From positions 17,188 through 81,187 of the forward strand of contig MHBQ01000059.1 of the NCBI GenBank assembly GCA_001803315.1: a stretch of DNA of 64,000 bases, read 5' to 3'. Position numbers and translations under genes: made by a program. The DNA comes from Lentisphaerae bacterium RIFOXYC12_FULL_60_16 (GTDB lineage Bacteria; Verrucomicrobiota; Kiritimatiellia; UBA8416; YA12-FULL-60-10). The notes below the pieces were generated by a model. That model made no database searches. It saw only the letters and a program-made list of their open reading frames with translations, and was not told the DNA's origin. Shown piece after piece: positions 1 to 64,000 of the stretch; positions within the stretch are counted from its first letter, which is position 1; each line of letters begins with the position of its first letter.

Positions 1-1986
1 ACCAGCAAGGGCACCAAGATCTTCGCCTTGGCGGGCAAGGTGGCCCATACCGGTCTGGTCGAGGCGCCCATGGGCGTGACGCTCCGCGAACTCGTCTACG
101 GCATCGGGGGTGGTGTGCGCAAAGGCCGCGCCTTCAAGGCCGCCCAGATGGGAGGGCCGTCCGGCGGCTGCGTGCCGGCCCGTTACCTCGATCTGCCCAT
201 CGACTACGAATCGGTCAAGGAAGTCGGGGCGATCATGGGCTCCGGTGGACTGATCATCCTCGACGAGAACACCTGCATGGTGGATATCGCCCGCTACTTC
301 ATGGACTTCTGCGCCAAGGAATCCTGCGGCAAATGCGCTCCGTGCAGGATCGGAACAACCCGGATGCTGGAAATTCTCCAGCGCATATGCGCCGGCGAGG
401 GACAACCCCAGGACGTGGACAAGCTCGAAGCCCTGGCGTACCAGGTGAAAAAGAACTCGCTGTGCGGGCTCGGGCAGACCGCAGCGAACCCGGTGCTGAG
501 CACGCTGCGGCACTTCCGCGAAGAATACATGGAGCATATCGCGCTGAAGCAGTGCCGGGCCTCGGTTTGTTCGGGCCTGATGGAATCGCCCTGCAGTCAC
601 GCGTGCCCGGCCGGCGTCGACGTGCCCGACTACCTGACCTTGGCGGCCGAGGATCGCTACGCCGAGGCCCTCGCCGTCGTCCAAATGCGCAATCCCCTCG
701 CCTCCGTGTGCGGACGGGTCTGCGATCACCCCTGCGAACACCGTTGCCGCCGGGGCGACATGGACGAACCGCTGGGCATCCGCGACATTAAACGGTTCGT
801 CACGGACACCGTGGCGGCGCCGTGGCGTCCCCCCGAACCATGGTCCGAGCGTGAGACGCAACGGCGGGTGGCCGTGATCGGCGCGGGACCCGCCGGTTTG
901 AGTTGCGCGTACTTCCTGCGCTTCTTCGGCCATCGCGTCACCATCTTCGAATCGCTGCCCGAACCCGGCGGCATGTTGCGGGTGGGCATTCCCGCGTACC
1001 GCCTGCCGGTCGAGCGCCTGAAACTGGACATCGACTTCATCCTGTCCACGGGGGTCGAGTTGAAACTGAATGCGCCCGTGGAAAATCTCGATGCCCTCTT
1101 CGACGCCGGATATGAGGCCGTCTTTCTCGGCGTCGGCGCGCATGAGAGCGCCCCGTTGAAGGGCATCGACACCGCCGCGCCAGGCGTTCTTGACGGCGTC
1201 CGGTTTTTGCGGGACGTCACGTTCGGCAAGGTGTCCGGACCCCTCGGCCGCACGGCCGTCATCGGCGGCGGCAACGTGGCGATCGACGCCGCGCGCAGCG
1301 CGCTCCGTCTGGGCGCCGAGGTGACCGTCGTCTACCGGCGGACCCGCGCCGAGATGCCCGCCTATCCGGAAGAAATCGAAGCCGCCGAACACGAGGGCAT
1401 CGCGCTCGTGTTTCTGGCGCAGCCCACGGGGGTCGTGGACGACCACGGGCGCGTGACGGCGCTCCGCTGCGTGCGCATGGAACCGGGCGCCGCCGATGCC
1501 TCCGGCCGCCGACAACCGGTTGCCCGGACGGATTCGGCGTTCCAAATCCCGTGCGATACCGTTATCAGCGCCGTCGGCCAAAAGGTCGCGGCACGGGACG
1601 CGTGGGGACTGCGGCTGACCCCGCACGGAACTTACGAGACAGATCCTGCCGCACTGGCCACGTCCCGCGATCGGGTGTTCGCCGGCGGAGACTGCGTGCG
1701 GGGCCCCTCGTCCGTCGTCCAGGCCATCGGTGACGGCCAGCGCGCGGCCGGGTCCATCGACAAACTGTTCGGAGGAACCGGCAAACTCCCCGACAACCTG
1801 AAACTTTCACGAAGCCGGTACGCCGCCCAAAGCGAGGAGCCGGCAACGCGCCCCAGGCCGCCCCTGGCGGCGTTGGCGGGAAGGACGGCCTCGTTCGACG
1901 AAGTCGTGGCCACGCTTGGCGATGGAGCGGCGCGCTGCGAAGCCCGGCGTTGCTTGCGGTGCGATTTAGAGAAAACCTGTCAATAA
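1..1986 (+). CDS. 5'-truncated NuoF-like (51 kDa flavoprotein, 4Fe-4S C-terminus) fused to a GltD/NfnB-like FAD/NAD(P) oxidoreductase domain; probable diaphorase subunit of the formate dehydrogenase
   Basis: The reading frame is open from base 1 ([14 protein letters not shown]...), and the reported TTG at 28 is internal. The NuoF C-terminal motifs [10 protein letters not shown] and [12 protein letters not shown] are present. These are followed by the GltD-type Cys cluster ([10 protein letters not shown]...[12 protein letters not shown]) and the dinucleotide-binding motif [14 protein letters not shown]. It is a paralog of the C-terminal half of the NuoEF gene at 25855-28188. Confidence 0.8.
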
Positions 1987-2010
1987 CCATGGCGGGGAGG
2001 AGAACAAGGC

Positions 2011-4746
2011 ATGGTCCGCTTGACCCTTGACGGCCGCACGATCGAAGCACGGTCCGGCCAGACGATTCTCGAGGCCGCGTTGGCCAACGGCATGGACATC
2101 CCCCGTCTCTGTCACGACCCGCGGCTGATACCGAGCGGGGCCTGCCGCCTTTGCCAGGTTCACGTGGGCGGCACGGAACGCGAACCGGTCCTGGCTTGTT
2201 GCACCGCCGTGACGGAAGGGGCAACGGTCGTGACCGAATCCCCCGAACTGGCTTCCCGCCGCCGGGCGATTCTGGAACTGCTGCTGAGCGAACACCGGAT
2301 GTCCTGCGCCACCTGCGATGCGGACGGCGACTGCGCGCTGCAGGATCTCGCCTATCGCTACGGGGCCACCGAATGGGCCTACGGGACGTTTCAGCACACC
2401 GAACCGGCGATTCTCAACTACACCTCGGAAAACCGCGGGATCGAGTATGACGTTGAAAAGTGCATTCGCTGCGGCCGCTGCGTGCGCTTTTGCGACGAGG
2501 TGCAGGGCGCGTGCGCCCTGACCTTCGACGGGCGGGGCATCACCATGAAGGTGAACACGGCCCACGGCCGGGCGTTGCACCAGTCCGACTGCGAACTGTG
2601 CGGCGGTTGCATACGCCTCTGCCCCACGGGCGCCATGCGCGAAAAGACCGCCCGGGGAATGGGACGGCTCAAGGACCTGACCAAAGTGCAGACCACCTGC
2701 ACGTATTGCGGGGTCGGTTGCACGTTCGAGCTCAACGTCAATCCGCGCCTCAACCGTGTCGTGCGGGTCACCACGCAGCCGGGCATGGGCATCAACGATG
2801 GAAATCTCTGCGTGAAGGGACATTTCGCCTTCGACTTCATCCATTCGCCGGAGCGGCTCCGGAAGCCGTTGATTCGCGAGCACGGCGCCTTCCGCGAGGC
2901 ATCCTGGGAGGAGGCCATCGAAAAGGCGGGACGGGCACTGGTCGCCGCCCGCGACCGGTACGGTCCGGAAGGCCTGGCGTTCCTGAGTTCCTCGCGCTGC
3001 ACGAACGAGGAAAACTACCTCATGCAGAAGCTGGCGCGCGCCGCGGGAAGAACCAACAATATCGACCAGTGCGCCACCACCTGCCACGCGCCGACCGTCG
3101 CCGGACTGGCACTCTCCCTCGGTTCCGGCGCGATGACCAACTCGATCAGCGAGATCAAGCACGTGCAGACCCTTTTCGTCATCGGCGCCAATCCAACCGA
3201 AGCGCATCCCATCGTCGGCCTGGAGATGAAGAAGGCCATGCGCAACGGGGCCCGGTTGATCGTTTGCGATCCGCGGGATACCTGGATGGCGAAGCATGCG
3301 CACCTCCACATCAAGCACCGGCACGGCACGGACAACATGCTCATCAACGCGATGATGCATCACATCCTGGCCCGGGGCCTTCACGACCGCCCGTTCGTCG
3401 CGGACCGTTGCGAGCAGTTCGAGGCGCTGCGCGAGAACGTCAGGTCCTACACCCCCGAGTTGGCGGCCGAGGTCTGCGGCGTCGAGGCCGGCCTGATCCG
3501 CCGCGCGGCCGAGTGGTATGCCGCCGGAACGCCATCGGCGATTTTCTACACCCTGGGCATCACGGAGCACACGTGCGGAACCGAGAATGTCCAGAACCTT
3601 GCCAACCTCGCCATGCTGTGCGGTCAGATCGGCAAGGAGTCATCGGGCATCAACCCCATCCGGGGGCAGAACAACGTCCAGGGCGCCTGCGACGTGGGCG
3701 CGATCCATTCCGTCCTGCCCGGTTACCAGAAAGTCGCCGACGCGGCGGTCCGGGCCGCGTTCGCCAAGGCCTGGGGCGTCGAATTGCCGACCCATCCCGG
3801 CGGCCGCGTAACCGACTTTCTCGAGAAGGCCGGCGAAGGAGTCCTCAAGGCTTTCTACGTCTTCGGAGAGGATCCCGTCCTCAGCGAGCCGAACCAGGCC
3901 CGGGTCGTCGAGAACCTGAAAAAGCTCGATTTCCTGGTCGTCCAGGAAATCTTCATGAGCGAGACGGCCATGCTCGCCGACGTCGTTCTTCCCGCGACCT
4001 GCTTCGCCGAGAAGGACGGCACGTTCACGAACACCGAGCGCCGCGTGCAGCGGGTGCGCAAGGCCGTCGAACCGCCCGGCGAGGCGCGTCAGGACTGGCG
4101 AATCCTGTGCGACATGTCCACCGCGATGGGGTATCCCATGTCCTACGGTCACCCGTCGGAGATCTGGGACGAACTGGCGTCGCTCACGCCCAGCCTGGCG
4201 GGCATCTCGTACACACGAATTGATAAGATGGGACTGCAATGGCCTTGCCCGACGCCGGATCATCCCGGCACCGCGTTCCTGCACCAGGGGCGATTCACGC
4301 GCGGCAAGGGACTGATGCACGCGATCGCGTTCCGGCCGCCCGCCGAGCAGCCCGACGCCGACTATCCCTTCGTGCTCTCCACGGGACGGACGCTCTATCA
4401 CTACAATATCGGAAACATGACGCGCAAAACCGCGCCCATCGCGCAGAAGCAAAACGCGAATTTCGTGGAAATGCACGATGCCGACGCGGAACGCCTGGGC
4501 ATCGTCGACGGCGGCGCCGTGCGCGTCACCACGCGGCGCGGTTCGATTTCCGTCCGCGCGCGCGTCAGCGGCAAAGTGCGCCCCGGTGCCCTGTGGATGC
4601 CGTTCCACTTCGCCGAGTCCTCGACCAACCGCCTGACCCACGACGCCTTCGACAACATCACGCGCACGGCCGAGTACAAATGCTGCGCCGCGACCATCGA
4701 ACCCGACGGACATCCGGATGCCCCAACCGGAGAACCCCCGCGGTGA
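2011..4746 (+). CDS. fdhA: Formate dehydrogenase catalytic (alpha) subunit, molybdopterin oxidoreductase, NuoG-like N-terminus, cysteine (non-Sec) type
   Basis: The N-terminus carries a 2Fe-2S ferredoxin domain (CHDPRLIPSGACRLCQV) and the 4Fe-4S motifs. The MopB motif TCTYCGVGC is present. The active-site region reads QCATTCHAPTV, with Cys at the SeCys position. It has no Tat signal. An RBS GGAGGAG precedes the ATG. Confidence 0.9.
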   Translation: MVRLTLDGRTIEARSGQTILEAALANGMDIPRLCHDPRLIPSGACRLCQVHVGGTEREPVLACCTAVTEGATVVTESPELASRRRAILELLLSEHRMSCATCDADGDCALQDLAYRYGATEWAYGTFQHTEPAILNYTSENRGIEYDVEKCIRCGRCVRFCDEVQGACALTFDGRGITMKVNTAHGRALHQSDCELCGGCIRLCPTGAMREKTARGMGRLKDLTKVQTTCTYCGVGCTFELNVNPRLNRVVRVTTQPGMGINDGNLCVKGHFAFDFIHSPERLRKPLIREHGAFREASWEEAIEKAGRALVAARDRYGPEGLAFLSSSRCTNEENYLMQKLARAAGRTNNIDQCATTCHAPTVAGLALSLGSGAMTNSISEIKHVQTLFVIGANPTEAHPIVGLEMKKAMRNGARLIVCDPRDTWMAKHAHLHIKHRHGTDNMLINAMMHHILARGLHDRPFVADRCEQFEALRENVRSYTPELAAEVCGVEAGLIRRAAEWYAAGTPSAIFYTLGITEHTCGTENVQNLANLAMLCGQIGKESSGINPIRGQNNVQGACDVGAIHSVLPGYQKVADAAVRAAFAKAWGVELPTHPGGRVTDFLEKAGEGVLKAFYVFGEDPVLSEPNQARVVENLKKLDFLVVQEIFMSETAMLADVVLPATCFAEKDGTFTNTERRVQRVRKAVEPPGEARQDWRILCDMSTAMGYPMSYGHPSEIWDELASLTPSLAGISYTRIDKMGLQWPCPTPDHPGTAFLHQGRFTRGKGLMHAIAFRPPAEQPDADYPFVLSTGRTLYHYNIGNMTRKTAPIAQKQNANFVEMHDADAERLGIVDGGAVRVTTRRGSISVRARVSGKVRPGALWMPFHFAESSTNRLTHDAFDNITRTAEYKCCAATIEPDGHPDAPTGEPPR

Positions 4747-5204
4747 ACGCCAACACCCCCACCGGAATGGATGCCGTGCTCGACCGCGCGATCGCCAACG
4801 AGGAATCCGCCGCCGCCTTCTACCGGCAGGCAGCCTCCCGCGTGACCGATGCGCTCACACGCGAGGCGCTCGAAGGCTTGATGCGCGATGAGGTCGAGCA
4901 CAAGCGTCTGATCGAGGAATTCCGAAACGGCGCGCGCCCCCTCCCCGAAGAACGCACATCGGGCGGCTCGCTCCTGGAGTACTTCGGGGCGCCGGATTTC
5001 ACACCGGATCTGTCGCCCGCCGAAGCCTTCCTCCTGGCCGCCAGGAAGGAACAGCTCGCCGTGGAGTTCTACGAGCACTGGGCGGACCTCTATCCCGCCG
5101 GGCCGGAGCGGGAATTGCTCCTGCGCCTTGCGGAGGTCGAACGCCGCCACAAGGTTAAGGTGGAATACCTCTATGTCAACACCGCGTTCCCAGAGGCATG
5201 GTGA
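4743..5204 (+). CDS. Rubrerythrin/ferritin-like diiron four-helix-bundle protein
   Basis: Two ExxH motifs are present (EVEH, EVERRH) with a helical repeat pattern. A GTG start at 4743 has GGAGAA upstream; ATG 4767 is the alternative. Confidence 0.5.
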   Translation: MNANTPTGMDAVLDRAIANEESAAAFYRQAASRVTDALTREALEGLMRDEVEHKRLIEEFRNGARPLPEERTSGGSLLEYFGAPDFTPDLSPAEAFLLAARKEQLAVEFYEHWADLYPAGPERELLLRLAEVERRHKVKVEYLYVNTAFPEAW

Positions 5205-6285
5205 AGTGAACGCCCCTTGCCCAGCCGCCACGGTTGCTTTCGCGGAGACGGATGTTGTCCAATACCAATGTAATGGCGGCCGGTGCGAGAGTCTGTACCG
5301 GCGCGACGCCGTGGTCCCGGAATCGCCCCTCCGCATCGAGGCGGACAACGCCACCTATACGCTCATGCGCACGCCGGGGGCGGACCGCGAACTGGTCGTC
5401 GGATTCCTCTTCACCGAGGGGATCATCGAGCGGCCGGACGATATCCTGCTGCTGCGCGAGTGTCCGGAATCCCCTGACGTCATCACCGTGAAAACCTCCG
5501 ATGCCAGGGAAAAGCCCCGCCGGACGCTGACGATCACCTCGTCGTGCGGACTGTGCGGCAGGGACGACATCGAAACGATGGTGGAGGCCCTGGGCCGCGT
5601 CGAGAGTCCCTTTCAAGTCTCCCTGGCGACCGTGTACCGGATGCCCGCGACGGTCCGGGCGATGCAACCCTTGTTCGACGCGACCGGCGGCGCGCATGCC
5701 GCGGCCCTGTTCGACGCGGACGGCAAGGTCCCCCAGGTCATGGAAGACGTGGGCCGGCACAATGCGCTGGACAAGCTGATCGGACAGGCGCTCTTGCGGG
5801 GAATCTCCCTCAACGACCGCGGGGCGTTTCTATCCGGGCGAACCAGCCTGGAACTGATCGCAAAAGCAGCCAGGGCCCGCATTCCCGTCGTCGCAGCGGT
5901 GGGCGCTCCCACCACCGCCGCAGTCGACGCGGCCGAGCGGCTCGGCATCACCCTGCTCGGGTTCTTGCGGGACGAGCGGGTTTCCGTGTATACGCACGGA
6001 TGGCGGATCATGGCGTCGAACCTGCGGGCTCGCGCCGAGGGGCCGCTCCGCACAGCGGTCGAAATCGCGAACGGAGGAACCGACATGTGCCAAATGCGCA
6101 TCGTGCTGAAGGAAAACGACCATGAGGAGGTTGTTCTGGAAAACGCGGCCTGCCTCAAGGTGACCGACGCGGGCATCCTGGTCAACGCTTTGTTCGAGCA
6201 ACCGAAACTCGTCCCGGGCGTGACCCTTGCCGGCATCGATTTTCTAAGCAGCACGGTTACCTTGACCAAAGCAGGAACCCCCTGA
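5173..6285 (+). CDS. fdhD: Formate dehydrogenase accessory sulfurtransferase FdhD with an in-frame C-terminal CooT-like nickel-chaperone domain (6085-6285)
   Basis: The FdhD core covers residues ~1-300 (GRHNALDKLIG, C-terminal VYTHGW). A ~20-aa linker follows. The tail MCQMRIVLKENDHEEVVLENAA...DFLSSTVTL matches the CooT family (MC at the N-terminus, ~66 aa). An internal RBS GGAGGAA lies 5 nt before ATG 6085. No stop codon separates the two parts. Confidence 0.75.
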   Translation: MSTPRSQRHGEVNAPCPAATVAFAETDVVQYQCNGGRCESLYRRDAVVPESPLRIEADNATYTLMRTPGADRELVVGFLFTEGIIERPDDILLLRECPESPDVITVKTSDAREKPRRTLTITSSCGLCGRDDIETMVEALGRVESPFQVSLATVYRMPATVRAMQPLFDATGGAHAAALFDADGKVPQVMEDVGRHNALDKLIGQALLRGISLNDRGAFLSGRTSLELIAKAARARIPVVAAVGAPTTAAVDAAERLGITLLGFLRDERVSVYTHGWRIMASNLRARAEGPLRTAVEIANGGTDMCQMRIVLKENDHEEVVLENAACLKVTDAGILVNALFEQPKLVPGVTLAGIDFLSSTVTLTKAGTP

Positions 6286-6286
6286 C

Positions 6287-6577
6287 ATGGAACCCACGAC
6301 GATCATCGACAAATTACGGATTCTTCTGCCGCACTGGATCACGCACAACCGCAATCATGAGGCGGAGTTCGGAAAATGGGCCGCCTTGGCCCGGACGGAG
6401 GGAGCGGAGAACCTGGCGACGCTCCTTGACAAGGCCGCCGCCGCCATGGTCGCCACCGACACGATCCTGAAACAAGTCGGGCAGGCGGTCGGCGCACCCG
6501 GGGAAATTCAAGGCCACGCGCATCGCCACGATCATGAACCGGGAACCGCTTCGCCGGACCATGGACATGCAGGCTGA
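6287..6577 (+). CDS. Small hypothetical protein with His-rich C-terminus (possible metallochaperone)
   Basis: The ORF starts 1 nt after the fdhD/cooT stop. The C-terminus reads GHAHRHDHEPGTASPDHGHAG. Confidence 0.4.
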   Translation: MEPTTIIDKLRILLPHWITHNRNHEAEFGKWAALARTEGAENLATLLDKAAAAMVATDTILKQVGQAVGAPGEIQGHAHRHDHEPGTASPDHGHAG

Positions 6578-7181
6578 AGATCACGCCTGGAACTTGCTGG
6601 CCGGACTCGACCCTGGCGACGTCTGCGTCCGATCGCTTTCGACCTTCGATCCATCGGCAGGAACCTACGCCGTCAGCGTTTTTGACATGCCCGTCACTGT
6701 CGCGCCCGCGGCCCGGACGGTCAGCGGGACACGTCCGGACAGCGAATTAATCCTGAAGCGCATGGCGTATTTCTCGCGCCTTTCCATCCTGCACTATCTG
6801 ATCGCGGCACAGGATTTTCCCCTGGCAGGCCGGCTGGTCGGACCCGCCGATCTCATGGCCGGCGGGGAATTCTACACGGCCGGTTCCCACCGGTTGCCGC
6901 TCCATGCCGTGGCGGCCGGTTATGCCCGGGATGCAAAGGAGTTCCTCATGCGTGGCATCCGGTTCGGCGGGAAGCCCCGACCCCACGGCGACGCGGCCGT
7001 GGAGCTTCTTCCGTTCCCGCGCCTGCCCGTCACGATCATCCTCTGGCTTGAAAACGACGAGTTTACGGCCCGCGCCGACTTGCTCTTCGACGCCACCTGC
7101 GAGCGCCAGGTCCCCCCGGACATCCTCTGGTCGATCGCCATGTTGTGCCTCGGGGTGATGCGGCCGTCACCCGCCGGGTGA
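6561..7181 (+). CDS. DUF3786-like protein
   Basis: The sequence pattern (…ILHYLIAAQDFPLAGRLVGPADLMAGGEFY…ILWLENDEF…) is typical of DUF3786 proteins found in CODH/ACS neighbourhoods. The start is uncertain (6534/6561/6567). Confidence 0.5.
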   Translation: MDMQAEDHAWNLLAGLDPGDVCVRSLSTFDPSAGTYAVSVFDMPVTVAPAARTVSGTRPDSELILKRMAYFSRLSILHYLIAAQDFPLAGRLVGPADLMAGGEFYTAGSHRLPLHAVAAGYARDAKEFLMRGIRFGGKPRPHGDAAVELLPFPRLPVTIILWLENDEFTARADLLFDATCERQVPPDILWSIAMLCLGVMRPSPAG

Positions 7182-7201
7182 GGATCCGCCCGGTCGCCGC
7201 C

Positions 7202-7486
7202 TCACACCCGGGGCTGCAGGCCATCGGCCAGCACGGTTACCTTCGACCCGGTCACGTGAAGAAATCCGCCGGTGATAGCGCAAGCGGTTTTGTCCTTCCC
7301 GGTGGCTTGACGGACCACCAGGGGGCCCGGAGCGAGGATGGAAAGCAACGGCTCGTGCCGCGGCAGGATCTCGACCTCTCCGCCGGAAGTCCGTACCAGC
7401 AAGCTGGCGCAGCGCCCGGAGAAGATCGTCGCATCGGGACTCAATATGTCCAGGGCGAATGACTCGGATTCATCGGTGACTGCCAC
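7202..7486 (-). CDS. atpC: F1Fo ATP synthase epsilon subunit, beta-sandwich domain only (94 aa; C-terminal helical hairpin absent)
   Basis: The N-terminal domain is epsilon-like (LDILSPDATIFSG...VEILPRHEPLLS...GGFLHV) and the ORF stops after ~94 aa. No helical continuation is found in any frame downstream. Confidence 0.8.
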   Translation of the reverse strand: MAVTDESESFALDILSPDATIFSGRCASLLVRTSGGEVEILPRHEPLLSILAPGPLVVRQATGKDKTACAITGGFLHVTGSKVTVLADGLQPRV

Positions 7487-7519
7487 GGGTTTCTCCTTCT
7501 TTCACGGTTCCGCGGATCG

Positions 7520-9920
<2,401 letters not shown>

Positions 9921-9959
9921 TGCGTATTCTCCCGGCGCGGCTCGCGCGCCCGTGCGCCG

Positions 9960-11639
<1,680 letters not shown>

Positions 11640-11653
11640 GCTATCGCTCCTTA

Positions 11654-12211
11654 TTACGTCATCAAGCGCGTCCCCAGCCGCTCGAGCATGCCCAGGGCGG
11701 AACCGTCATACAGACGGCCGTCGACCTGGATCCGCACGCCGCACAGCAATCGTGGATTCACATGCGCAACCAATTGAATGGGCGTTGCCAGGGCACGGCA
11801 CAGGGCATCCCGGATGCGGTGGCACTGCTCGTCCGACATCGCGTGGGCGGATTCCGCTTCGGCAACGAGCATGTTGAATTGCCGGGCGGTCCGCTCGCGG
11901 AGGTGTACCGCGATCCGGTAAACCAGGCCGATACGCCGGCGCTGCGTGAGATATTCCAGGAAGCGGACGGTCAATGCGCCGAGCGCGAGCCGTCCGGCCA
12001 GCAGTTGCAGGAAGCCCCGCTTCTCGTCCGCCGTCAGGTGCGGGGCCCGCAGAATCTCCATGAGTTCCGGAATGCAGAGCCCGCGGCGTCCGGGAACGAG
12101 ATACTCCGCCGCGAGCAGCAGTTCCGCGCTGGCCGCCTCCAGGTTGCCGCGGCCGGACGCCACCGTGCAAAATGCCCGCGCATACCGCGCGGCGACGATT
12201 TCCTTAATCAT
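11654..12211 (-). CDS. atpH: F1 ATP synthase delta (OSCP) subunit
   Basis: 185 aa OSCP-like protein. It overlaps the atpF stop by 8 nt. Confidence 0.8.
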
Positions 12212-13091
12212 GGCGATCCATGCCCTCCAGTTGACGGACGAAGGCGCGGATCATACGGTCCTGCGCTTCGCCCTCCATGCCCGCCGCAAAACGGACGCGG
12301 GCCTGCTCCAGCACGCGCCGGACGACGGCTGCCCGCAATTGGGCGGCGGCCGCCTTCTCATCCGCCTCCAGATGGCGCCGCATCGCGACGGTCATCTTTT
12401 CGGCTTCGCACTTCGCCGCCTCGACGAGATATTCCCGCTCGGCCCCGGCATCCCGCGCGGCCTGCTCCATGGCCTGGACGCTTTCCGCCTCGAGTTGCGC
12501 CATAAGTTCGCGTTCCCTGCCCTGCAGCGCCGCCGCCTCGATTTGGGCGGCGCGCGCCGCCGCCAGGCGTTCGCGAACCGCGTTCGAACACGCCCGGAGA
12601 AAGGCGGGCAACGGATCGCCGAGCAAGGTATACAGCAACAGGGCCAGGCCGGCGAAGTTGAACAGGCCGAGGATCGACCGCCACGGCAGCCCGTGGAACG
12701 CGTCGGTCTTGTAGAGCGCGATGAACAGGGATGGCGCCGCGGGGCCTTTCTCCGCCCGCCGCCAGGCGTCGCCCTCCCGCGTGAAACCGCCCGCCAGGGT
12801 GGCGCCGGACTGCAGTCCCCGCAGCGTCGCGGGGCTCACGGCCTCCCCGGCATCGATTTCCAGCGGCTTGCCGTTTAACTCCACGTACAGTTCCCGCCAT
12901 AACCGGCGGCCCTCCGTCAACGCGTCCAGGCGCATGAATTCGGCGCCGGTCAAGCCGTGCGCGACGTAGGCGACGATGAGGCAGGCATACGCCGCCATCC
13001 AGATTTTCGCCAGGCGCTTGCCGTGCCGTTTCGCCGCTCCCGCCGGGATCGCCGCGCCTTGCAACTCCACCTGTGTCTCGGGCTGGTTCAT
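12204..13091 (-). CDS. atpF: Fo ATP synthase b subunit with ~120-aa N-terminal extension carrying an extra TM helix
   Basis: The C-terminal ~170 aa form the b-type TM helix (LGLFNFAGLALLLYTLL) plus an A/E/R-rich coiled coil. The ATG overlaps the upstream stop (ATGA), so the extension is translated. The extension contains the TM helix IWMAAYACLIVAYVAHGL. Confidence 0.7.
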   Translation of the reverse strand: MNQPETQVELQGAAIPAGAAKRHGKRLAKIWMAAYACLIVAYVAHGLTGAEFMRLDALTEGRRLWRELYVELNGKPLEIDAGEAVSPATLRGLQSGATLAGGFTREGDAWRRAEKGPAAPSLFIALYKTDAFHGLPWRSILGLFNFAGLALLLYTLLGDPLPAFLRACSNAVRERLAAARAAQIEAAALQGRERELMAQLEAESVQAMEQAARDAGAEREYLVEAAKCEAEKMTVAMRRHLEADEKAAAAQLRAAVVRRVLEQARVRFAAGMEGEAQDRMIRAFVRQLEGMDRHD

Positions 13092-14056
13092 CGGTTATCG
13101 TCCCGTCCGGTATCGCGCCCGCCGGACTCGCCGTTGGCGCCTGTCATGATTTCCACGAGCCGTTCGGCCAGCAGGGGCACCTGGGGCTCCAGGTTCTCGC
13201 CGGCTTCGCGAACGGCGAGGTGAAGGCCCGCGCCGGCATCCTCGCGCGCGCGCCGCAAATGGGTCTGGGAATGCCGCAGGATCCGGTTCGCCTCGGTCAT
13301 CGCGTCGCGCTTGGCGGCGGCCACCTTCCGCTGGTACGCGTCACGGGTTTGCCGCCGCTTCCCCAACTGTTCGGCTTCGATCCGTTCGCCATGCCGGGCG
13401 TTTTCGACCGCCACCTGCTCCCCCTCCGCCAACTCCCTCCGCCGGGCGTCCAACAAGGCTGTCACGGGTTCCCAGAACAGCTCCGTCAGCGTGAGCGTCA
13501 TGCCGACGAAGATGAGGATGACCATGAAAACGGTGGCATTGAACCCGACCACACTGCCGGAACCGATCACCGGGATGTGCGTGATCCCGGCCGCCAGGCA
13601 GCGGTCCAGGAGGTCCTCCGTGACCTTGTCCCCCGCCGCGCCGACGAGCGGGGCGTCGGCGGCCGGCGCCACGTGGTTGCGCAGGCGCAGGTCACGCCCG
13701 GCGAACGCGCGCAGCGGGGCCGGATCACGGACCTTGATCCGCCGCACGCCGGCGAGCGCCAGCCGTTCATAGTCCCGAGCATTGAGCACGCGCGTGACAT
13801 CCATCCGTTCGCCGCCGCCCAGTTCCACGGGCTCCGCCGGATGCAAGCGCCGATTCTCCAGCGCGTTCAGCCGCTGGTGCCGCTTGGACGCGTACGTCGG
13901 GCTCTCCCACTGTGTCACGGTGGCCCCGCCCAAAATGGCCAGCGTCTCGAACCGGTGACCGGGAACGGCGAAGACCGCCTGCCGCTTGAACGCCAGCACG
14001 CAGTACACCGCGAAAACGGCCAGAATACCAACGATGCAAATCCGACGTCGCACCAC
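13088..14056 (-). CDS. atpF: Fo ATP synthase b'-like subunit with ~190-aa N-terminal extension (extra TM helix plus soluble domain)
   Basis: The C-terminal ~145 aa form a b-type TM helix (FMVILIFVGMTLTLTELF) plus coiled coil. The N-terminal part has the TM helix ICIVGILAVFAVYCVLAF and a ~150-aa domain. A strong RBS AAAGGAG precedes the GTG at 14056/14053. The ATG at 14092 lies inside a stem-loop. Confidence 0.6.
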   Translation of the reverse strand: MVRRRICIVGILAVFAVYCVLAFKRQAVFAVPGHRFETLAILGGATVTQWESPTYASKRHQRLNALENRRLHPAEPVELGGGERMDVTRVLNARDYERLALAGVRRIKVRDPAPLRAFAGRDLRLRNHVAPAADAPLVGAAGDKVTEDLLDRCLAAGITHIPVIGSGSVVGFNATVFMVILIFVGMTLTLTELFWEPVTALLDARRRELAEGEQVAVENARHGERIEAEQLGKRRQTRDAYQRKVAAAKRDAMTEANRILRHSQTHLRRAREDAGAGLHLAVREAGENLEPQVPLLAERLVEIMTGANGESGGRDTGRDDNR

Positions 14057-14115
14057 AATGCTCCTTTCGCCGGGGTACGCCCCGCACACCATCCCGCCCG
14101 TGCGGGGTTTCCGGT

Positions 14116-14400
<285 letters not shown>

Positions 14401-14442
14401 TTACGTGGGCCCTTGAAGCCCGTTCTTGGTTTATCGTTTCCT

Positions 14443-15186
14443 TCATGACCCGAAAAGCAACAGCAGGGCGATGACGAAGGCATACACCGTGGTCGACTCG
14501 GCGACCGCCGCCCCCACAAAAAAGGTGTTGCGGAGCAAGCCGTCGCCATGTCCCGGGGTGTCCGCCAGCGCGCGGCAGAACTTGGCCCCCACGAGCCCGA
14601 TGCCCACGGCGGGGCCAATGGCGCCGATCCCCATGCAGATGCCGACCGCCAGCAGGCGCCCCACCATGCTGACCGTTTCGATTCCCGTGACGCCGCCGAA
14701 CGAACCGAACACCATCATCAGCCCGATCACCAGGGCCAGGATGTTGGGCGTCTGGCTCCAGGCCTGCCCCACCAGCATGTAGAGCATGATCTTGCCTGAT
14801 TGCCGCGGGTTGCGGCCAACCGCTTCCACCGCGTCACACCCGACCAGCCCGCAGCCAATGCCGGAACCGAGTGACCCGAACCCCAGGCAGAGCCCGGAGG
14901 AAAGGAAGGCGGCGGCCTGCGCCCAGGAATCGGCCGCCGCGCCTTCCGGACTGGCCATCTTGATGACCAGGATCAGCGCCACGACCAGGGCAAAAATACT
15001 GGGGGTCGAGGCGCCCGCCTGACCGACCAGCATGAGCCGGAATAGCGCCGGGCTGAAGGAAGGCTGGCGTGCCCAGCTCCGCAGCGCGCCCGTCACCACG
15101 TACCCGATCCCGGCCCCATTGCTCAGAGATCCGAGCCCCATGCAGATTGCCGCTCCCAGCAACGCGGCCATGATGGCAATATCCAT
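14443..15186 (-). CDS. atpE: Triplicated (three-hairpin, 6-TM) Fo c subunit with a single conserved ion-binding glutamate
   Basis: The 247-aa protein contains three c-subunit hairpin repeats of ~80 aa each. The helix-2 motifs are GQAGASTPSIF (no carboxylate), GQAWSQTPNIL (Q, no carboxylate) and GAAVAESTTVY (E-S-T..Y retained). Confidence 0.8.
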   Translation of the reverse strand: MDIAIMAALLGAAICMGLGSLSNGAGIGYVVTGALRSWARQPSFSPALFRLMLVGQAGASTPSIFALVVALILVIKMASPEGAAADSWAQAAAFLSSGLCLGFGSLGSGIGCGLVGCDAVEAVGRNPRQSGKIMLYMLVGQAWSQTPNILALVIGLMMVFGSFGGVTGIETVSMVGRLLAVGICMGIGAIGPAVGIGLVGAKFCRALADTPGHGDGLLRNTFFVGAAVAESTTVYAFVIALLLLFGS

Positions 15187-15188
15187 GT

Positions 15189-16181
15189 TTACTCCTGTCG
15201 ATCCGATGGAGGTTTCACGCCGGCCGTTGCGGGTTTGTCGCGGGTGTCATCGTCCGGCATTTCGGCATCCGCCACGCCCAGCGAAATGTAGGTCAACGCC
15301 AACATCGTAAAGACGAAGGCCTGAATCGTCCCGGCGAATACGCCGAAAAAGCCCATCAGCCCCACCGGCAGCACGAGATGGTGGAGCAGGCCGCTGACGA
15401 CGACCAGAATCACCACGCCTCCGAATATGTTGCCGAACAGACGAAACGAGATCGACACGACCTCGGCGATCTTACCGACCACGTTCAAGGGAAACATGAT
15501 GATGCCCATGGCGCCGCCCGGTTCGAAATAACCCTTCAAGTAACCCCGCAGGCCGTGCTTTCGGATCGTGGCGCCATGGCCGATCAGGACGACGAACAGC
15601 AGGGCAAGGGCGAGGGGAACATTGTAGTCGCCGGTCGGCTCGTGAAAGGCCGGCAATCGGAACCCCGCGTCGTAGACCCCGTTGTGACGCGCGAAAAGCC
15701 CCTGGCCGTCGCTCGCTTCCACGAACTCGCCCGGATCGTACCGGCCGTTGCCGTTATAGTCGTTGAAGCGCTCGCCGCCGATATGCATCTCCGGAACCGG
15801 TAGCAGGCCGATCATGTTGGAGACCCACACGAAAAGAAAGAGGCTGCCGATCCACGGCAGGTAGCGCCGCCCGCTGGCGGCCCCGATGCTCCGTGTGACG
15901 AGGTTGTCGAAGACTTCGAACACCTGTTCGAACAGGACCTGGGCCTTGCCCGGCACCTCGCGCAGACGTCGCGTGCAGAGCCACGCCAGCGCGCAGATGA
16001 GGACGGCCACCACGAACGTCATCATGACGGTGGCGTGGTTGAACTCCAGCAGCAGGCCGAATCCGTCGATCTGCACGGGTAGTTCCCGCGCGATGTCTTC
16101 GGACGCGTGCGCGCCCGGCGCCAGCGCCAGGCATGCCGCCGCAAGAAGCACTCCCTTGACGTTGAGCGGGCGGCGGATCAT
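15189..16181 (-). CDS. atpB: Fo ATP synthase a subunit with signal-like N-terminus and ~50-aa loop insertion
   Basis: The C-terminal helices are conserved (…FRLFGNIFGG…LALTYISL). The ATG at 16181 follows GGATGGAAG. The longer ORF reaching 16490 is a GC-driven extension. Confidence 0.85.
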   Translation of the reverse strand: MIRRPLNVKGVLLAAACLALAPGAHASEDIARELPVQIDGFGLLLEFNHATVMMTFVVAVLICALAWLCTRRLREVPGKAQVLFEQVFEVFDNLVTRSIGAASGRRYLPWIGSLFLFVWVSNMIGLLPVPEMHIGGERFNDYNGNGRYDPGEFVEASDGQGLFARHNGVYDAGFRLPAFHEPTGDYNVPLALALLFVVLIGHGATIRKHGLRGYLKGYFEPGGAMGIIMFPLNVVGKIAEVVSISFRLFGNIFGGVVILVVVSGLLHHLVLPVGLMGFFGVFAGTIQAFVFTMLALTYISLGVADAEMPDDDTRDKPATAGVKPPSDRQE

Positions 16182-16600
16182 GACCGACTTCCATCCGCAA
16201 TCGTTTCGTTTTCCGCCGGGCCCGACAGGGCGGCCGGCCGCAGCAGGCTGTCGCCGATCAGGACCAGACGTTCCAGCATGACCCCGCAGAAGCAGGCGTA
16301 GAGATCGATTTTCTCCGTCAACGCGGCGGTAAGCAGCGCAGCCAGCGCCACGCCGAACTGCAGCGCCGAGGAACGGATCGTGGCGCGTCCCCACCGGCGC
16401 GGTTCGTCCTGCGCCATTCCCAGGATCGAGACCACGCGCAGCCGCAAGATGACCAGTCCAGCCGCGCTCCCCAGCAGCCATCCTCCGCAATAGCTCAAGT
16501 CCTGGGGCAGCAAGACGGCCAGACCAATCCCCCCCGCCCCGCCAAGGACGAGGACCGCGAGCAGGATCGACCGCTGATACCGGTATATGCTTTGCATCAT
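16178..16600 (-). CDS. atpI: ATP synthase protein I-like small membrane protein
   Basis: ~140 aa with 3-4 TM helices. ATGATG at 16600 is preceded by GAGGAG. The ORF overlaps the atpB start (ATGA). Confidence 0.55.
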   Translation of the reverse strand: MMQSIYRYQRSILLAVLVLGGAGGIGLAVLLPQDLSYCGGWLLGSAAGLVILRLRVVSILGMAQDEPRRWGRATIRSSALQFGVALAALLTAALTEKIDLYACFCGVMLERLVLIGDSLLRPAALSGPAENETIADGSRS

Positions 16601-16905
16601 GTTCGCTCCTCGCACGCGCCGGTTTCCCACCGGCGCGGCTTCATCACGACCTCCGTCAACGACCGGCAGGCCCACCGGGACGAGAGGACGACACTCGCCG
16701 CGACGACGGCCAGAATCGGCCACAAGCCCTGTTCCAGACGCCGGCTTGCCCACGCCCCCGCCAGGAATCCTCCGGTGACCGCAGCCGCCACCGAAAACCC
16801 CAGAACGCCCGCCAGGCGGAGTATGCCCGTGATTTCGCGCCACTCCGTGTCGGTGGCCGAAGGGCTCGCGCCGTCATCCTTTTCCAAACGGTCCAGCGGT
16901 TGCAT
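16597..16905 (-). CDS. AtpZ/ATPase_gene1-like small membrane protein
   Basis: 102 aa with two TM helices, in the position typical of atpZ upstream of atpI. The start lies 5 nt after the acsE stop. Confidence 0.45.
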   Translation of the reverse strand: MQPLDRLEKDDGASPSATDTEWREITGILRLAGVLGFSVAAAVTGGFLAGAWASRRLEQGLWPILAVVAASVVLSSRWACRSLTEVVMKPRRWETGACEERT

Positions 16906-16910
16906 TCCGG

Positions 16911-17717
16911 CTATGCCTTTCCCTGCAAATAAGCCGTCAGGTAGGAATCGCTGTAGATCGCCTTGTTCAGAAGGATTTCCGCCGTAACCATGGTGTTCGT
17001 CAGCTCGGTGTCCAGGGGATCGTGAATGCTGGCATCGAGTCCGGCGCCGATCGCCATGGTCAGGAATACGCGGTTGATGAGCGACCGCTCGGTGGCGCCC
17101 TGGCTGAGGTTGCTCAGCCCGATCACGACGTGCGGCGCCGGGTCGCTCAGCAGCCGGAACTGGCGGATGGTCTCGATCACGATGCCGGGCGCCTTCTGGT
17201 CGCAGTTGACCGGCAGGATGATCGGGTCGAGGTAAACGTCCTCGATCGACACCCCGGCGTCCGTGGCGGCGGCCAGCGTGCGCATACCGATCTCCAACTT
17301 GCCCTCGATCGTGGCCGCCACGCCGTTCTCATCGATCGAAAGACCGACGATGCCCGCGCCGAATTCGTGCGCGAGCCCCATGAAGGCGGCCAGTTTTTCC
17401 GCCTGCCCCGTGGTGGAGTTGATGATTGCGCGGCCCTTGATGGTCGCCGCCTGCAGCCCCACCCGCACGGTCTCGAGGCTGGGGTTGTCGATCGAGAGCG
17501 GCTTGTCGGTCACCTCGCGGGTGACCTCGATGAGCCACCGCATGGCGGCGGCCCGCTCCGCCTTCGGCACACGGGTCCCGACGTTGATGTCGAGCGCGTC
17601 GGCGCCGCCGGCCAGTTGTTTCTCGGCCATCTCCCGGACGGGTTTTGGATCCTTGTTCTTAATGGCTTCGCCGATTGCTTCGAACATTCCGTTGATGCGT
17701 TCTCCGATAACCAACAT
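16911..17717 (-). CDS. acsE: Methyltetrahydrofolate:corrinoid/iron-sulfur protein methyltransferase (pterin-binding, DHPS-like)
   Basis: 268 aa pterin-binding barrel protein (…DALDINVG…, …IGLSNLSQG…). An RBS AAAGGAG precedes the ATG. Confidence 0.9.
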   Translation of the reverse strand: MLVIGERINGMFEAIGEAIKNKDPKPVREMAEKQLAGGADALDINVGTRVPKAERAAAMRWLIEVTREVTDKPLSIDNPSLETVRVGLQAATIKGRAIINSTTGQAEKLAAFMGLAHEFGAGIVGLSIDENGVAATIEGKLEIGMRTLAAATDAGVSIEDVYLDPIILPVNCDQKAPGIVIETIRQFRLLSDPAPHVVIGLSNLSQGATERSLINRVFLTMAIGAGLDASIHDPLDTELTNTMVTAEILLNKAIYSDSYLTAYLQGKA

Positions 17718-17751
17718 CGTCGATCTCCTTTCGTGCGTGAAATTATCCGGC

Positions 17752-18717
17752 TCAGACCACGAGCCGCTTGATCATGTCCTTCAGGCCCAACGCCGCTTGG
17801 GGATGCCGCATCACCATGATATCGCTGCCCGCCTGCAACAGCGTCACGGCCGTGGACAATTCCCACAGCATGCCGCGGAGCGCGGGATCGCCCCACGTCG
17901 GTTGTTCCTCGGTCGTGGCTTTCGATTCCTTGGCCCGCCAGGCTTCCTGCCCCACCATGCAGATGACCGGCATCGCCATCATCTTGTCCCCGCCCAGCGC
18001 CGCCAGCCGGCCGCGTTCCTGGATGGAGTAGGTATATTCCAGCCCGTACCCCAGCGCGCCGGTCGTCTGGTACATCACGATCCGGTCCAACGGGAATCCC
18101 ATCTCCGAAATCAGGATGTTCACCTGTTTGGCGATGTTGATGTCGATCGGGCTCAGCCCGATCAGCGCGTGACCGTCCGCCTGACAGGCCGCCACGAGCG
18201 TCTTGTAGTTGTCCTCGGTCGCGGCGCCCAGCAGACACCGTTCGCCCGCCGCCGCCTGGCTGCAGGAAGGCAACACCTCATTGTCCTTCGCTTCGCTGTC
18301 ACAGCCCCAGATGACCAGGGGTACTCCCACGGCCTTCAACACCGACCGCACGACCGCGGCGGCTTCCGCCGGCGACCGGTCGCCGGTGTCCGGATGGGTT
18401 CCCGCCAGTTTCAGGCAGATGAGATCGGCGCCGGCCTCCTCCACCGCCTTGCGGGCCCAATCGGCGGGGGACTTGACGGCTTTGCCCCAGGCCGCGGTCA
18501 GTGCGGCGGGCCAATCATCCGGCTCCCGGTCCCAGATCTCGATCGCCACGACGGGCGGGTGCGGGGTGGCGCCGTCGAAGCGCATGAAAGGCACCCCCGT
18601 GCCCCCCCCGACCGTCACGGTCGAGGTTCTCGTTCCTCCCTCCCCGGCCGTCGCCCCCAGGGTCAGGGTATTGACTGCACCGGCCCATTTCTCCTTGGCG
18701 TCCGCAAGCATCGTCAT
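17752..18717 (-). CDS. acsD: Corrinoid iron-sulfur protein small subunit (CFeSP delta)
   Basis: 321 aa matching the AcsD/CdhD TIM-barrel family. A strong RBS GAGAGGAGGAG is present. Confidence 0.9.
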   Translation of the reverse strand: MTMLADAKEKWAGAVNTLTLGATAGEGGTRTSTVTVGGGTGVPFMRFDGATPHPPVVAIEIWDREPDDWPAALTAAWGKAVKSPADWARKAVEEAGADLICLKLAGTHPDTGDRSPAEAAAVVRSVLKAVGVPLVIWGCDSEAKDNEVLPSCSQAAAGERCLLGAATEDNYKTLVAACQADGHALIGLSPIDINIAKQVNILISEMGFPLDRIVMYQTTGALGYGLEYTYSIQERGRLAALGGDKMMAMPVICMVGQEAWRAKESKATTEEQPTWGDPALRGMLWELSTAVTLLQAGSDIMVMRHPQAALGLKDMIKRLVV

Positions 18718-19487
18718 CGTCTCCTCCTCTCGAGCAAGTTGCCCACCATTACATCCACCGCCCGCAGGGCCTCCGACTCCGGAGGCAATTCCAGCAGCGA
18801 TCGCTGTTGCGCCTCAAAATCGACCACGAGCGGATCGTCCGGGATGGTCCCGACGATTTCCATGCCCGTCTTGGCGAATTCATCCCGCAGGGCCGGCGAC
18901 AGGGATCCGTCACACCGGTTCAACACCAGGAATGCGCTTTGCACCTCCAATTCCAGGCTGACCATGATGTCGCGGATACGCAGGGCGGTGCGCGCGCCGA
19001 TGAGGTTCGGCTGGCACGTCACCAGCATCACCTCGACCCGCCCGTCCGTCCGCCGGCTCAGATGTTCCAAGCCGGCCTCGTTGTCGATGATCACCGCGCG
19101 GTATTGCTCGGCAATCCGTTCCAAACAGTTCCGCAGGAGGTTGTTCAGATAGCAGTAACAGTTCGGCCCCTCCTGCCGGCCCATCACGACCAGGTCGAAG
19201 CCGACGGCCTCCGCCACCTCCTCGTTGATGAGCCGTTCGATCCATTCGGCTTTGGAAAACCCCTGGGCCGCCGTCTCCGGATCGGCGCGCAACTGCTCCC
19301 GCATGTGCCCGATCGTCTGCGTGGGCGCCACCGTCACGCCGAGCCGGTCGGGAAGACAACTGTTCGGGTCCGCATCGACCGCCAGCACCGGCTTGATGGA
19401 CCGGTTCAGGAGGCAGCGGCAAAGCAGGGCGGACAGGGTCGTTTTGCCCGTGCCTCCCTTGCCCGCGATGGCGATCTTGAATGCCAT
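18714..19487 (-). CDS. acsF: CooC-type Ni-insertion ATPase (ACS maturation)
   Basis: Deviant Walker A AGKGGTGKTT and a CooC-like CYC motif. The ATG at 19487 is taken as the start. The ORF extension to 20018 is rejected. Confidence 0.85.
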   Translation of the reverse strand: MAFKIAIAGKGGTGKTTLSALLCRCLLNRSIKPVLAVDADPNSCLPDRLGVTVAPTQTIGHMREQLRADPETAAQGFSKAEWIERLINEEVAEAVGFDLVVMGRQEGPNCYCYLNNLLRNCLERIAEQYRAVIIDNEAGLEHLSRRTDGRVEVMLVTCQPNLIGARTALRIRDIMVSLELEVQSAFLVLNRCDGSLSPALRDEFAKTGMEIVGTIPDDPLVVDFEAQQRSLLELPPESEALRAVDVMVGNLLERRRR

Positions 19488-19519
19488 AATCGTATATCCC
19501 GGTTTGGCGCCCCCGCCCT

Positions 19520-21439
19520 TCAGGCCTTTCCTTTCATCACGGAGGGGAACTTCTCGATGTCGGTGTGCGGCAAAAACAGGCAGGAACTGTAGCCGTCGAT
19601 GTACTTGTGGTGCGTGCTCAGTTCCAGGTAGGTCATCATGTCGGCCACATGATCTTCGGCGTACTTCAGGGCTTCCCGGGACAGAAGCGCCATTTTCGCA
19701 CCCTGGACGGATCCGTTGCCGACGAACCGGAAACGCTCGAGGGGCAGGTCCGGCAGCAACCCGATGTCGATCGCCCTCGGAATGCGCAGGTAGGAACCGA
19801 ATCCGCCGGCGATATACACGTGCCGAACGTCCTCGAACGTCCCGTCCACATAGTCGAGCAGACATTCGGCGCCCATGAATACCGATCCCTTGCTGCGGAT
19901 CAGATTCTGGATGTCCGATTCGGTCAGGACGATGTCCCGGCCCAGCGCGGTTTCTTCGCTGGGAAACAGCACGAACTCCGGTTCGTCGGCCTCGCCAATG
20001 CGCAGGCGATCCCCGCACCGGTCGGGCATGTAGCGACCCCGGCGATCGATGCAGCCGATCCGTAACAGCTCGCCCACCACGTCAATCAGGCCGGAACCGC
20101 ACAATCCCAGCGGTTTGCCGCCATCCACCACGGTCCGGTCAACCACCCGTCCCCCTTCGGCCAGGTTGATCCGCTCGATCGCCCCGCGCGTGGCGTGCAT
20201 GCCGCAACGGATGCCTCCGCCCTCGAAAGCGGGTCCCGCGGAGGCCGAGCAACAGACAAGCCACTCGTTGTTGCCCAGTACCAGTTCGCCATTCGTCCCC
20301 AGATCGATCAGTAACGAGAGGTCCGGGGAACGCGTCATGCCGCTCACCAGCACGTCCGCCACCACGTCCCCGCCGACGTAGCTGGCGACGCAGGGCAGCG
20401 TCGACAACAACCCCCGCGGGTGGATCGATATCCCCACCTCGCTCGCGCGCACCGTGGGACACGACCGGACGGCCGGCACGTAAGGCTCGCGGCGGATATT
20501 GGACGGATCCAGGGCCAGCAGCAGGTGGATCATGGTCGTATTGCCCGCGCACAGGATGAAGGTCACGTCGCTTAACCGGATGCCCGCCTCCTGTACCAGG
20601 GCGGCAACCAGGTCATTGATGTCGTCGACGATGAGTTCCTTGAGTTTTTCACGGCGCAGGGGGTTGGATGCGCACATGATCCGGGCGATGACGTCCTCGC
20701 CCAGGGGAATCTGCGAGTTGTATTTGGCCTTGGCGGAGAGGGTTTCCGACGTGTTCAGGTTCACCAGGTGCGCCACGACCGTGGTGGTGCCGATATCCAC
20801 GGCCACTCCGAAGTTGCGGTCCGACACGTCTCCCGCCTCCATGTCGACCACTTCCAGCGTCTCGCCGCGCCATCCAAGCATGGCGGTCAGCTTCCATTCG
20901 CCATCCCGGAGTACGCCGGGCAGGCGCCGCAGGACGGCAAGCCCCATCTGCATCACCGGGGCGGGCTGAACGCGTCGGATCTCACGGAACACGCGTTCCT
21001 TGTCGGAAAGACAGTCCGTGATTGTCGGCGGGGGCAGGTCGAGAAACACCTTCCGACACAGCGGATTATGCGGAAAACACGCCTTCTCCCCCACCAACTC
21101 GCTGGGACGGCTGAACCGGACCGCATCCTCCGACGCCAACTGGGGAACACCGCCGATGCGGGTCTCGATCGGCACCTCGACGACGACGTCGCCTTCCACG
21201 GACGTCTGGCAGGCCAGGGCCATCCCCCGCTGGATTTCCCGCCGGTCCAGGAAAATGTTGGCCTGGGCGGTGACCTTGCCCGACTTGACCAGTACCCGGC
21301 ACTTCCCGCAGACACCGTCCCCGGCACAAACGCTGGTGATGGTGACGCCCGCCGCTTCCGCCGCCTCGAGCAGGGTCTTCCCCCGGGCGGCAGAGACGGT
21401 TTTGTTGTCAGGCAGAAAAGTGACCGTGTATGTCTTCAT
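19520..21439 (-). CDS. Reductive activator of corrinoid protein (RACo): N-terminal 2Fe-2S ferredoxin plus ASKHA ATPase domain
   Basis: The N-terminus is a 2Fe-2S ferredoxin (CAGDGVCGKCRV). ASKHA motifs follow (VAVDIGTTT..., DLGTNGE). The protein is 640 aa, and its ATG overlaps the acsC stop. Confidence 0.85.
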   Translation of the reverse strand: MKTYTVTFLPDNKTVSAARGKTLLEAAEAAGVTITSVCAGDGVCGKCRVLVKSGKVTAQANIFLDRREIQRGMALACQTSVEGDVVVEVPIETRIGGVPQLASEDAVRFSRPSELVGEKACFPHNPLCRKVFLDLPPPTITDCLSDKERVFREIRRVQPAPVMQMGLAVLRRLPGVLRDGEWKLTAMLGWRGETLEVVDMEAGDVSDRNFGVAVDIGTTTVVAHLVNLNTSETLSAKAKYNSQIPLGEDVIARIMCASNPLRREKLKELIVDDINDLVAALVQEAGIRLSDVTFILCAGNTTMIHLLLALDPSNIRREPYVPAVRSCPTVRASEVGISIHPRGLLSTLPCVASYVGGDVVADVLVSGMTRSPDLSLLIDLGTNGELVLGNNEWLVCCSASAGPAFEGGGIRCGMHATRGAIERINLAEGGRVVDRTVVDGGKPLGLCGSGLIDVVGELLRIGCIDRRGRYMPDRCGDRLRIGEADEPEFVLFPSEETALGRDIVLTESDIQNLIRSKGSVFMGAECLLDYVDGTFEDVRHVYIAGGFGSYLRIPRAIDIGLLPDLPLERFRFVGNGSVQGAKMALLSREALKYAEDHVADMMTYLELSTHHKYIDGYSSCLFLPHTDIEKFPSVMKGKA

Positions 21440-22776
21440 GCTCCGGACCAGACCGTCTTCAGATAACGTGAGATCCCGCTGGCTTCGCGTGGGCCGACCA
21501 TGACCTCCCACCCCGACTCCTCCTGCAGCGCACCGCTCATGGCCGAAAGGTAGCCCGGGATGATGACCTTGCGGTGCTTGATCTGGCGTGTCACGTCCTC
21601 GGACTTGAGGAATGCCGCCACCTTTTCCGCGGTGAGCTTGTCGGAGGCGAACGCCGTCAGCACGGAGGTGCCTTCGGTGTCGATTACCCCGATGTAGGCC
21701 GGCACGCGGCTGGCCTCCACTTCCCCCTCGACCGTATAGAAGGTGAGCGAGAAATTGGTGGTGATCAGCAGGGGCGACTCCGGCGTGACCGCGCCCACCG
21801 GACAGAGCTTGGCTTCGACCTGGATCGGCTTGCGCGGGTCCGTATACAGGTTCTGGGACACCGTCAGAACGGGCAGCAGACACGCCGGTTCGCGCAGCGA
21901 CGTGATCACGAGTCCCGCGTATTTGGCCACGAACGCGCAACAGTCGGCGACGTTGACGAGCGGATCCTCCGCGCGGACAACCACCATGGCGGGATAACCG
22001 AGATCCCGCATCTTTTTCTTGAGGGCCAGCCGGCGGCTCGCGGTAAGCGCCTCGAGCGTGTCGAGCGTATGCGCCGCCGTAAGGTCGAGTACGATGTCCT
22101 CGACGCCCGCACCCCGCGCCATGGCGGCCAGGGCCGCCGCGCGTTCCAGATCGGGCGCCGCCACGGCCAGCGGACACTTCCGATCGCGGGCCACCCGCGC
22201 CATGGCCTCCCCGTTGGCGTCCGTGGCCGCGTGGATCAACGGCCGCGCCTCCGCGCACACCGCCACCGCCCGTTCGGCATGCGCCGCTTCCGCGGTCATC
22301 AGAACCATCGGCAGCCCGAGTTGCTTCACGACCGCCGCGGTCCGCTCGAACGGCTCCGCGGCGCCGCTGCGGTTCTCGATGGCCACCACGTTGGCTTTCA
22401 GCTCCATGCCCACGCGGGTGAAGCGGAGCCCGGCGATGGCGGCGCACGCCTCCGCGAGCGCCCGTTCGTCGAGCGTGTCCGGAAGCAGCACGCCGATTCC
22501 CGGCGCGTGATAGAACGCCTCATCATGTCGGAACAGGACGGTTTCGTTCCCGATTTCCAGTTTGTCGGGTCCCGCTCCGATGGCGACGAGACGAATCGGG
22601 GGAGCGGCGGCCCCGTCCAGCGCGGCCCGCGAGGCTTCGCTCACGTCCGGACATTGATCCAGCGTGGCTTGCTTCTGGGCCAGCTTCATGGCAAAGGCCA
22701 GACAGGTCGGGCAGCCGCATTTCTTGCAGTTGGTCTTGGGTAACAATTTGAATATATCGAGTGCTTTGAGTGCCAT
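21436..22776 (-). CDS. acsC: Corrinoid iron-sulfur protein large subunit (CFeSP gamma; 4Fe-4S, TIM barrel and B12-binding domains)
   Basis: The N-terminal motif CKKCGCPTC...C binds the 4Fe-4S cluster. The protein is 446 aa, with an RBS GGAGG. Confidence 0.9.
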   Translation of the reverse strand: MALKALDIFKLLPKTNCKKCGCPTCLAFAMKLAQKQATLDQCPDVSEASRAALDGAAAPPIRLVAIGAGPDKLEIGNETVLFRHDEAFYHAPGIGVLLPDTLDERALAEACAAIAGLRFTRVGMELKANVVAIENRSGAAEPFERTAAVVKQLGLPMVLMTAEAAHAERAVAVCAEARPLIHAATDANGEAMARVARDRKCPLAVAAPDLERAAALAAMARGAGVEDIVLDLTAAHTLDTLEALTASRRLALKKKMRDLGYPAMVVVRAEDPLVNVADCCAFVAKYAGLVITSLREPACLLPVLTVSQNLYTDPRKPIQVEAKLCPVGAVTPESPLLITTNFSLTFYTVEGEVEASRVPAYIGVIDTEGTSVLTAFASDKLTAEKVAAFLKSEDVTRQIKHRKVIIPGYLSAMSGALQEESGWEVMVGPREASGISRYLKTVWSGA

Positions 22777-22853
22777 GTGATGCCTCCGTTGTTAGATGAC
22801 GGCTTCCGTGGATGCGACGCAGCCGGGCGCCCCGTAAACGTCCGCGCGATCGG

Positions 22854-25031
22854 TCATATCAGCGCCTCCATGTCAAGGGCGGGATGCTGCTTCCTGCCCA
22901 GAAACTCCAGCAGTTCCTCGGCGGTCGTGGCGTCCGATTCGTCGGCAATCCGGTCCAGCAGATCGGGAACCCCCTCTTCCCGCGCGCGGACGGCGAACCG
23001 GTCGCCGTAAAAGGTCTTCAGTTGCTTCGGCATCCACACCAGGCGCTTCAGTCCGCCGTCGGCGGAAATGAACTTGCGGCTGAGCGCGTACAACCGGCCG
23101 ACCCCCAGGAAACCCGGGGTTTGATTCCCGCCGCCGACCGACCCGGCCAGCGTCGAGAATTTCATGCCGCAGGGCGTCATGCCCGGAAACTCGCGGTTGA
23201 CGATCATGAACCCGTTGCACTCGGGCACCAGCGCCAGAATGCACTCGAAACAACCGCAGGACGTCATCGGGTCTTCCATGAGCGAGTACAGGCTGACCTT
23301 CTCGATGGAGCGGTTGGAACTCTGGTAGACGAAGTCGTTGACCTCCCGCCATTGGCCTTTGACGGGATCGAGCGTCTGGGTCTTCTTAATGGGCTGATTG
23401 CCGCCCGTAGGATCGATTTCGTAGCCCACCTTGCCATCCAGCCAGCTTACGGCGCCGCAGAGGCCCAGGCGCTCGGGACTGATGATGCAGATGTGGTTCG
23501 GCGCGAAGGACTGGCAAAGCGAGCACGAATAGAATGTGTCCACGCTTTCGTCGGTCATGCCGAGCAGGCGTTCGTCGCGCTGCGCATACGTTTTGCGGGC
23601 ATCCGCCAGCGCGGCCTCGACCCGTTGCGGATCGGTGATGATCGTCACCTGCACCTTGTCCACGATCTTGCTGTACAGGTTGTGAATCTGGGCATGCACG
23701 ATCGTGCCGAGATGCCTCAGCCGGAACCCGGCGGCATAGGCGTCCTTGCTGATGCGCAGCCAGACGATGTCACGCTGGCCCATGTGGAACACGCCCATCG
23801 CGTAATTCATGAAGTCGTGGATCTTGCGTTCGATGAGCGGCTCGAAATCGGTGTGCATGGCCCGTCCGGCGATCTCCACCCACACGGCCAGCGGCAAGGC
23901 CCCGCCCTCCGGCACGGTATCGACGTCCGGGCCGATCAGGTCGATCTTGCCGTCCTCCACTTCGTCCATTTCCCGCATGCGGACGAACTCGAAGGCGGTG
24001 GAGTACTTGCCGCCGAATTCCACGCGCGTGTCTTCGCGCCGCACCCGTTCGCCCTCGAACGCGGCCGAGAAGGAAACCGGGATGTCGATTTTAGCCACGG
24101 AAACCTTGACGCCGCGGACCTCGATACAGCGGGGCACGAGGTTCTCGTGGTTCAGTTCATGCACCACGTGTTCGTAGGTGCAGATCCCGGTGGGCAGAAT
24201 CTGTGGAATGTCCGTGTCCGCGATGACGGGGAAGCCCATGTCGATCGCGCCGGCGCCGGTCGCGTACTTCTGATCGTCGACGGTTCCCAGCGCCAGCCCG
24301 AACGCGAACACCCGGTTCTTGCAGTATTCCAGGCAAGCGCGCGGGTTGCCGGGCTTGATGCCGCCGAAGGTGAGCGCGCCGCGGATGGCCCAGTTCAACG
24401 GGTAGATGCCGCTGAGGGTGTCACGCCCGTAGGGCACGATGTAGGAATCCCAGCCCATCTGCACCTTTTCCTGGAGCAACTGGTCAATGATGCTCACGCC
24501 GCCGGTCGAGGATCCGACGAACACCATGATGCTGCGCTTCTGGAATTCACGGACGATTCGTACGGCCGTCTTGCTGTCCGGCGCGGCCCCGAGGATCGCG
24601 GCAAATCCCGGCATGCGCCCATCCACCAACTGGATGCCCAGCGTGCGCAGGATCGTATCCGAAAAGAACCCGTTGCAGTCCGCCTGCGGTTCCTGTTCGT
24701 AGAGGTACCGCAAGACCATGATCACCTCCTCGGAAAGCAGGGTGGCGATGCCGGCGTCGAGAGCCGTGCCGAGATAGGGGAACCACAAGGCGTCGCTGGG
24801 GGCGGGCCCCAGCAAATCCCGGGCATGGTCGAGAACGGGTTTCATCTGGCCGAGCGTCTCGATCTTGATCCCCATCAAGGCGTGCGCCATCGGCAGATAG
24901 TAGGCCGTATCCGGAAATCCGACGGCTGCCGCTTCGCCCTTCTCTTGCAGGGCCTTCTCGTAGAATGTCGCGGCCTGACCATATATTTCGTGCCCGCCTC
25001 GAATGGCGGCGGCGGCTATGATTTTTGACAT
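22854..25031 (-). CDS. acsB: Acetyl-CoA synthase (bacterial CODH/ACS beta subunit, A-cluster)
   Basis: 725 aa containing the A-cluster region CGCFEC and the motif CSLCQSFAPNHICI. An RBS GAGAGGAAC precedes ATG 25031. Confidence 0.9.
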   Translation of the reverse strand: MSKIIAAAAIRGGHEIYGQAATFYEKALQEKGEAAAVGFPDTAYYLPMAHALMGIKIETLGQMKPVLDHARDLLGPAPSDALWFPYLGTALDAGIATLLSEEVIMVLRYLYEQEPQADCNGFFSDTILRTLGIQLVDGRMPGFAAILGAAPDSKTAVRIVREFQKRSIMVFVGSSTGGVSIIDQLLQEKVQMGWDSYIVPYGRDTLSGIYPLNWAIRGALTFGGIKPGNPRACLEYCKNRVFAFGLALGTVDDQKYATGAGAIDMGFPVIADTDIPQILPTGICTYEHVVHELNHENLVPRCIEVRGVKVSVAKIDIPVSFSAAFEGERVRREDTRVEFGGKYSTAFEFVRMREMDEVEDGKIDLIGPDVDTVPEGGALPLAVWVEIAGRAMHTDFEPLIERKIHDFMNYAMGVFHMGQRDIVWLRISKDAYAAGFRLRHLGTIVHAQIHNLYSKIVDKVQVTIITDPQRVEAALADARKTYAQRDERLLGMTDESVDTFYSCSLCQSFAPNHICIISPERLGLCGAVSWLDGKVGYEIDPTGGNQPIKKTQTLDPVKGQWREVNDFVYQSSNRSIEKVSLYSLMEDPMTSCGCFECILALVPECNGFMIVNREFPGMTPCGMKFSTLAGSVGGGNQTPGFLGVGRLYALSRKFISADGGLKRLVWMPKQLKTFYGDRFAVRAREEGVPDLLDRIADESDATTAEELLEFLGRKQHPALDMEALI

Positions 25032-25843
25032 GACCCGGTTCCTCTCGTTTCGCATGCTGCGTTCGTCAACACACCCGTCTTCGCGCGCCGACCGGTCAAC
25101 GCCCGCCGGCAGTCGGGGCAAGTTTCCAACGTTTCCACCGGGACCGCCGTTCGGCCCCTGAGCCCGGCCAGTTGTTTCGCGGCCGCGAACGGCGCGCCGC
25201 ACGCCCGGCAGCGCGTCAAGGCAAGCGGGGTGCGCAATTCACGCATGAGCCGCACGCCGCCCGCGTCCTCGGCATGGAGCGCCCCGGTCGGACACACGTG
25301 CACGCAGGCCCGGCAGCCGATGCACCGTTCCGAAGCGACGCCCAGCGGACTGGCAATCGCGCGCCGGCCGCCGCGGTTGGCGTACCCGATGGCCGATTGG
25401 CCGATCGCCTCCTTGCAGACGCGCACGCACAAGCCGCACAGGATGCAGCGTTCGTTCCGCGCCTCACCCTCCGGCAACGCCTGGCGGGGATGCCAGGCGC
25501 CGTATTCCTTCGCCAACGCCGCGAGCTGCGCGACGCCCGGACAGCGGGCCAGCAGCAACTCCAGGATGATCCGGCGCGTCTGCCGCACGCGCGGGCTGTC
25601 GGTTTCGACCACGTCGCCCTCCGAGGGCTGGTAGACGCACGACACGACCAGCTTCGATCGCTTGCCCCACGCGACCTCCACCACGCACAGGCGGCACGCG
25701 CCGTAAGGCAGAATGGCCTTATGGTCGCAAAGGGTCGGAATCGCGACGCCGCAACGCCGGGCGACGCCCAGCAGGGTTTCCTCCGGCGCGGCCTCCGCGG
25801 CGCGGCCGTTGATCGTCAGCGATTTTTGTTTGGCTTCGTTCAT
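25016..25843 (-). CDS. 2Fe-2S plus 2x[4Fe-4S] iron-sulfur protein resembling the N-terminal module of NuoG/HydA
   Basis: 2Fe-2S motif CDHKAILPYGACRLCVV. Two 4Fe-4S motifs follow (CILCGLCVRVC, CIGCRACVHVC). 275 aa. Confidence 0.7.
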   Translation of the reverse strand: MNEAKQKSLTINGRAAEAAPEETLLGVARRCGVAIPTLCDHKAILPYGACRLCVVEVAWGKRSKLVVSCVYQPSEGDVVETDSPRVRQTRRIILELLLARCPGVAQLAALAKEYGAWHPRQALPEGEARNERCILCGLCVRVCKEAIGQSAIGYANRGGRRAIASPLGVASERCIGCRACVHVCPTGALHAEDAGGVRLMRELRTPLALTRCRACGAPFAAAKQLAGLRGRTAVPVETLETCPDCRRALTGRRAKTGVLTNAACETRGTGSCQKS

Positions 25844-25854
25844 CGGTGCGTTTC

Positions 25855-28188
25855 CTACGTCACTTCCACGGCGTTGAACTTGCATGCGTCCAGGCACGCG
25901 CCGCACTTGATGCAACCCGACGGGTCGATCACGTGCCGTTTCTTCCGCTCGCCGGAAATCACGTGCACGGGGCATTTCCGGGCGCAGGCGGCGCAACCGG
26001 TGCATGCCTCGGGCAGTATCCGGAAGGTGATCAGCGCCTTGCAAACCTTGGCCGGGCACCGGTGTTCCTCCACGTGCGCGCGATACTCCTCGGAAAAATG
26101 CCGGAGGGTGCTTAAGACCGGGTTGGGAGCCGAGCCGCCGAGGGCGCACAGCGAGCCGTCCACCGTGGTTTGGGCCAGTTCCCGCAACCGATCGATGGCG
26201 CCCGGCCCGGCGCGCCCCGCGCAGATATCGTTGAGGATGTCGAGCATGCGGCGGATGCCCTCGCGGCAGGGCACACACTTCCCGCAGGATTCCTCCTGCA
26301 GGAACGCCAGGAAATAACGGGCCACGTCCACCATGCAGGAGGTCTCGTCCATCACGATCAGCCCCCCCGACCCCATCATTGAGCCCGCCTGCGCGAGTTC
26401 GTCGAAGCCGATGGGCAGATCGAGCAGGGACTCCGGCAGACAGCCGCCGGACGGCCCGCCCGTCTGCACGGCCTTGAATGCCCTGCCGTCCGGTATGCCG
26501 CCGCCGATCGCGAAGATCAGTTCGCGCAACGGCATGCCCATCGGCACTTCCACCAGACCCGTGTTCACCACCTTGCCGACCAGCGAGAAAATCTTCGTCC
26601 CCTTCGAGGTGGCGGAACCGATGGACGCATACCAGTCGGCCCCGCGGGCGACGATCAAGGGGACGTTGGCCCACGTTTCGACGTTGTTCAGCGTGGTGGG
26701 CCGGTTCCACAGGCCGTTTTCGACGGTGTGGATGTATTTCGCGCGCGGCTCGCCGGGTTTTCCCTCCAGGGACGCCATCAGCGCGGTGGACTCGCCGCAC
26801 ACGAACGCCCCGCCGCCCCGCACCACCCGGATGTCGAAATCGAAACCCGAGCCGAGGATGTCACGGCCCAGGAATCCACGCTCCCGGGCCTGCTCCACGG
26901 CCACCTTGATATGTTTGACCGCCAGGGGATACTCGTCGCGGACATACACATAGCCCTCGCTGGCGCCGATGGCAAACGCCCCGATCGCCATGCCTTCGAT
27001 CACCCGGTGCGGATTGCCTTCCAGCAGGGCACGGTCCATGAATGCGCCCGGGTCGCCCTCGTCGGCATTGCAGACGACGTACTTGGGATGACCATGCGCC
27101 CGGCGGCAGGTGGCCCACTTGCGGCCGGTGGGGAACCCGCCGCCCCCGCGACCGCGCAGGCCCGATTGTTCAATCATCCCGATGATCTGGTCGGGCGGCA
27201 ACCTGAAAGCCTTGGCCAGCGCCTGGTACCCGCCGCATCGTTCCACGTAGTGGGCCAGGTTCGTGGGCGAAATGAAACCGTTGTCGCCCAGCAGGACCCG
27301 TTGCTGCTTCGCATAGAACGGGATATCCATCTCCTTGACGATCGCCTGGTTAGAGGCTGCGTCCCGGTACAGGAATGGCTCGACGATCCTTCCGCCGACG
27401 ACCGTTTCGCGCACGATGGCCGGAACAGCATCGACGGTGACTTTCTGGTAGAATATGTTCTCCGGGCGCACCATGACGAGGGGGCCGCGCTCGCAAAATC
27501 CGGGGCAACCGCACTGGACAAAATCAACCTTCGAACGAATGTTCAACCGGTCCAGTTCGTTCAGCACCGCCGTGGCCACGGCCTCGCAGCCGTATGCCTG
27601 GCAGCCCGTACCGCCACAAACCGCGATTCCGACTTCGGTCGTCATCAACCGCGTCACGTCGAGGGGCATATCCTCCGCCGCCGCTTTCGTGCCCGGCCCG
27701 TCAACCGGAACCGGCTCGCGGTCCACGTTATCCAGCAGGATTTTCACGGCGGCCGGCGATGTCTGGTGATAGCGGCCATCGACGACCACCACGGGACCCA
27801 GCGCGCAGCACCCAAGACAGTTCACGGTTTCGAGCGTGAAACGCCCGTCCGCGGTGGTCCCGCCCGGCTCCACATCCAGCAACCGGACGAGTTCGCCGAG
27901 AACCCGGGGCGCACCACGCACGTGACAGGCTGTGCCGGCACAGACTTTGACGATATGCCGGCCCCGCGGCTTGAGGCTGAACGCGGTGTAAAACGTGGCG
28001 ACGTGGTAAACCTCCGCGAGCGGCACATCGAGCCGCTCCGATGCCATCCGCAGCGAATCCCCGGGAAGATAACCGAGTTCCGCGTTCACGTCCTGGAGCA
28101 CACCGATCAGCGAGGAGCGCGCGGGCTCGTGCCGGCTCAACGCCTTGTCCAGGGCGGCTTCGATCTGGATGGTGGTGGGAAGACTCAT
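25855..28188 (-). CDS. NuoE-NuoF fusion flavoprotein (thioredoxin-like 2Fe-2S, then FMN/NAD(H) 51-kDa domain, then 2x[4Fe-4S] ferredoxin tail)
   Basis: The N-terminus has the NuoE 2Fe-2S motifs (CAGTACHVRG, CLGCCALGP). The NuoF core follows (GRGGGGFPTGRKW, ESCGKCVPCREG). The C-terminus has CTGCAACARKCP and CIKCGACLDAC. 777 aa. Confidence 0.85.
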   Translation of the reverse strand: MSLPTTIQIEAALDKALSRHEPARSSLIGVLQDVNAELGYLPGDSLRMASERLDVPLAEVYHVATFYTAFSLKPRGRHIVKVCAGTACHVRGAPRVLGELVRLLDVEPGGTTADGRFTLETVNCLGCCALGPVVVVDGRYHQTSPAAVKILLDNVDREPVPVDGPGTKAAAEDMPLDVTRLMTTEVGIAVCGGTGCQAYGCEAVATAVLNELDRLNIRSKVDFVQCGCPGFCERGPLVMVRPENIFYQKVTVDAVPAIVRETVVGGRIVEPFLYRDAASNQAIVKEMDIPFYAKQQRVLLGDNGFISPTNLAHYVERCGGYQALAKAFRLPPDQIIGMIEQSGLRGRGGGGFPTGRKWATCRRAHGHPKYVVCNADEGDPGAFMDRALLEGNPHRVIEGMAIGAFAIGASEGYVYVRDEYPLAVKHIKVAVEQARERGFLGRDILGSGFDFDIRVVRGGGAFVCGESTALMASLEGKPGEPRAKYIHTVENGLWNRPTTLNNVETWANVPLIVARGADWYASIGSATSKGTKIFSLVGKVVNTGLVEVPMGMPLRELIFAIGGGIPDGRAFKAVQTGGPSGGCLPESLLDLPIGFDELAQAGSMMGSGGLIVMDETSCMVDVARYFLAFLQEESCGKCVPCREGIRRMLDILNDICAGRAGPGAIDRLRELAQTTVDGSLCALGGSAPNPVLSTLRHFSEEYRAHVEEHRCPAKVCKALITFRILPEACTGCAACARKCPVHVISGERKKRHVIDPSGCIKCGACLDACKFNAVEVT

Positions 28189-28191
28189 GGA

Positions 28192-28707
28192 TCAGGTTCC
28201 GTCCGTGGCTCGCTCGATTTGCAGCAGATAGGCGCCTCGTTTTTCGCGCGCGACCTGGTCCAGGCTCTTGAACTCCAGGGCCCTGACGGGACACGCCTCC
28301 ACGCAAGCCGGCAGTTCACCGCGCTCGACCCGCTCGTAACACTGGTCGCACTTGATGATCGCCCGCGCATGCCGGTCCATCCGGATGACCCCGAACGGGC
28401 AGGCCAGCACGCAGGCATGGCAGCCGACGCATTGATCATGATCAATCAGCACGGGGAGTTCCGGATCGGTCCGGTGCAGCGCTTGCGTGGGACACACCGC
28501 CACGCACGGCGCATCCTCACATTGCCGGCATTGAAGCGGCACGGCGAACCCGTCGCCTTGCTCGACCGAGACGCGCGACGCCGGGGGCGGTGTCTCGTGA
28601 ATCGCCGATTCGAGTCGTTGGGACTTCGCGTGCTCCACGGCGCAAGCCAGTTCACACGTCTTGCAGCCCTGGCAGCGGTCCACCTTGACGACTATGGCGC
28701 CTTTCAT
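28192..28707 (-). CDS. cooF: CooF/HycB-like polyferredoxin (4x 4Fe-4S)
   Basis: Multiple CxxCxxCxxxCP motifs. The ATG at 28707 gives a 171-aa protein. The ORF overlaps the nuoEF start. Confidence 0.75.
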   Translation of the reverse strand: MKGAIVVKVDRCQGCKTCELACAVEHAKSQRLESAIHETPPPASRVSVEQGDGFAVPLQCRQCEDAPCVAVCPTQALHRTDPELPVLIDHDQCVGCHACVLACPFGVIRMDRHARAIIKCDQCYERVERGELPACVEACPVRALEFKSLDQVAREKRGAYLLQIERATDGT

Positions 28708-28762
28708 GATGGTTAAGCTCCCTCGCGTTCGTTCGACTGGCGGATGGTCGGGTGTTGGCCGT

Positions 28763-30802
28763 TCATGATCGTTTCCCCGCGCATCCCCGCGCCGGTTGCG
28801 CCGGGCCCGGATCGGGCCGTTCCGCGCGCGCGGCCGTTTCCGGGGCCGCCGTCGGGGCATCCTTCCCGTCTGTCAGAAACGACGCGGCGTACATCAATGG
28901 CCGCAACTTCAGGGCGGCCCGCTTTTTGTCCATGTGCGCCATCATCAGGTGGGCCGCCTTGATGGGATCGTCCTCGAAGTTGAACTTGCCCCCGACGATG
29001 GCCTCGATATCCTCCGTCAGAAACCGGGTCAGCACCGGGCTGCCGAGCACCCGCATGGCCGGGCTGTAGTTCACGTAGGCGCCGGAGGCGACGCAGTAGA
29101 ACCCGATCGCGATGGCCTTTTCGCACATGGCCTCGGGCGCCGCGCCCGCGATGGGCAGGTCGGAAAGTTTGTCCCCCAGGCCGCCCTCCTTGATCATCTC
29201 GCACAAGGCGACGAGGATGCGGCTGTTGTCCACGCACGAGCCCAGGTGCAGCACCGGCGGGATGCCGACCGCCTCGCAGATTTCACGCAGGCCGGCGCCC
29301 GCCCATTTTTCAGCCGCTTCGGGCTGAAGCAACCCGGCCTTGGCGCAGGCGGTGGCGGCGCAACCGGTCATGACGACGAGCACGTCGTTGGCCAGGAGTT
29401 CCTTGACCATTTTCAAGTGGCTGTCGTCCTGCGTCTTTTTCACCGTGTTGCAGCCGATGACGGCCGCCACGCCGCGCAGGCGTCCCGAAATGATGCCGTC
29501 ATTGAGCGGCCGGAATGTCGAGCGGTATCGCCCGCCAAGGTGCTGGAACGTGTTCTGCACCGTGAAACCGGCCACCAAATCCGTCTTTCCAGCCGGAATG
29601 TCGACCACGCGGCGATTGGGAAAATTCTCGATCGCCGTCCGCACGATCCGACGGGCGATGTCATAGGCCTGCGCCTCGTCGAACGGGATGTGTTCAGCGC
29701 CCGGAATGCGGGCCTTCTTGCTGGTGGTGATGACCTTGGTGTGGAACTTCTCCGCGTGCTCGACCAGGGCCGGCATGATGCACTGTACGTCCACGAGCAT
29801 CACATCCACCGCGCCCGTGGCCAGCGCCAGCTCCTGGTGCAGGAAATTCCCGACCACCGGCGCGCCCTGGCGCATGAGGATTTCGTTGGCGGTGCAGCAG
29901 ATGCCGCCGACCAGAATCCCCTTGGCGCCCTTGGACGCGGCGAGGTCCAGCAGTTCCTTGTCCCGGCTGGCGGCCACGACCATCTCGGACAGCGTCGGTT
30001 CGTGACCATGGACCACGATGTTGACTTCGTCGGCCTTCAGGACGCCGAGATTCACCTGGCTGCGTACCGGCTTGGGCGAGCCGAAGAGAATGTCGCCGAA
30101 ATCGGTCGCCAGCATCGCCCCGGCCCACCCATCGCCCATGGATGTCCGCAGGCCGTGCATGATGAGGTTCACATAATCGGCATCCACGCCCTCGTGCGTG
30201 CGGTGCAGGGTTTCCACGATCTCGTGTTCGACGCCGACGGGCAGGATGCCCCGCTCGCGCCAGTTCTTGACCGTGGCTTCGGGGGCGCGCAGGGCGGGGT
30301 AACGGATCTCGCCCTCCTGGTTGTTGAATTCCCGGAGCGCCGCATCGGCCATCTCGATCGCCACGTCCGCAATTTCCCGGCCCTCCGTTTTGACGCCCCA
30401 TTCCTTCGCCAGATCCAGGAGGCGCTGGGGGTCCTTAATCGAGTATCCCTGCGCTTTGCCCTGGGCCGCGAGCCGCAGGGTTTTGACCACGTCGTGGCCG
30501 TGGTCCGAGTGGGCGGCGACGCCGGCGGCCACCTGGCGGATCAGGTGCCGCGCGGCGATCGTCTCCGCCGTGGCGCCGCAAACGCCGCGCCGCGGACCTT
30601 CGCCCGGAAACGGATTGATCCGGCAAGGCCCCATGTCGCAGATCCGGCAGCACAGGCCCAGATTGCCGAAACCGCATCGCGGTTCCTGATCGGCATGGCG
30701 GCTGTAGGCGGTCTCCATGCCGGCATCCTGGGCCTTCTTCAGGACTTCCCGCGCAACCGGATCGGCGCTCTGTTTTTCCATCGACTCACTCGTTGTCGTC
30801 AT
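28763..30802 (-). CDS. cooS: Ni,Fe carbon monoxide dehydrogenase catalytic subunit
   Basis: The N-terminal cluster motifs are CGFGNLGLCCRICDMGPCRI. The conserved C-cluster region is present (GICCTANE, HLGSCVDNSR). ATG 30802 follows GAGGGAAG. Confidence 0.9.
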   Translation of the reverse strand: MTTTSESMEKQSADPVAREVLKKAQDAGMETAYSRHADQEPRCGFGNLGLCCRICDMGPCRINPFPGEGPRRGVCGATAETIAARHLIRQVAAGVAAHSDHGHDVVKTLRLAAQGKAQGYSIKDPQRLLDLAKEWGVKTEGREIADVAIEMADAALREFNNQEGEIRYPALRAPEATVKNWRERGILPVGVEHEIVETLHRTHEGVDADYVNLIMHGLRTSMGDGWAGAMLATDFGDILFGSPKPVRSQVNLGVLKADEVNIVVHGHEPTLSEMVVAASRDKELLDLAASKGAKGILVGGICCTANEILMRQGAPVVGNFLHQELALATGAVDVMLVDVQCIMPALVEHAEKFHTKVITTSKKARIPGAEHIPFDEAQAYDIARRIVRTAIENFPNRRVVDIPAGKTDLVAGFTVQNTFQHLGGRYRSTFRPLNDGIISGRLRGVAAVIGCNTVKKTQDDSHLKMVKELLANDVLVVMTGCAATACAKAGLLQPEAAEKWAGAGLREICEAVGIPPVLHLGSCVDNSRILVALCEMIKEGGLGDKLSDLPIAGAAPEAMCEKAIAIGFYCVASGAYVNYSPAMRVLGSPVLTRFLTEDIEAIVGGKFNFEDDPIKAAHLMMAHMDKKRAALKLRPLMYAASFLTDGKDAPTAAPETAARAERPDPGPAQPARGCAGKRS

Positions 30803-30804
30803 GG

Positions 30805-31623
30805 TCACTCTCGCTTCCCTCGTATGTCGTCCGGTCCGTCGGAACCGCTTTTCCCCTTCGGGGTATTTTCCAGAACATCCACCAGGGTTTCGACCGCCCG
30901 TTCCATCTCCGTGCTGGAGCCCCACGCCGACCGGCCAGCGGCTTCCGCCGCGCGGATCCGATCGTCAAACGGGAGCAATCCCAAGAAATCCAGGCCGGGC
31001 AGCGCCTCCTTCAGGTAGTCCGCGTCCTGTCCGGAACGAACCTTGTTTCCCACCACGCCGATTTGCCGCAGCCCGATGTCGAACGCCATGGTTTGGATCC
31101 GCAACGCGGTTTCCACGCTGCGCCGGCCGGGTTCCACCACCATCAGCAGACGATCGACGCTGCCGAGCGTGCCCCGGCTCAGATGCTCGATGCCGGCCTC
31201 CATGTCGAGTACCAGGGCCGTCTCCGCATCCATGAACAGATGCGAGATGAGCGCCCGTAACAGGGTGTTTTCCGGGCAGTAGCAACCCGACCCGCCCTTC
31301 TTGACCGCCCCGACGACCAGGAGCTTGATGCCCCCCACATCCACGGCGTAACGCTCCGGGATATCGGCGACGAACGGATTGAGTCGAAACATGCCGCCGG
31401 TCGTGCCGGGACTGACCCCGGTTCGTTCCTCGATGAGTTCGCGCCATTCGATCAGGGGGCGCACGGTTTCGGGATGCGGATGACCCAGGCACGCGGCGAG
31501 GTTGGAATCGGGGTCCGCGTCAATGGCGATTACCTTCCGTCCGCGCGCGGCCAGTGTCCGCGCCAGCAACGCGCTCACGGTGGTCTTGCCGACACCGCCT
31601 TTTCCCGTCACGGCGAGTTTCAT
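30805..31623 (-). CDS. cooC: CODH nickel-insertion accessory ATPase
   Basis: Deviant Walker A GKGGVGKTT, a CYC motif, 272 aa. Confidence 0.85.
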   Translation of the reverse strand: MKLAVTGKGGVGKTTVSALLARTLAARGRKVIAIDADPDSNLAACLGHPHPETVRPLIEWRELIEERTGVSPGTTGGMFRLNPFVADIPERYAVDVGGIKLLVVGAVKKGGSGCYCPENTLLRALISHLFMDAETALVLDMEAGIEHLSRGTLGSVDRLLMVVEPGRRSVETALRIQTMAFDIGLRQIGVVGNKVRSGQDADYLKEALPGLDFLGLLPFDDRIRAAEAAGRSAWGSSTEMERAVETLVDVLENTPKGKSGSDGPDDIRGKRE

Positions 31624-33200
31624 GCGGTGGGTCCTTTCGGTTCCGTCCCCAGGGCCGGAGTCGTCGCGCCGGCGCCATGGTCCCGCCCGAGATAATAGTT
31701 CGCCCACGCGGAGGTGTACTGCAGTTCCGTCTTGCGGGGAGGCGTATAGCGGCCCCTCAGTTCGTCCAACCGGCCGACGTGCTTCAGACGGTCGTACACG
31801 ATCGTCCAGACGCACCGGCGATCGTCGGGAAACACTTCGCACATCCCGTCGCGGCTTCCCCCGCACGGACCGTTGCGCTGTTGCTTGGCGCACTTTCCCT
31901 GGGGACAGCAGTAGGCCATGTCCGGCAGCGCGCAATCGCCGCAGTCCCGGCAGTCGAAGGTCAGGAACTTGAGAAGATACTCGGCGAAATGGGACGCCCG
32001 CGCCATGATCGAGCGTTCGCCGATTGCCCGGTAGTACCGCGTCATCAGCCGGCAACCGAGCCCGCGTCGATCGAACACCGCCCGGTGCATCCCCCGCGCG
32101 AAGGTGTACTTCAGCGAGCGTCTTCCCCTGCCGAACGAAGGAACGGGATCGGCATCCGGCGGCGCCGGACGATACGATGGCGGAGGCGGAAAGGCATAGA
32201 ATTCGCCGTCCCGGCTGAAGGATACTTCCGGAACAAATTCCTCCCAGTGCGGCGCGATCGCCGCGGCGCGTTCGACGATGAACCGGAAATCCTGCGTCTT
32301 GAGGGCAAACCCGCCGATATGCACCCCCTGGAACCCCATTCCCCGGAACATGGCCACCATCCTGGCGGCGCGTTCCAGGCGTTTCCCCTTGCCCTTGTCC
32401 GGATCCCGGGACTCGGCTTCGAGCACGCGCAGCAGATCGTCCGTGACCACGCATCCGGGCACCAGTCCCGCATGCATCGTCTTGGCCGCGCCCAGGCTCA
32501 ACACGTACACGTTGCCGATGATCGGGACGCGGAGTCCGCGGCTATCCACATAACGCTTCACTTCGAGAAACTTCCGCATATCGTAGCCAAGCTGGGTAAT
32601 CACGAAGTCCGCGCCGGCCGCAATCTTTTTTTCCAACTTGAAAAACTGCGGCATCAGTTCCTGCTCCGAGCGCTTGAAGGGTGAAACCGCGGCACCCACG
32701 AAACAATCGGTGGACGGAAGCCGGATGGTGGTTCCCTTCTTCGCCCCGGGCACCTCGAGGCCGGCATTCATGGCCTTCACGTACTTGATGGCCTGAACGG
32801 CATCGAGGTCGAATACGCCGGCCGCGTTTCCTTCGAATCCGCCGGAGGTGTAGTCGCCCGTGACGACCAGGAGATTGTTGACCCCCGCCCTGGACAGCGC
32901 CATCACCCGCGACTCCACGGCATTACGATTCAGATCCCGGCAGGAAAAGTGCACGATCGCTTCCAACCCGCAGGCCTGGATTGCCGGCGCAAGCGCATCG
33001 GGCATGATGGCGGGATTCCCGCCCGGGTTGTCGGTCAGGCTGACGGCGTGAATGCGCGGCCCCGACGTTCCCACCTCGCGGGCAAAGCCGAGCGCGGCAT
33101 CCACGCTCGCTCCCTCCTTGCCGCGGCCCGGAACGAATTCGCAGGTGATGACAAATTCGTCGTGTTTAAGCGCATCCCGAAACATGTTGTTTGTCTCCAC
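31620..33200 (-). CDS. metF: Methylenetetrahydrofolate reductase fused to a C-terminal MetV-like zinc-ribbon domain
   Basis: The N-terminal ~300 aa form the MTHFR TIM barrel. The C-terminal Cys-rich region is CRDCGDCALPDMAYCCPQGKCAKQQRNGPCGG (MTHFR_C/MetV-like). Confidence 0.8.
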   Translation of the reverse strand: METNNMFRDALKHDEFVITCEFVPGRGKEGASVDAALGFAREVGTSGPRIHAVSLTDNPGGNPAIMPDALAPAIQACGLEAIVHFSCRDLNRNAVESRVMALSRAGVNNLLVVTGDYTSGGFEGNAAGVFDLDAVQAIKYVKAMNAGLEVPGAKKGTTIRLPSTDCFVGAAVSPFKRSEQELMPQFFKLEKKIAAGADFVITQLGYDMRKFLEVKRYVDSRGLRVPIIGNVYVLSLGAAKTMHAGLVPGCVVTDDLLRVLEAESRDPDKGKGKRLERAARMVAMFRGMGFQGVHIGGFALKTQDFRFIVERAAAIAPHWEEFVPEVSFSRDGEFYAFPPPPSYRPAPPDADPVPSFGRGRRSLKYTFARGMHRAVFDRRGLGCRLMTRYYRAIGERSIMARASHFAEYLLKFLTFDCRDCGDCALPDMAYCCPQGKCAKQQRNGPCGGSRDGMCEVFPDDRRCVWTIVYDRLKHVGRLDELRGRYTPPRKTELQYTSAWANYYLGRDHGAGATTPALGTEPKGPTA

Positions 33201-33344
33201 GTGCGATTTCCTCGATCGGGACGGGCCGGAACGATTCCTGAATCCACAGGATTTGGTTGTAATCCAACGGCTCGACCGGTTCGCTCCCGGTCTTGGGCCC
33301 CTGCGCTTCCTCGGTTTTTATCCCTTGTTCGCGTCTACTTTGCT
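33166..33344 (-). CDS. Small acidic hypothetical protein (59 aa) overlapping the metF start
   Basis: A consensus RBS GGAAGGAGGG lies 7 nt before ATG 33344. The ORF is in a different frame from metF. It sits between fhs and metF. Confidence 0.3.
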
Positions 33345-33470
33345 TACTCATGGGCGCCCTCCTTCCGGCGTGAACCGGAACGGTTCGTTTTATCGGCATT
33401 TCCGCTCGTTCATCGAATGCGCGTCTTCCGTGTTCTCCCGATCGACCGCGGCGGCGCCCCGGGCGCCCCG

Positions 33471-35288
33471 TCAATACAGGCCTTTCACCTCGCCGGTTTC
33501 GACGTCCACGTCAATGTTGCGAAACGCCGGATTCGAAGCCGTGCCGGGCATGAGCTTGATGGCGCCCGCCACGGGCACCAGAAAGCCGGCGCCCCGGTAA
33601 ATCAGGATATCGCTGATCGGCAGCGTCCACCCCGTTGGACGGCCCTTCAACTCCGGGTCGTGCGAAAGGCTCAAGTGGGTCTTGACCATGCACGTTCCCA
33701 GATTCCACGTCGTGGAGTCCTGCTCGTATTGTTTCAGTTTCTCCAGCGCCGTGTCGGAATAGACGACGCCCGCGGCGCCATAAACATCCTTCGCGATTCG
33801 CGCAATGCGCTCCCGCAGCGGCGTATCCAATTCGTACAGATGCCGAAACCGGCTCGGCTTCCCGCAGGCGGCCACCACGGCTTCGGCCAGTTCCACGGCG
33901 CCATCCCCCCCCTTGAGCCAATGCTTCGACAGGGCGCACAGGGCGCCGTTCCGTTCCGCCACGGTCCGGACCAGGCGGATCTCTTCCGCCGTGTCCGTGT
34001 GGAAATGATTGATGCATACAACGGGGGTGATTCCGCTTTTCTTCACCGTTTCGATGTGCGCAATCAGGTTCTGGCACCCCGCCTCCACCAAGGCGCAATT
34101 TTCCTTGGTATAGGCCTCATCCAACGCCAGGCCGGGTCGGACACGGGGACCGCCCCCGTGCATTTTGAGCGCGCGGATCGTCGCCACAATCACCACGGCA
34201 TTGGGCGTGAGCCCCGAGGCGCGGCATTTCAGGTTCCAGAATTTTTCGAAGCCGATGTCCGCGCCGAATCCGCTTTCGGTCACCAGGTAGTCGCCCAGCC
34301 GAATGCCCAGTTCGTCGGCAATGACGGAACTCTGCCCGATCGCGATGTTGGCGAACGGCCCGGCATGGACGAAAACCGGTTGCCCCTCGATCGTCTGGAG
34401 AAGGCTGGGATTCAGCGCCTTGACCATCCAGGCGGTCATGGCGCCGTCCACTTCCAGATCCTGCGTGGTGACCTCGCGTCCCGACCGGTCGTAGGCCACC
34501 ACGATGCGCGCGATCCGCTGCCGCAAGTCGCGAAGATCCTTGGCGACGGCCAGGATGGCCATGACTTCGCTGGAAACCGTGATCTGGAAGCCGGAATCCA
34601 TTTCGAATCCGTCCATCTTCCCGCCTTTGCCGATCGTGATGTTCCGCAAAGCCTGCGCGCAGAAATCCATCACCCACTTCATCTGGACGCGCGCGGGATC
34701 GATGTCGAGCCGCCGCATGTTGGTGCCGGCCAACCGCGCATCGTCATAATTCGCTTCATGCTGCATGCGCGCGGTCAGGGCCACCATGGCGAGATTGTGG
34801 GCGTTGGCGATGGCGTCGATATCGCCCGTCAGACCGAGCGAGAAATCCGTGAGCGGCAGGCACTGCGCCAATCCTCCTCCCGCAGCCGAGCCCTTGACGT
34901 TGAACGTTGGCCCGCCGCTGGGTTGACGGATCGCTCCCACCACCTTTTTCCCGATCTTTCCCAATCCCTGCACCAGGCCCATCGTCGTGGTGGTTTTCCC
35001 CTCGCCCAACGGTGTCGGGGTGATCGCAGTCACATCGATGTATTTTCCCATGGGCGCTCCACGCAGGCGCGACGACGCCTTGGTGAAGTTCACCTTGCCC
35101 ACGTACCGGCCCAGGGGAATCATTTCCTCATCAAGCAACCCCAATTCATCCGCCAGGGTCACGAACGGCTTCATATGGGCTTCCGCGGCCTTGGCAATCT
35201 GCCAGTCCTTCATATGCAAGGGATCGAGCACGCGGTTCCGGGCGCCAGGCGCGGTTTTGCAATCCGTCGGAGCAATCTCAACAGGCAT
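33471..35288 (-). CDS. fhs: Formate-tetrahydrofolate ligase
   Basis: The N-terminus is Fhs-like ([17 protein letters not shown]...) with the P-loop EGKTTTT and high conservation throughout. The start is 35288 (RBS GGAAAGGAAAG) or 35213. Confidence 0.9.
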
Positions 35289-35395
35289 GGGCTTTCCTTT
35301 CCATTCCATTTCCGCGGCCGGAAACCTTCCCTACCGTTATGCCGCAGGATGATGCTGGACGACTTACCATGGATTCTGCTACTGTCTTCGGAGTG

Positions 35396-35425
35396 AATAT
35401 ACAACTACCACACTGTGGTGTCCAA
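35396..35425 (-). promoter_or_regulatory. Candidate sigma70-like promoter for the fhs-led operon: -35 TTGGAC, 18-nt spacer containing a near-palindrome, -10 TATATT
   Basis: On the minus strand the sequence reads TTGGACACCACAGTGTGGTAGTTGTATATT. The spacer holds the near-palindrome CCACAGTGTGG. The site is ~100 nt upstream of the fhs ATG. Confidence 0.3.
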
Positions 35426-35435
35426 CATAAATAAC

Positions 35436-35483
35436 GGGGGGGGTGCCACCCCCCCTTCGGTTATGGCCCCCTCCCAGGGGGCC
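35436..35483. promoter_or_regulatory. Two adjacent GC-only inverted repeats in the fhs / regulator divergent intergenic region
   Basis: The first is GGGGGGGG-TGCCA-CCCCCCC at 35436-35455. The second is GGCCCCC-TCCCA-GGGGGCC at 35465-35483. Confidence 0.3.
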
Positions 35484-35509
35484 CGCCCTGAGACAGGAAG
35501 AGGTGCCGG

Positions 35510-36010
35510 ATGAGGAAACCCGACATGACAAATGAAGATTGTCGAGACGCGAGTACTCCGCTCGTGGTCGGGGATACCAGCGGGACACTTCCACCGCGGG
35601 GGGCGGCACAGAAACGGGATATGGACCGGGCGTCGACCGTCAAGCAGATCCGGGGCATCCTGGGGCGGACTCAAAACGAGCTGGCCACGGCGCTGGGAGT
35701 TTCCGAAAAGGCCGTTCAAAGCTACGAGCAGGGTTGGCGCGCGGTACCGGCCAGAGTGATGATCCAACTGCTTGTTTTGCTGGCGCTTTATCGAAAACAG
35801 ACCATGGACGATATCCCTTGCTGGGAAATTCGCAAGTGTCAGCCTGCTCAGCGCGACGCCTGCGCAAGCTTCACCGTTGGTCGTGGACAATTCTGCTGGC
35901 TGATTGGCTCCAAAACCTGCCGCCCCCCCACGAGCCAATCACACTCGCCCATTCTCCCCTGCATGGAATGCCCGGTTGTTAAGCGCCTTTTATCAGGTTG
36001 GAGATCCTAG
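35510..36010 (+). CDS. HTH-XRE family transcriptional regulator with C-terminal Cys-rich (7 Cys) domain
   Basis: HTH motif IRGILGRTQNELATALGVSEKAVQSYEQG. The C-terminal region is CWEIRKCQPAQRDACASF...CWLIGSKTCRPP...PCMECP. An RBS AGGAAGAGG is present. Confidence 0.6.
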   Translation: MRKPDMTNEDCRDASTPLVVGDTSGTLPPRGAAQKRDMDRASTVKQIRGILGRTQNELATALGVSEKAVQSYEQGWRAVPARVMIQLLVLLALYRKQTMDDIPCWEIRKCQPAQRDACASFTVGRGQFCWLIGSKTCRPPTSQSHSPILPCMECPVVKRLLSGWRS

Positions 36011-36138
36011 GGCCAGGAAACCACCGCTACACCCTCTAGCCCCTCATTGGTTCACCTTGCGGTTTTTGAGATTGTTGGCGTACCATCACCCCATCATCTT
36101 CACGCCCTAACTTACCATAGGCCCGAGTTCGCTATTGA

Positions 36139-36160
36139 CCACCACGCGGTGGTGGTTTTA
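36139..36160 (+). terminator. Rho-independent terminator-like hairpin
   Basis: CCACCAC-GCG-GTGGTGG followed by TTTT, ~130 nt downstream of the regulator stop. Confidence 0.4.
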
Positions 36161-36353
36161 TGATACCCATGGATGGTTGTTACTAAGGAAAGGAAGTGAA
36201 GCCCGCACGTTCCGTGCGCGGAGGGGTGAACACACGACCTTGCACCGGTCACGGACGGGCTTTGTTCCTTGGCGGGACGGCGATAGGCGATGGGAGGCGT
36301 GAAGCAATTCCGCTCGGATAGACCTGTCTCAACACAGTGGGGAGAACCGTTCA

Positions 36354-36971
36354 ATGGCGCTCAAGCGATGTCCCGGCAGTGCTGCGTTCATGCAGCCGAA
36401 AATCGAACTGGTACGTTGTCCGCACTGCGGCAAGGATGCGGAGGTGTGGAGCGATGAGGCGGAGGGGAAGTGTACGGAATGCGGCCAATCCGTATGCCGA
36501 ACAACCACCCAGTCCTGTATCGACTGGTGTAAATACGCGCGCGAGTGCCTCGGGGACGAGGGACACAAAAAATATCAGGACATGAAGACCCGGTTGCGAA
36601 AAGAGGCCTTACTCAAGGCGGCGGAACGACATCTGGCTGATGAACGCGACCGGCTGACGACACGGGCCAGGGTCGAGTTTGCCGAGGGGATTCTCCGCCG
36701 GGAAACGGCAGCGGACCCCAACATCGTACTGGCGTGCGTCGCGTTGCTCGACGTGAGTCGCCGCGAACCCGCGCCATTCGCGGTCCCGCAAAAAGACGAG
36801 CCGCCTTCGGCCACGGTCGATATTCTTCACGAACTGGGCTATCCTGAAGGATTCGTCAGGGAGGTCAGCGGTATCCTGCGCCGCCTTCGCGAACCAGGCG
36901 ATCCCGACGGAATCAACCACCGCGTCGTGCGCGATGCGGATCTTCATTCGGGCAACGGCGCGGGCGCATGA
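36354..36971 (+). CDS. Hypothetical protein with Cys-rich zinc-ribbon-like N-terminus
   Basis: An RBS GGGGAGAA is present. The N-terminus contains CPHCGKD...CTECGQSVC...CIDWC...C. The C-terminal ~130 aa are of unknown family. Confidence 0.45.
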   Translation: MALKRCPGSAAFMQPKIELVRCPHCGKDAEVWSDEAEGKCTECGQSVCRTTTQSCIDWCKYARECLGDEGHKKYQDMKTRLRKEALLKAAERHLADERDRLTTRARVEFAEGILRRETAADPNIVLACVALLDVSRREPAPFAVPQKDEPPSATVDILHELGYPEGFVREVSGILRRLREPGDPDGINHRVVRDADLHSGNGAGA

Positions 36972-37103
36972 CACACAACCAGGAAAGTACAACCATCGCC
37001 ATCTTCGTAGGAATATCCCATATCGTCATCCACCGGCAGATGGAATGATTTTTCCCGGGTGGCCAAGTATGCTTAAACCGTCCGTTTGGCACGGGTGGCA
37101 AAA

Positions 37104-37553
37104 ATGATTCAAAAACCGAACCGCATACATACCATCCTCGTTGTCGATGACGACCCGGAAGAACTGGCGTCCACCTGCGCCGTGCTGGGCGCCCGGTACC
37201 CGGTCCTGGCTGCGACCAACGGGAAGGATGCCTTGAATACCGCCCGCATGGCGCATCCCTCTGCGATCGTCCTGGATGTCATGATGCCGGACGGAAAAAA
37301 CGGGTTTTCCGTTTTCTTCGAATTGAACAAGGACCCGGCCACCCACGGCATCCCGGTGATTTTCCTGACCCATGTCAATCAATCCACCGGCCTCCCATTC
37401 GGATCGGCTGAAATGGAACCCTATCTCGGGTGCAGACCCGCCGCCTTCCTGGAAAAACCCGTCGAGGATGCACAACTCCTGTTCACCGTGGAAACGGTTC
37501 TTTCGCAGGCTGGACGGAATGCCAGGATCGATCCTTTATGCAAAAACCCGTAA
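37104..37553 (+). CDS. Stand-alone CheY-like response regulator receiver domain
   Basis: Receiver motifs ILVVDDD, VLDVMMP, IPVIFLT. It is a paralog of the gene at 52960-53523. Confidence 0.7.
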   Translation: MIQKPNRIHTILVVDDDPEELASTCAVLGARYPVLAATNGKDALNTARMAHPSAIVLDVMMPDGKNGFSVFFELNKDPATHGIPVIFLTHVNQSTGLPFGSAEMEPYLGCRPAAFLEKPVEDAQLLFTVETVLSQAGRNARIDPLCKNP

Positions 37554-37816
37554 ATATGTTCTATCGCTCCGACAACGCACGATCGCGTAGGGTCTGGATC
37601 GAAGACCAATGGGTTCGACGTGCAGAATATGCGACGGGCGAAGTCAACGGCAAGGACCTGGAAACGTACTACGCCACCATCGCCTGCAACCTGGGCGACT
37701 CCTTCCGGGCTGTCGTCCGGCATGACGTATTGGACCCGAACACCGACACGGAAGCACAACGCGAAGCTGGCCTTGAACTACGTGGCACGGGGAGAAGAAG
37801 GCGCCTCCGTGGATAA
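37538..37816 (+). CDS. Hypothetical small protein
   Basis: An ORF follows the receiver gene; its start is uncertain. Confidence 0.2.
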   Translation: MQKPVNMFYRSDNARSRRVWIEDQWVRRAEYATGEVNGKDLETYYATIACNLGDSFRAVVRHDVLDPNTDTEAQREAGLELRGTGRRRRLRG

Positions 37817-37944
37817 TGACATCGTCAGGGCCCTGGCCCAGATCAGTTTCTAGTTTACAAACCTGCAGCCGTTACGGACAATTACGATCCGCCGCAACGA
37901 CTGCCCGTTGACAGTATGGAAATACGAAGTTAAAAACGTAAAAT

Positions 37945-38090
37945 AGAAGTCTCCGAGCCCCTGGCGCCTAACGGTCGCCCACGGCACAGGGGCCGCAGGG
38001 TGCGGGCGGAAACGCCCGCGCCTCCCCGCGGAGGTTCTGCCGCTGATACACGGTGTAGCGGTCAGAACACTTGCATTGGAAAGGAGATGG
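37945..38090 (+). ncRNA. Candidate molybdenum-cofactor (Moco) riboswitch / structured leader of the moeA-moaA operon
   Basis: The ~145-nt leader contains at least four hairpins: GCCCCTG...CAGGGGC, GCGGGCG-GAAA-CGCCCGC, CCTCC-CCGC-GGAGG and CCGCT...AGCGG. It begins with TCCGAGCC...CCTAAC and ends at the RBS AAGGAG. Confidence 0.35.
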
Positions 38091-38091
38091 T

Positions 38092-39303
38092 ATGGTTGAC
38101 CCCGATTACGCCTGGCGTAAGATCGTGGCGAGCGTGACGCCTTTGCCGTCCGCGCCGCGCGCGTACGACCAGTGCCTGTTTCACTATCTTGCGCAACCGG
38201 TTCTTGCCGATCGGGATATACCCGCCGCCGATCGGTCCGCCATGGACGGCTATGCCGTGCACGCGGATGACGTGGCGTCCGCGCCGGCGAGCCTGCGTGT
38301 CGTGGGCGAGGTTGCTGCAGGCTCCCCTGCCCAGCCTGTGTTGGCCCCCGGCGAGTGTGTCCGCATTTTCACCGGCGCCAATGTTCCTCCCGACGCCGAT
38401 GCCGTCGTCATGGTCGAGGATACCGAGGCAACGGCCGGCGACGCGGTGACGATCCTGAACCCGGTTTCACGGGGACGGAACATCCTGCGGCGCGGCGAGA
38501 ATGCGCGCCGGGGGGCCATCTTGCTTCGATCGGGCGTCCTGCTCGACGCCACCGCCCTGGCGGTGTGCGCCGCGGCGGGTTGCGCCGATCCGCGTGTGCA
38601 TGCGCGACCGCGGATCACGGTCATCACCACCGGGGCGGAACTGAAGGCGCCCTCGGAAACCGTCGGCATCCATGAGATCCGCGATTCCAACGGTCCGATG
38701 CTCACGGCGGCCATTGCCGAACAGGGGTTCGGTTCCGCTGTCTGGATTTGCGTGCCGGATGACCACGCGAAACTCCTCGCGTCCCTGCGCCGGGCATTGG
38801 AAGACCATGACGTGGTGCTCGTCACCGGTGGCGTCTCCGTCGGGAAGTACGACCTGGTTCCCGACATCATCCGGGAAGCCGGCGCCACGGTCCATTATCA
38901 CGGTGTGGCAATGAAACCCGGCAAACCCCAGCTTTTCGCCACGGTCGAAAACGGCCGGTGCATCTTCGGGCTCCCCGGCAATCCTTTGAGTGTCCTGACG
39001 GGTTTTCATGAATTCGCGCTTCCCACCTTGCGCTATCTCGCGGGATGCCCGGAAGCGGACTGCCACCGCCTTCTGCGACTCCCGTTGTTCGCCGGGGTGA
39101 CCACCAGGGGGCGACAGCGTCACTACCTGCTGGGGCGCCTGGCGCATACCGGCGCCGGAACGGTCGTGGACCCTGTCGCGAACGCGGGATCCGCCGATCT
39201 CGTGGCGGGCAGCCGCGCGGATGGGATGATCATTGTCCCGGCAGGAACGTCGGATATCCCGGCCGGGACCTGCGTGGATTTTCGCCCCTGGAGGTTGCTG
39301 TGA
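38092..39303 (+). CDS. moeA: Molybdopterin molybdotransferase
   Basis: MoeA family protein (…MDGYAV…, GGVSVG, GLPGNP). An RBS AAGGAG lies 6 nt upstream of ATG 38092. Confidence 0.85.
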   Translation: MVDPDYAWRKIVASVTPLPSAPRAYDQCLFHYLAQPVLADRDIPAADRSAMDGYAVHADDVASAPASLRVVGEVAAGSPAQPVLAPGECVRIFTGANVPPDADAVVMVEDTEATAGDAVTILNPVSRGRNILRRGENARRGAILLRSGVLLDATALAVCAAAGCADPRVHARPRITVITTGAELKAPSETVGIHEIRDSNGPMLTAAIAEQGFGSAVWICVPDDHAKLLASLRRALEDHDVVLVTGGVSVGKYDLVPDIIREAGATVHYHGVAMKPGKPQLFATVENGRCIFGLPGNPLSVLTGFHEFALPTLRYLAGCPEADCHRLLRLPLFAGVTTRGRQRHYLLGRLAHTGAGTVVDPVANAGSADLVAGSRADGMIIVPAGTSDIPAGTCVDFRPWRLL

Positions 39304-40265
39304 TCGCCGTCCCCACGCCACGCGGGTTGTCCCTGCGGATATCGGTCACCGACCGCTGTCAATTGCGGTGCCGGTACTGCATGCCGCCTGAAGGCATTCC
39401 GCTTTGCGGCCGGGAGGCGATTCTCACGTACGAAGACATTGTCGCGCTGGTCGTCTGCCTCCGGGACGAATTCGGTTTGGCCAAGGTCCGGATCACCGGA
39501 GGGGAACCCCTGGTGCGTCCCGGTATCGAACGGTTGATCGGCAGGCTCACGGACCTTGGCATCCCGGATCTTGCGCTCACCACCAACGGGCTGCGCCTGG
39601 CGGAACTGGCGCCGGTTCTCAAACAGGCCGGCCTGCGCCGGGTAAACGTCAGCCTGGATTCCCTGTCGCCGGAGACCTTCCGCCGCCTGACCGGGGGCGG
39701 AGACCTGCAAGCCGTTCAGGCGGGAATCGTCGCGGCGTTGGACGCGGGATTGCGCCCCGTGAAACTGAATGCCGTTCTCATCCGGGGAATCAACGATGCG
39801 GAAGCGGATCATCTTCTGGATTTCGCCATCGATCACGATTGCGAACTGCGTTTTATCGAGCTCATGCCGATCGGTCCGGGCGCCCGGCTTCTCCCGGATG
39901 GATTCCTGTCGTCGGATGCCGTGCGGCGGCGGTTGGGGGCGCATTTCACGCTCACCCCCATCGCTTCGGAAACCGGGTCGTCCGCCCGACGCTATGGCGT
40001 GGTCAACACGGAAGGAAATCGGGGCGCCGTGGGGTTCATTTCGTCCTGCAGCGCTCCGTTCTGTGCTGAATGCTCACGTTTGCGCGTGACGGCGGACGGG
40101 CGGTTGATCGGATGTCTGGCCAGGGACGGCGGCATTCCGATCCGCGGGATGTTGCGGGCCGGCGACGCGAAAGCCATCGGCCGGTCCACGCGCCAGGTCC
40201 TGAAGGGAAAAACCGCGGACCGGAATTTCGAACAGCGGATGGCGATGGCTTCGATCGGCGGGTAA
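39300..40265 (+). CDS. moaA: GTP 3',8-cyclase (radical SAM)
   Basis: Radical SAM motif CQLRCRYC with a C-terminal Cys cluster. The GTG start overlaps the moeA stop (GTGA) and is preceded by an RBS GGAGG. Confidence 0.9.
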   Translation: MIAVPTPRGLSLRISVTDRCQLRCRYCMPPEGIPLCGREAILTYEDIVALVVCLRDEFGLAKVRITGGEPLVRPGIERLIGRLTDLGIPDLALTTNGLRLAELAPVLKQAGLRRVNVSLDSLSPETFRRLTGGGDLQAVQAGIVAALDAGLRPVKLNAVLIRGINDAEADHLLDFAIDHDCELRFIELMPIGPGARLLPDGFLSSDAVRRRLGAHFTLTPIASETGSSARRYGVVNTEGNRGAVGFISSCSAPFCAECSRLRVTADGRLIGCLARDGGIPIRGMLRAGDAKAIGRSTRQVLKGKTADRNFEQRMAMASIGG

Positions 40266-40284
40266 ACAAACGTAACCGGATCCC

Positions 40285-41439
40285 ATGTTGGAAAAGACCT
40301 TACAATTCAACCGGAACGAATTCGCCGGCGCGTTCGGCGATATCGGCACCGATATTCCCCTGATTATCGGTATGATTCTGGCCTCGGGCATGGATGCGGC
40401 ATCCGTGCTGACGATCTTCGGTTCGATGCAGATAGTGTCCGGCCTCGTGTACCGGATCCCCATGCCGATACAGCCGTTGAAGGCGGTGGCGGCGCTCGTG
40501 ATTGCCCAGCGGCTTCCCGCCCCCCTCGTCTTCGGCGGCGGACTGGCCATCGGCCTGGTCATGTTTCCCCTGGCTGCCTTTGGCCTGCTCGACCGGCTGG
40601 CCGCGATCATCCCAAAATCCGTCGTGCGCGGCATTCAACTCGGTCTGGGGCTGACGCTGTGCAGGCTGGCGCTCGGCAACTACGTGCTCGCGGACGGGGT
40701 GCCGGGGTATATCCTTGCCGGGGCAAGTGCCATCCTTATTTTCTGGCTGCTCGGGCATCGCAAATACCCGCCGGCGCTCGGCGTTGTCCTGCTCGGTCTG
40801 ATCTACGCGTTTGCCTTCAATCCCGTCGCGCTTCGGTCATGGGCAGGATTCGAACTCGCGTTGCCCAAACCCCACCTCCCGCTCCCCCGCGACATCCTGC
40901 AGGGATTCCTCCTGCTGGCGCTTCCACAGATTCCCCTTTCACTCGGCAACTCCATCTTTGCCACCGAACGGATGGCCCGCGACTGGTTCCCCGAGCGTAA
41001 GATTACCTTCCGCAAGATCGGGCTCACCTATTCGCTCATGAACCTGACGGCTCCGTTCTTCAGCGGAATCCCCGTCTGCCACGGCGCCGGCGGAATGGCC
41101 GGCCACTGCGCGTTCGGCGCCCGTACCGGCGGTTCCGTGATCATCTACGGCGCGGCATTCCTCCTCGCGGGTTTGTTCTTCAGCACCGGTTTCGACCAAC
41201 TGATACACGCCTTCCCGTCATCCGTTCTCGGGGTCATTCTCTTTTTCGAGGGGCTGACGCTGATGCGCTTCCTGCGCGACACGGCGCAAACCGAACGGGA
41301 CCTTGCCATCGCCTTGCTGGTGGGCGCTTTGGCGGCCTTCCTTCCCAACGGTTTTTTGATCGGAATGATTGTCGGCACCCTGGTGGCATTTCTATCCGGA
41401 AAGCATGATATCGGTTTCACCAAAGAAGTTCTGCGATAA
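40285..41439 (+). CDS. Polytopic membrane permease, possibly a MOT1/SulP-like molybdate/sulfate transporter
   Basis: 384 aa with ~10 TM helices, embedded between moaA and moaC. Confidence 0.45.
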   Translation: MLEKTLQFNRNEFAGAFGDIGTDIPLIIGMILASGMDAASVLTIFGSMQIVSGLVYRIPMPIQPLKAVAALVIAQRLPAPLVFGGGLAIGLVMFPLAAFGLLDRLAAIIPKSVVRGIQLGLGLTLCRLALGNYVLADGVPGYILAGASAILIFWLLGHRKYPPALGVVLLGLIYAFAFNPVALRSWAGFELALPKPHLPLPRDILQGFLLLALPQIPLSLGNSIFATERMARDWFPERKITFRKIGLTYSLMNLTAPFFSGIPVCHGAGGMAGHCAFGARTGGSVIIYGAAFLLAGLFFSTGFDQLIHAFPSSVLGVILFFEGLTLMRFLRDTAQTERDLAIALLVGALAAFLPNGFLIGMIVGTLVAFLSGKHDIGFTKEVLR

Positions 41440-41469
41440 CCTTACGCGCGAAACAGGAAGGAAAGCGGC

Positions 41470-41958
41470 ATGTCGGCATTACGAGCATTGTCCCATCTCT
41501 CACCGGACGGTCGGGCACGGATGGTGGATGTCGGGCGAAAGCGGCCAACCGTCCGCATGGCCCGCGCCGTGGCCACGGTAAAACTCGGAACCCGGATTGC
41601 CGCCGTTCTGGCGGAAACCGGCGCCTGGGGCAAGGGTAACGTGGTCGAGACCGCCCGCCTCGCCGGCATCATGGCGGCCAAGCGCACCGCCGAGCTGATT
41701 CCGCTCTGTCATACCATCCCGCTCGATGTCGTCGACGTCCGGATCTCGCCCGGCGCGGCGTCCCTGCGCGTCGAGTCGTTCGTGCGGGCCCGGCACGTGA
41801 CCGGCGTTGAAATGGAAGCCCTCACCGCCGCCGCGGTTGCCGCCCTTACAATTTACGACATGTGCAAGGCGGCCGACAAGGGGATCGTGATCGAACAGGT
41901 CCGGCTGCTGGAGAAAACCGGTGGCAAATCGGGCGACTGGAGCGCTGACGCATCATGA
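41470..41958 (+). CDS. moaC: Cyclic pyranopterin monophosphate synthase
   Basis: MoaC family, 162 aa (…LCHTIPLD…). Confidence 0.9.
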
Positions 41959-42932
41959 CAACCGGAACGGTAGCGGCGGTTTGCATCAGCGAAAAGAAGG
42001 GCGAGCGAAAACACGCCGCGCCATCCGCCCGGCTGCTCGCGAATCACGGCATCGAAGGCGACGCCCATGCCGGCCCCTGGCACCGGCAGGTCAGCCTGCT
42101 GGACGCCGGCGATGTCGCGGCCATGCGCCGCCAGGGACTGCCGGACCTGAAAGCCGGCGATTTCGCGGAAAACCTTGTCGTCTCCGGGCTTAACCTGGGA
42201 GCGCTGGGCCTGGGCAGCAGGCTCCGGATCGGGGAAAAAGCGGAACTCGTCGTGACGCAGATCGGCAAGGTTTGCCATGCGCGTTGCGCCATCTATCACC
42301 AGACCGGCGACTGCATCATGCCGCGACTCGGCCTCTTCGCGCGGGTCATCGCGGGCGGCACGATCGCTCCCGGCGCCCCCGTCGCGATCCTGGAGACCAT
42401 TCCGCGCGCGACGTTCCAAGCCGTGGTTCTGACCATCAGCGACCGATGCTCCCGCGGCCAGGCAACGGACACGGCGGGTCCGGCGGTGGCGGAACGGTTG
42501 AACACGGCCCTCAAGGCGCATATCTATGCGACCCGCATCCTTCCGGACGAAAAGCCCGAAATCGAAACCGCCTTGCGCCACTTCGCCGACGGCCATTCGA
42601 TCGATCTCGTGCTCGCCGTGGGGGGGACAGGCTTCGCGCCGCGCGACGTCACGCCCGAAGCGGTGCGGGCGGTGGTCACGCGGCTTACGCCCGGCCTGGA
42701 CGAAACCATGCGCCGTGCCTCCTCGGAGAAGACACCCCACGCGATGCTTTCGCGCGCGGTGTCGGGCATGCTGGGCTCCACGCTGATCGTCAGCCTGCCG
42801 GGTTCCAAGCGGGCGGCAGTCGAGAACCTGGATGCTGTTCTGCCCGCTCTCGGACACGGCCTGGCGAAACTGCGCGGCGATCCCGGGGACTGCGGAAGAC
42901 CGGAGAGAGGAACCGCGAATGGACACGAATGA
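41955..42932 (+). CDS. mogA: MOSC domain fused to MogA/MoaB-type molybdopterin adenylyltransferase domain
   Basis: The N-terminal ~150 aa form a MOSC beta-barrel. The C-terminal part is a MogA fold (GGTGFAPRD, PGS). Confidence 0.7.
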   Translation: MTTGTVAAVCISEKKGERKHAAPSARLLANHGIEGDAHAGPWHRQVSLLDAGDVAAMRRQGLPDLKAGDFAENLVVSGLNLGALGLGSRLRIGEKAELVVTQIGKVCHARCAIYHQTGDCIMPRLGLFARVIAGGTIAPGAPVAILETIPRATFQAVVLTISDRCSRGQATDTAGPAVAERLNTALKAHIYATRILPDEKPEIETALRHFADGHSIDLVLAVGGTGFAPRDVTPEAVRAVVTRLTPGLDETMRRASSEKTPHAMLSRAVSGMLGSTLIVSLPGSKRAAVENLDAVLPALGHGLAKLRGDPGDCGRPERGTANGHE

Positions 42933-43314
42933 ACGCGAATTAGTCCTGAAGGAAGAAGTGTTTGCCGTGGTGGGCGCGGCGATGGAAGTCCTTAATGTTC
43001 TCGGCCATGGGCTCATCGAGAAACCCTATGAAAATGCGCTGGTGGTCGAACTTGGATTGCGAAGCATCCCGGTCAAACAACAACCCCGCTATGCGGTGAA
43101 TTACAAAGGCACGGTGGTGGGAGAGTATGTTCCGGATTTGATAGTGTCTGAAAGCCTCGTGGTGGATACAAAGGTTATCGAACAGATTGGCAATCACGAG
43201 TTGGGGCAGATGATGAACTATCTGAAGATAACGGAGCTGAAAGTCGGGGTCATCCTGAACTTCAAGCGCGCCAAATTGGAATGGAAACGAGTTGTCCTGG
43301 AAAAAAACCTCTGA
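42919..43314 (+). CDS. GxxExxY protein (PD-(D/E)XK-like), low-GC insert
   Basis: The sequence matches the GxxExxY family (EKPYENALVVEL...DLIVSESLVVDTKV). It is ~50% GC against ~65% for its neighbours. Confidence 0.65.
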   Translation: MDTNERELVLKEEVFAVVGAAMEVLNVLGHGLIEKPYENALVVELGLRSIPVKQQPRYAVNYKGTVVGEYVPDLIVSESLVVDTKVIEQIGNHELGQMMNYLKITELKVGVILNFKRAKLEWKRVVLEKNL

Positions 43315-44447
43315 TGGCCGCCAATAACAACGAATGTTCTCCTTCTCATTCGCGTCCATTCGCGTCCATTCGCGGTTGGTCTTATCCCGTATTCGGCATA
43401 TGCGGCTTCAGCGGATCGGGCAAGACCACGCTGATCGAAGCGCTTGTCCGCATCCTGCATCGACGGGGGCTGATTGTCGGCGTCGTCAAACAGGATGCGC
43501 ACGGTCTCGATATCGACCGGGAAGGCAAGGACACCGACCGCATCTTTAAGGCCGGAGCCGATGTTTTCATTCGCGATGCCCGACAGGTCTTCACCCGGCT
43601 TCACCGGCCCCCGGACCTTGGTTTGCCCGACCTGATCGCGCGGATAGGATCCTATTATGACCTGATCCTGGTGGAAGGTCATAAGACCACCCCCCTGCCC
43701 TGCAAGATCTGGCTGTGCAAACCCGAGGAGAATACCTGTCCGCCGGAGGCGACGGGGATTCGGCGAATCCTGGGGTGGACCGAGGATCGTGAGCGCATCG
43801 CTTTGGAGATGCTCGACGCCTGGTTGCCGGAAACATGGCTGGCGACACCCGTTTATGCCGGCATCCTGATCGGCGGCGCCAGCACGCGGATGGGCCGGCC
43901 AAAACACCTGATAGCAACCGGCGGAGGGACCTGGCTCCACACGATCGTGGAGGCGGTGCGCGGTTGCGCGGAGAAGATCGTGATCCTGGGCGGCGGCGGC
44001 ATACCCGGCGATTTGCGCTCGCTGCCGGTTTTGCCGGACGCGGAAGACGCAAAGGGTCCCTTGCGCGGGATGCGCGCCGCGATGCGGTGGGCGCCAGGCG
44101 CGGGTTGGATGTTTGTCGCCTGCGACCAACCGCATGTTTCCAGGGCCGCCATTGACTGGCTGTTGACCCAGCGTCGACCCGGTGTACGCGCCGTCATGCC
44201 GGTTGTTTCCGGCATATCACACCCGGAACCACTGCTTGCCTATTACGACTTCCGCATGGCGCCGGTATTGGAACAGGTGCGCCGCCCATGCGATCTCGCT
44301 CTCGCGGTGGGCGTTGCCCACCCCCTGGTGCCGGCGGAGCTCGCTCAGGCGTGGCGCAACCTCAACTCCCCGGTCGACCTTGCCGGAAAGGCGACGCATC
44401 CCGGTGAATCCCCCGGACAACGGTTTGAAGATCCCTTGTTGGAATAG
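43314..44447 (+). CDS. mobA: MobB-MobA fusion (molybdopterin-guanine dinucleotide synthesis)
   Basis: The N-terminus has the MobB P-loop GFSGSGKTTL. The C-terminus is MobA (AGILIGGASTRMGRPK). The ATG overlaps the upstream stop. Confidence 0.8.
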   Translation: MAANNNECSPSHSRPFASIRGWSYPVFGICGFSGSGKTTLIEALVRILHRRGLIVGVVKQDAHGLDIDREGKDTDRIFKAGADVFIRDARQVFTRLHRPPDLGLPDLIARIGSYYDLILVEGHKTTPLPCKIWLCKPEENTCPPEATGIRRILGWTEDRERIALEMLDAWLPETWLATPVYAGILIGGASTRMGRPKHLIATGGGTWLHTIVEAVRGCAEKIVILGGGGIPGDLRSLPVLPDAEDAKGPLRGMRAAMRWAPGAGWMFVACDQPHVSRAAIDWLLTQRRPGVRAVMPVVSGISHPEPLLAYYDFRMAPVLEQVRRPCDLALAVGVAHPLVPAELAQAWRNLNSPVDLAGKATHPGESPGQRFEDPLLE

Positions 44448-44506
44448 TGAAAAATATGGTAGGTTTCAAAAACCAAAGGTTCCGTAAGTGGGAGCAGGAA
44501 TATCAC

Positions 44507-45307
44507 GTGAAACTGACAATGGCATTTTCTCCGTGTCCCAATGACACCTTCATGTTCCATGGCCTGGTGCTTGGGCGCCTCGGACAGGGCCGGCAATTCC
44601 AGTTCCACCTGCACGATGTGGAAACCCTGAACCGCCACGCTTTGGCCGGCGTCTATGACGTCAGCAAAATCTCGTTTCATGCCTACCTGTTGGTTCGTCG
44701 GCACTATGAGCTGCTGAACGTAGGGGCGGCCATGGGTTTCGGCTGCGGGCCGGTGGTCGTCACCCGCGGTGGTCTGTCCGCCGCGAACCTGACCGATTGT
44801 ACCACGGCGGTGCCGGGCGAATTTACCACCGCGCATCTATTGTTCCGCCTCTGGGCGCCTCATGCGATGAAGCGGGTCTTCGTTCCCTACGATCAGGTGC
44901 TCCAGCAGGTGGCGACCGGCAAGGTCGACTGCGGAATTGTCATTCACGAAGGGCGGTTTACCTACCAACAGGCCGGACTCCAATGCCTGTGCGACCTGGG
45001 CCAGTGGTGGCACGATCACACCCAATTACCCGTCCCACTGGGAGGCATCATCGCCCGGCGCAGCCTGGGGCGGGAGGTTATCGACGAATTCAGCGCCCTG
45101 CTGCGCCAGTCCATTGCCGATGCGCAGGCCAGGCCGGAGGATACGTTGGACTACGTCCGCCGGCATGCGCAGGAGATGGACGACCAGGTGCTGGCCAGGC
45201 ACATCCGGACATTCGTCAATGACTACAGCCTGGACATGGGTCAGGCCGGGCGCGACGCGGTGGCGACGATGGAACGTCTCGCGCGGCAGGGGGGGCTGAT
45301 CGCATGA
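44507..45307 (+). CDS. mqnD: 1,4-dihydroxy-6-naphthoate synthase (futalosine pathway)
   Basis: The N-terminus is MqnD-like (LTMAFSPCPNDTFMFHGL). The GTG start is uncertain (44447/44507/44519). Confidence 0.75.
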   Translation: MKLTMAFSPCPNDTFMFHGLVLGRLGQGRQFQFHLHDVETLNRHALAGVYDVSKISFHAYLLVRRHYELLNVGAAMGFGCGPVVVTRGGLSAANLTDCTTAVPGEFTTAHLLFRLWAPHAMKRVFVPYDQVLQQVATGKVDCGIVIHEGRFTYQQAGLQCLCDLGQWWHDHTQLPVPLGGIIARRSLGREVIDEFSALLRQSIADAQARPEDTLDYVRRHAQEMDDQVLARHIRTFVNDYSLDMGQAGRDAVATMERLARQGGLIA

Positions 45308-46776
45308 TTGCCGTGATTCTGGCGACTCGCATGGAGGCCGATCCGCTGCTAAAGCGGCTGGCGGCCGAACCTGTACCCGCCCGGCCCTTCAACACATGGC
45401 GCTTCGCGTCCGCTGGCGGCGGACTGATTGTCGTCAGCGGCATGGGCCAAGCCGCAGCCCGGTTGGCGGCGGCATACGCGCTCGATCAGCCGGGTGTCGG
45501 CAGGATCGTCAATGCGGGCATCTGCGGTTCTTTACGCGGCGACGCGCCAGGCAACCTGTTCTGCGTCGGCGAGGCCATGGACGGCGATGCGATACTGTCG
45601 GGTGGTCCGACCATGGGGCACAACGTTCCCCCAGGCCCTTGGTTCGGCTTGACGCGGGCGCGACTCACGACGGTTCTTGAACCGGTCTTCGATGCTAAGA
45701 AGCGACAGGCGCTGGCCAAGGCAGCGGAACTTGTGGACATGGAGGGGTTCGCCATCACCAGCGTCTGCCGGGAACGCGGCGTGGCCTGCCACCTGGTAAA
45801 GGGCGTAAGTGACCGGGCCGATGAAGACGGCAAGGATGCGATCGCCCGAAACCTGCCGACGGTCTGTGAAGCCCTCGCCGAAACCGTAGCGACGGGCCTG
45901 CACAACGGTGCGCTTGGCCAAACGGGGTCATCTTCCGGCCTGACGGGCAAGGTGGTGCGCCTGATCCGCGTCGAGCACACGATATTCAGCATCCCGCTGC
46001 TGGTGGCTGGGGCACTGCTTGGCACCGGTGGACAAATGCCCGCGGGATCGGTACTGGGGCTGATCATCCTGGCCGGTGTTGGAGCCAGAACGCTGGGCAT
46101 GGCGATGAACCGAATACTCGACCGCGACATCGACGCCCTAAATCCGCGTACCGCTGCGCGGGAGATACCCAGCGGGCAACTCTCCCTGCGGGCGGCCTAT
46201 GCGGTGGCCGCCGCCGGGCTGGGGCTGTATCTGCTAGCCTGTGCCGGGTTGGGGCCGCTGGTGCTGTTGCTGTCACCGCTACCGGCCGTGCTGTTGATCG
46301 GCTATTCGCTGCTCAAACGCTTTACCTGCCTGTGCCATTTCGGCATCGGACTGTGCCTGGCCGCATCGGTGCCGGCGGCGTTCGTGGCCGTGAGCGGGCG
46401 GCTTGCGCTTACCGCCGAGGTAATGCTGCTGGCGGCATTCGCTTTCTTCTGGATGAGCGGATTCGACATCATCTACGCGATGCAGGATGCATCCAGCGAT
46501 CGCCAAACCGGGGTAAAAAGCATTCCGGCAGCCATCGGCGTCACCGGTGCGGACCGCGTCTCGGCCATGATCCACCTGGCGGCGGTCACGGCGTTGGTTG
46601 CACTCTGGTGGCGGATGGGCGCGGGACTGACCGCCGCGGCCGCCGGGATCGTTGCCTTGGCGGCATTCATCGTGGCGCACCTGCCCGGCGTGCCGCTCGT
46701 TAAACGGTTCTTTCCCATTTCGGCCGTGGCGGGGGTGGCCGGCGCTCTCGTCCCCATGTTGGGAGGACTGCCATGA
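45304..46776 (+). CDS. mqnB: Fusion of futalosine/aminodeoxyfutalosine nucleosidase (MqnB, PNP/MTAN fold) with a UbiA-family polyprenyltransferase (MqnP/MenA-like)
   Basis: The N-terminal ~210 aa have a nucleosidase fold. The C-terminal ~280 aa have 8-9 TM helices and the UbiA motif NRILDRDIDALNPRTAAREIPSG plus a second D-rich motif. There is no stop codon between the two parts. Confidence 0.7.
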   Translation: MIAVILATRMEADPLLKRLAAEPVPARPFNTWRFASAGGGLIVVSGMGQAAARLAAAYALDQPGVGRIVNAGICGSLRGDAPGNLFCVGEAMDGDAILSGGPTMGHNVPPGPWFGLTRARLTTVLEPVFDAKKRQALAKAAELVDMEGFAITSVCRERGVACHLVKGVSDRADEDGKDAIARNLPTVCEALAETVATGLHNGALGQTGSSSGLTGKVVRLIRVEHTIFSIPLLVAGALLGTGGQMPAGSVLGLIILAGVGARTLGMAMNRILDRDIDALNPRTAAREIPSGQLSLRAAYAVAAAGLGLYLLACAGLGPLVLLLSPLPAVLLIGYSLLKRFTCLCHFGIGLCLAASVPAAFVAVSGRLALTAEVMLLAAFAFFWMSGFDIIYAMQDASSDRQTGVKSIPAAIGVTGADRVSAMIHLAAVTALVALWWRMGAGLTAAAAGIVALAAFIVAHLPGVPLVKRFFPISAVAGVAGALVPMLGGLP

Positions 46777-47333
46777 ATCTCGTGCTTGCCGTCACCGGAG
46801 CCAGCGGCGCCTATGCGGCCGATGCGCTCTTGAAACAATCGCCATGGCCGGTTTCTCTGATTGTCAGCGACTGGGGCCGCGACGTCTACCGGCGCGAATG
46901 CGGGCCGATCGAGATCCTGGAGAAACGCGCAGCCAAGGTCTACGACAACCGCGACCTGGCGGCCGCCATTTCATCAGGTTCGGTTCCCACGATCGGAATG
47001 GTTGTTCTGCCTTGTTCCGCCAATACGCTGGCCAAAATAGCCGGTGGAATCGGCGACTCGCTGATTACCCGCGCGGCCCACTGCCACCTCAAGGAACGCC
47101 GGCCGCTGATCCTGTGCATCCGGGAGAGCCCCTGGGGGTTGATCGACCTGGACAATGCCCGCCGGATATCCGCGGCGGGAGGGATCATCATGCCGTTATG
47201 TCCCCCCTTTTACATGGCGGCGGGGCGCCAGGCGCAGGAGATTACCCTTGCGGAACTTGCCGAGGCCTATGTCGAGCGGGTGCTGGCGCTTCTGGGCAAG
47301 CCTCCCCAGCGGATGTGGGAGGAAATGCCATGA
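46773..47333 (+). CDS. ubiX: Flavin prenyltransferase UbiX family (MqnM-like)
   Basis: The family is conserved throughout (…SGASGA…). 186 aa. Confidence 0.9.
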   Translation: MNLVLAVTGASGAYAADALLKQSPWPVSLIVSDWGRDVYRRECGPIEILEKRAAKVYDNRDLAAAISSGSVPTIGMVVLPCSANTLAKIAGGIGDSLITRAAHCHLKERRPLILCIRESPWGLIDLDNARRISAAGGIIMPLCPPFYMAAGRQAQEITLAELAEAYVERVLALLGKPPQRMWEEMP

Positions 47334-49102
47334 ACTACACCGACCTGCGATCCTTCCTGTTGGCATTGGAACGCACGGGGCAGCTTGTGCGCGTCAACGT
47401 GGAGGTGGATCCCGATCAGGAGATCACGCTCATTCAGCACCGTGTGCTGGCTGCCGGCGGCCCGGCCTTGCTGTTCGAGCGTGTCAAAGACTCGCCCTAC
47501 CGTCTGGTAAGCAACCTCTTCGGCACACCACGCCGGGTGGAGATGGCCTTCGGCATGCCACCCGCTCAAATCGGCCAAATGATAGCCGGCTTGGCCCACC
47601 GCCTCATGCCGCCCACGCCGCGGCGGCTGTGGGCGTGTCGCAAGGACCTGCGCCGCGTGTTTCGCGCCCGGATGCGGACGGTCCGTGGGGGACCGGTGAT
47701 GGAGGAGGATCATTGCCCGCCACAACTCCAGCGCCTGCCGGTGCTGAAATGCTGGCCACTGGACGGCGGACATTTCTTCACCTTGCCGCTGGTACACACG
47801 ATCGATCCCGCCACCGGAAAGGGCAACATGGGCATCTACCGTCTTCAACGGTACGACGATGACACCACCGGCATGCACTGGCAGATCGAAAAGGGCGGCG
47901 GTTTTCATTTTGACCGGGCTTGTCGACTCGGCCAGGCGCTGCCCGTGAGCGTTTTCCTGGGCGGCCCGCCGGCGCTGACGTTGGCGGCGATCGCGCCGCT
48001 TCCGGAGGGAATCGACGAACGCCTGCTGGCAGCACTGATGATGGGACGGCCACTGGACATGATCACACGCCCTAGCGGCCATCGCGTTCCGGCCCAGGCA
48101 GAGTTCGTGCTGGAAGGCACGGTCAGCCCCGGCGACGTACGACGGGAAGGGCCCTTTGGCGACCATTTGGGACATTACTCGCACAGCGGCGAATTCCCCG
48201 TCTTTCGCGTCAAGCGGTTGCTGGCGCGGCACGACGCAATCTATCCCGCCACCGTCGTGGGGAAACCGCCGCAGGAGGACTATTACATTGGCGAGGCCCT
48301 TCAGGAGATGACCATGCCCCTGCTGAAGATGATTCGCCCCGGCGTGTCGGACCTGTGGGCCTATCCCGAGACCGGATTCCACCCTCTCGCCGTGTTGTCC
48401 GTGAGACAACGCTACCCGCGCGAGGCGCTGAAGCATGCCTTGGGACTGCTGGGAGAGGGCCAGCTTTCGCTGACCAAGGTCCTCGTGGTGGTCAATGAGG
48501 GCGTCAATGTGCGTGATTTCGCCGAGGTTAGCCGCCAGATGTGGCAGCGGCTGAATTTCGAGGATGGCATGCACCTGCTGGCGCCCACCGCGCAGGACAC
48601 ACTGGATTTCACCGGCCCGTCCATGAACACGGGCAGCCGGCTCATCCTCCTGGCCGTGGGATCGGAGATTACCCCGCCAAGGAAAGAGCATCCACCCGCG
48701 CCCCCCCAGGCCGCACAGGTCCATCCGCATCTGCTGGCGCTATCGGCCATCGGCCCGGCGGTGCTGGTCGCACAGGTACGGGAGGGCTTCGATCGCGATG
48801 CCGTGCAACAGGCCCTGGCCCATCACCCCGTGACGGGGCGCTATCTTTTCCACGTGCTGGTATGGGCCGACGTACCGATGGGTGACGTCCGGATGATGCT
48901 CTGGGGCTGGTTCACACGGTTCGACCCGCTGGCGGACCTTCATCCAGCCGGCCGGGAGGTGGCGGGCAACCGCTTGCTGCTTCGACCGCCGATCCTGATC
49001 GATGCATCGTGGAAACCTTCCTACCGGCGCCCGGTCGTCTTCGACCCGCGGCGGGAGGAACAGGTGCAGGCCCGTTGGAATCAATACGGAATCCCGCTAT
49101 GA
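47330..49102 (+). CDS. ubiD: UbiD-family prFMN-dependent decarboxylase (MqnL-like)
   Basis: UbiD family, 590 aa. The ATG overlaps the ubiX stop (ATGA). Confidence 0.9.
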   Translation: MNYTDLRSFLLALERTGQLVRVNVEVDPDQEITLIQHRVLAAGGPALLFERVKDSPYRLVSNLFGTPRRVEMAFGMPPAQIGQMIAGLAHRLMPPTPRRLWACRKDLRRVFRARMRTVRGGPVMEEDHCPPQLQRLPVLKCWPLDGGHFFTLPLVHTIDPATGKGNMGIYRLQRYDDDTTGMHWQIEKGGGFHFDRACRLGQALPVSVFLGGPPALTLAAIAPLPEGIDERLLAALMMGRPLDMITRPSGHRVPAQAEFVLEGTVSPGDVRREGPFGDHLGHYSHSGEFPVFRVKRLLARHDAIYPATVVGKPPQEDYYIGEALQEMTMPLLKMIRPGVSDLWAYPETGFHPLAVLSVRQRYPREALKHALGLLGEGQLSLTKVLVVVNEGVNVRDFAEVSRQMWQRLNFEDGMHLLAPTAQDTLDFTGPSMNTGSRLILLAVGSEITPPRKEHPPAPPQAAQVHPHLLALSAIGPAVLVAQVREGFDRDAVQQALAHHPVTGRYLFHVLVWADVPMGDVRMMLWGWFTRFDPLADLHPAGREVAGNRLLLRPPILIDASWKPSYRRPVVFDPRREEQVQARWNQYGIPL

Positions 49103-49815
49103 CACAGGCATGCGCCCATTCCGGGCCGGATGAGAACCGACGAATGTTCGACCGTATCGCAAGACGTTACGACCTGCTCAACGCCGTACTTTCGCTTGGC
49201 ATGGACCGCCGCTGGCGGCGCCGGGCCGTGCAGGAACTGGCCCCGCATCCTGGCTGTACCGTCCTGGACGTCGGATGCGGTACGGCGGATATGATGATCG
49301 AGATCCTTCGCCAGTGCCCACAGGCGCGGGTGACGGGCATCGACGTGGCGCAGGCGATGCTTGCCCTGGCCGCCCGGAAACTTGCGCGGGCGGGCCTGGA
49401 GAAACACACCGACCTTCTCCGGGCCGACGCGACGGCTACCGGACTGCCGACCGGCGCCTTCGACGGACTGGTCACGGCGTTCTGTCTGCGGAACATTGCC
49501 GACCGTCCCATGGCGCTCGGGGAATTCCACCGCCTGCTGGCCGACGGAGGGAAACTGGTTATCCTGGATCTCACGCGGCCAAAGAACCCCTTGCTGCGGT
49601 TTGGCCATCGCCTGTATAATCATGGCTTTGTACCGTTGGTCGGGCGCGCGCTGGGGCACCATGGAGCCTATCGGTACCTGGTGGACTCCATCGACCGGTT
49701 CATCGCCCCGGAGACCGTGCTGGCGATGCTCGCACAAGCCGGATTTGCCGACGCTCGCAGCCGTCCGCTCAGCGGTGGCATTGTGACCCTGTTTTGCGCA
49801 CACAAGGAAACCTAG
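49099..49815 (+). CDS. menG: Demethylmenaquinone methyltransferase (UbiE/MenG family)
   Basis: SAM-binding motif LDVGCGTAD. The ATG overlaps the ubiD stop. Confidence 0.85.
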   Translation: MTQACAHSGPDENRRMFDRIARRYDLLNAVLSLGMDRRWRRRAVQELAPHPGCTVLDVGCGTADMMIEILRQCPQARVTGIDVAQAMLALAARKLARAGLEKHTDLLRADATATGLPTGAFDGLVTAFCLRNIADRPMALGEFHRLLADGGKLVILDLTRPKNPLLRFGHRLYNHGFVPLVGRALGHHGAYRYLVDSIDRFIAPETVLAMLAQAGFADARSRPLSGGIVTLFCAHKET

Positions 49816-49817
49816 CC

Positions 49818-50606
49818 ATGGACTCGACCCATTATGATATTGCCGCCACACCCTATGCCAATTCAATGCCCTTGGCACAGTTCATTCCCCAGGCCTGTCC
49901 GCAGGCTACGGTGCTATGGGGAACGGCGCCCGCTCAACTGGCGGAACGGGTGCTTCAGGGCACGGCCGATGCGGGGCTTGTTCCCGTGATTGAGTTGCTG
50001 ACCCGGCCTGAGCTGACCATGGTTGAGGGTGTGGGTATCTGCGCCCGCCGGCAGGTTCTCAGCGTGCTGCTTAAGTGCCGGGTTCCGCTGGCGCAGGTAC
50101 GCTGTGTCGCCGCCGACCCGGCCTCACGGACCTCCAATGCACTGGCCCGCCTATTGCTGCGGCGTCACCTGAAGCGCGACGTACCCGTCGTCCCGGCCGG
50201 TAACGGAAAACCCGATGCGGCAGTGGTCATCGGCGACCGGGCATTAACCGCCCCGCCGGCGCCCGCCGGCGACTACGATCTGGCGGAGTTATGGTGGCGG
50301 ATGACCGGCCTGCCGTTCGTTTTCGCCGTCTGGGCCATCCGCCGCGATCATCCCTTCCGGTCCGAACTGACCACAATCCTCCTGGCCGCCCGGCGACTCG
50401 GCATGGATGCCGTCGAACAGATCGCCGGCGAACAGGCCCGCAAACTGGGTCTGGATGCCGCCTTCTGCAGGCACTACCTCACCAAGGCGATTCACTATGA
50501 AATCGGCGACGAGGAACAGCGTGCAATCACGTTGTTCTCCCGGCTGCTGGTAGAGGATGGTCTGATAGCGCTGCCCGCGGCCATGGGCACGGAGGTTCAG
50601 CAATGA
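49818..50606 (+). CDS. mqnA: Chorismate dehydratase (futalosine pathway)
   Basis: MqnA periplasmic-binding-protein-like fold, 262 aa. Confidence 0.8.
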   Translation: MDSTHYDIAATPYANSMPLAQFIPQACPQATVLWGTAPAQLAERVLQGTADAGLVPVIELLTRPELTMVEGVGICARRQVLSVLLKCRVPLAQVRCVAADPASRTSNALARLLLRRHLKRDVPVVPAGNGKPDAAVVIGDRALTAPPAPAGDYDLAELWWRMTGLPFVFAVWAIRRDHPFRSELTTILLAARRLGMDAVEQIAGEQARKLGLDAAFCRHYLTKAIHYEIGDEEQRAITLFSRLLVEDGLIALPAAMGTEVQQ

Positions 50607-52801
50607 CGACTGGACTGGTCTCATTCTCCACGCAACGATTCACCCGTGATGCAGCGTTGGAAATGTTGCTGCACGCGCCCTGCGCCGAGTTGATCAGCCT
50701 CGCCGATGCGCTTCGCCGCGCACGTCACGGGCGGCGGACATACTTCACGCACAGCCTGAACCTCAACCCCACCAACATCTGCGAGAACCGATGCGAGTTG
50801 TGCGCGTTCTGGCGCGAGCCGCACGACGCCGACGCTTACCTGCTGGAGCTTGACGATGTGCGCCGCCGCCTCGAACCGGCCAGGGAATGGGGGCTGACCG
50901 ATCTGCATGTGGTCGGCGGCGTCACGGACAGGCTGAATCTGGCCTACTATGAGGCGCTGTTCCGTTTGGCACGGGAGAAACTCCCGGGTGTCCTCATACA
51001 GGGCCTGACGGCCGTGGAAATACACTCCCTTGCCCGACGGGAACGCCTGACGATCCGTGACGTGCTGGAGCGGCTCAAGACGGCCGGACTTGGGGCGGTA
51101 CCCGGCGGCGGGGCGGAAATCTTCAGCGAAACGGTCCGCAAAAAGATATGTTCCGCAAAAATCACCGGGCAACAGTGGATGGAAGTGCACGAACAGGCGC
51201 ACGCGCTGGGACTGCCCACCAACGCCACCATGCTCTTCGGACATGTCGAGGAGCCCCAGGATATCATCGACCATCTGGCCCGGCTGCGCGACCTTCAGGA
51301 CCGCACGGGCGGATTCCAGGCGTTCATCGCCCTGCCGTTCCACCCCCGCGGCGCACGCCTGGCGGTGTTCAACGGCCCCTGCGGCGACCAGATTGTCCGC
51401 GTGGTCGCGCTGGCAAGAATTTTTCTAGACAACTTCCCACACGTCCGCGTGCTGGCCAATTACACCGACACCAAGCTGCTGCACGTGTTGACCCATGCAG
51501 GGGCCGACGATGTTGGCCCTACCAGTCTCGACGAGCGGATCGCCAAGGCTGCCGGGGCTCCGCCGGATCACAACATTGCAACGCGGCGGCAGATGGAAGC
51601 CATGCTGGTGGACTTGGGCCTTGAACCGGTGTTGATCAACAGCGCGTATCAAGCAGCAGCCGGCACCCCGCAGCATGGAACGACTGATTGGCGGGCGCCA
51701 CACGCAACCCCCGCATCGCTGGCCTCGCTCCTGGATGGGGCGGCGGCCGGCAAGCGGCTATCGGCAGAAGAAGCTGTCATGTTGCACGATGAAGCGCCGT
51801 TGGGAGCGTTGGGCCTGGCCGCCCACAGGCGGCGGTTGCAGCTTTGCGATCCGCGAACGGCCACGTATGTCATCGACCGTAACATATCCCTGACCAACGT
51901 CTGCGAGGCCCAATGCCGGTTCTGCGCTTTTCATGTCCAACCCGGATCACCGGATGCCTTCGTCCTGACAGTCGAGGAGGTGATCCAAAAGGTGGAAGAC
52001 GCCGGGAAGCGCGGCGCCACGCAGGTGATGATCCAGGGCGGTCTGAACCCGCAATTGAATCTGGCGTTTTATGAGCAGATTCTCCGCGCAATCAAACGGC
52101 AATGCAACCTGTGGGTGCACTCGTTGTCCCCGGCGGAGGTGGCATACCTCGCCGACGGGGCTGGGCTGTCGCTCCCGCAATGCCTTTCCCGCCTGCGCGA
52201 GGCGGGTCTTGACTCATTACCCGGCGGCGGGGCGGAGATACTGGTTGACGCGGTCCGTCAGCGGGTAAGCCCGTACAAGATCTCGGCCGGCCGCTGGCTG
52301 GCCGTCATGGAAGCGGCCCATGGCCTGGGCATGAGCACCACCGCCACCATGGTCTACGGCTTGGGCGAGACACCCGCCCAGCGGATCCAGCACATGCTGG
52401 CCATCCGCGAACTGCAGGACCGAACCAGCGGTTTCACGGCATTCATCCCCTGGTCGTGCCAGACCAACCGCACAGGAATCGACCAGCGGCCCAGTACAGG
52501 CGTGGATTATCTGCGGATGGTTGCCTTGAGCCGGCTGGTGTTGGACAACATGCCTCACCTTCAGGCCGGATGGGTGACCGAGGGGCCTGACGTAGCCCAG
52601 CTTGCCTTGTCGTTCGGCGCCGACGATTTCGGCGGCGTGCTGATGGAAGAGAAGGTCGTTCGCGCCACCGGCGTGCAGTACGCCATCACCGCCGGGCAGG
52701 TGATCGAACTGATCCGTAAAGCCGGCTATACACCCGCCCAACGGACCACGCGCTACGAGATTATCGCTACCGTATCGGAAACATCCGGCGGGACGAAATA
52801 A
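50603..52801 (+). CDS. mqnE: Tandem fusion of two MqnE/MqnC-family radical SAM enzymes (aminofutalosine synthase plus cyclic dehypoxanthine futalosine synthase) in one 732-aa polypeptide
   Basis: Two complete ~360-aa repeats are present. Each has its own radical SAM motif (CENRCELCAF and CEAQCRFCAF). Each also has a matching C-terminal motif (…LDNFPHVRV…GADDVG… and …LDNMPHLQAGW…GADDFGG…). Confidence 0.85.
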   Translation: MTTGLVSFSTQRFTRDAALEMLLHAPCAELISLADALRRARHGRRTYFTHSLNLNPTNICENRCELCAFWREPHDADAYLLELDDVRRRLEPAREWGLTDLHVVGGVTDRLNLAYYEALFRLAREKLPGVLIQGLTAVEIHSLARRERLTIRDVLERLKTAGLGAVPGGGAEIFSETVRKKICSAKITGQQWMEVHEQAHALGLPTNATMLFGHVEEPQDIIDHLARLRDLQDRTGGFQAFIALPFHPRGARLAVFNGPCGDQIVRVVALARIFLDNFPHVRVLANYTDTKLLHVLTHAGADDVGPTSLDERIAKAAGAPPDHNIATRRQMEAMLVDLGLEPVLINSAYQAAAGTPQHGTTDWRAPHATPASLASLLDGAAAGKRLSAEEAVMLHDEAPLGALGLAAHRRRLQLCDPRTATYVIDRNISLTNVCEAQCRFCAFHVQPGSPDAFVLTVEEVIQKVEDAGKRGATQVMIQGGLNPQLNLAFYEQILRAIKRQCNLWVHSLSPAEVAYLADGAGLSLPQCLSRLREAGLDSLPGGGAEILVDAVRQRVSPYKISAGRWLAVMEAAHGLGMSTTATMVYGLGETPAQRIQHMLAIRELQDRTSGFTAFIPWSCQTNRTGIDQRPSTGVDYLRMVALSRLVLDNMPHLQAGWVTEGPDVAQLALSFGADDFGGVLMEEKVVRATGVQYAITAGQVIELIRKAGYTPAQRTTRYEIIATVSETSGGTK

Positions 52802-52959
52802 ACCGCCATCCCGGCCATGGTGCATCCGGCTGACCAAGACGCCCCAGCGATACGATGGTCCATTCATACGCTGGTTATCCCACCGCAACACACCGGTCTG
52901 GAATTGTTCCAATTATCCGTAGATCCGTCCTGTATCGCCCTCCCGCAACCCGGCGTAGC

Positions 52960-53523
52960 ATGGTAGTCGTGATGATCGAATCTCGCCCACATGCCATCGT
53001 TCCAACGGTCCTCCTCGTCGAGGACAATCCCGACGAACTTTCCGCTGACTGCCGCATCATTGGTTCCCGTTTCCCCGTCCTTTCGGCAACCTGCGGAAGT
53101 GACGCATTGTACTCCGCTCGCCAGGCGCTACCGACGGTCATTGTCCTCGATGTCATGATGCCCGGAAGGATGAACGGATTTGATTTCCTTCACGAACTCA
53201 GCACGGATCCGCTTACCCGCGATATTCCGGTTATCTTCCTGTCAGCGGCAAACCGCACCCGATACCTGTCGTTCAACATCAGGGAAATTGGCCGGCGTTT
53301 CGGGAACGAACCCGTCGCCTTTCTCGAGAAACCCGCTTCCCCCGAACGGCTTCTACAAGCCGTAACCGAAGCCTCGGTCGACGCGCTGGCCCGCAGCCCG
53401 CACAAAGGACACACACCCGATGACATCCACCATTCCCCGATTCAAGCCCGACAAAAGATGTTTCGCCATAGCCGGCAAACCTTTGTTGGTATAGGCTGGG
53501 GGCGTTTGCAGTCTTTTTTTTGA
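52960..53523 (+). CDS. Stand-alone CheY-like response regulator receiver domain (paralog of 37104-37553)
   Basis: Receiver motifs VLLVEDN, VLDVMMP, IPVIFLS. The C-terminal extent is uncertain. Confidence 0.6.
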   Translation: MVVVMIESRPHAIVPTVLLVEDNPDELSADCRIIGSRFPVLSATCGSDALYSARQALPTVIVLDVMMPGRMNGFDFLHELSTDPLTRDIPVIFLSAANRTRYLSFNIREIGRRFGNEPVAFLEKPASPERLLQAVTEASVDALARSPHKGHTPDDIHHSPIQARQKMFRHSRQTFVGIGWGRLQSFF

Positions 53524-53584
53524 TGTGCTATCCTTTTCCGTCGTGTATCCGCGTTTGAAGCGCAATACGCATGTCAGGAGCAGC

Positions 53585-54571
53585 ATGCAACAGGTGTTGG
53601 TGACAGGAGCCACCGGTTTTATCGGCATCGAAGTAGCCGAGCAATTGTGCCGTAAGGGGTTCAAGCCGCGGTTGCTCGTGCGAAGACCACACCGGGCAAA
53701 CTTCCTCCACGGCCTTCTTCCGGATGCCGAACTGATGCAGGGCGATCTGGAGGGTCCCCTCGGCTTGGCGCGCGCTGTGGAGGGCGTGGACACCGTCATT
53801 CACCTCGGCGCCCGGGCGGTATTCGAGGAGTACAAGCGGCTGCGTTCATCCATTGTCGACGGCTCTACGTTCCTTATGCGGGCCGCGGTAGCGGCAGGGG
53901 TCAAGACGTTCGTCTATGCAAGCAGCATGCTGGTCTATGGCGCGAACAGCGGTGTAATCGACCCCGGCACGCCGGTCGCCCCCATGACCGGCTACGGCAG
54001 GGCCAAGGTCGAGACGGAAGCGGCATTGCGAACCCTGGCGGAAGCGTCGGGGATGAACCTGGCCATCGTTCGGTTGCCGCACGTCTATGGAGCCAGAGAT
54101 TTTATCTTCGGACAGGTCCACCGTGGGCGGGTCATTCTCCCGGGCAGCGGGCGAAATCTGTTTTCACACCTGCACGTTCAGGATGCGGCGCGGCTATTGA
54201 TTGCCGCGGCGGAAAACGGCAGGCACGGGTCAAGTCCGGTGGCCGACGATCTGGCCGTGTCGTGGAACGACTTCTTCGACGAGATCAGGAATTACTATCC
54301 GCATTTCAGGCGGATCCGGATGCCCCGCTGGATGGCGTTGGCGGGAACCTGCATGCTGACACCGTTCCACCGCCTCAGTCGGCAGCCGTCCATGTCAACC
54401 CCACAGGCCGTTCGCGCGTGGAACATGACCCTGACGGTGAAGAAAGGCGTATTCTGGGATGAACTCGGATTGAAGCCCGACTATCCCACCATACACGAGG
54501 GGATTCCCGCCGTCATGGACGCTTGTCTTCAATTCCGCTGGATCCATTCCATCGACGATCATATCGCGTAA
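53585..54571 (+). CDS. NAD-dependent epimerase/dehydratase family (SDR) protein
   Basis: Rossmann motif VTGATGFIG and an Y..K catalytic pair region. Confidence 0.7.
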   Translation: MQQVLVTGATGFIGIEVAEQLCRKGFKPRLLVRRPHRANFLHGLLPDAELMQGDLEGPLGLARAVEGVDTVIHLGARAVFEEYKRLRSSIVDGSTFLMRAAVAAGVKTFVYASSMLVYGANSGVIDPGTPVAPMTGYGRAKVETEAALRTLAEASGMNLAIVRLPHVYGARDFIFGQVHRGRVILPGSGRNLFSHLHVQDAARLLIAAAENGRHGSSPVADDLAVSWNDFFDEIRNYYPHFRRIRMPRWMALAGTCMLTPFHRLSRQPSMSTPQAVRAWNMTLTVKKGVFWDELGLKPDYPTIHEGIPAVMDACLQFRWIHSIDDHIA

Positions 54572-54761
54572 CACATTAAATCCAATACGCTTGTTTATGG
54601 TAGCATAGTCCGATATCGCATCACAGGCATCAATGCGTAATATAAATCGTAGTTTTGTCCCATGGCGATCGGCGTTGGTTGATATCACAATGGACCGGAA
54701 AATTGCGCGATAGAGGCAATTACGACAAGCCGGTTAATGAATAAAGAACGGGGAATCGCAC

Positions 54762-55661
54762 ATGAAGCTGGAAGACATATATCAGCCTATCGCAGGCGAA
54801 CTCCTGAACGTTGAACAGTTCATAAAAGAACAGTTGCGTCTTCTCTGCCGGCGCGATGATTTCGCGGACAAGGTTTTCCGTTCCTTTTTCCATGCACCGG
54901 GGAAAAAACTGCGCCCCAGCCTGGTTCTTTTGTCGGCATACACCCTGCAACAAAATAACACACCGGCATCCAGCGATACATCTTCCAGTTATCATCGTTT
55001 GATTGCGCTGGCCGCGATTACGGAGCTTGTCCATAGCGCCAGCCTGATGCATGACGATGTTCTGGATGAAGCATCCCTGCGCAGGGGACATCCCAGTCTC
55101 AATGCGCTGTTCGGGAACAAGGTCGCCATTCTCGCCGGAGACATGCTCTATTCCCAGGCCTTCGACCTTTTGGCGGAAATCGCCGGAGACCGAATTATCC
55201 GGCTTCTGGCCCAATGTGTCCGCAGAATGTGTCGAGGCGAAATTAGCAATTTGCAGGGACACGATTTCGGAGCGTACCGCGCCATCATCGAAGATAAGAC
55301 ATCTTCCTTCATGGCTTTCTGCTGCCAGGCCGGCGCATGGCTGGCCGACGCGCAGGGCGAAAATCCCCAACACATAGAGGCGCTTTCCCAGTTCGGCTTC
55401 TGCTTCGGCACGGTTTACCAGTTGGCGGACGACCTTGGAGATCAGGATGATGCGATCACCCTGGCGTGCCGGGACCAAGTCATTGATTTACTCGAAAAAT
55501 CCATCCGTCAGGCAGAATATCATTTACAGGGACTTCCTCCATCCGTTTACCGAACGAGCCTCGCCATGCTTCTGCAGTATGTCGTGTCCAAATCGGAACC
55601 CCTGGCCGAGAACGTGGCACTCCCGGTCGCCTCGATGGAACTGGTCGAACAACGTTGCTGA
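54762..55661 (+). CDS. ispB: Long-chain polyprenyl diphosphate synthase (IspB/HepT-like)
   Basis: Two aspartate-rich motifs, LMHDDVLDEA and QLADDLGD. GC is lower (~52%). Confidence 0.85.
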   Translation: MKLEDIYQPIAGELLNVEQFIKEQLRLLCRRDDFADKVFRSFFHAPGKKLRPSLVLLSAYTLQQNNTPASSDTSSSYHRLIALAAITELVHSASLMHDDVLDEASLRRGHPSLNALFGNKVAILAGDMLYSQAFDLLAEIAGDRIIRLLAQCVRRMCRGEISNLQGHDFGAYRAIIEDKTSSFMAFCCQAGAWLADAQGENPQHIEALSQFGFCFGTVYQLADDLGDQDDAITLACRDQVIDLLEKSIRQAEYHLQGLPPSVYRTSLAMLLQYVVSKSEPLAENVALPVASMELVEQRC

Positions 55662-55687
55662 CAAATTAATACAAGGAAATATAATCA

Positions 55688-56377
55688 ATGAAAATCCGGT
55701 TATCGCTGACATTTCTGGGGTTCCTTCTACTGACCCGGCTTCTTTCCGCCGAAACGCAAGACGTATCATCCTGCCGTATTGTCCTCGCACCCGGCAGCAA
55801 GCTCTGGCTGGATGGCGATTCCACGATCCACCGGTATGAAAGCGAAGCCTCCGTCATCCAGATCGATTCACAAGTGCCCTTGAATAAAGCAGTCGCCGAA
55901 TCCGGGAAAACACCTTCTGTCGACATCCTGATCCAGTCCACCACCGTAACGGTGTTTGTGCTGACCATTCCCGTCGAGAAGATGAAATCCGGCATCGTGG
56001 GCCTGGCCTCGCAAATGCATAAGGCGCTGAAACACAAGGCACACCCGAATATTGTTTTCCGGATGCGTAATTATCAGGCCCATCCAACGCAAGACACGGA
56101 AGACGCGGAAAATCTCTACACGATTACCGTCGAAGGTGATCTCACCCTGGCCGGCGTGACCAACCGCATCAGCGTCGAAACGCTCGGGGCCATAGAAGAA
56201 GATCGCCTCCATGCCACCGGGCAGAAAAACCTGCTGATGTCGGATTTCGGCGTTACTCCGCCAACGCTGTTCTTCGGCTCCATCAAGGTGGCTAACGAAG
56301 TGAATATTCACTGGGATCTGAACCTGACGCTTACGTCGGAAAGGAGCGATACTATGGCGCCTACCCCTCTGCCGTAA
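55688..56377 (+). CDS. YceI-like polyisoprenoid-binding periplasmic protein with signal peptide
   Basis: A signal peptide is followed by a YceI-like beta-barrel pattern. It sits adjacent to the polyprenyl synthase. Confidence 0.7.
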   Translation: MKIRLSLTFLGFLLLTRLLSAETQDVSSCRIVLAPGSKLWLDGDSTIHRYESEASVIQIDSQVPLNKAVAESGKTPSVDILIQSTTVTVFVLTIPVEKMKSGIVGLASQMHKALKHKAHPNIVFRMRNYQAHPTQDTEDAENLYTITVEGDLTLAGVTNRISVETLGAIEEDRLHATGQKNLLMSDFGVTPPTLFFGSIKVANEVNIHWDLNLTLTSERSDTMAPTPLP

Positions 56378-56439
56378 GACAGGTTTGCGGCAGACCCCCG
56401 CGGAGTACTTTGAATTTATTGAACCACAAAAGAAAGTGA

Positions 56440-57762
56440 ATGAAAGCTATGAGCAAGAAGATGTTGATCGTGTTTGCGTTGGCGCTATTCCCGTTTCTGC
56501 CCGGTGTGACAAGACCTGCCCGGGCGTCGGAATTGACTGCGAAAAACCAGGATAGTACGGTAAATATCGATGGTCGACTTCAGATGCTTGCGGTTCTGGA
56601 GTCTCTCGACAATCACGGATGGAAAGACGATCAAAGATTGCTCCTCTTTTTAAAGCAGGCGCGTCTGAACTTGAATGGCGTCTACAATAACTGCGACTAT
56701 TCGCTGCAGCTGATGTTTGGAGGCGAAGAGCTTCCGAAAGCCAACAGCGTAATGTCACTGCTGGATGCGTATGTCAACGTTCCGTTCGTGGAGGATCTGT
56801 TTGAAGTGAAGGCCGGACAGTTCAGAGTCCCTTACGGTCGTGAACGGCTGTATGATTCTGGCGCCATGGTCAACACGGAACGTTCCATCCAGAATAACTT
56901 TTTCAACATTGGGCGCGATGTGGGTCTTGCGGCGCATACCAAGGCCGGCATTTTCTCCGGCGCATTGGGCGTTTTTACCGGAGGCGGCATCAACGTTCCC
57001 CAGCGATATATCCCCGAGGATCTTGGTGTTCCCATGCTGATCACGCGTCTGGGCGTCAATAAGGATTTGGACAAGGATGTGTTCACCCCTTACCAGAACA
57101 GCGATGAGGCATCTACCGGCGTAAAATATGCGGCCTATGTGAATGGCGCCTACACGGAAGATTCCCGCGTGGGGCACTCGACGCCTCTCAACGTCAAATA
57201 TTTTGACAAGTCGCTGATGCTGAACGCAAACTGGAATCCGTATATCGGAGCCGCGAATCAAAAGGCGATATTCTCACAGGTTGGCGTAGATGCCGCCGTC
57301 GAGATTCCGCTCTCCGAGAAAACGGACCTACGGCTGTCTGCCGAGGCGAATATCGCAAACTTCAAGAACGATGCTGGAAGCCTCGAAGCCATCGGCGGCG
57401 TGATTGGCGCAAACCTGATGATGAAGAATTGGGAATTGGGGCTTCGGTATGCCGTGGTCTCCCCCGATTCGAAATTTGCGTACACCCGCACGGACACCGA
57501 AACCGGCGAAAAAACCCTGTTCCCCATCACGGACAAGAACATTTCCGAAATCACACCCAGCGTGGTGTATTATGCGCGAAAGTTTGGGGCAAAGTTTATC
57601 GCGGATCTCGCCATTCAATTAGACGTTCCGATGGGAATAGAAAAAGACCATGGCCTGTACAACTTGATGCTACAGCCTGATTCAGTCAGCAATATCGCAA
57701 AGGGTGGCAAGGAATTGCAGGATGTATACGTGGCGCGGTTAATCGCTCAGTATGATTTCTAA
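56440..57762 (+). CDS. Outer-membrane beta-barrel porin-like protein (signal peptide, C-terminal Phe)
   Basis: A signal peptide (MKAMSKKMLIVFALALFPFLPGVTRPARA) and alternating amphipathic beta-strands, ending in the residues YDF. It lies in a lower-GC region. Confidence 0.55.
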   Translation: MKAMSKKMLIVFALALFPFLPGVTRPARASELTAKNQDSTVNIDGRLQMLAVLESLDNHGWKDDQRLLLFLKQARLNLNGVYNNCDYSLQLMFGGEELPKANSVMSLLDAYVNVPFVEDLFEVKAGQFRVPYGRERLYDSGAMVNTERSIQNNFFNIGRDVGLAAHTKAGIFSGALGVFTGGGINVPQRYIPEDLGVPMLITRLGVNKDLDKDVFTPYQNSDEASTGVKYAAYVNGAYTEDSRVGHSTPLNVKYFDKSLMLNANWNPYIGAANQKAIFSQVGVDAAVEIPLSEKTDLRLSAEANIANFKNDAGSLEAIGGVIGANLMMKNWELGLRYAVVSPDSKFAYTRTDTETGEKTLFPITDKNISEITPSVVYYARKFGAKFIADLAIQLDVPMGIEKDHGLYNLMLQPDSVSNIAKGGKELQDVYVARLIAQYDF

Positions 57763-58119
57763 ATCGAAATAAAGAGACTCCTGGGGAGTCGGTCATGGAC
57801 CGGCTTCCCAGGGGAATCCGGTCCAGTCCGCGGCACGGTTGAAACAGATGGTAATGGTATAGCTTCGGGCGGGGTTACATGCAACGGCGGCTGAGCGCCG
57901 AAATCGGCGCCGCACTTTCGGTGCTGGCCGATACCGGGTACATCTTTCAACCGGCAACATGGTCTTGACTCGTGCCGCGTTCGTGCGCGGCGTTTCTGGC
58001 CCTTCCTTTACCGCTGTACATCTTGATATGGATCAATATCGTCAGTCACGGTGTCTGGGCCGTGGCTATTTTTGTGCTGTTCCCCGTGATGCAACCGGAT
58101 ACACTCCTTTGAGTCGCCA

Positions 58120-59640
58120 ATGACCACGGACGAACCAGCACATCCCCAGGGACGGGGCCGCTTGACGGAACGGTTTTGCGACGGATTAACCACGCAACCG
58201 ATCCCACGGTACGGCACGGTGCTGGTAACCGGGGCGACGGGATATATCGGGGGACGGTTGGTGCCCGAATTGCTCGATCGGGGATACACCGTGCGAGCCA
58301 TGGTCCGCGCGGCCTCCCCCGAACATCACGACCGCTGGCCAACGGCCGAGATCGTCGTCGCCGACGCCGCGAATCCCGCAACCCTCGACACCGCCCTGAA
58401 GGGCGTGCATACCGCCTATTACCTGATCCATTCCCTGCTCCTAGGACCCCGGCGCTTCGAGATCCAGGATTTGGCAAACGCCACGGCCTTCCGGAATGCC
58501 GCCGAACGGTGCGGCGTCAAGCGCATCATCTACCTGGGGGGGCTCGGCGATGTCCGCACGGTTCTTTCCCCGCACTTGCGCAGCCGGGTGGATGTGGCGG
58601 AAGCGTTGAAGCGGGGCGCAATTCCCACGACCATTCTCCGGGCGGCGATCATCATCGGATCCGGCAGCGCTTCCTACGAAATTGTCCACCACCTCGTACG
58701 GCGACTCCCGGTGATTGTCCTCCCCCGCTGGACCCTTACACGATGCCAGCCCATCGCCATCCGGGATATCATCCGATACCTGGTGGGAGTCCTGGAATTG
58801 CCCGGCACCGCCGGCGACTCATTCGATATCGGCGGCAACGACATCCTGACTTACGAGGACATGATGCGCACACTCGCCGGCATACTCGGCAAGCCTCGAC
58901 TGTTTATCCGCTCCCGCTTCAGCAGCGTCCATTTCTACGCCTATTTTGCCGGACTTCTAACCCCGGTTCCGGCGCCCATCGTCTGGAGCCTGATGGAGGG
59001 GCTCCGGAACGACGTCATCTGCCTGGACAACCGGATCGGCGCCATCCTGCCATTCCCCACCCTCTCCTACCGCGAAGCGATCGTGGAGGCCATGTCCAGG
59101 GAAGAACAGGATGCCGTACACACGCGCTGGTCGGACAGCTATCCGCCGGCCCACGAACTGGCCATCAAACTGCACGAGTTGAAACTGCTCCCGCGTTACC
59201 GGACCACCTACACCCTGGCAACCTCAAAACCGGACGCCTCGCTTTTTCGATCAATCTGCCACATCGGAGGAAAAGGGGGCTGGTTTCACGGCAATTGGTT
59301 GTGGCGCCTGCGCGGCATGCTCGACAGCCTGCTGATGGGAGTTGGAACCGCGCGCGGCAGACGGAGTTCTTCCTCCCTGCGCGTAAACGACGTCATCGAC
59401 TTCTGGCGGGTCGAATCGTTGGACCCGAACCGGCGGCTCCTGTTGCGCGCCGAGATGAAACTGCCCGGCCGCGCCTGGCTCGAGTTCCAGATCGATCCGA
59501 CCGGGGACCGCCGCCAACTCGGCGTGACGGCTTATTTCGACACGCAAAGCCGCTTCGGCCAAATCTACTGGTACCTCTTCCTGCCGTTTCACTGGTACAT
59601 CTTCGGCAACCTGATCCGCCGGATCGAGGAGAAGAGCTGA
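58120..59640 (+). CDS. NAD(P)-binding (NmrA/SDR-like) protein with C-terminal DUF2867-like domain
   Basis: Rossmann motif VLVTGATGYIGG, 506 aa. Confidence 0.65.
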   Translation: MTTDEPAHPQGRGRLTERFCDGLTTQPIPRYGTVLVTGATGYIGGRLVPELLDRGYTVRAMVRAASPEHHDRWPTAEIVVADAANPATLDTALKGVHTAYYLIHSLLLGPRRFEIQDLANATAFRNAAERCGVKRIIYLGGLGDVRTVLSPHLRSRVDVAEALKRGAIPTTILRAAIIIGSGSASYEIVHHLVRRLPVIVLPRWTLTRCQPIAIRDIIRYLVGVLELPGTAGDSFDIGGNDILTYEDMMRTLAGILGKPRLFIRSRFSSVHFYAYFAGLLTPVPAPIVWSLMEGLRNDVICLDNRIGAILPFPTLSYREAIVEAMSREEQDAVHTRWSDSYPPAHELAIKLHELKLLPRYRTTYTLATSKPDASLFRSICHIGGKGGWFHGNWLWRLRGMLDSLLMGVGTARGRRSSSSLRVNDVIDFWRVESLDPNRRLLLRAEMKLPGRAWLEFQIDPTGDRRQLGVTAYFDTQSRFGQIYWYLFLPFHWYIFGNLIRRIEEKS

Positions 59641-59751
59641 AAGGTTAACCTCCAATCCATAAAGATGAAGTAGACAATCATCATCAGAGAGGCATAACCT
59701 GCACATGCAGTACACGGAAGCATAGCCATTCGATGCGCTAAAGGAGTCCCC

Positions 59752-60937
59752 ATGGTTAACACAATGCTGATTGCGGCGGTGGTGATCTTCGTTTACGTGA
59801 ATCTCGTTCATCTTCTGGCGCATCATCCGGCTTCCCGACGGCACCGCGTGGAGGTTCGGAGATGCGGCGGCACCGGCTTGCGACCTGCGGATCTGGAGCT
59901 ACCGTTTCTTCCCGCGGCTCGTATTCCACGGCGATATTGGATTCGGCGAAGCATTCACAGCCGGGGAATGGACCTCCAAGAACCTCGAAGCGCTTGTCAC
60001 GCTTCTGGCAAATAATATGTCCTCGCTTGACCCTGCGGCGATTAATCCGGGCCCCCTTAGCCGCTTTGCCCACCGGATACTCCACACCCGCCGACGCAAT
60101 ACGCCGCAGGGAAGCCGCCGCAACATCCATGAACACTATAATCTCGGCAACGACTTCTACTGCCTGTGGCTGGATCCTGAGACCCTGTTGTATTCCTGCG
60201 CGGTTTTCGAACGACCGGACCAGACACTGGCCGACGCGCAGATTGCCAAAATCCGGCGTGTCTTGGAGATGGCCGGAATTCGTCCGGAACACCACGTGCT
60301 GGAAATCGGCTGCGGCTGGGGCGGATTCGCGATCGAAGCGGTCCGCCTGACCGGTTGCCGGGTTACCGGCATTACCATTTCGGAAGCGCAACTCGAACTC
60401 GCACAAGCACGTGTACAGGCCGCAGGGCTGGCGGATCGGATCGAATTACGGTTGCTGGATTACCGCGATCTGGACGGGCGTTATGACCGCATCGTTTCCA
60501 TCGAGATGCTGGAAGCGGTCGGGCACGAGTATTTCGAATGCTTCTTCCGAAAATGCACCGGGGTGCTCAAGCCGGAAGGCCGTTTAGCCCTGCAGGTCAT
60601 CACCATCCCCCACGAGCGTTACGAGCCGTATCGGCGCAGTCCGGACTGGATCCAGAAGCATATCTTTCCCGGCGGGGTTCTGCCTTCGCGTGAAATTCTT
60701 GCCACGGCGATGGAGACCGCAGGGCTGCGCATCGGGCAGGCCGACAACATCGGCCAACACTATCCGCCCACCCTGCGCGCCTGGCGCGAGCAGTTCAATG
60801 CCCACGCCGCGGACCTGAGCCGTATGGGTTTCGACACCACGTTCCAGCGCAAATGGAACTACTACTTCGCGTACTGCGAGGCCGGATTCGCGACCGGGCA
60901 TATCGATGACTGGCTGCTCGCCTTGGTCCGCCGCTGA
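59752..60937 (+). pseudogene. cfa: Cyclopropane-fatty-acyl-phospholipid synthase family methyltransferase, reading frame interrupted by an apparent +1 frameshift near 59820
   Basis: A strong RBS AAGGAG and ATG at 59752 open one frame. Cfa N-terminal homology (IIRLPDGTAWRFGD...FFPRLVFHGDIGFGEAF...) continues in the +1 frame from ~59822. That frame has a stop at 59723 and no start codon before 60017. The conserved core HEHYNLGNDFY...LEIGCGWGG lies downstream. Confidence 0.55.
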
Positions 60938-60973
60938 AAACGGCTGGCAGGTGTGAGGGCACCCGTCCCCCCA

Positions 60974-63973
60974 CTACCCCATCCGGCAGAGCCAGGCTTT
61001 GCCAATCCAGCCCTGCGCCACCGGTCCGGAACCCAGCATGTGTTTGTTGGCAGCCGAGCCGTACACGTGCAGGCGGAATCGGTGTTCACCCTCCCGCAGG
61101 GCCGGTAATGTCCAACGCCAGGGCATCCACGCGCGCACCCCGCAGGATCGCCCATCCACGGTGAGTTCGGCGTTGTCAACCAGGTGTTCCAGTTCCAATG
61201 CCCAGTCGGATTTGGCTTCCACGCCCGATATCGTCTCCGTCCACGCGTACACACCGGCGCCCATGTAATGCGGCATCCCGCCAGCCTGCCATCCGGCCCT
61301 CGAATCGCAATCCTGCCGCGGCTCCAATACCGGCCGCACCCTGCCCAGCCGCACCGTGAAGTCACCTTCAACATACAACTGGGACAACAAGCCTTCCATG
61401 GCGCTTTCCACTTCAAAGCGCAATTCGATCACATTGCGTCCATGACGCAGCCATGCCAGCGGCACCCGCAGCGCGCGTATGTTGTCCAGCGGAAACCGGC
61501 GCATCCCGCCCACCGCGCGCCCATTGCACCAGATCCGGAATGTCCCGCGGGCGCATCGCGGATCCAGCACCAGCACCGGCGTACCGCGGTAGCCCCGCAC
61601 ATCAAACTCGAAACCATACCGCAAATCCGGATTCAACGCCTTGCTTTCGACCGGCACGTCCCCCACATATTGCGGCAGTATACGCTGTGCCTTGAAGTTG
61701 GAATACACCTGCCAGTACGGATACGGCTCCGCCAACACGTGCGGTCGTTGCCCACGCGAACGGACTTCGGTCCGGCATAACCGCAACAGGTTCGGACCCA
61801 GTCGCCGGAACGCCGGCAACCCCTTGATCCGCCGGCGGGCCATTACACGGCCGGTCACCCGATCCCGCGTGAAGGCATCCAGCCGGAACAATCCGGCGCC
61901 ACCCGCCGGCACCGACCAGGCGGTACCGGTCCCGCGCACCGTGACGGAACCATCCACTTCCACCGGCGACCACACCCGCTGCTTTTCCCCGCTGATTACC
62001 ACCGTATGGGCAACGTCGCCCACGTTGCATGCCAGGACATAGGCCCTGCCATCCCGCCCGATGAAACGCCGGACATAGCATTCGCCCCGTTGTACGCCCG
62101 TCAGGGTCACATGCGTCTCCAGGTGACGACGACACCATTCCGGTGATGGTTGCTGCACACGCAGGACGGTGCCCGGCAGGGCCGGACATTTGACCAGCCG
62201 GTAATCGTGCGTGACCATCTGTTTCGGTCCGCCACCCAGCCAATAGACCGACGTTCCCCTGGCGACCGCCTGCTTGAGTTTTTCCACAACCGCCTGGGCA
62301 ACATGCGTGGCGGCAGGGACCAGGAGGGTGGCATACCGGCATCGGCCCACCGTTATCCCGCGCGCACCGACACCGCCATGGACCAGATCCTGTTCGTCCA
62401 CCATCTGTACGGCGGCCTGTGCCTGAAGGCACGCCAGCAGGGTCTGCTCCAGCGCATGCCGCTGCCGGTCGGTCGTTTCGGCGCCAGCCTGCCATCCGCC
62501 GGCCGGGATCGTCCAGAACGGCAGCAGATTGTTCAACAAGCCGACCCGCGTCTGGTCAACGGCGGCGTCGGTAAACTGTTGGACGGTTCCCATCCACCGG
62601 CTGGTTTCACCCGTGCCGCGAAAGATCGAATTATAGGGACCGAATTCCGGCGGGGCCTCGTAATTGGCGACCCCCTCGTTGCTGTTCCAGAATCCATGGG
62701 TAAAGAACCGGTCGATACCCAGCACCATCTGCCAGGCGTAGATCTGCCGGGCTTTCCAGGTGGTGATATTCCAGTCGGAACAACCCAGCGATTCGGAGGT
62801 CGCGGCCGGAGCGCCAAGCTGGGCCCGTACCGAACCCGCTTTCAAGCTTCCGAAATTCAGCGCCGGCGCGCGGGCATCCCCGGTGAGCGGAACAATCAGA
62901 TCGGTGCCGGGACAGGAAAGATATTTCATGATCGGCATGACCGACCCGATGGTCACCGCCTCCTGGCAGGGATCATCTTCGGGCGACATGTGCCCCACCA
63001 GTAGCAGTTTCCGATCCTCGCAATATCGGCGGTACGGTCGCAGGAAGACATCCACAAAACGCCCGGTGATCCAACGACGGTAATCCATCCGGGTCTTGAG
63101 ATAGTCGTCGGACAACGCTTCGCCGAACAACTGATACAGGCGGGGAAGCAGGTCGTAACCATACCGGTGTTTGAAACCGGCCGGCATCTCGCCGGTCCAG
63201 GGGGTACCACCGTGCGGCTTGGCTTCATCGGTGAAGATGCCGGGAATGGTCCGGCCGTAATGCCGGCCCACATATCCCTCGTAAAGGTCCAGCGACAACT
63301 GGCGGAATACCGGGAACGTGTCCGGATGGAGCAGGTCTGGCAACGCGCCCCACGACCCTTCGGATCCGGCCGGTTCAAGCGTCAAGGCAACCAGTTCCAT
63401 GCCCTGCGGGACAAGGGGCATCCGCAGGGTATACTGCTGGTTGATGGCATCACCGCGCGGGCAATCCACGAATGGCGCGGTCGGATAATAATACCGGCTG
63501 TCCCAGCGCTTCATGAACCAGTCGGCCCGCACACTACCCACCATCCCGGTCAGATCCTGCGTCGGTCCCGGCCGCGTTACGGGGACCAGTCCCGCCCACA
63601 CCACCCGGTGCCGGCCGATAAACCACAACTGGCCTGGCTTCAACGTAGCGGGCGGAGTCTGTCGCTGGATATACCGGGCCGCCAAATCGGGCCGTTGTTC
63701 CATGACCATGCCGCCGGCGGCTCCGCTGGGATACGGATCCTCATCGTACAGCCAGGTGGTCATCCCGAGCCGGCGTCCCTCGTTCACCAGGTCGCGGATC
63801 ATGGCAAACCATTCAGCACTGGCATAGGGAATCAGGTTCCCGGCCCGGCAGTGCAGCACCAGTGACCGGATCCCACCCTTCCGGCAGGCCCGCATGTAGC
63901 GGATTTTCTCCGCCACGGTGGAGGCGTCGTTCATTAACCAGAAAGGCATCAGCCCGCGAGTCAGATTCTTCAT
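60974..63973 (-). CDS. Large (999 aa) hypothetical protein, possibly glycoside-hydrolase-like
   Basis: The long ORF has an RBS GGAAGGGG. The family was not recognised. The N-terminus has the motif MPFWLMND. Confidence 0.4.
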   Translation of the reverse strand: MKNLTRGLMPFWLMNDASTVAEKIRYMRACRKGGIRSLVLHCRAGNLIPYASAEWFAMIRDLVNEGRRLGMTTWLYDEDPYPSGAAGGMVMEQRPDLAARYIQRQTPPATLKPGQLWFIGRHRVVWAGLVPVTRPGPTQDLTGMVGSVRADWFMKRWDSRYYYPTAPFVDCPRGDAINQQYTLRMPLVPQGMELVALTLEPAGSEGSWGALPDLLHPDTFPVFRQLSLDLYEGYVGRHYGRTIPGIFTDEAKPHGGTPWTGEMPAGFKHRYGYDLLPRLYQLFGEALSDDYLKTRMDYRRWITGRFVDVFLRPYRRYCEDRKLLLVGHMSPEDDPCQEAVTIGSVMPIMKYLSCPGTDLIVPLTGDARAPALNFGSLKAGSVRAQLGAPAATSESLGCSDWNITTWKARQIYAWQMVLGIDRFFTHGFWNSNEGVANYEAPPEFGPYNSIFRGTGETSRWMGTVQQFTDAAVDQTRVGLLNNLLPFWTIPAGGWQAGAETTDRQRHALEQTLLACLQAQAAVQMVDEQDLVHGGVGARGITVGRCRYATLLVPAATHVAQAVVEKLKQAVARGTSVYWLGGGPKQMVTHDYRLVKCPALPGTVLRVQQPSPEWCRRHLETHVTLTGVQRGECYVRRFIGRDGRAYVLACNVGDVAHTVVISGEKQRVWSPVEVDGSVTVRGTGTAWSVPAGGAGLFRLDAFTRDRVTGRVMARRRIKGLPAFRRLGPNLLRLCRTEVRSRGQRPHVLAEPYPYWQVYSNFKAQRILPQYVGDVPVESKALNPDLRYGFEFDVRGYRGTPVLVLDPRCARGTFRIWCNGRAVGGMRRFPLDNIRALRVPLAWLRHGRNVIELRFEVESAMEGLLSQLYVEGDFTVRLGRVRPVLEPRQDCDSRAGWQAGGMPHYMGAGVYAWTETISGVEAKSDWALELEHLVDNAELTVDGRSCGVRAWMPWRWTLPALREGEHRFRLHVYGSAANKHMLGSGPVAQGWIGKAWLCRMG

Positions 63974-64000
63974 GTCACCATCCCCTTCCCAACCATCCGC

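Follow-up and report, generated by a model that had tools for sequence, protein, structure and literature searches.

Within a canonical F-type ATP synthase operon, the DNA analyzed here (a 64,000-nucleotide stretch, hereafter the window) carries a gene for a c subunit, c3x, that is built from three tandem hairpins and retains the helix-2 carboxylate in the last of them only. It is adjoined by a single-hairpin c subunit with a complete Na+ motif, and both belong to a recurring gene pair that is found well beyond the host of the window. We consider it reasonably probable that c3x is a selected rotor subunit which shares a heteromeric Na+ c-ring with the adjacent c and thereby lowers the number of ions spent per ATP. 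This ratio decides how much ATP can be gained from a membrane gradient and is normally fixed by the count of identical c subunits; the sole described F-type exceptions are Acetobacterium woodii and Clostridium aceticum, with a two-hairpin c1 subunit in which one site is dead.

Three hairpins with one helix-2 carboxylate

The c3x reading frame is uninterrupted and encodes 247 amino acids (Table 1). Pfam ATP-synt_C (PF00137) gave three distinct matches along the protein (128.5 bits in total, E 1.1e-37), and the NCBIfam F0F1 subunit C models also gave three matches, with scores against F0F1 c models of up to 133 bits and, for TIGR01260, 107 bits against a cutoff of 44. The AlphaFold2 model, for which 25 homologues served as input, consists of six long helices arranged as three hairpins (pLDDT 93, pTM 0.88). 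A first, sequence-only reading of the window had proposed three tandem c hairpins with six transmembrane helices, and the threefold domain matches and the predicted topology bear this out. The same two results rule out that the first two repeats are anything other than c hairpins.

Table 1. The fused c gene, its parts and the other genes of the ATP synthase operon, in operon order (positions in the window)
Feature	Position	Strand	Evidence and remarks
Weak AtpZ/ATPase_gene1 match, 102 aa	16597..16905	-	Pfam 18.1 bits, below cutoff
AtpI-position membrane protein, 140 aa	16178..16600	-	No Pfam match; conserved in loci L001-L006
Subunit a, 330 aa	15189..16181	-	Start at the gene callers' ATG; Pfam ATP-synt_A 167.7 bits
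Three-hairpin c subunit (c3x), 247 aa	14443..15186	-	Stop included (ATG 15184-15186, TGA 14443-14445); ORF, Pfam, AlphaFold2, identical copies
c3x hairpin 1, residues 1-76	14959..15186	-	Ser60 (15007-15009) at the carboxylate position, then Thr-Pro; Ile at the position-32 equivalent
c3x linker 1, residues 77-87	14926..14958	-	Non-helical in the AlphaFold2 model; expected on the periplasmic side from standard F-type c topology
c3x hairpin 2, residues 88-159	14710..14925	-	Gln145 (14752-14754) at the carboxylate position; Pro147 after T146
c3x linker 2, residues 160-169	14680..14709	-	AlphaFold2 model
c3x hairpin 3, residues 170-247	14446..14679	-	Glu230 (14497-14499), Ser231, Thr232, Tyr235; Ile196 (14599-14601) at the helix-1 ligand position
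Single-hairpin c subunit, 90 aa	14116..14388	-	Pfam; motif E39, V70, E72, S73, T74, Y77
Subunit b', 334 aa	13088..14092	-	Extra N-terminal hydrophobic segment and extra ~130-aa domain
Subunit b, 295 aa	12204..13091	-	Extra N-terminal hydrophobic segment and extra ~90-aa domain
Subunit delta (OSCP)	11654..12211	-	Pfam
Subunit alpha	9960..11639	-	ORF / gene call
Subunit gamma	9015..9920	-	ORF / gene call
Subunit beta	7520..8938	-	Annotation of context
Subunit epsilon, 94 aa	7202..7486	-	Beta-sandwich domain only, no C-terminal domain

The three hairpins were aligned with the c subunits of Ilyobacter tartaricus and E. coli and with the neighboring 90-aa c. In this alignment the equivalents of Glu65 (I. 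tartaricus numbering) are Ser60, Gln145 and Glu230, and positions 32/65/66 read I/S/T, C/Q/T and I/E/S in hairpins 1, 2 and 3, respectively. The helix-2 carboxylate that a c subunit usually carries in every hairpin is thus confined in c3x to Glu230 of hairpin 3, as had been proposed, and the motifs cited for this (GQAGASTPSIF, GQAWSQTPNIL and AESTTVY) are all found in the protein. In the AlphaFold2 model the helices are broken precisely at Ser60 and at Gln145, both of them with Thr-Pro as the next two residues. Besides Glu230, the acidic residues of c3x are D2, E81, D86, D118, E121, E170, D209 and D215, and the predicted secondary structure places them at the termini, within the linkers, or at or beside the cytoplasmic loops. 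Accordingly, no alternative mid-membrane carboxylate was found in sequence or model, hairpins 1 and 2 included.

Of the single ion-binding site that the sequence-only reading had assigned to hairpin 3, the carboxylate stands, but a complete and conserved site does not. The site is incomplete because the helix-1 ligand position holds Ile196 in place of Gln or Glu, and some homologues either lack the Glu or carry it on hairpin 1: in the close homologues P0004/L002 the third-hairpin carboxylate is replaced by Gly, and in P0008 by Gln. Helix 1 of hairpin 3 (GIGLVGAKF) resembles its counterpart in H+-type c subunits, for instance in E. coli c (GIGILGGKF). In 1997 Kaim et al. reportedly found that the Q32I mutant of P. 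modestum loses Na+ coupling, and for this reason the Na+ site at Glu230 may not be a normal one. Since close homologues lack the Glu230 equivalent or have their carboxylate on hairpin 1, the conserved property of the fused subunit is, to judge from the aligned sequences, site depletion and no one particular site.

The neighboring c subunit and the operon

The single c gene lies 54 nt downstream of c3x, and its product is 57% identical to the Na+ c subunit of I. tartaricus. It had been taken for an ordinary c gene; a single hairpin adjoining c3x it is, but ordinary it is not, because it holds the complete two-carboxylate Na+ motif of the Fusobacterium type. The six motif residues listed in Table 1 correspond in order to E32, V63, E65, S66, T67 and Y70, the full set of the motif defined for Fusobacterium nucleatum c (PMC3692424) and the one found in its c11 ring (PDB 3ZK1), and the 90-aa c is predicted to be a Na+-type subunit. 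The F. nucleatum ring is homomeric and comes without a fused c gene; the likeness is limited to the 90-aa partner and does not extend to c3x.

The operon runs in the order AtpZ-like, AtpI-position ORF, a, c3x, c, b', b, delta, alpha, gamma, beta, epsilon. In subunit a the conserved stator Arg lies within ISFRLFGN; the N-terminus is signal-like, and ~50 aa are inserted after TM2. The Wood-Ljungdahl pathway that had been ascribed to the host is present, and its gene array runs straight into the atp operon: the AtpZ-like ORF begins 5 nt after acsE, and the operon is co-directional with acsD, cooC, RACo, acsC, ACS, a NuoF-like protein, CODH, MTHFR and FTHFS, with a formate dehydrogenase on the opposite side. 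This linkage is tight to an unusual degree and, because the atp operon directly continues the array, suggests that carbon fixation and energy conservation are expressed in coordination. Only the window and locus L001 have acsE/acsD directly upstream; both genes are absent within 6 kb in L002-L006, which rules out the linkage as a trait of the family.

Comparison with known rotors

The closest solved relative of c3x was A. woodii c1 (4BEM_J), in the phmmer sequence search (E 1.9e-16) as well as in the fold comparison (34% identity and rmsd 1.8 Å over 161 columns), and no solved chain in the PDB covered all three hairpins (query-normalised TM-score at most 0.60). The parallel with A. woodii c1 drawn in the sequence-only reading is thus well founded, the more so as the gene order a-c1-c2 is matched. 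In both A. woodii and C. aceticum, atpE1 (c1) precedes atpE2 (PMC7911925), and, as in the window, the fused hairpins are encoded in an F-type atp operon between a and a single c. In the A. woodii ring nine single c and one two-hairpin c1 give 10 sites on 11 hairpins, and the enzyme is able to synthesize ATP (PMC9171764, PMC3604715), with an ion/ATP ratio of n = 3.3 (PMC5662883). A helix-2 Glu is replaced by Gln in one hairpin each of A. woodii c1 and c3x, and a Na+-type single c together with a Wood-Ljungdahl pathway is common to A. woodii, C. aceticum and the host of the window (PMC7911925, PMC9171764).

In contrast to A. woodii c1, c3x has three hairpins and not two, and two consecutive carboxylate-free ones (Ser, Gln) and not one; the Glu that it keeps belongs to hairpin 3 and is without a helix-1 ligand (Ile for Gln), and its partner c has the motif E...EST instead of Q...ET. 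The A. woodii two-hairpin pattern Q...ET / Q...QT is not shown by c3x. Over ~75 columns, A. woodii c1 hairpins share 44-53% identity with single c and 29-46% with the fused-hairpin classes described below. Being nearer to single c than to any of these classes, A. woodii c1 may have been fused independently of c3x, and the likeness of the two is probably convergent. Hairpin identities over these ~75 columns lend no support to orthology.

Hairpin triplication as such is known in archaeal A-type proteolipids only (PMC2359735, PMC9171764). Like c3x, the triplicated K subunit of Methanocaldococcus jannaschii and the 13-hairpin protein of M. kandleri have multiplied hairpins, some with loss of the ion residue (PMC2359735, PMC9171764), but these proteins belong to A/V-type operons and make homomeric rings (in M. 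kandleri, a monomeric rotor), whereas c3x is encoded in a canonical F-type operon. V-type K models scored 16-45 bits on c3x, well under their cutoffs of 61-211, and these scores and the F-type operon content reject an A/V-type proteolipid identity or origin. The M. jannaschii protein is said to have been found by Ruppert et al. in 1999 to retain two of its three carboxylates. TIGR03322 gave 99.5 on c3x and 70.3 on c against a cutoff of 130.85, and TIGR03306 gave 102.7 against 302. N-ATPases are defined by the absence of delta and the presence of AtpQ and AtpR (PMC2881411, PMC4154653); membership was rejected, with delta/OSCP present in the operon and the alt_F1F0 c and a models below cutoff.

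Linked hairpins have also been engineered. The c2, c5 and c10 fusions of Bacillus PS3 demonstrate that such hairpins can give a functional F-type ring, and a single E56Q in the fused c10 ring abolishes ATP synthesis (PMC8809890, citing Mitome et al. 2004). These fusions are artificial and, as reported there, one E56Q in ten is fatal, whereas the natural c3x holds two non-carboxylate hairpins under purifying selection.

A family of fused F-type c subunits

Searching 5.8 billion proteins returned 187 matches at E <= 1e-10, whose lengths cluster at ~245, 324 and 403 aa, and 239 clusters passed the same threshold when 50%-identity representatives were searched exhaustively. A scan of GTDB genomes found 39 loci with a fused c. 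By hairpin HMM, the fused proteins have three or four units in the GTDB loci and up to five among metagenomic proteins. The carriers belong to PVC/Planctomycetota, to Desulfobacterales (cultured Desulfatibacillum included), and to MAGs labelled Methylomirabilis and Nitrospinaceae. A single c with the residues E/V/E/S/T/Y is present in 38 of the 39 loci, directly downstream of the fused gene in 37 and ~1.1 kb upstream of it in L037; in the remaining locus (L023) the contig ends 195 nt past the fused gene. These paired single c subunits are 67-92% identical across phyla. The survey of homologues and their context thus revealed a broad family of three-, four- and five-hairpin subunits that nearly always stand beside a single c.

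The residues at the carboxylate positions vary within this family. The S,Q,E pattern of c3x is that of its PVC/Planctomycetota clade (19 clusters at 90% identity), with E,Q,E, E,Q,Q and S,Q,G in relatives of the clade. A second three-hairpin group, including a Methylomirabilis-labelled MAG, has E,(S/Q),Q, the four-hairpin Desulfobacterales form has E,Q,Q,E (62 clusters, including Desulfatibacillum alkenivorans DSM 16219 and D. aliphaticivorans), and the five-hairpin forms have E,Q,Q,Q,(E/Q). The carboxylate is missing altogether from some fused forms, whose patterns are Q,Q,Q, G,Q,Q,Q, S,Q,Q,Q and, in L002/P0004, S,Q,G. Profile comparison identified the E,Q,Q three-hairpin relatives as positional orthologues of the window type, so hairpin 1 and hairpin 3 are both possible locations of the carboxylate. 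By this comparison, too, the five-hairpin form goes back to an internal duplication of hairpin 2 in the four-hairpin form. Between the window type and the Desulfobacterales four-hairpin type the signal is weak: the first two hairpins of c3x match the 'QTP' class of hairpin 2 best by a small margin, and the third does so with hairpin 4 or single c. On so weak a signal we claim neither positional orthology nor a common fused ancestor. The PVC-type loci and those of the second three-hairpin group are full F1Fo operons. At the Desulfobacterales loci no F1 genes were found in the flanks searched; L012, by Pfam, reads AtpZ-AtpI-a-c4-c-b'-b, followed by unrelated genes.

That multiplication of hairpins with loss of sites changes the ion/ATP ratio is already known, as is the existence of an F-type hybrid rotor. 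No description of an F-type c with three or more hairpins was found in the searchable literature, where an earlier mention is possible, and the accessible literature likewise held no account of a three-hairpin, one-site F-type c, of which the sequence-only reading had also been unaware. Apparently new are the three-hairpin F-type c and its relatives of four or five hairpins, the two consecutive dead positions and the variable, sometimes absent carboxylates, the obligatory pairing of the fused c with a two-carboxylate single c, and the wide phylogenetic spread, which includes cultured Desulfatibacillum.

It is possible, and not far from probable, that these genes represent a broad undescribed class of heteromeric F-type rotors in PVC, Desulfobacterales and other anaerobe-rich lineages, in which site-depleted three-, four- and five-hairpin c subunits stand among two-carboxylate Na+ c subunits, with tolerance or torque-sharing at the a/c interface. 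If so, natural rotors would turn past at least two consecutive carboxylate-free hairpins, where engineered PS3 rings fail at one, and the family would constitute an evolvable natural 'gearbox' whose site number is set by the number of hairpins and the carboxylate pattern. The three-, four- and five-hairpin subunits would be repeated bacterial moves towards V-type-like rotors. The family also bears on how a rotor gets carboxylate-free positions past the a-subunit arginine and on why energy-limited anaerobes reduce, and do not increase, their ion/ATP ratio. Experiments are possible because cultured carriers exist, namely D. aliphaticivorans, whose four-hairpin protein is ACL05990.1, and D. alkenivorans, also with the four-hairpin form.

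A proposed heteromeric Na+ ring and its alternatives

In the arrangement that we favor, c3x would join several copies of the 90-aa c in one ring, where it would fill three hairpin positions as a site-poor spacer. It would contribute at most one carboxylate (the ligand-poor Glu230) and two consecutive carboxylate-free positions (Ser60 and Gln145), and the ring would then have two to three fewer ion sites than hairpins. As an illustration and not a measurement, a ring of 11 hairpins, the number being borrowed from the I. tartaricus, F. nucleatum and A. woodii rings, would with eight c and one c3x have nine sites and need 3.0 ions per ATP versus 3.67. More ATP would be made per ion, at a higher threshold ion-motive force, and in the reverse direction a steeper Na+ gradient per ATP would be possible. 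What the analysis establishes is the make-up of the hairpins, their residue pattern and fold, the order of the genes, and conservation and selection; that c3x and c assemble together, in which proportion, with Na+ as their ion and with a changed ion/ATP ratio, we infer. A mixed ring with a lowered ratio had also been proposed in the sequence-only reading, and it is comparative evidence that backs it.

As far as sequences go, the strongest comparative argument for a shared ring comes from the fused variants without any carboxylate, which have persisted and are always accompanied by a complete single c. They recur yet cannot work as homomeric rings, which points to the single c as their partner.

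Several considerations weigh against a spacer. Two adjacent carboxylate-free hairpins look mechanically costly, given that in the PS3 fused ring a single E56Q abolishes synthesis; we speculate that the conserved Thr-Pro kink at Ser60 and Gln145 might be part of the answer to passing the stator Arg. In hairpin 3, Na+ binding may be blocked by the Ile that takes the place of Q/E32. Moreover, the host has a low-energy Wood-Ljungdahl metabolism, yet a lower ion/ATP ratio demands more ion-motive force per ATP. The same paradox of a lowered ion/ATP ratio holds for A. woodii.

Among the alternatives, the one that fares best is a role other than that of a working rotor subunit: c3x could be a nucleator, a ruler or a chaperone-like scaffold for ring size, a docking site for gamma/epsilon, or a regulatory brake, and stoichiometry would not be the function under selection. 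We regard this as unlikely, even though the cytoplasmic loop of hairpin 3 is distinctive enough to suit such a role (A-D-T-P-G-H-G-D-G as opposed to the usual R-Q/N-P, with D209 near-invariant and P211 invariant among the 25 homologues); it is through the cytoplasmic loop of c that gamma and epsilon touch the ring. Within the clade the carboxylate changes its place and may even be missing, and ion binding by the fused subunit would on that account be dispensable. A scaffold that stays in the ring, however, is still a site-poor ring member, and in this form the proposal largely overlaps with that of a heteromeric ring. One that leaves the ring would be without precedent, and the fold predicted by AlphaFold2 is a regular arc of c hairpins.

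Slightly less likely still is that c3x makes a ring of its own (e.g. 4 x 3 = 12 hairpins with 4 sites), a V-type-like rotor of low ratio whose main use would be to pump Na+ at the expense of ATP; the single c would form a separate conventional ring. Multi-hairpin subunits do form rings alone in V-type and archaeal enzymes (PMC2359735, PMC9171764). V-type c/K subunits also rank next after A. woodii c1 in the fold matches to c3x, and the epsilon subunit of the operon lacks its C-terminal domain. In many bacteria this domain restrains hydrolysis. A ring of c3x alone is, however, at odds with the normally conserved close homologues that have no carboxylate whatsoever (L002/P0004, P0008 and the G/S,Q,Q,Q forms) and with the near-invariable pairing with a single c, and carboxylates three hairpins apart would be without precedent. 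A. woodii c1 reportedly formed no rings by itself in the hands of Brandt et al. in 2016. The heteromeric Na+ ring is the reading that we retain.

Conservation and authenticity of the gene

Compared with five orthologues, all three hairpins of c3x are under purifying selection, with dN/dS of 0.02-0.27 (Nei-Gojobori). Values were 0.02-0.23 in hairpin 1 and 0.11-0.27 in hairpin 2, and the constraint on these two carboxylate-free hairpins is at least that on hairpin 3. Among the 25 homologues Q56, W143, Q145 and T146 are invariant. The three hairpins are just 30-40% identical to one another, and by this divergence the fusion is judged to be ancient.

An artefact or a decaying gene, in which three adjacent c genes were joined by an assembly or frameshift error or a tandem duplication became a pseudogene, is an a priori possibility in a metagenome-assembled genome and nothing else speaks for it; it is extremely improbable in view of the purifying selection on every hairpin, the age of the fusion, the occurrence of the exact 247-aa protein on 9 contigs that come from four or more sources (two ENA assemblies, Logan, NCBI), and orthologues of 244-259 aa with 46-92% identity and the same architecture. 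As far as sequence data allow, the identical copies, the orthologues and the dN/dS values likewise reject a frameshifted array of three c genes. In NCBI, under the source Lentisphaerae bacterium RIFOXYC12_FULL_60_16, c3x is labelled 'hypothetical protein'.

Fused c subunits and their single-hairpin partner

The homologues of the fused c subunit were found to include proteins that lack the ion-binding residue altogether. In close homologues of the three-hairpin protein of the window (encoded in the genome locus L002, and the database proteins P0004 and P0008), no helix-2 carboxylate was present in any hairpin; the pattern was S,Q,G or, in the case of P0008, one with Gln as the third residue, and they were otherwise well conserved. 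Four-hairpin variants with the patterns G,Q,Q,Q and S,Q,Q,Q were also found. Three further database proteins of 402-405 aa (P0020, P0035, and P0036) are F-type c subunits with five hairpins, and profile comparison of their sequences indicates that they are four-hairpin proteins in which hairpin 2 has been duplicated internally.

The partner single c of the window carries a Na+ motif of the F. nucleatum type. Every one of the 38 single c genes that accompany a fused c gene encodes this identical set of motif residues, and the products of these single c genes share 67-92% identity across phyla.

Within the three-hairpin protein, hairpins 1 and 2 have the R-Q/N-P loop that is also found in the single c, whereas the loop of hairpin 3 differs, and its residues D209 and P211 are conserved within the clade. 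This loop could represent a unique docking point for gamma/epsilon on the ring.

The Desulfobacterales loci (L010-L039) encode a four-hairpin c with the pattern E,Q,Q,E, and F1 genes were not found in their searched flanks. Such a locus may be an alternative Fo module serving an F1 encoded elsewhere; an ectopic Fo set was described in Desulfococcus oleovorans (Koumandou & Kossida, PMC4154653).

In the source MAG, Lentisphaerae bacterium RIFOXYC12_FULL_60_16, the three-hairpin protein of the window (NCBI entry OGV65848.1) bears the annotation "hypothetical protein". The labels given to its nearest relatives are Planctomycetota or Victivallales; the taxonomic labels are therefore inconsistent within the PVC group.

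Features of the window and of two related loci
Feature	Sequence	Position	Strand	Remark
Homologue without helix-2 carboxylate	L002	5982-6741		
Four-hairpin c locus, Desulfatibacillum alkenivorans DSM 16219	L012	3945-7823		AtpZ-AtpI-a-c4-c-b'-b (Pfam)
FdhD/NarQ-CooT fusion protein	window	5128-6285	+	adjoins formate dehydrogenase
Wood-Ljungdahl array and F1Fo operon	window	7202-35309	-	co-directional, operon directly after array
Epsilon, 94 aa	window	7202-7486	-	beta-sandwich domain only
Subunit b, 295 aa	window	12204-13091	-	~2x usual length
Subunit b', 334 aa	window	13088-14092	-	~2x usual length
Single-hairpin c	window	14116-14388	-	rare two-carboxylate Na+ motif E39/V70/E72/S73/T74/Y77
Hairpin 3 cytoplasmic loop, residues 205-219 of fused c	window	within 14446-14679	-	A-D-T-P-G-H-G-D-G
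Subunit a, 330 aa	window	15189-16181	-	N-terminus signal-peptide-like
NuoF-like protein, 777 aa	window	25855-28188	-	between ACS and CODH

Stator and stalk subunits

Subunits b' and b each have an additional hydrophobic segment at the N-terminus and an unannotated domain of ~90-130 aa ahead of the canonical membrane anchor, which suggests a periplasmic superstructure on the stator. Subunit a contains an insertion of ~50 aa after TM2 (GGERFNDYNGNGRYDPGEF...HEPTGD), and its size is kept in the PVC-type relatives (L002-L006). Epsilon lacks the C-terminal helical domain, an inhibitor of ATP hydrolysis in many bacteria.

Wood-Ljungdahl array adjoining the atp operon

The array comprises genes for FTHFS, MTHFR, CODH, a NuoF-like protein, ACS, AcsC, RACo, CooC, AcsD, and AcsE, with 5 nt between acsE and the start of the first atp-associated ORF. 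Together with the F1Fo operon, it looks like a single super-operon linking ATP synthesis with carbon fixation. The acsD-acsE-atp junction is common to the window and the related locus L001 and was absent from L002-L006 in the 6 kb searched. The NuoF-like protein combines two thioredoxin-like 2Fe-2S stretches, a Nuo51 FMN domain, and 4Fe-4S domains, and may be an electron-bifurcating module.

What the first reader, a model, noticed from the sequence alone, without database searches (positions are those of the whole stretch)
25016..30802. CODH catalytic subunit wired to a NuoE-NuoF flavoprotein module inside the acs cluster
Four genes sit between cooS and acsB. They are cooS, a CooF-like polyferredoxin, a fused NuoE-NuoF NAD(H)-binding flavoprotein with a ferredoxin tail, and a NuoG-N-terminus-like 2Fe-2S/4Fe-4S protein. 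This is the subunit set of HydABC-type electron-bifurcating modules. Here CODH takes the place of the hydrogenase or FDH catalytic unit. The arrangement suggests a CO:NAD(P)+ (possibly ferredoxin-confurcating) oxidoreductase partnered with ACS.
Basis: inference. Interest (0 to 1): 0.55.

Follow-up and report, generated by a model that had tools for sequence, protein, structure and literature searches.

The report
CO dehydrogenase wired to bifurcating flavoprotein
Inside the operon for the carbon-fixing enzyme CODH/acetyl-CoA synthase, this uncultured bacterium carries a complete NADH- and ferredoxin-linked "electron-bifurcating" module, so CO/CO2 conversion probably exchanges electrons with both NAD(H) and ferredoxin; this enzyme type has been predicted in print but never purified.

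Summary
On the minus strand lie cooS (28763-30802), a CooF-type 4x[4Fe-4S] protein (28192-28707), a fused NuoE-NuoF flavoprotein (25855-28188) and a short NuoG-N-terminus-like protein (25016-25843). They sit between cooC and acsB in a tightly packed Wood-Ljungdahl operon.

The flavoprotein carries every cofactor ligand that defines the bifurcating BfuBC core. All three accessory proteins find their best solved-structure match in one complex, the bifurcating tungsten aldehyde oxidoreductase WorABCSL (PDB 9mqx).

The gene set recurs with CODH/ACS genes in 31 fetched loci from several phyla, in at least three gene orders. In Bathyarchaeia the homologous flavoprotein is fused to the CODH/ACS epsilon subunit.

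The most likely function is a "Codh-Bfu" enzyme: 2 CO + NAD+ + 2 Fd(ox) <-> 2 CO2 + NADH + 2 Fd(red), attached to the CODH that serves ACS.

The general idea is already published (Schut 2022; Feng 2025) as an unpurified prediction for stand-alone Firmicute clusters. What I did not find in the searched literature is the ACS-embedded, fused, non-Firmicute form and its breadth.

No biochemistry exists, and the physiological direction is unknown. Interest is moderate.

The parts
28763..30802 (-). cooS: Ni,Fe-CODH catalytic subunit, the only cooS in the window and the likely partner of ACS
   Evidence: TIGR01702 at 662 bits and Prismane at 549 bits. D-cluster Cx7C at C43/C51 and B-cluster at C52/C55/C60/C75. 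Best PDB hits are CODHs, including the CODH components of two CODH/ACS complexes (6ytt, 9fzy), E 1e-181. No second cooS in the window.
28192..28707 (-). cooF: 4x[4Fe-4S] wire protein, a WorS homologue
   Evidence: Fer4_11. 16 Cys in four motifs. Best PDB hit is 9mqx_E (WorS), E 1e-26, aligned residues 2-160 against 2-145.
25855..28188 (-). bfuCB: fused NuoE (BfuC) and HydB-type NuoF (BfuB); the NAD(H)/FMN site, the ferredoxin site and the presumed bifurcation centre
   Evidence: Pfam domains. Ligands: C1 at C83/88/124/128; B5 at C191/196/228/232; B1 at C635/638/641/681; B2/Zn site at C618/C656/H705/C711/C716; B3/B4 from eight Cys at 729-769; FMN/NADH loops GRGGGGF and DEGDPGAF. Best PDB hits are 9mqx_B (1e-227) and 7t2r_B (3e-221).
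25016..25843 (-). bfuA: short WorA-type connector with a [2Fe-2S] A1, [4Fe-4S] A2 and A4, no His-ligated A3, a zinc finger and a C-terminal helix
   Evidence: Best PDB sequence hit is 9mqx_A, 1e-39, full length. Cys motifs are invariant in 40 homologues. AF2 model pLDDT 80.6; top fold hit 9mqx_A, E 8e-21; predicted helix at 243-262.
22854..25031 (-). acsB: acetyl-CoA synthase with the N-terminal CODH-docking domain
   Evidence: NF040764 at 1018 bits; CODH_A_N, CdhC and ACS_CODH_B_C. Overlaps bfuA by 16 bp.
30805..31623 (-). cooC: Ni-insertion ATPase for CODH
   Evidence: CbiA/ParA P-loop. Conserved upstream of cooS in L078, L081-L083, L087, L093 and L102.
16911..22776 (-). Rest of the acs operon: acsC (21436-22776), RACo (19520-21439), cooC2 (18714-19523), acsD (17752-18717), acsE (16911-17717)
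   Evidence: Pfam CdhD/FeS, RACo domains, CbiA and Pterin_bind. Gaps of -4 to 77 bp.
31620..35309 (-). Upstream operon members: metF-metV fusion (31620-33200) and fhs (33471-35309)
   Evidence: MTHFR plus DUF5981. The fhs assignment rests on the translation only; it was not run against Pfam. metFV overlaps cooC by 4 bp. The only minus-strand promoter-like site is at 35424-35396, and there is no minus-strand terminator-like site between 35400 and 16816 (weak evidence).

Best explanation
The four genes most likely encode a CODH-type member of the BfuABC electron-bifurcating family ('Codh-Bfu'), built into the CODH/ACS operon.

Inferred electron path, by analogy with the WorABCSL structure:
1. 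CO is oxidised at the C-cluster of CooS.
2. Electrons leave through the B- and D-clusters into the four [4Fe-4S] clusters of CooF.
3. They enter the short connector BfuA at cluster A4 and pass through A2 and A1.
4. They reach the FMN / B1 / B5 / C1 centre of the fused BfuCB flavoprotein.
5. There, four mid-potential electrons are divided. One hydride goes to NAD(P)+. Two low-potential electrons go through the C-terminal B3/B4 clusters to ferredoxin.

Net reaction: 2 CO + 2 H2O + NAD+ + 2 Fd(ox) <-> 2 CO2 + NADH + 2 Fd(red) + 3 H+, fully reversible.

This CooS is the only CODH in the operon, and AcsB carries its CODH-docking domain. The same CODH probably also serves ACS. Carbonyl-group synthesis, or acetyl-CoA cleavage in the reverse direction, would then be coupled to both the NAD(H) and the ferredoxin pools.

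Shown here: gene content, cofactor ligands, homology to WorA/B/C/S, and conserved, phylogenetically coherent linkage to cooS/acsB.
Inferred: the physical complex, the electron path, the stoichiometry, bifurcation itself, the nucleotide specificity and the in vivo direction.
For: - Complete BfuBC cofactor set, including the His/Cys B2 site and the B3-B5 clusters. Schut et al. report that characterised non-bifurcating homologues lack B2-B5.
- Best solved-structure relatives of BfuCB are nine BfuB subunits of BfuABC-family enzymes, E 1e-227 to 4e-180. NAD-dependent formate dehydrogenase beta subunits and complex I NuoF/Nqo1 score about 1e-115 and weaker.
- BfuA, BfuCB and CooF each have their top PDB hit in the same complex, 9mqx WorABCSL. 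The AF2 model of BfuA matches WorA best and has a C-terminal helix like the one that recruits WorS.
- Operon structure: gaps of -16 to 77 bp from metFV to acsE, and no minus-strand terminator-like site inside.
- Synteny: the identical order cooS-cooF-bfuCB-bfuA-acsB occurs in 10 fetched loci. bfuA is followed directly by acsB in 10 more, and by cooS (then acsB where the contig continues) in 8 more.
- Phylogeny: in an NJ tree of the NuoF core, the window sits in a six-leaf clade that is entirely CODH/ACS-linked. Nearest informative neighbours share context in 20 of 23 CODH/ACS cases and 43 of 50 other cases.
- Sister modules are attached to other catalytic units, NiFe hydrogenase and 2-oxoacid:ferredoxin oxidoreductase. 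This fits a modular 'plug'.
- Rosetta-stone evidence: in Bathyarchaeia a BfuB homologue is fused to CdhB, the CODH/ACS epsilon subunit, inside a cdh cluster. The fusion is found in at least 27 protein-cluster representatives.
- The same enzyme type was proposed independently in the literature.
Against: - No biochemical or expression data exist for this or any Codh-Bfu.
- CO2/CO (E0' -520 mV) lies below both ferredoxin and NAD. Bifurcation is therefore not thermodynamically required at standard conditions. It makes sense only at very low CO, as Schut et al. themselves note.
- In some loci cooS is not next to the module. L086 has it about 9 kb away at the far end of the acs cluster. L068 and L073 place the module after acsC.
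- One locus, L120, has cooF-bfuA-cooS-acsB without any NuoEF. So CooF and BfuA can evidently work without the flavoprotein.
- The tree is a quick NJ tree on tblastn segments.
Confidence: 0.6

Rival explanations
1. A plain, non-bifurcating CO:NAD(P)+ oxidoreductase. Electrons from CooS pass through CooF and BfuA to FMN and reduce NAD(P)+ only. The extra clusters are relics or storage sites.
For: CO is a strong enough reductant to reduce NAD+ directly (potentials). CODH-CooF-FNOR clusters with an NAD(P)-linked flavoprotein are known as a concept.
Against: The protein keeps all B2-B5 and C1 ligands. Several are invariant across 15 relatives. These are the features Schut et al. report as absent from characterised non-bifurcating homologues. 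Its nearest structural relatives are all BfuABC-family enzymes.
Confidence: 0.12
2. The CooF-BfuCB-BfuA module is not attached to CooS. It serves another operon member, for example as the NADH/ferredoxin input for the MetF-MetV methylene-THF reductase, for reductive activation of the corrinoid protein or ACS. Alternatively it acts alone as an NADH:ferredoxin oxidoreductase.
For: metFV is in the same operon and overlaps cooC by 4 bp. In 10 loci acsB, not cooS, follows bfuA directly. In L086 cooS is distant, and in L068/L073 the module follows acsC.
Against: metFV adjacency is not conserved: no MTHFR hit appears in any CODH/ACS-linked locus. cooS flanks the module on one side or the other in 19 loci. 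CooF is the classical CODH partner and the WorS homologue. The Bathyarchaeial fusion ties BfuB to a CODH subunit, CdhB.
Confidence: 0.15
3. The NuoEF/BfuA genes belong to a hydrogenase or formate dehydrogenase encoded elsewhere and sit in the acs operon only for co-regulation.
For: Most relatives at 44-61% identity in the genome scan are followed by other catalytic genes rather than CODH/ACS genes. An FdhA with a NuoG-like N-terminus lies in the window at 2011-4746.
Against: That FdhA has its own BfuB-like/GltD-like partner immediately upstream. The NiFe-linked sister module checked (L008) has a 586-aa BfuA, and structurally characterised NiFe-Bfu feeds electrons in through cluster A3. This short BfuA lacks A3. 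Linkage to cooF, cooS and acsB is conserved across lineages.
Confidence: 0.08
4. Chance juxtaposition or assembly artefact.
For: None found.
Against: The same order occurs in independent assemblies from NCBI, ENA and JGI at 57-79% identity. Genes overlap or are separated by 77 bp or less.
Confidence: 0.01

Closest known systems
WorABCSL, the bifurcating tungsten aldehyde oxidoreductase of Acetomicrobium mobile (PDB 9mqx; Feng et al. 2025, PMC12318220)
   Same: BfuCB, BfuA and CooF each have their best solved-structure match in WorB/C, WorA and WorS. The short BfuA has A1, A2 and A4 but no A3, a zinc finger and a C-terminal helix. A 4x[4Fe-4S] subunit links the catalytic unit to the core.
   Different: The catalytic unit is a Ni,Fe-CODH rather than a tungstopterin WorL. 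BfuC and BfuB are one polypeptide here. The genes lie inside an acs operon. The B2-site residue aligned to C476 of NiFe-HydB is Cys (C656) in this window and Thr in six of the 15 aligned relatives. WorB is reported to hold Zn at this site.
Predicted 'Codh-Bfu' / 'CodhABCSF' (Schut et al. 2022, PMC9304861; Feng et al. 2025, PMC12318220)
   Same: The same concept and subunit set: BfuABC plus CooS plus a CooF-type protein. It is predicted to couple CO oxidation to NAD+ and ferredoxin reduction.
   Different: The published cases are four sequences, all Firmicutes, with the CODH genes between bfuB and bfuA. They are discussed as CO-oxidising or detoxifying enzymes, with no mention of ACS or the Wood-Ljungdahl pathway. 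Here the module sits between cooS and acsB, BfuCB is fused, the host is a Lentisphaerae/Kiritimatiellota-like MAG, and relatives span several phyla.
HydABC / NiFe-HydABCSL bifurcating hydrogenases (PDB 7p5h, 8a6t, 7q4v, 7t2r)
   Same: The BfuBC core is homologous, E 1e-180 to 1e-221. All five B2-site ligands of A. mobile NiFe-HydB align to identical residues.
   Different: There is no hydrogenase domain or subunit. BfuA is much shorter and lacks A3, A5 and the H-cluster domain.
Bacterial CODH/ACS (Moorella AcsA/AcsB; C. autoethanogenum and C. hydrogenoformans complexes)
   Same: cooS, acsB with the N-terminal docking domain, acsC/D/E, RACo and cooC are all present.
   Different: I recall the electron partner of model CODH/ACS being free ferredoxin (from memory, not checked here). 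This operon inserts a CooF wire and an NAD(H)-linked flavoprotein between cooS and acsB. Inoue et al. 2019 noted NuoE/F/G-like COGs in the Wood-Ljungdahl group of their CODH genomic-context network but did not interpret them.
CODH-CooF-FNOR clusters (Clostridium, Geobacter)
   Same: A CooS and a CooF are coupled to an NAD(P)-binding flavoprotein.
   Different: FNOR is a COG1251 FAD/NAD(P) oxidoreductase. Here the flavoprotein is an FMN NuoF/HydB type with six Fe-S sites, and no Pyr_redox domain is found in these four genes.

Membership tests
BfuABC electron-bifurcating family (Schut et al. 2022) | BfuB with a NuoF-type FMN/NAD(H) site and the B1 [4Fe-4S] cluster | tested here: met
   Complex1_51K and NADH_4Fe-4S domains. 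GRGGGGF, DEGDPGAF and GESTA loops; C635/638/641/681.
BfuABC electron-bifurcating family (Schut et al. 2022) | B2 site: conserved His plus Cys ligands spanning the B1 motif, reported absent from non-bifurcating homologues | tested here: met
   C438/C476/H525/C531/C536 of 7t2r_B align to C618/C656/H705/C711/C716. His and three Cys are invariant in 15 relatives; position 656 is Cys or Thr.
BfuABC electron-bifurcating family (Schut et al. 2022) | B3 and B4: C-terminal 2x[4Fe-4S] ferredoxin domain (the ferredoxin site) | tested here: met
   Fer4 domains at 722-775. Eight invariant Cys at 729-769.
BfuABC electron-bifurcating family (Schut et al. 2022) | B5: N-terminal thioredoxin-like [2Fe-2S] domain in BfuB | tested here: met
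   Second 2Fe-2S_thioredx stretch, and NF041612 at 199-270. C191/196/228/232.
BfuABC electron-bifurcating family (Schut et al. 2022) | BfuC (NuoE-like) with the C1 [2Fe-2S] cluster | tested here: met
   2Fe-2S_thioredx at 14-154; C83/88/124/128. Present as the N-terminal domain of the same polypeptide.
BfuABC electron-bifurcating family (Schut et al. 2022) | BfuA with the A1 [2Fe-2S] and A2 (plus A4) [4Fe-4S] clusters feeding the core | tested here: met
   Fer2_4 plus two CxxCxxCxxxC motifs. Full-length match to WorA, 1e-39, and top fold hit.
BfuABC electron-bifurcating family (Schut et al. 2022) | Tightly coupled three-substrate activity: NAD(H), ferredoxin and a third substrate | not testable with these tools
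   Needs purified enzyme. No Codh-Bfu has been purified.
Codh-Bfu / CodhABCSF (predicted subtype) | CooS and a CooF/WorS-type polyferredoxin encoded together with BfuABC | tested here: met
   cooS-cooF-bfuCB-bfuA are contiguous with gaps of 55 bp or less. CooF's best PDB hit is WorS.
Codh-Bfu / CodhABCSF (predicted subtype) | Physical CooS-CooF-BfuA complex with a continuous cluster chain | not testable with these tools
   Only single-chain prediction is available. Indirect support comes from conserved synteny and the BfuB-CdhB fusion in Bathyarchaeia.
Codh-Bfu / CodhABCSF (predicted subtype) | Published layout and range: CODH genes between bfuB and bfuA; Firmicutes only | tested here: not met
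   Here cooS-cooF precede bfuCB-bfuA. The host is a Lentisphaerae-labelled MAG, and relatives are labelled Armatimonadota, Nitrospiraceae and Clostridia, among others.
Bacterial bifunctional CODH/ACS operon | AcsB with the N-terminal CODH-docking domain, plus acsC/D/E, RACo, cooC and one CooS | tested here: met
   Only one cooS in the 64-kb window.
Non-bifurcating NuoEFG/HoxFU-type diaphorase | NuoF homologue lacking the B2-B5 sites; NuoG/HoxU with a His-ligated [4Fe-4S] | tested here: not met
   B2-B5 are present. The His-ligated cluster motif is absent from BfuA. NuoF NCBIfam scores are below their cutoffs.
CODH-CooF-FNOR | COG1251 FAD/NAD(P) oxidoreductase (FNOR) next to cooS-cooF | tested here: not met
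   No Pyr_redox domain in the four genes.

The most novel reading that the evidence does not exclude
The Bfu module is an integral part of a CODH/ACS supercomplex, (CooS)2-(AcsB)2-CooF-BfuA-BfuCB. In many uncultured Wood-Ljungdahl organisms, and in fused form in Bathyarchaeia, the carbonyl branch would then not be purely ferredoxin-dependent. CO2 reduction to the ACS-bound CO would draw half of its electrons from NADH by confurcation. This is feasible because the tunnel and ACS keep CO very low. By my estimate the enzyme would be at equilibrium near CO:CO2 of about 4e-5, against about 0.2 with ferredoxin alone. In the oxidative direction, acetyl-CoA cleavage would yield NADH plus reduced ferredoxin. 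Either way, the ferredoxin and ATP bookkeeping of the pathway would change for these lineages.
Probability: 0.35. Interest if true: 0.75.

Novelty: new variant of a known kind. Interest (0 to 1): 0.5.

Why it matters
In model acetogens, as I recall from the literature (not checked here), the CODH step of the Wood-Ljungdahl pathway is booked as costing or yielding two reduced ferredoxins. That figure fixes the calculated ATP gain of organisms living close to the thermodynamic limit.

If a sizeable set of uncultured lineages couples this step to NAD(H) as well, their energy budgets and the direction in which they can run the pathway need recalculating. Contexts were verified here for Lentisphaerae/Kiritimatiellota-like, Armatimonadota, Nitrospiraceae, Clostridia, Desulfobacterales, Dehalococcoidales and Bathyarchaeia loci.

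The locus would also give the Bfu field a third substrate at the very low end of the potential scale. The logic of bifurcation is least obvious there, so such an enzyme would test current mechanistic models.

Tried and rejected
- **Genome scan with the NuoEF alignment.** Only L078 reproduced the full arrangement, so it could not give an unbiased frequency.
- **First metagenome scan with the single BfuA protein.** It found nothing because the patterns were too specific.
- **MetFV as the partner of the module.** Rejected as the main reading because MTHFR is not found near the module in any related CODH/ACS-linked locus.
- **FDH in the window as the partner.** Rejected because it has its own BfuB-like/GltD-like gene directly upstream.
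- **CODH-FNOR type.** Rejected because no Pyr_redox flavoprotein is present.
- **Literature searches.** Searches for an ACS-embedded Bfu, for 'bifurcating CODH' and for a CdhB-NuoF fusion found three kinds of prior mention: the two Adams/Li-lab predictions, a COG-level note in Inoue 2019, and a passing remark in a MAG paper (Suzuki 2018). The 2026 eLife CODH genomic-context paper does not mention NADH, NuoE/F, HydABC, Bfu or bifurcation.
- **Promoter/terminator scan.** The counts do not exceed those from shuffled sequence, so I use it only as a weak statement that no obvious terminator interrupts the operon.
- **Not attempted.** NAD versus NADP specificity and a CODH clade assignment.

Full report
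**1. What is there**

The window has about 65% G+C and many spurious ORFs. I fixed gene calls from translations, start-codon context and codon-position G+C.

The minus strand carries one continuous block: fhs (33471-35309), a metF-metV fusion (31620-33200), cooC (30805-31623), cooS (28763-30802), cooF (28192-28707), a fused NuoE-NuoF gene (25855-28188), a short NuoG-N-terminus-like gene (25016-25843), acsB (22854-25031), acsC (21436-22776), RACo (19520-21439), a second cooC (18714-19523), acsD (17752-18717) and acsE (16911-17717). The assignments come from Pfam and NCBIfam; fhs rests on its translation only.

From metFV to acsE the intergenic gaps run from -16 to +77 bp. The simple scan finds no minus-strand terminator-like site inside the block. 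The only minus-strand promoter-like site lies upstream of fhs (weak evidence, since the counts do not exceed shuffles).

There are two small corrections. Three genes, not four, lie between cooS and acsB. The 'NuoG-like' protein lacks the His-ligated cluster of NuoG/HoxU.

**2. The flavoprotein is of the bifurcating (BfuBC) type**

The 777-aa protein reads as follows:
- a NuoE domain (14-154; C83/88/124/128);
- a linker;
- a thioredoxin-like [2Fe-2S] domain (C191/196/228/232);
- the NuoF FMN/NADH domain (loops GRGGGGF, DEGDPGAF, GESTA);
- SLBB;
- the N3-type cluster (C635/638/641/681);
- a C-terminal 2x[4Fe-4S] ferredoxin domain (eight Cys, 729-769).

Schut et al. 2022 define the Bfu family by exactly this BfuBC core, six Fe-S sites plus FMN. 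They state that characterised non-bifurcating homologues lack B2-B5.

The unusual B2 site of the A. mobile NiFe enzyme (C438, C476, H525, C531, C536) aligns to C618, C656, H705, C711 and C716. The His and three of the Cys are invariant in 15 relatives. Position 656 is Cys in the window and its closest relatives and Thr in some others, the same dichotomy Schut et al. describe.

Against all PDB sequences, the nine best hits are BfuB subunits of BfuABC-family enzymes: WorB 1e-227, NiFe-HydB 3e-221, A. woodii and T. kivui HydB, NfnB, Stn, and T. maritima HydB 4e-180. NAD-dependent formate dehydrogenase beta subunits and complex I NuoF/Nqo1 score about 1e-115 and weaker.

**3. The connector and the wire match WorA and WorS**

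The 275-aa protein aligns over its full length with WorA (9mqx_A, 1e-39). Its features are:
- an A1 [2Fe-2S];
- two CxxCxxCxxxC motifs (A2, A4);
- loss of the His-ligated A3 motif;
- a C-terminal CxxC...CxxC motif, which in WorA is a zinc finger.

These cysteines are invariant in 40 homologues.

An AlphaFold2 model (mean pLDDT 80.6) finds WorA as its top structural match (E 8e-21; TM 0.47/0.51, moderate, as may be expected for a cofactor-free multi-domain model). The model predicts a C-terminal helix at residues 243-262. In WorA a C-terminal helix recruits WorS.

CooF has 16 Cys in four motifs. Its best PDB hit is WorS (9mqx_E, 1e-26, nearly full length).

All three accessory proteins therefore point to the same solved complex, in which a 4x[4Fe-4S] subunit wires a catalytic subunit into a bifurcating core.

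CooS has a complete D-cluster (Cx7C) and B-cluster motif. It is about equally close to stand-alone CODHs and to the CODH components of two CODH/ACS complexes, 6ytt and 9fzy. AcsB has the N-terminal domain that, in the Moorella enzyme as I recall it, docks onto CODH. No other cooS lies in the window.

**4. Is the linkage real?**

The flavoprotein is 100% identical to a protein of 'Lentisphaerae bacterium RIFOXYA12_FULL_60_10'. Its nearest named relative is a Kiritimatiellota MAG.

Relatives at 79, 68, 65 and 64% identity have the identical order cooS-cooF-bfuCB-bfuA-acsB-acsC-RACo-cooC-acsD-acsE, with cooC directly upstream of cooS in three of them and divergently oriented in the fourth. Two of these are labelled Armatimonadota and Nitrospiraceae; the other two are unnamed. 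A Clostridia MAG at 57% has the window's order.

A 53% relative keeps cooF-bfuCB-bfuA-acsB but has cooS at the far end of the cluster. A 57% relative sits with a glutamate-synthase-like gene instead.

A metagenome scan seeded with BfuA relatives added many more loci. Across all fetched loci with a CODH/ACS neighbour:
- 10 have the window's order;
- 10 have bfuA followed directly by acsB (most are truncated upstream);
- 8 have bfuA followed directly by cooS, then acsB where the contig continues.

So the module keeps its association through at least three gene orders.

In a quick NJ tree of the NuoF core (132 sequences), the window falls in a six-leaf clade that is entirely CODH/ACS-linked. That clade sits inside an 18-leaf clade with 13 linked, 3 otherwise linked and 2 truncated loci. 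Nearest informative neighbours share context in 20 of 23 linked and 43 of 50 unlinked cases.

The differently linked sisters carry a NiFe hydrogenase with a long BfuA (L008) or a 2-oxoacid:ferredoxin oxidoreductase (L026, L158). This fits the published picture of the BfuBC core as a plug for different catalytic units.

The strongest independent evidence is a gene fusion. In a Bathyarchaeia cdh cluster (L039) the BfuB homologue is fused at its C-terminus to CdhB, the epsilon subunit of archaeal CODH/ACS, and the BfuA-like protein is fused to an FrhB C-terminal domain. The BfuB-CdhB fusion recurs in at least 27 protein-cluster representatives at 65-100% identity. I found no paper describing it.

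**5. Mechanism**

By analogy with WorABCSL and the hydrogenases, I infer this path: C-cluster -> B -> D (CooS) -> four clusters of CooF -> A4 -> A2 -> A1 (BfuA) -> FMN/B1/B5/C1. NAD(P)+ takes a hydride, and two low-potential electrons leave through B3/B4 to ferredoxin.

The net reaction would be 2 CO + 2 H2O + NAD+ + 2 Fd(ox) <-> 2 CO2 + NADH + 2 Fd(red) + 3 H+.

With the potentials tabulated by Schut et al. (CO2/CO -520 mV; physiological NAD -280 mV; ferredoxin about -500 mV), my own estimate is as follows. The coupled reaction balances at a mean acceptor potential of about -390 mV. That corresponds to a CO:CO2 ratio near 4e-5, against about 0.2 for ferredoxin alone.

Bifurcation therefore makes sense only when CO is scarce, either as an external trace gas or as the tunnel-confined intermediate of ACS. 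In the reductive direction it would halve the ferredoxin cost of the carbonyl group. In the oxidative direction it would deliver NADH plus reduced ferredoxin from acetyl-CoA cleavage.

The window does not say which direction this organism uses. It also encodes an FDH with its own BfuB-like/GltD-like partner, Moco and menaquinone biosynthesis genes, and an ATP synthase with Na+-type c subunits.

**6. Rivals**

- A plain CO:NAD(P)+ oxidoreductase is disfavoured by the fully conserved B2-B5/C1 sites.
- A module serving MetFV, the corrinoid protein or ACS activation is not excluded. Some loci lack an adjacent cooS, and L120 has cooF-bfuA-cooS-acsB with no flavoprotein at all. However, MetFV adjacency is not conserved. 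CooF is a CODH partner, and the archaeal fusion ties BfuB to a CODH subunit.
- Ownership by a distant hydrogenase or FDH is unlikely, for the reasons in section 4.
- Chance is excluded by conservation.

**7. Relation to what is known, and novelty**

Schut et al. 2022 listed 'Codh-Bfu' as four sequences, Firmicutes only, with the CODH genes between bfuB and bfuA. They called it uncharacterised and did not mention ACS or the Wood-Ljungdahl pathway.

Feng et al. 2025 predicted a 'CodhABCSF' in Sporomusa silvacetica, configured like WorABCSL, and noted that it has never been purified.

Inoue et al. 2019 recorded NuoE/F/G-like COGs in the Wood-Ljungdahl group of their CODH genomic-context network. 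One MAG paper remarks that a nuoEF set lies near CODH/ACS.

No paper in the held library describes a purified or assayed enzyme.

The concept is therefore known, and this locus passes every sequence-testable membership criterion of the Bfu family. It differs from the published Codh-Bfu cases in four ways: its position inside the acs operon, the BfuC-BfuB fusion, its host phylum, and its apparent breadth among uncultured lineages. I classify it as a new variant of a known kind, with moderate interest.

**8. Limits**

All functional statements are inferences from sequence, structure prediction and synteny. The tree is a rough NJ tree. Nucleotide specificity and stoichiometry are unknown.

Noticed in passing
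L039:5104-15897 (Bathyarchaeia MAG contig CAYGJP010000013.1): Archaeal cdh cluster in which a BfuB-type NuoF (814 aa) is fused C-terminally to CdhB, the CODH/ACS epsilon subunit (PF02552). The BfuA-like protein is fused to an FrhB_FdhB C-terminal domain. The BfuB-CdhB fusion recurs in at least 27 protein-cluster representatives, and I found no paper on it.
   Followed up: partly
window 14116-15186 (-): The F-type ATP synthase operon directly downstream of acsE encodes two c subunits. One is a normal 90-aa hairpin with an ESTxxY (Na+-type) motif. The other is 247 aa with three hairpin repeats, of which only the third keeps the acidic ESTxxY site. This recalls, from memory, the mixed c ring of Acetobacterium woodii.
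   Followed up: partly
window 1-6285 (+): A second BfuB-like gene, cut by the window edge, is 55% identical to residues 527-743 of the acs-embedded one and is fused to a GltD-like Pyr_redox domain. It is followed by an FdhA with a NuoG-like N-terminus and by an FdhD-CooT fusion protein. This is probably an NAD(P)H-linked, possibly Bfu-type, formate dehydrogenase.
   Followed up: partly
window 37939-38102 (+): Moco (molybdenum/tungsten cofactor) riboswitch, 60 bits against a gathering score of 36. It lies ahead of a moeA-moaA-MOT1 transporter-moaC-MOSC/MoCF operon.
   Followed up: partly
L120:1817-8624 (metagenome contig Ga0315279_10007062): A variant acs cluster with cooC-cooF-(ACT-domain protein)-bfuA-cooS-acsB and no NuoEF gene. 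The CooF/BfuA wire evidently occurs without the flavoprotein.
   Followed up: partly
L085:10001-14585 (GCA_020723485.1): A 57%-identical fused BfuCB is followed by a 207-aa BfuA-like protein and a Glu_synthase (GltB-like) gene, next to nitrogen-regulation genes. This looks like a different third-substrate module.
   Followed up: no
window 31620-33200 (-): MetF and the MetV-like domain (DUF5981) are fused in one 526-aa protein whose stop overlaps the cooC start by 4 bp.
   Followed up: no
window 25541-25543 (-), BfuA residue C101: A single Cys (LLLARCP) is invariant in the six closest BfuA homologues, exactly where the lost His-ligated A3 cluster motif would be. It is absent from WorA, which reads LLLNRAP there.
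   Followed up: no
window 6534-7181 (+); L083:21618-22325; L084:21881-22466: A DUF3786 protein recurs next to acs clusters. In two related loci it lies at or near the acsE end of the cluster, and in the window it lies beyond the ATP synthase operon. Its function is unknown.
   Followed up: no
window 44447-45307 and 50603-52801 (+): Menaquinone biosynthesis genes: VitK2_biosynth, and a double radical-SAM protein with a CofH/MqnC-type C-terminal region. From memory these are the futalosine route. A quinone-based respiratory option may therefore exist in a Wood-Ljungdahl organism.
   Followed up: no
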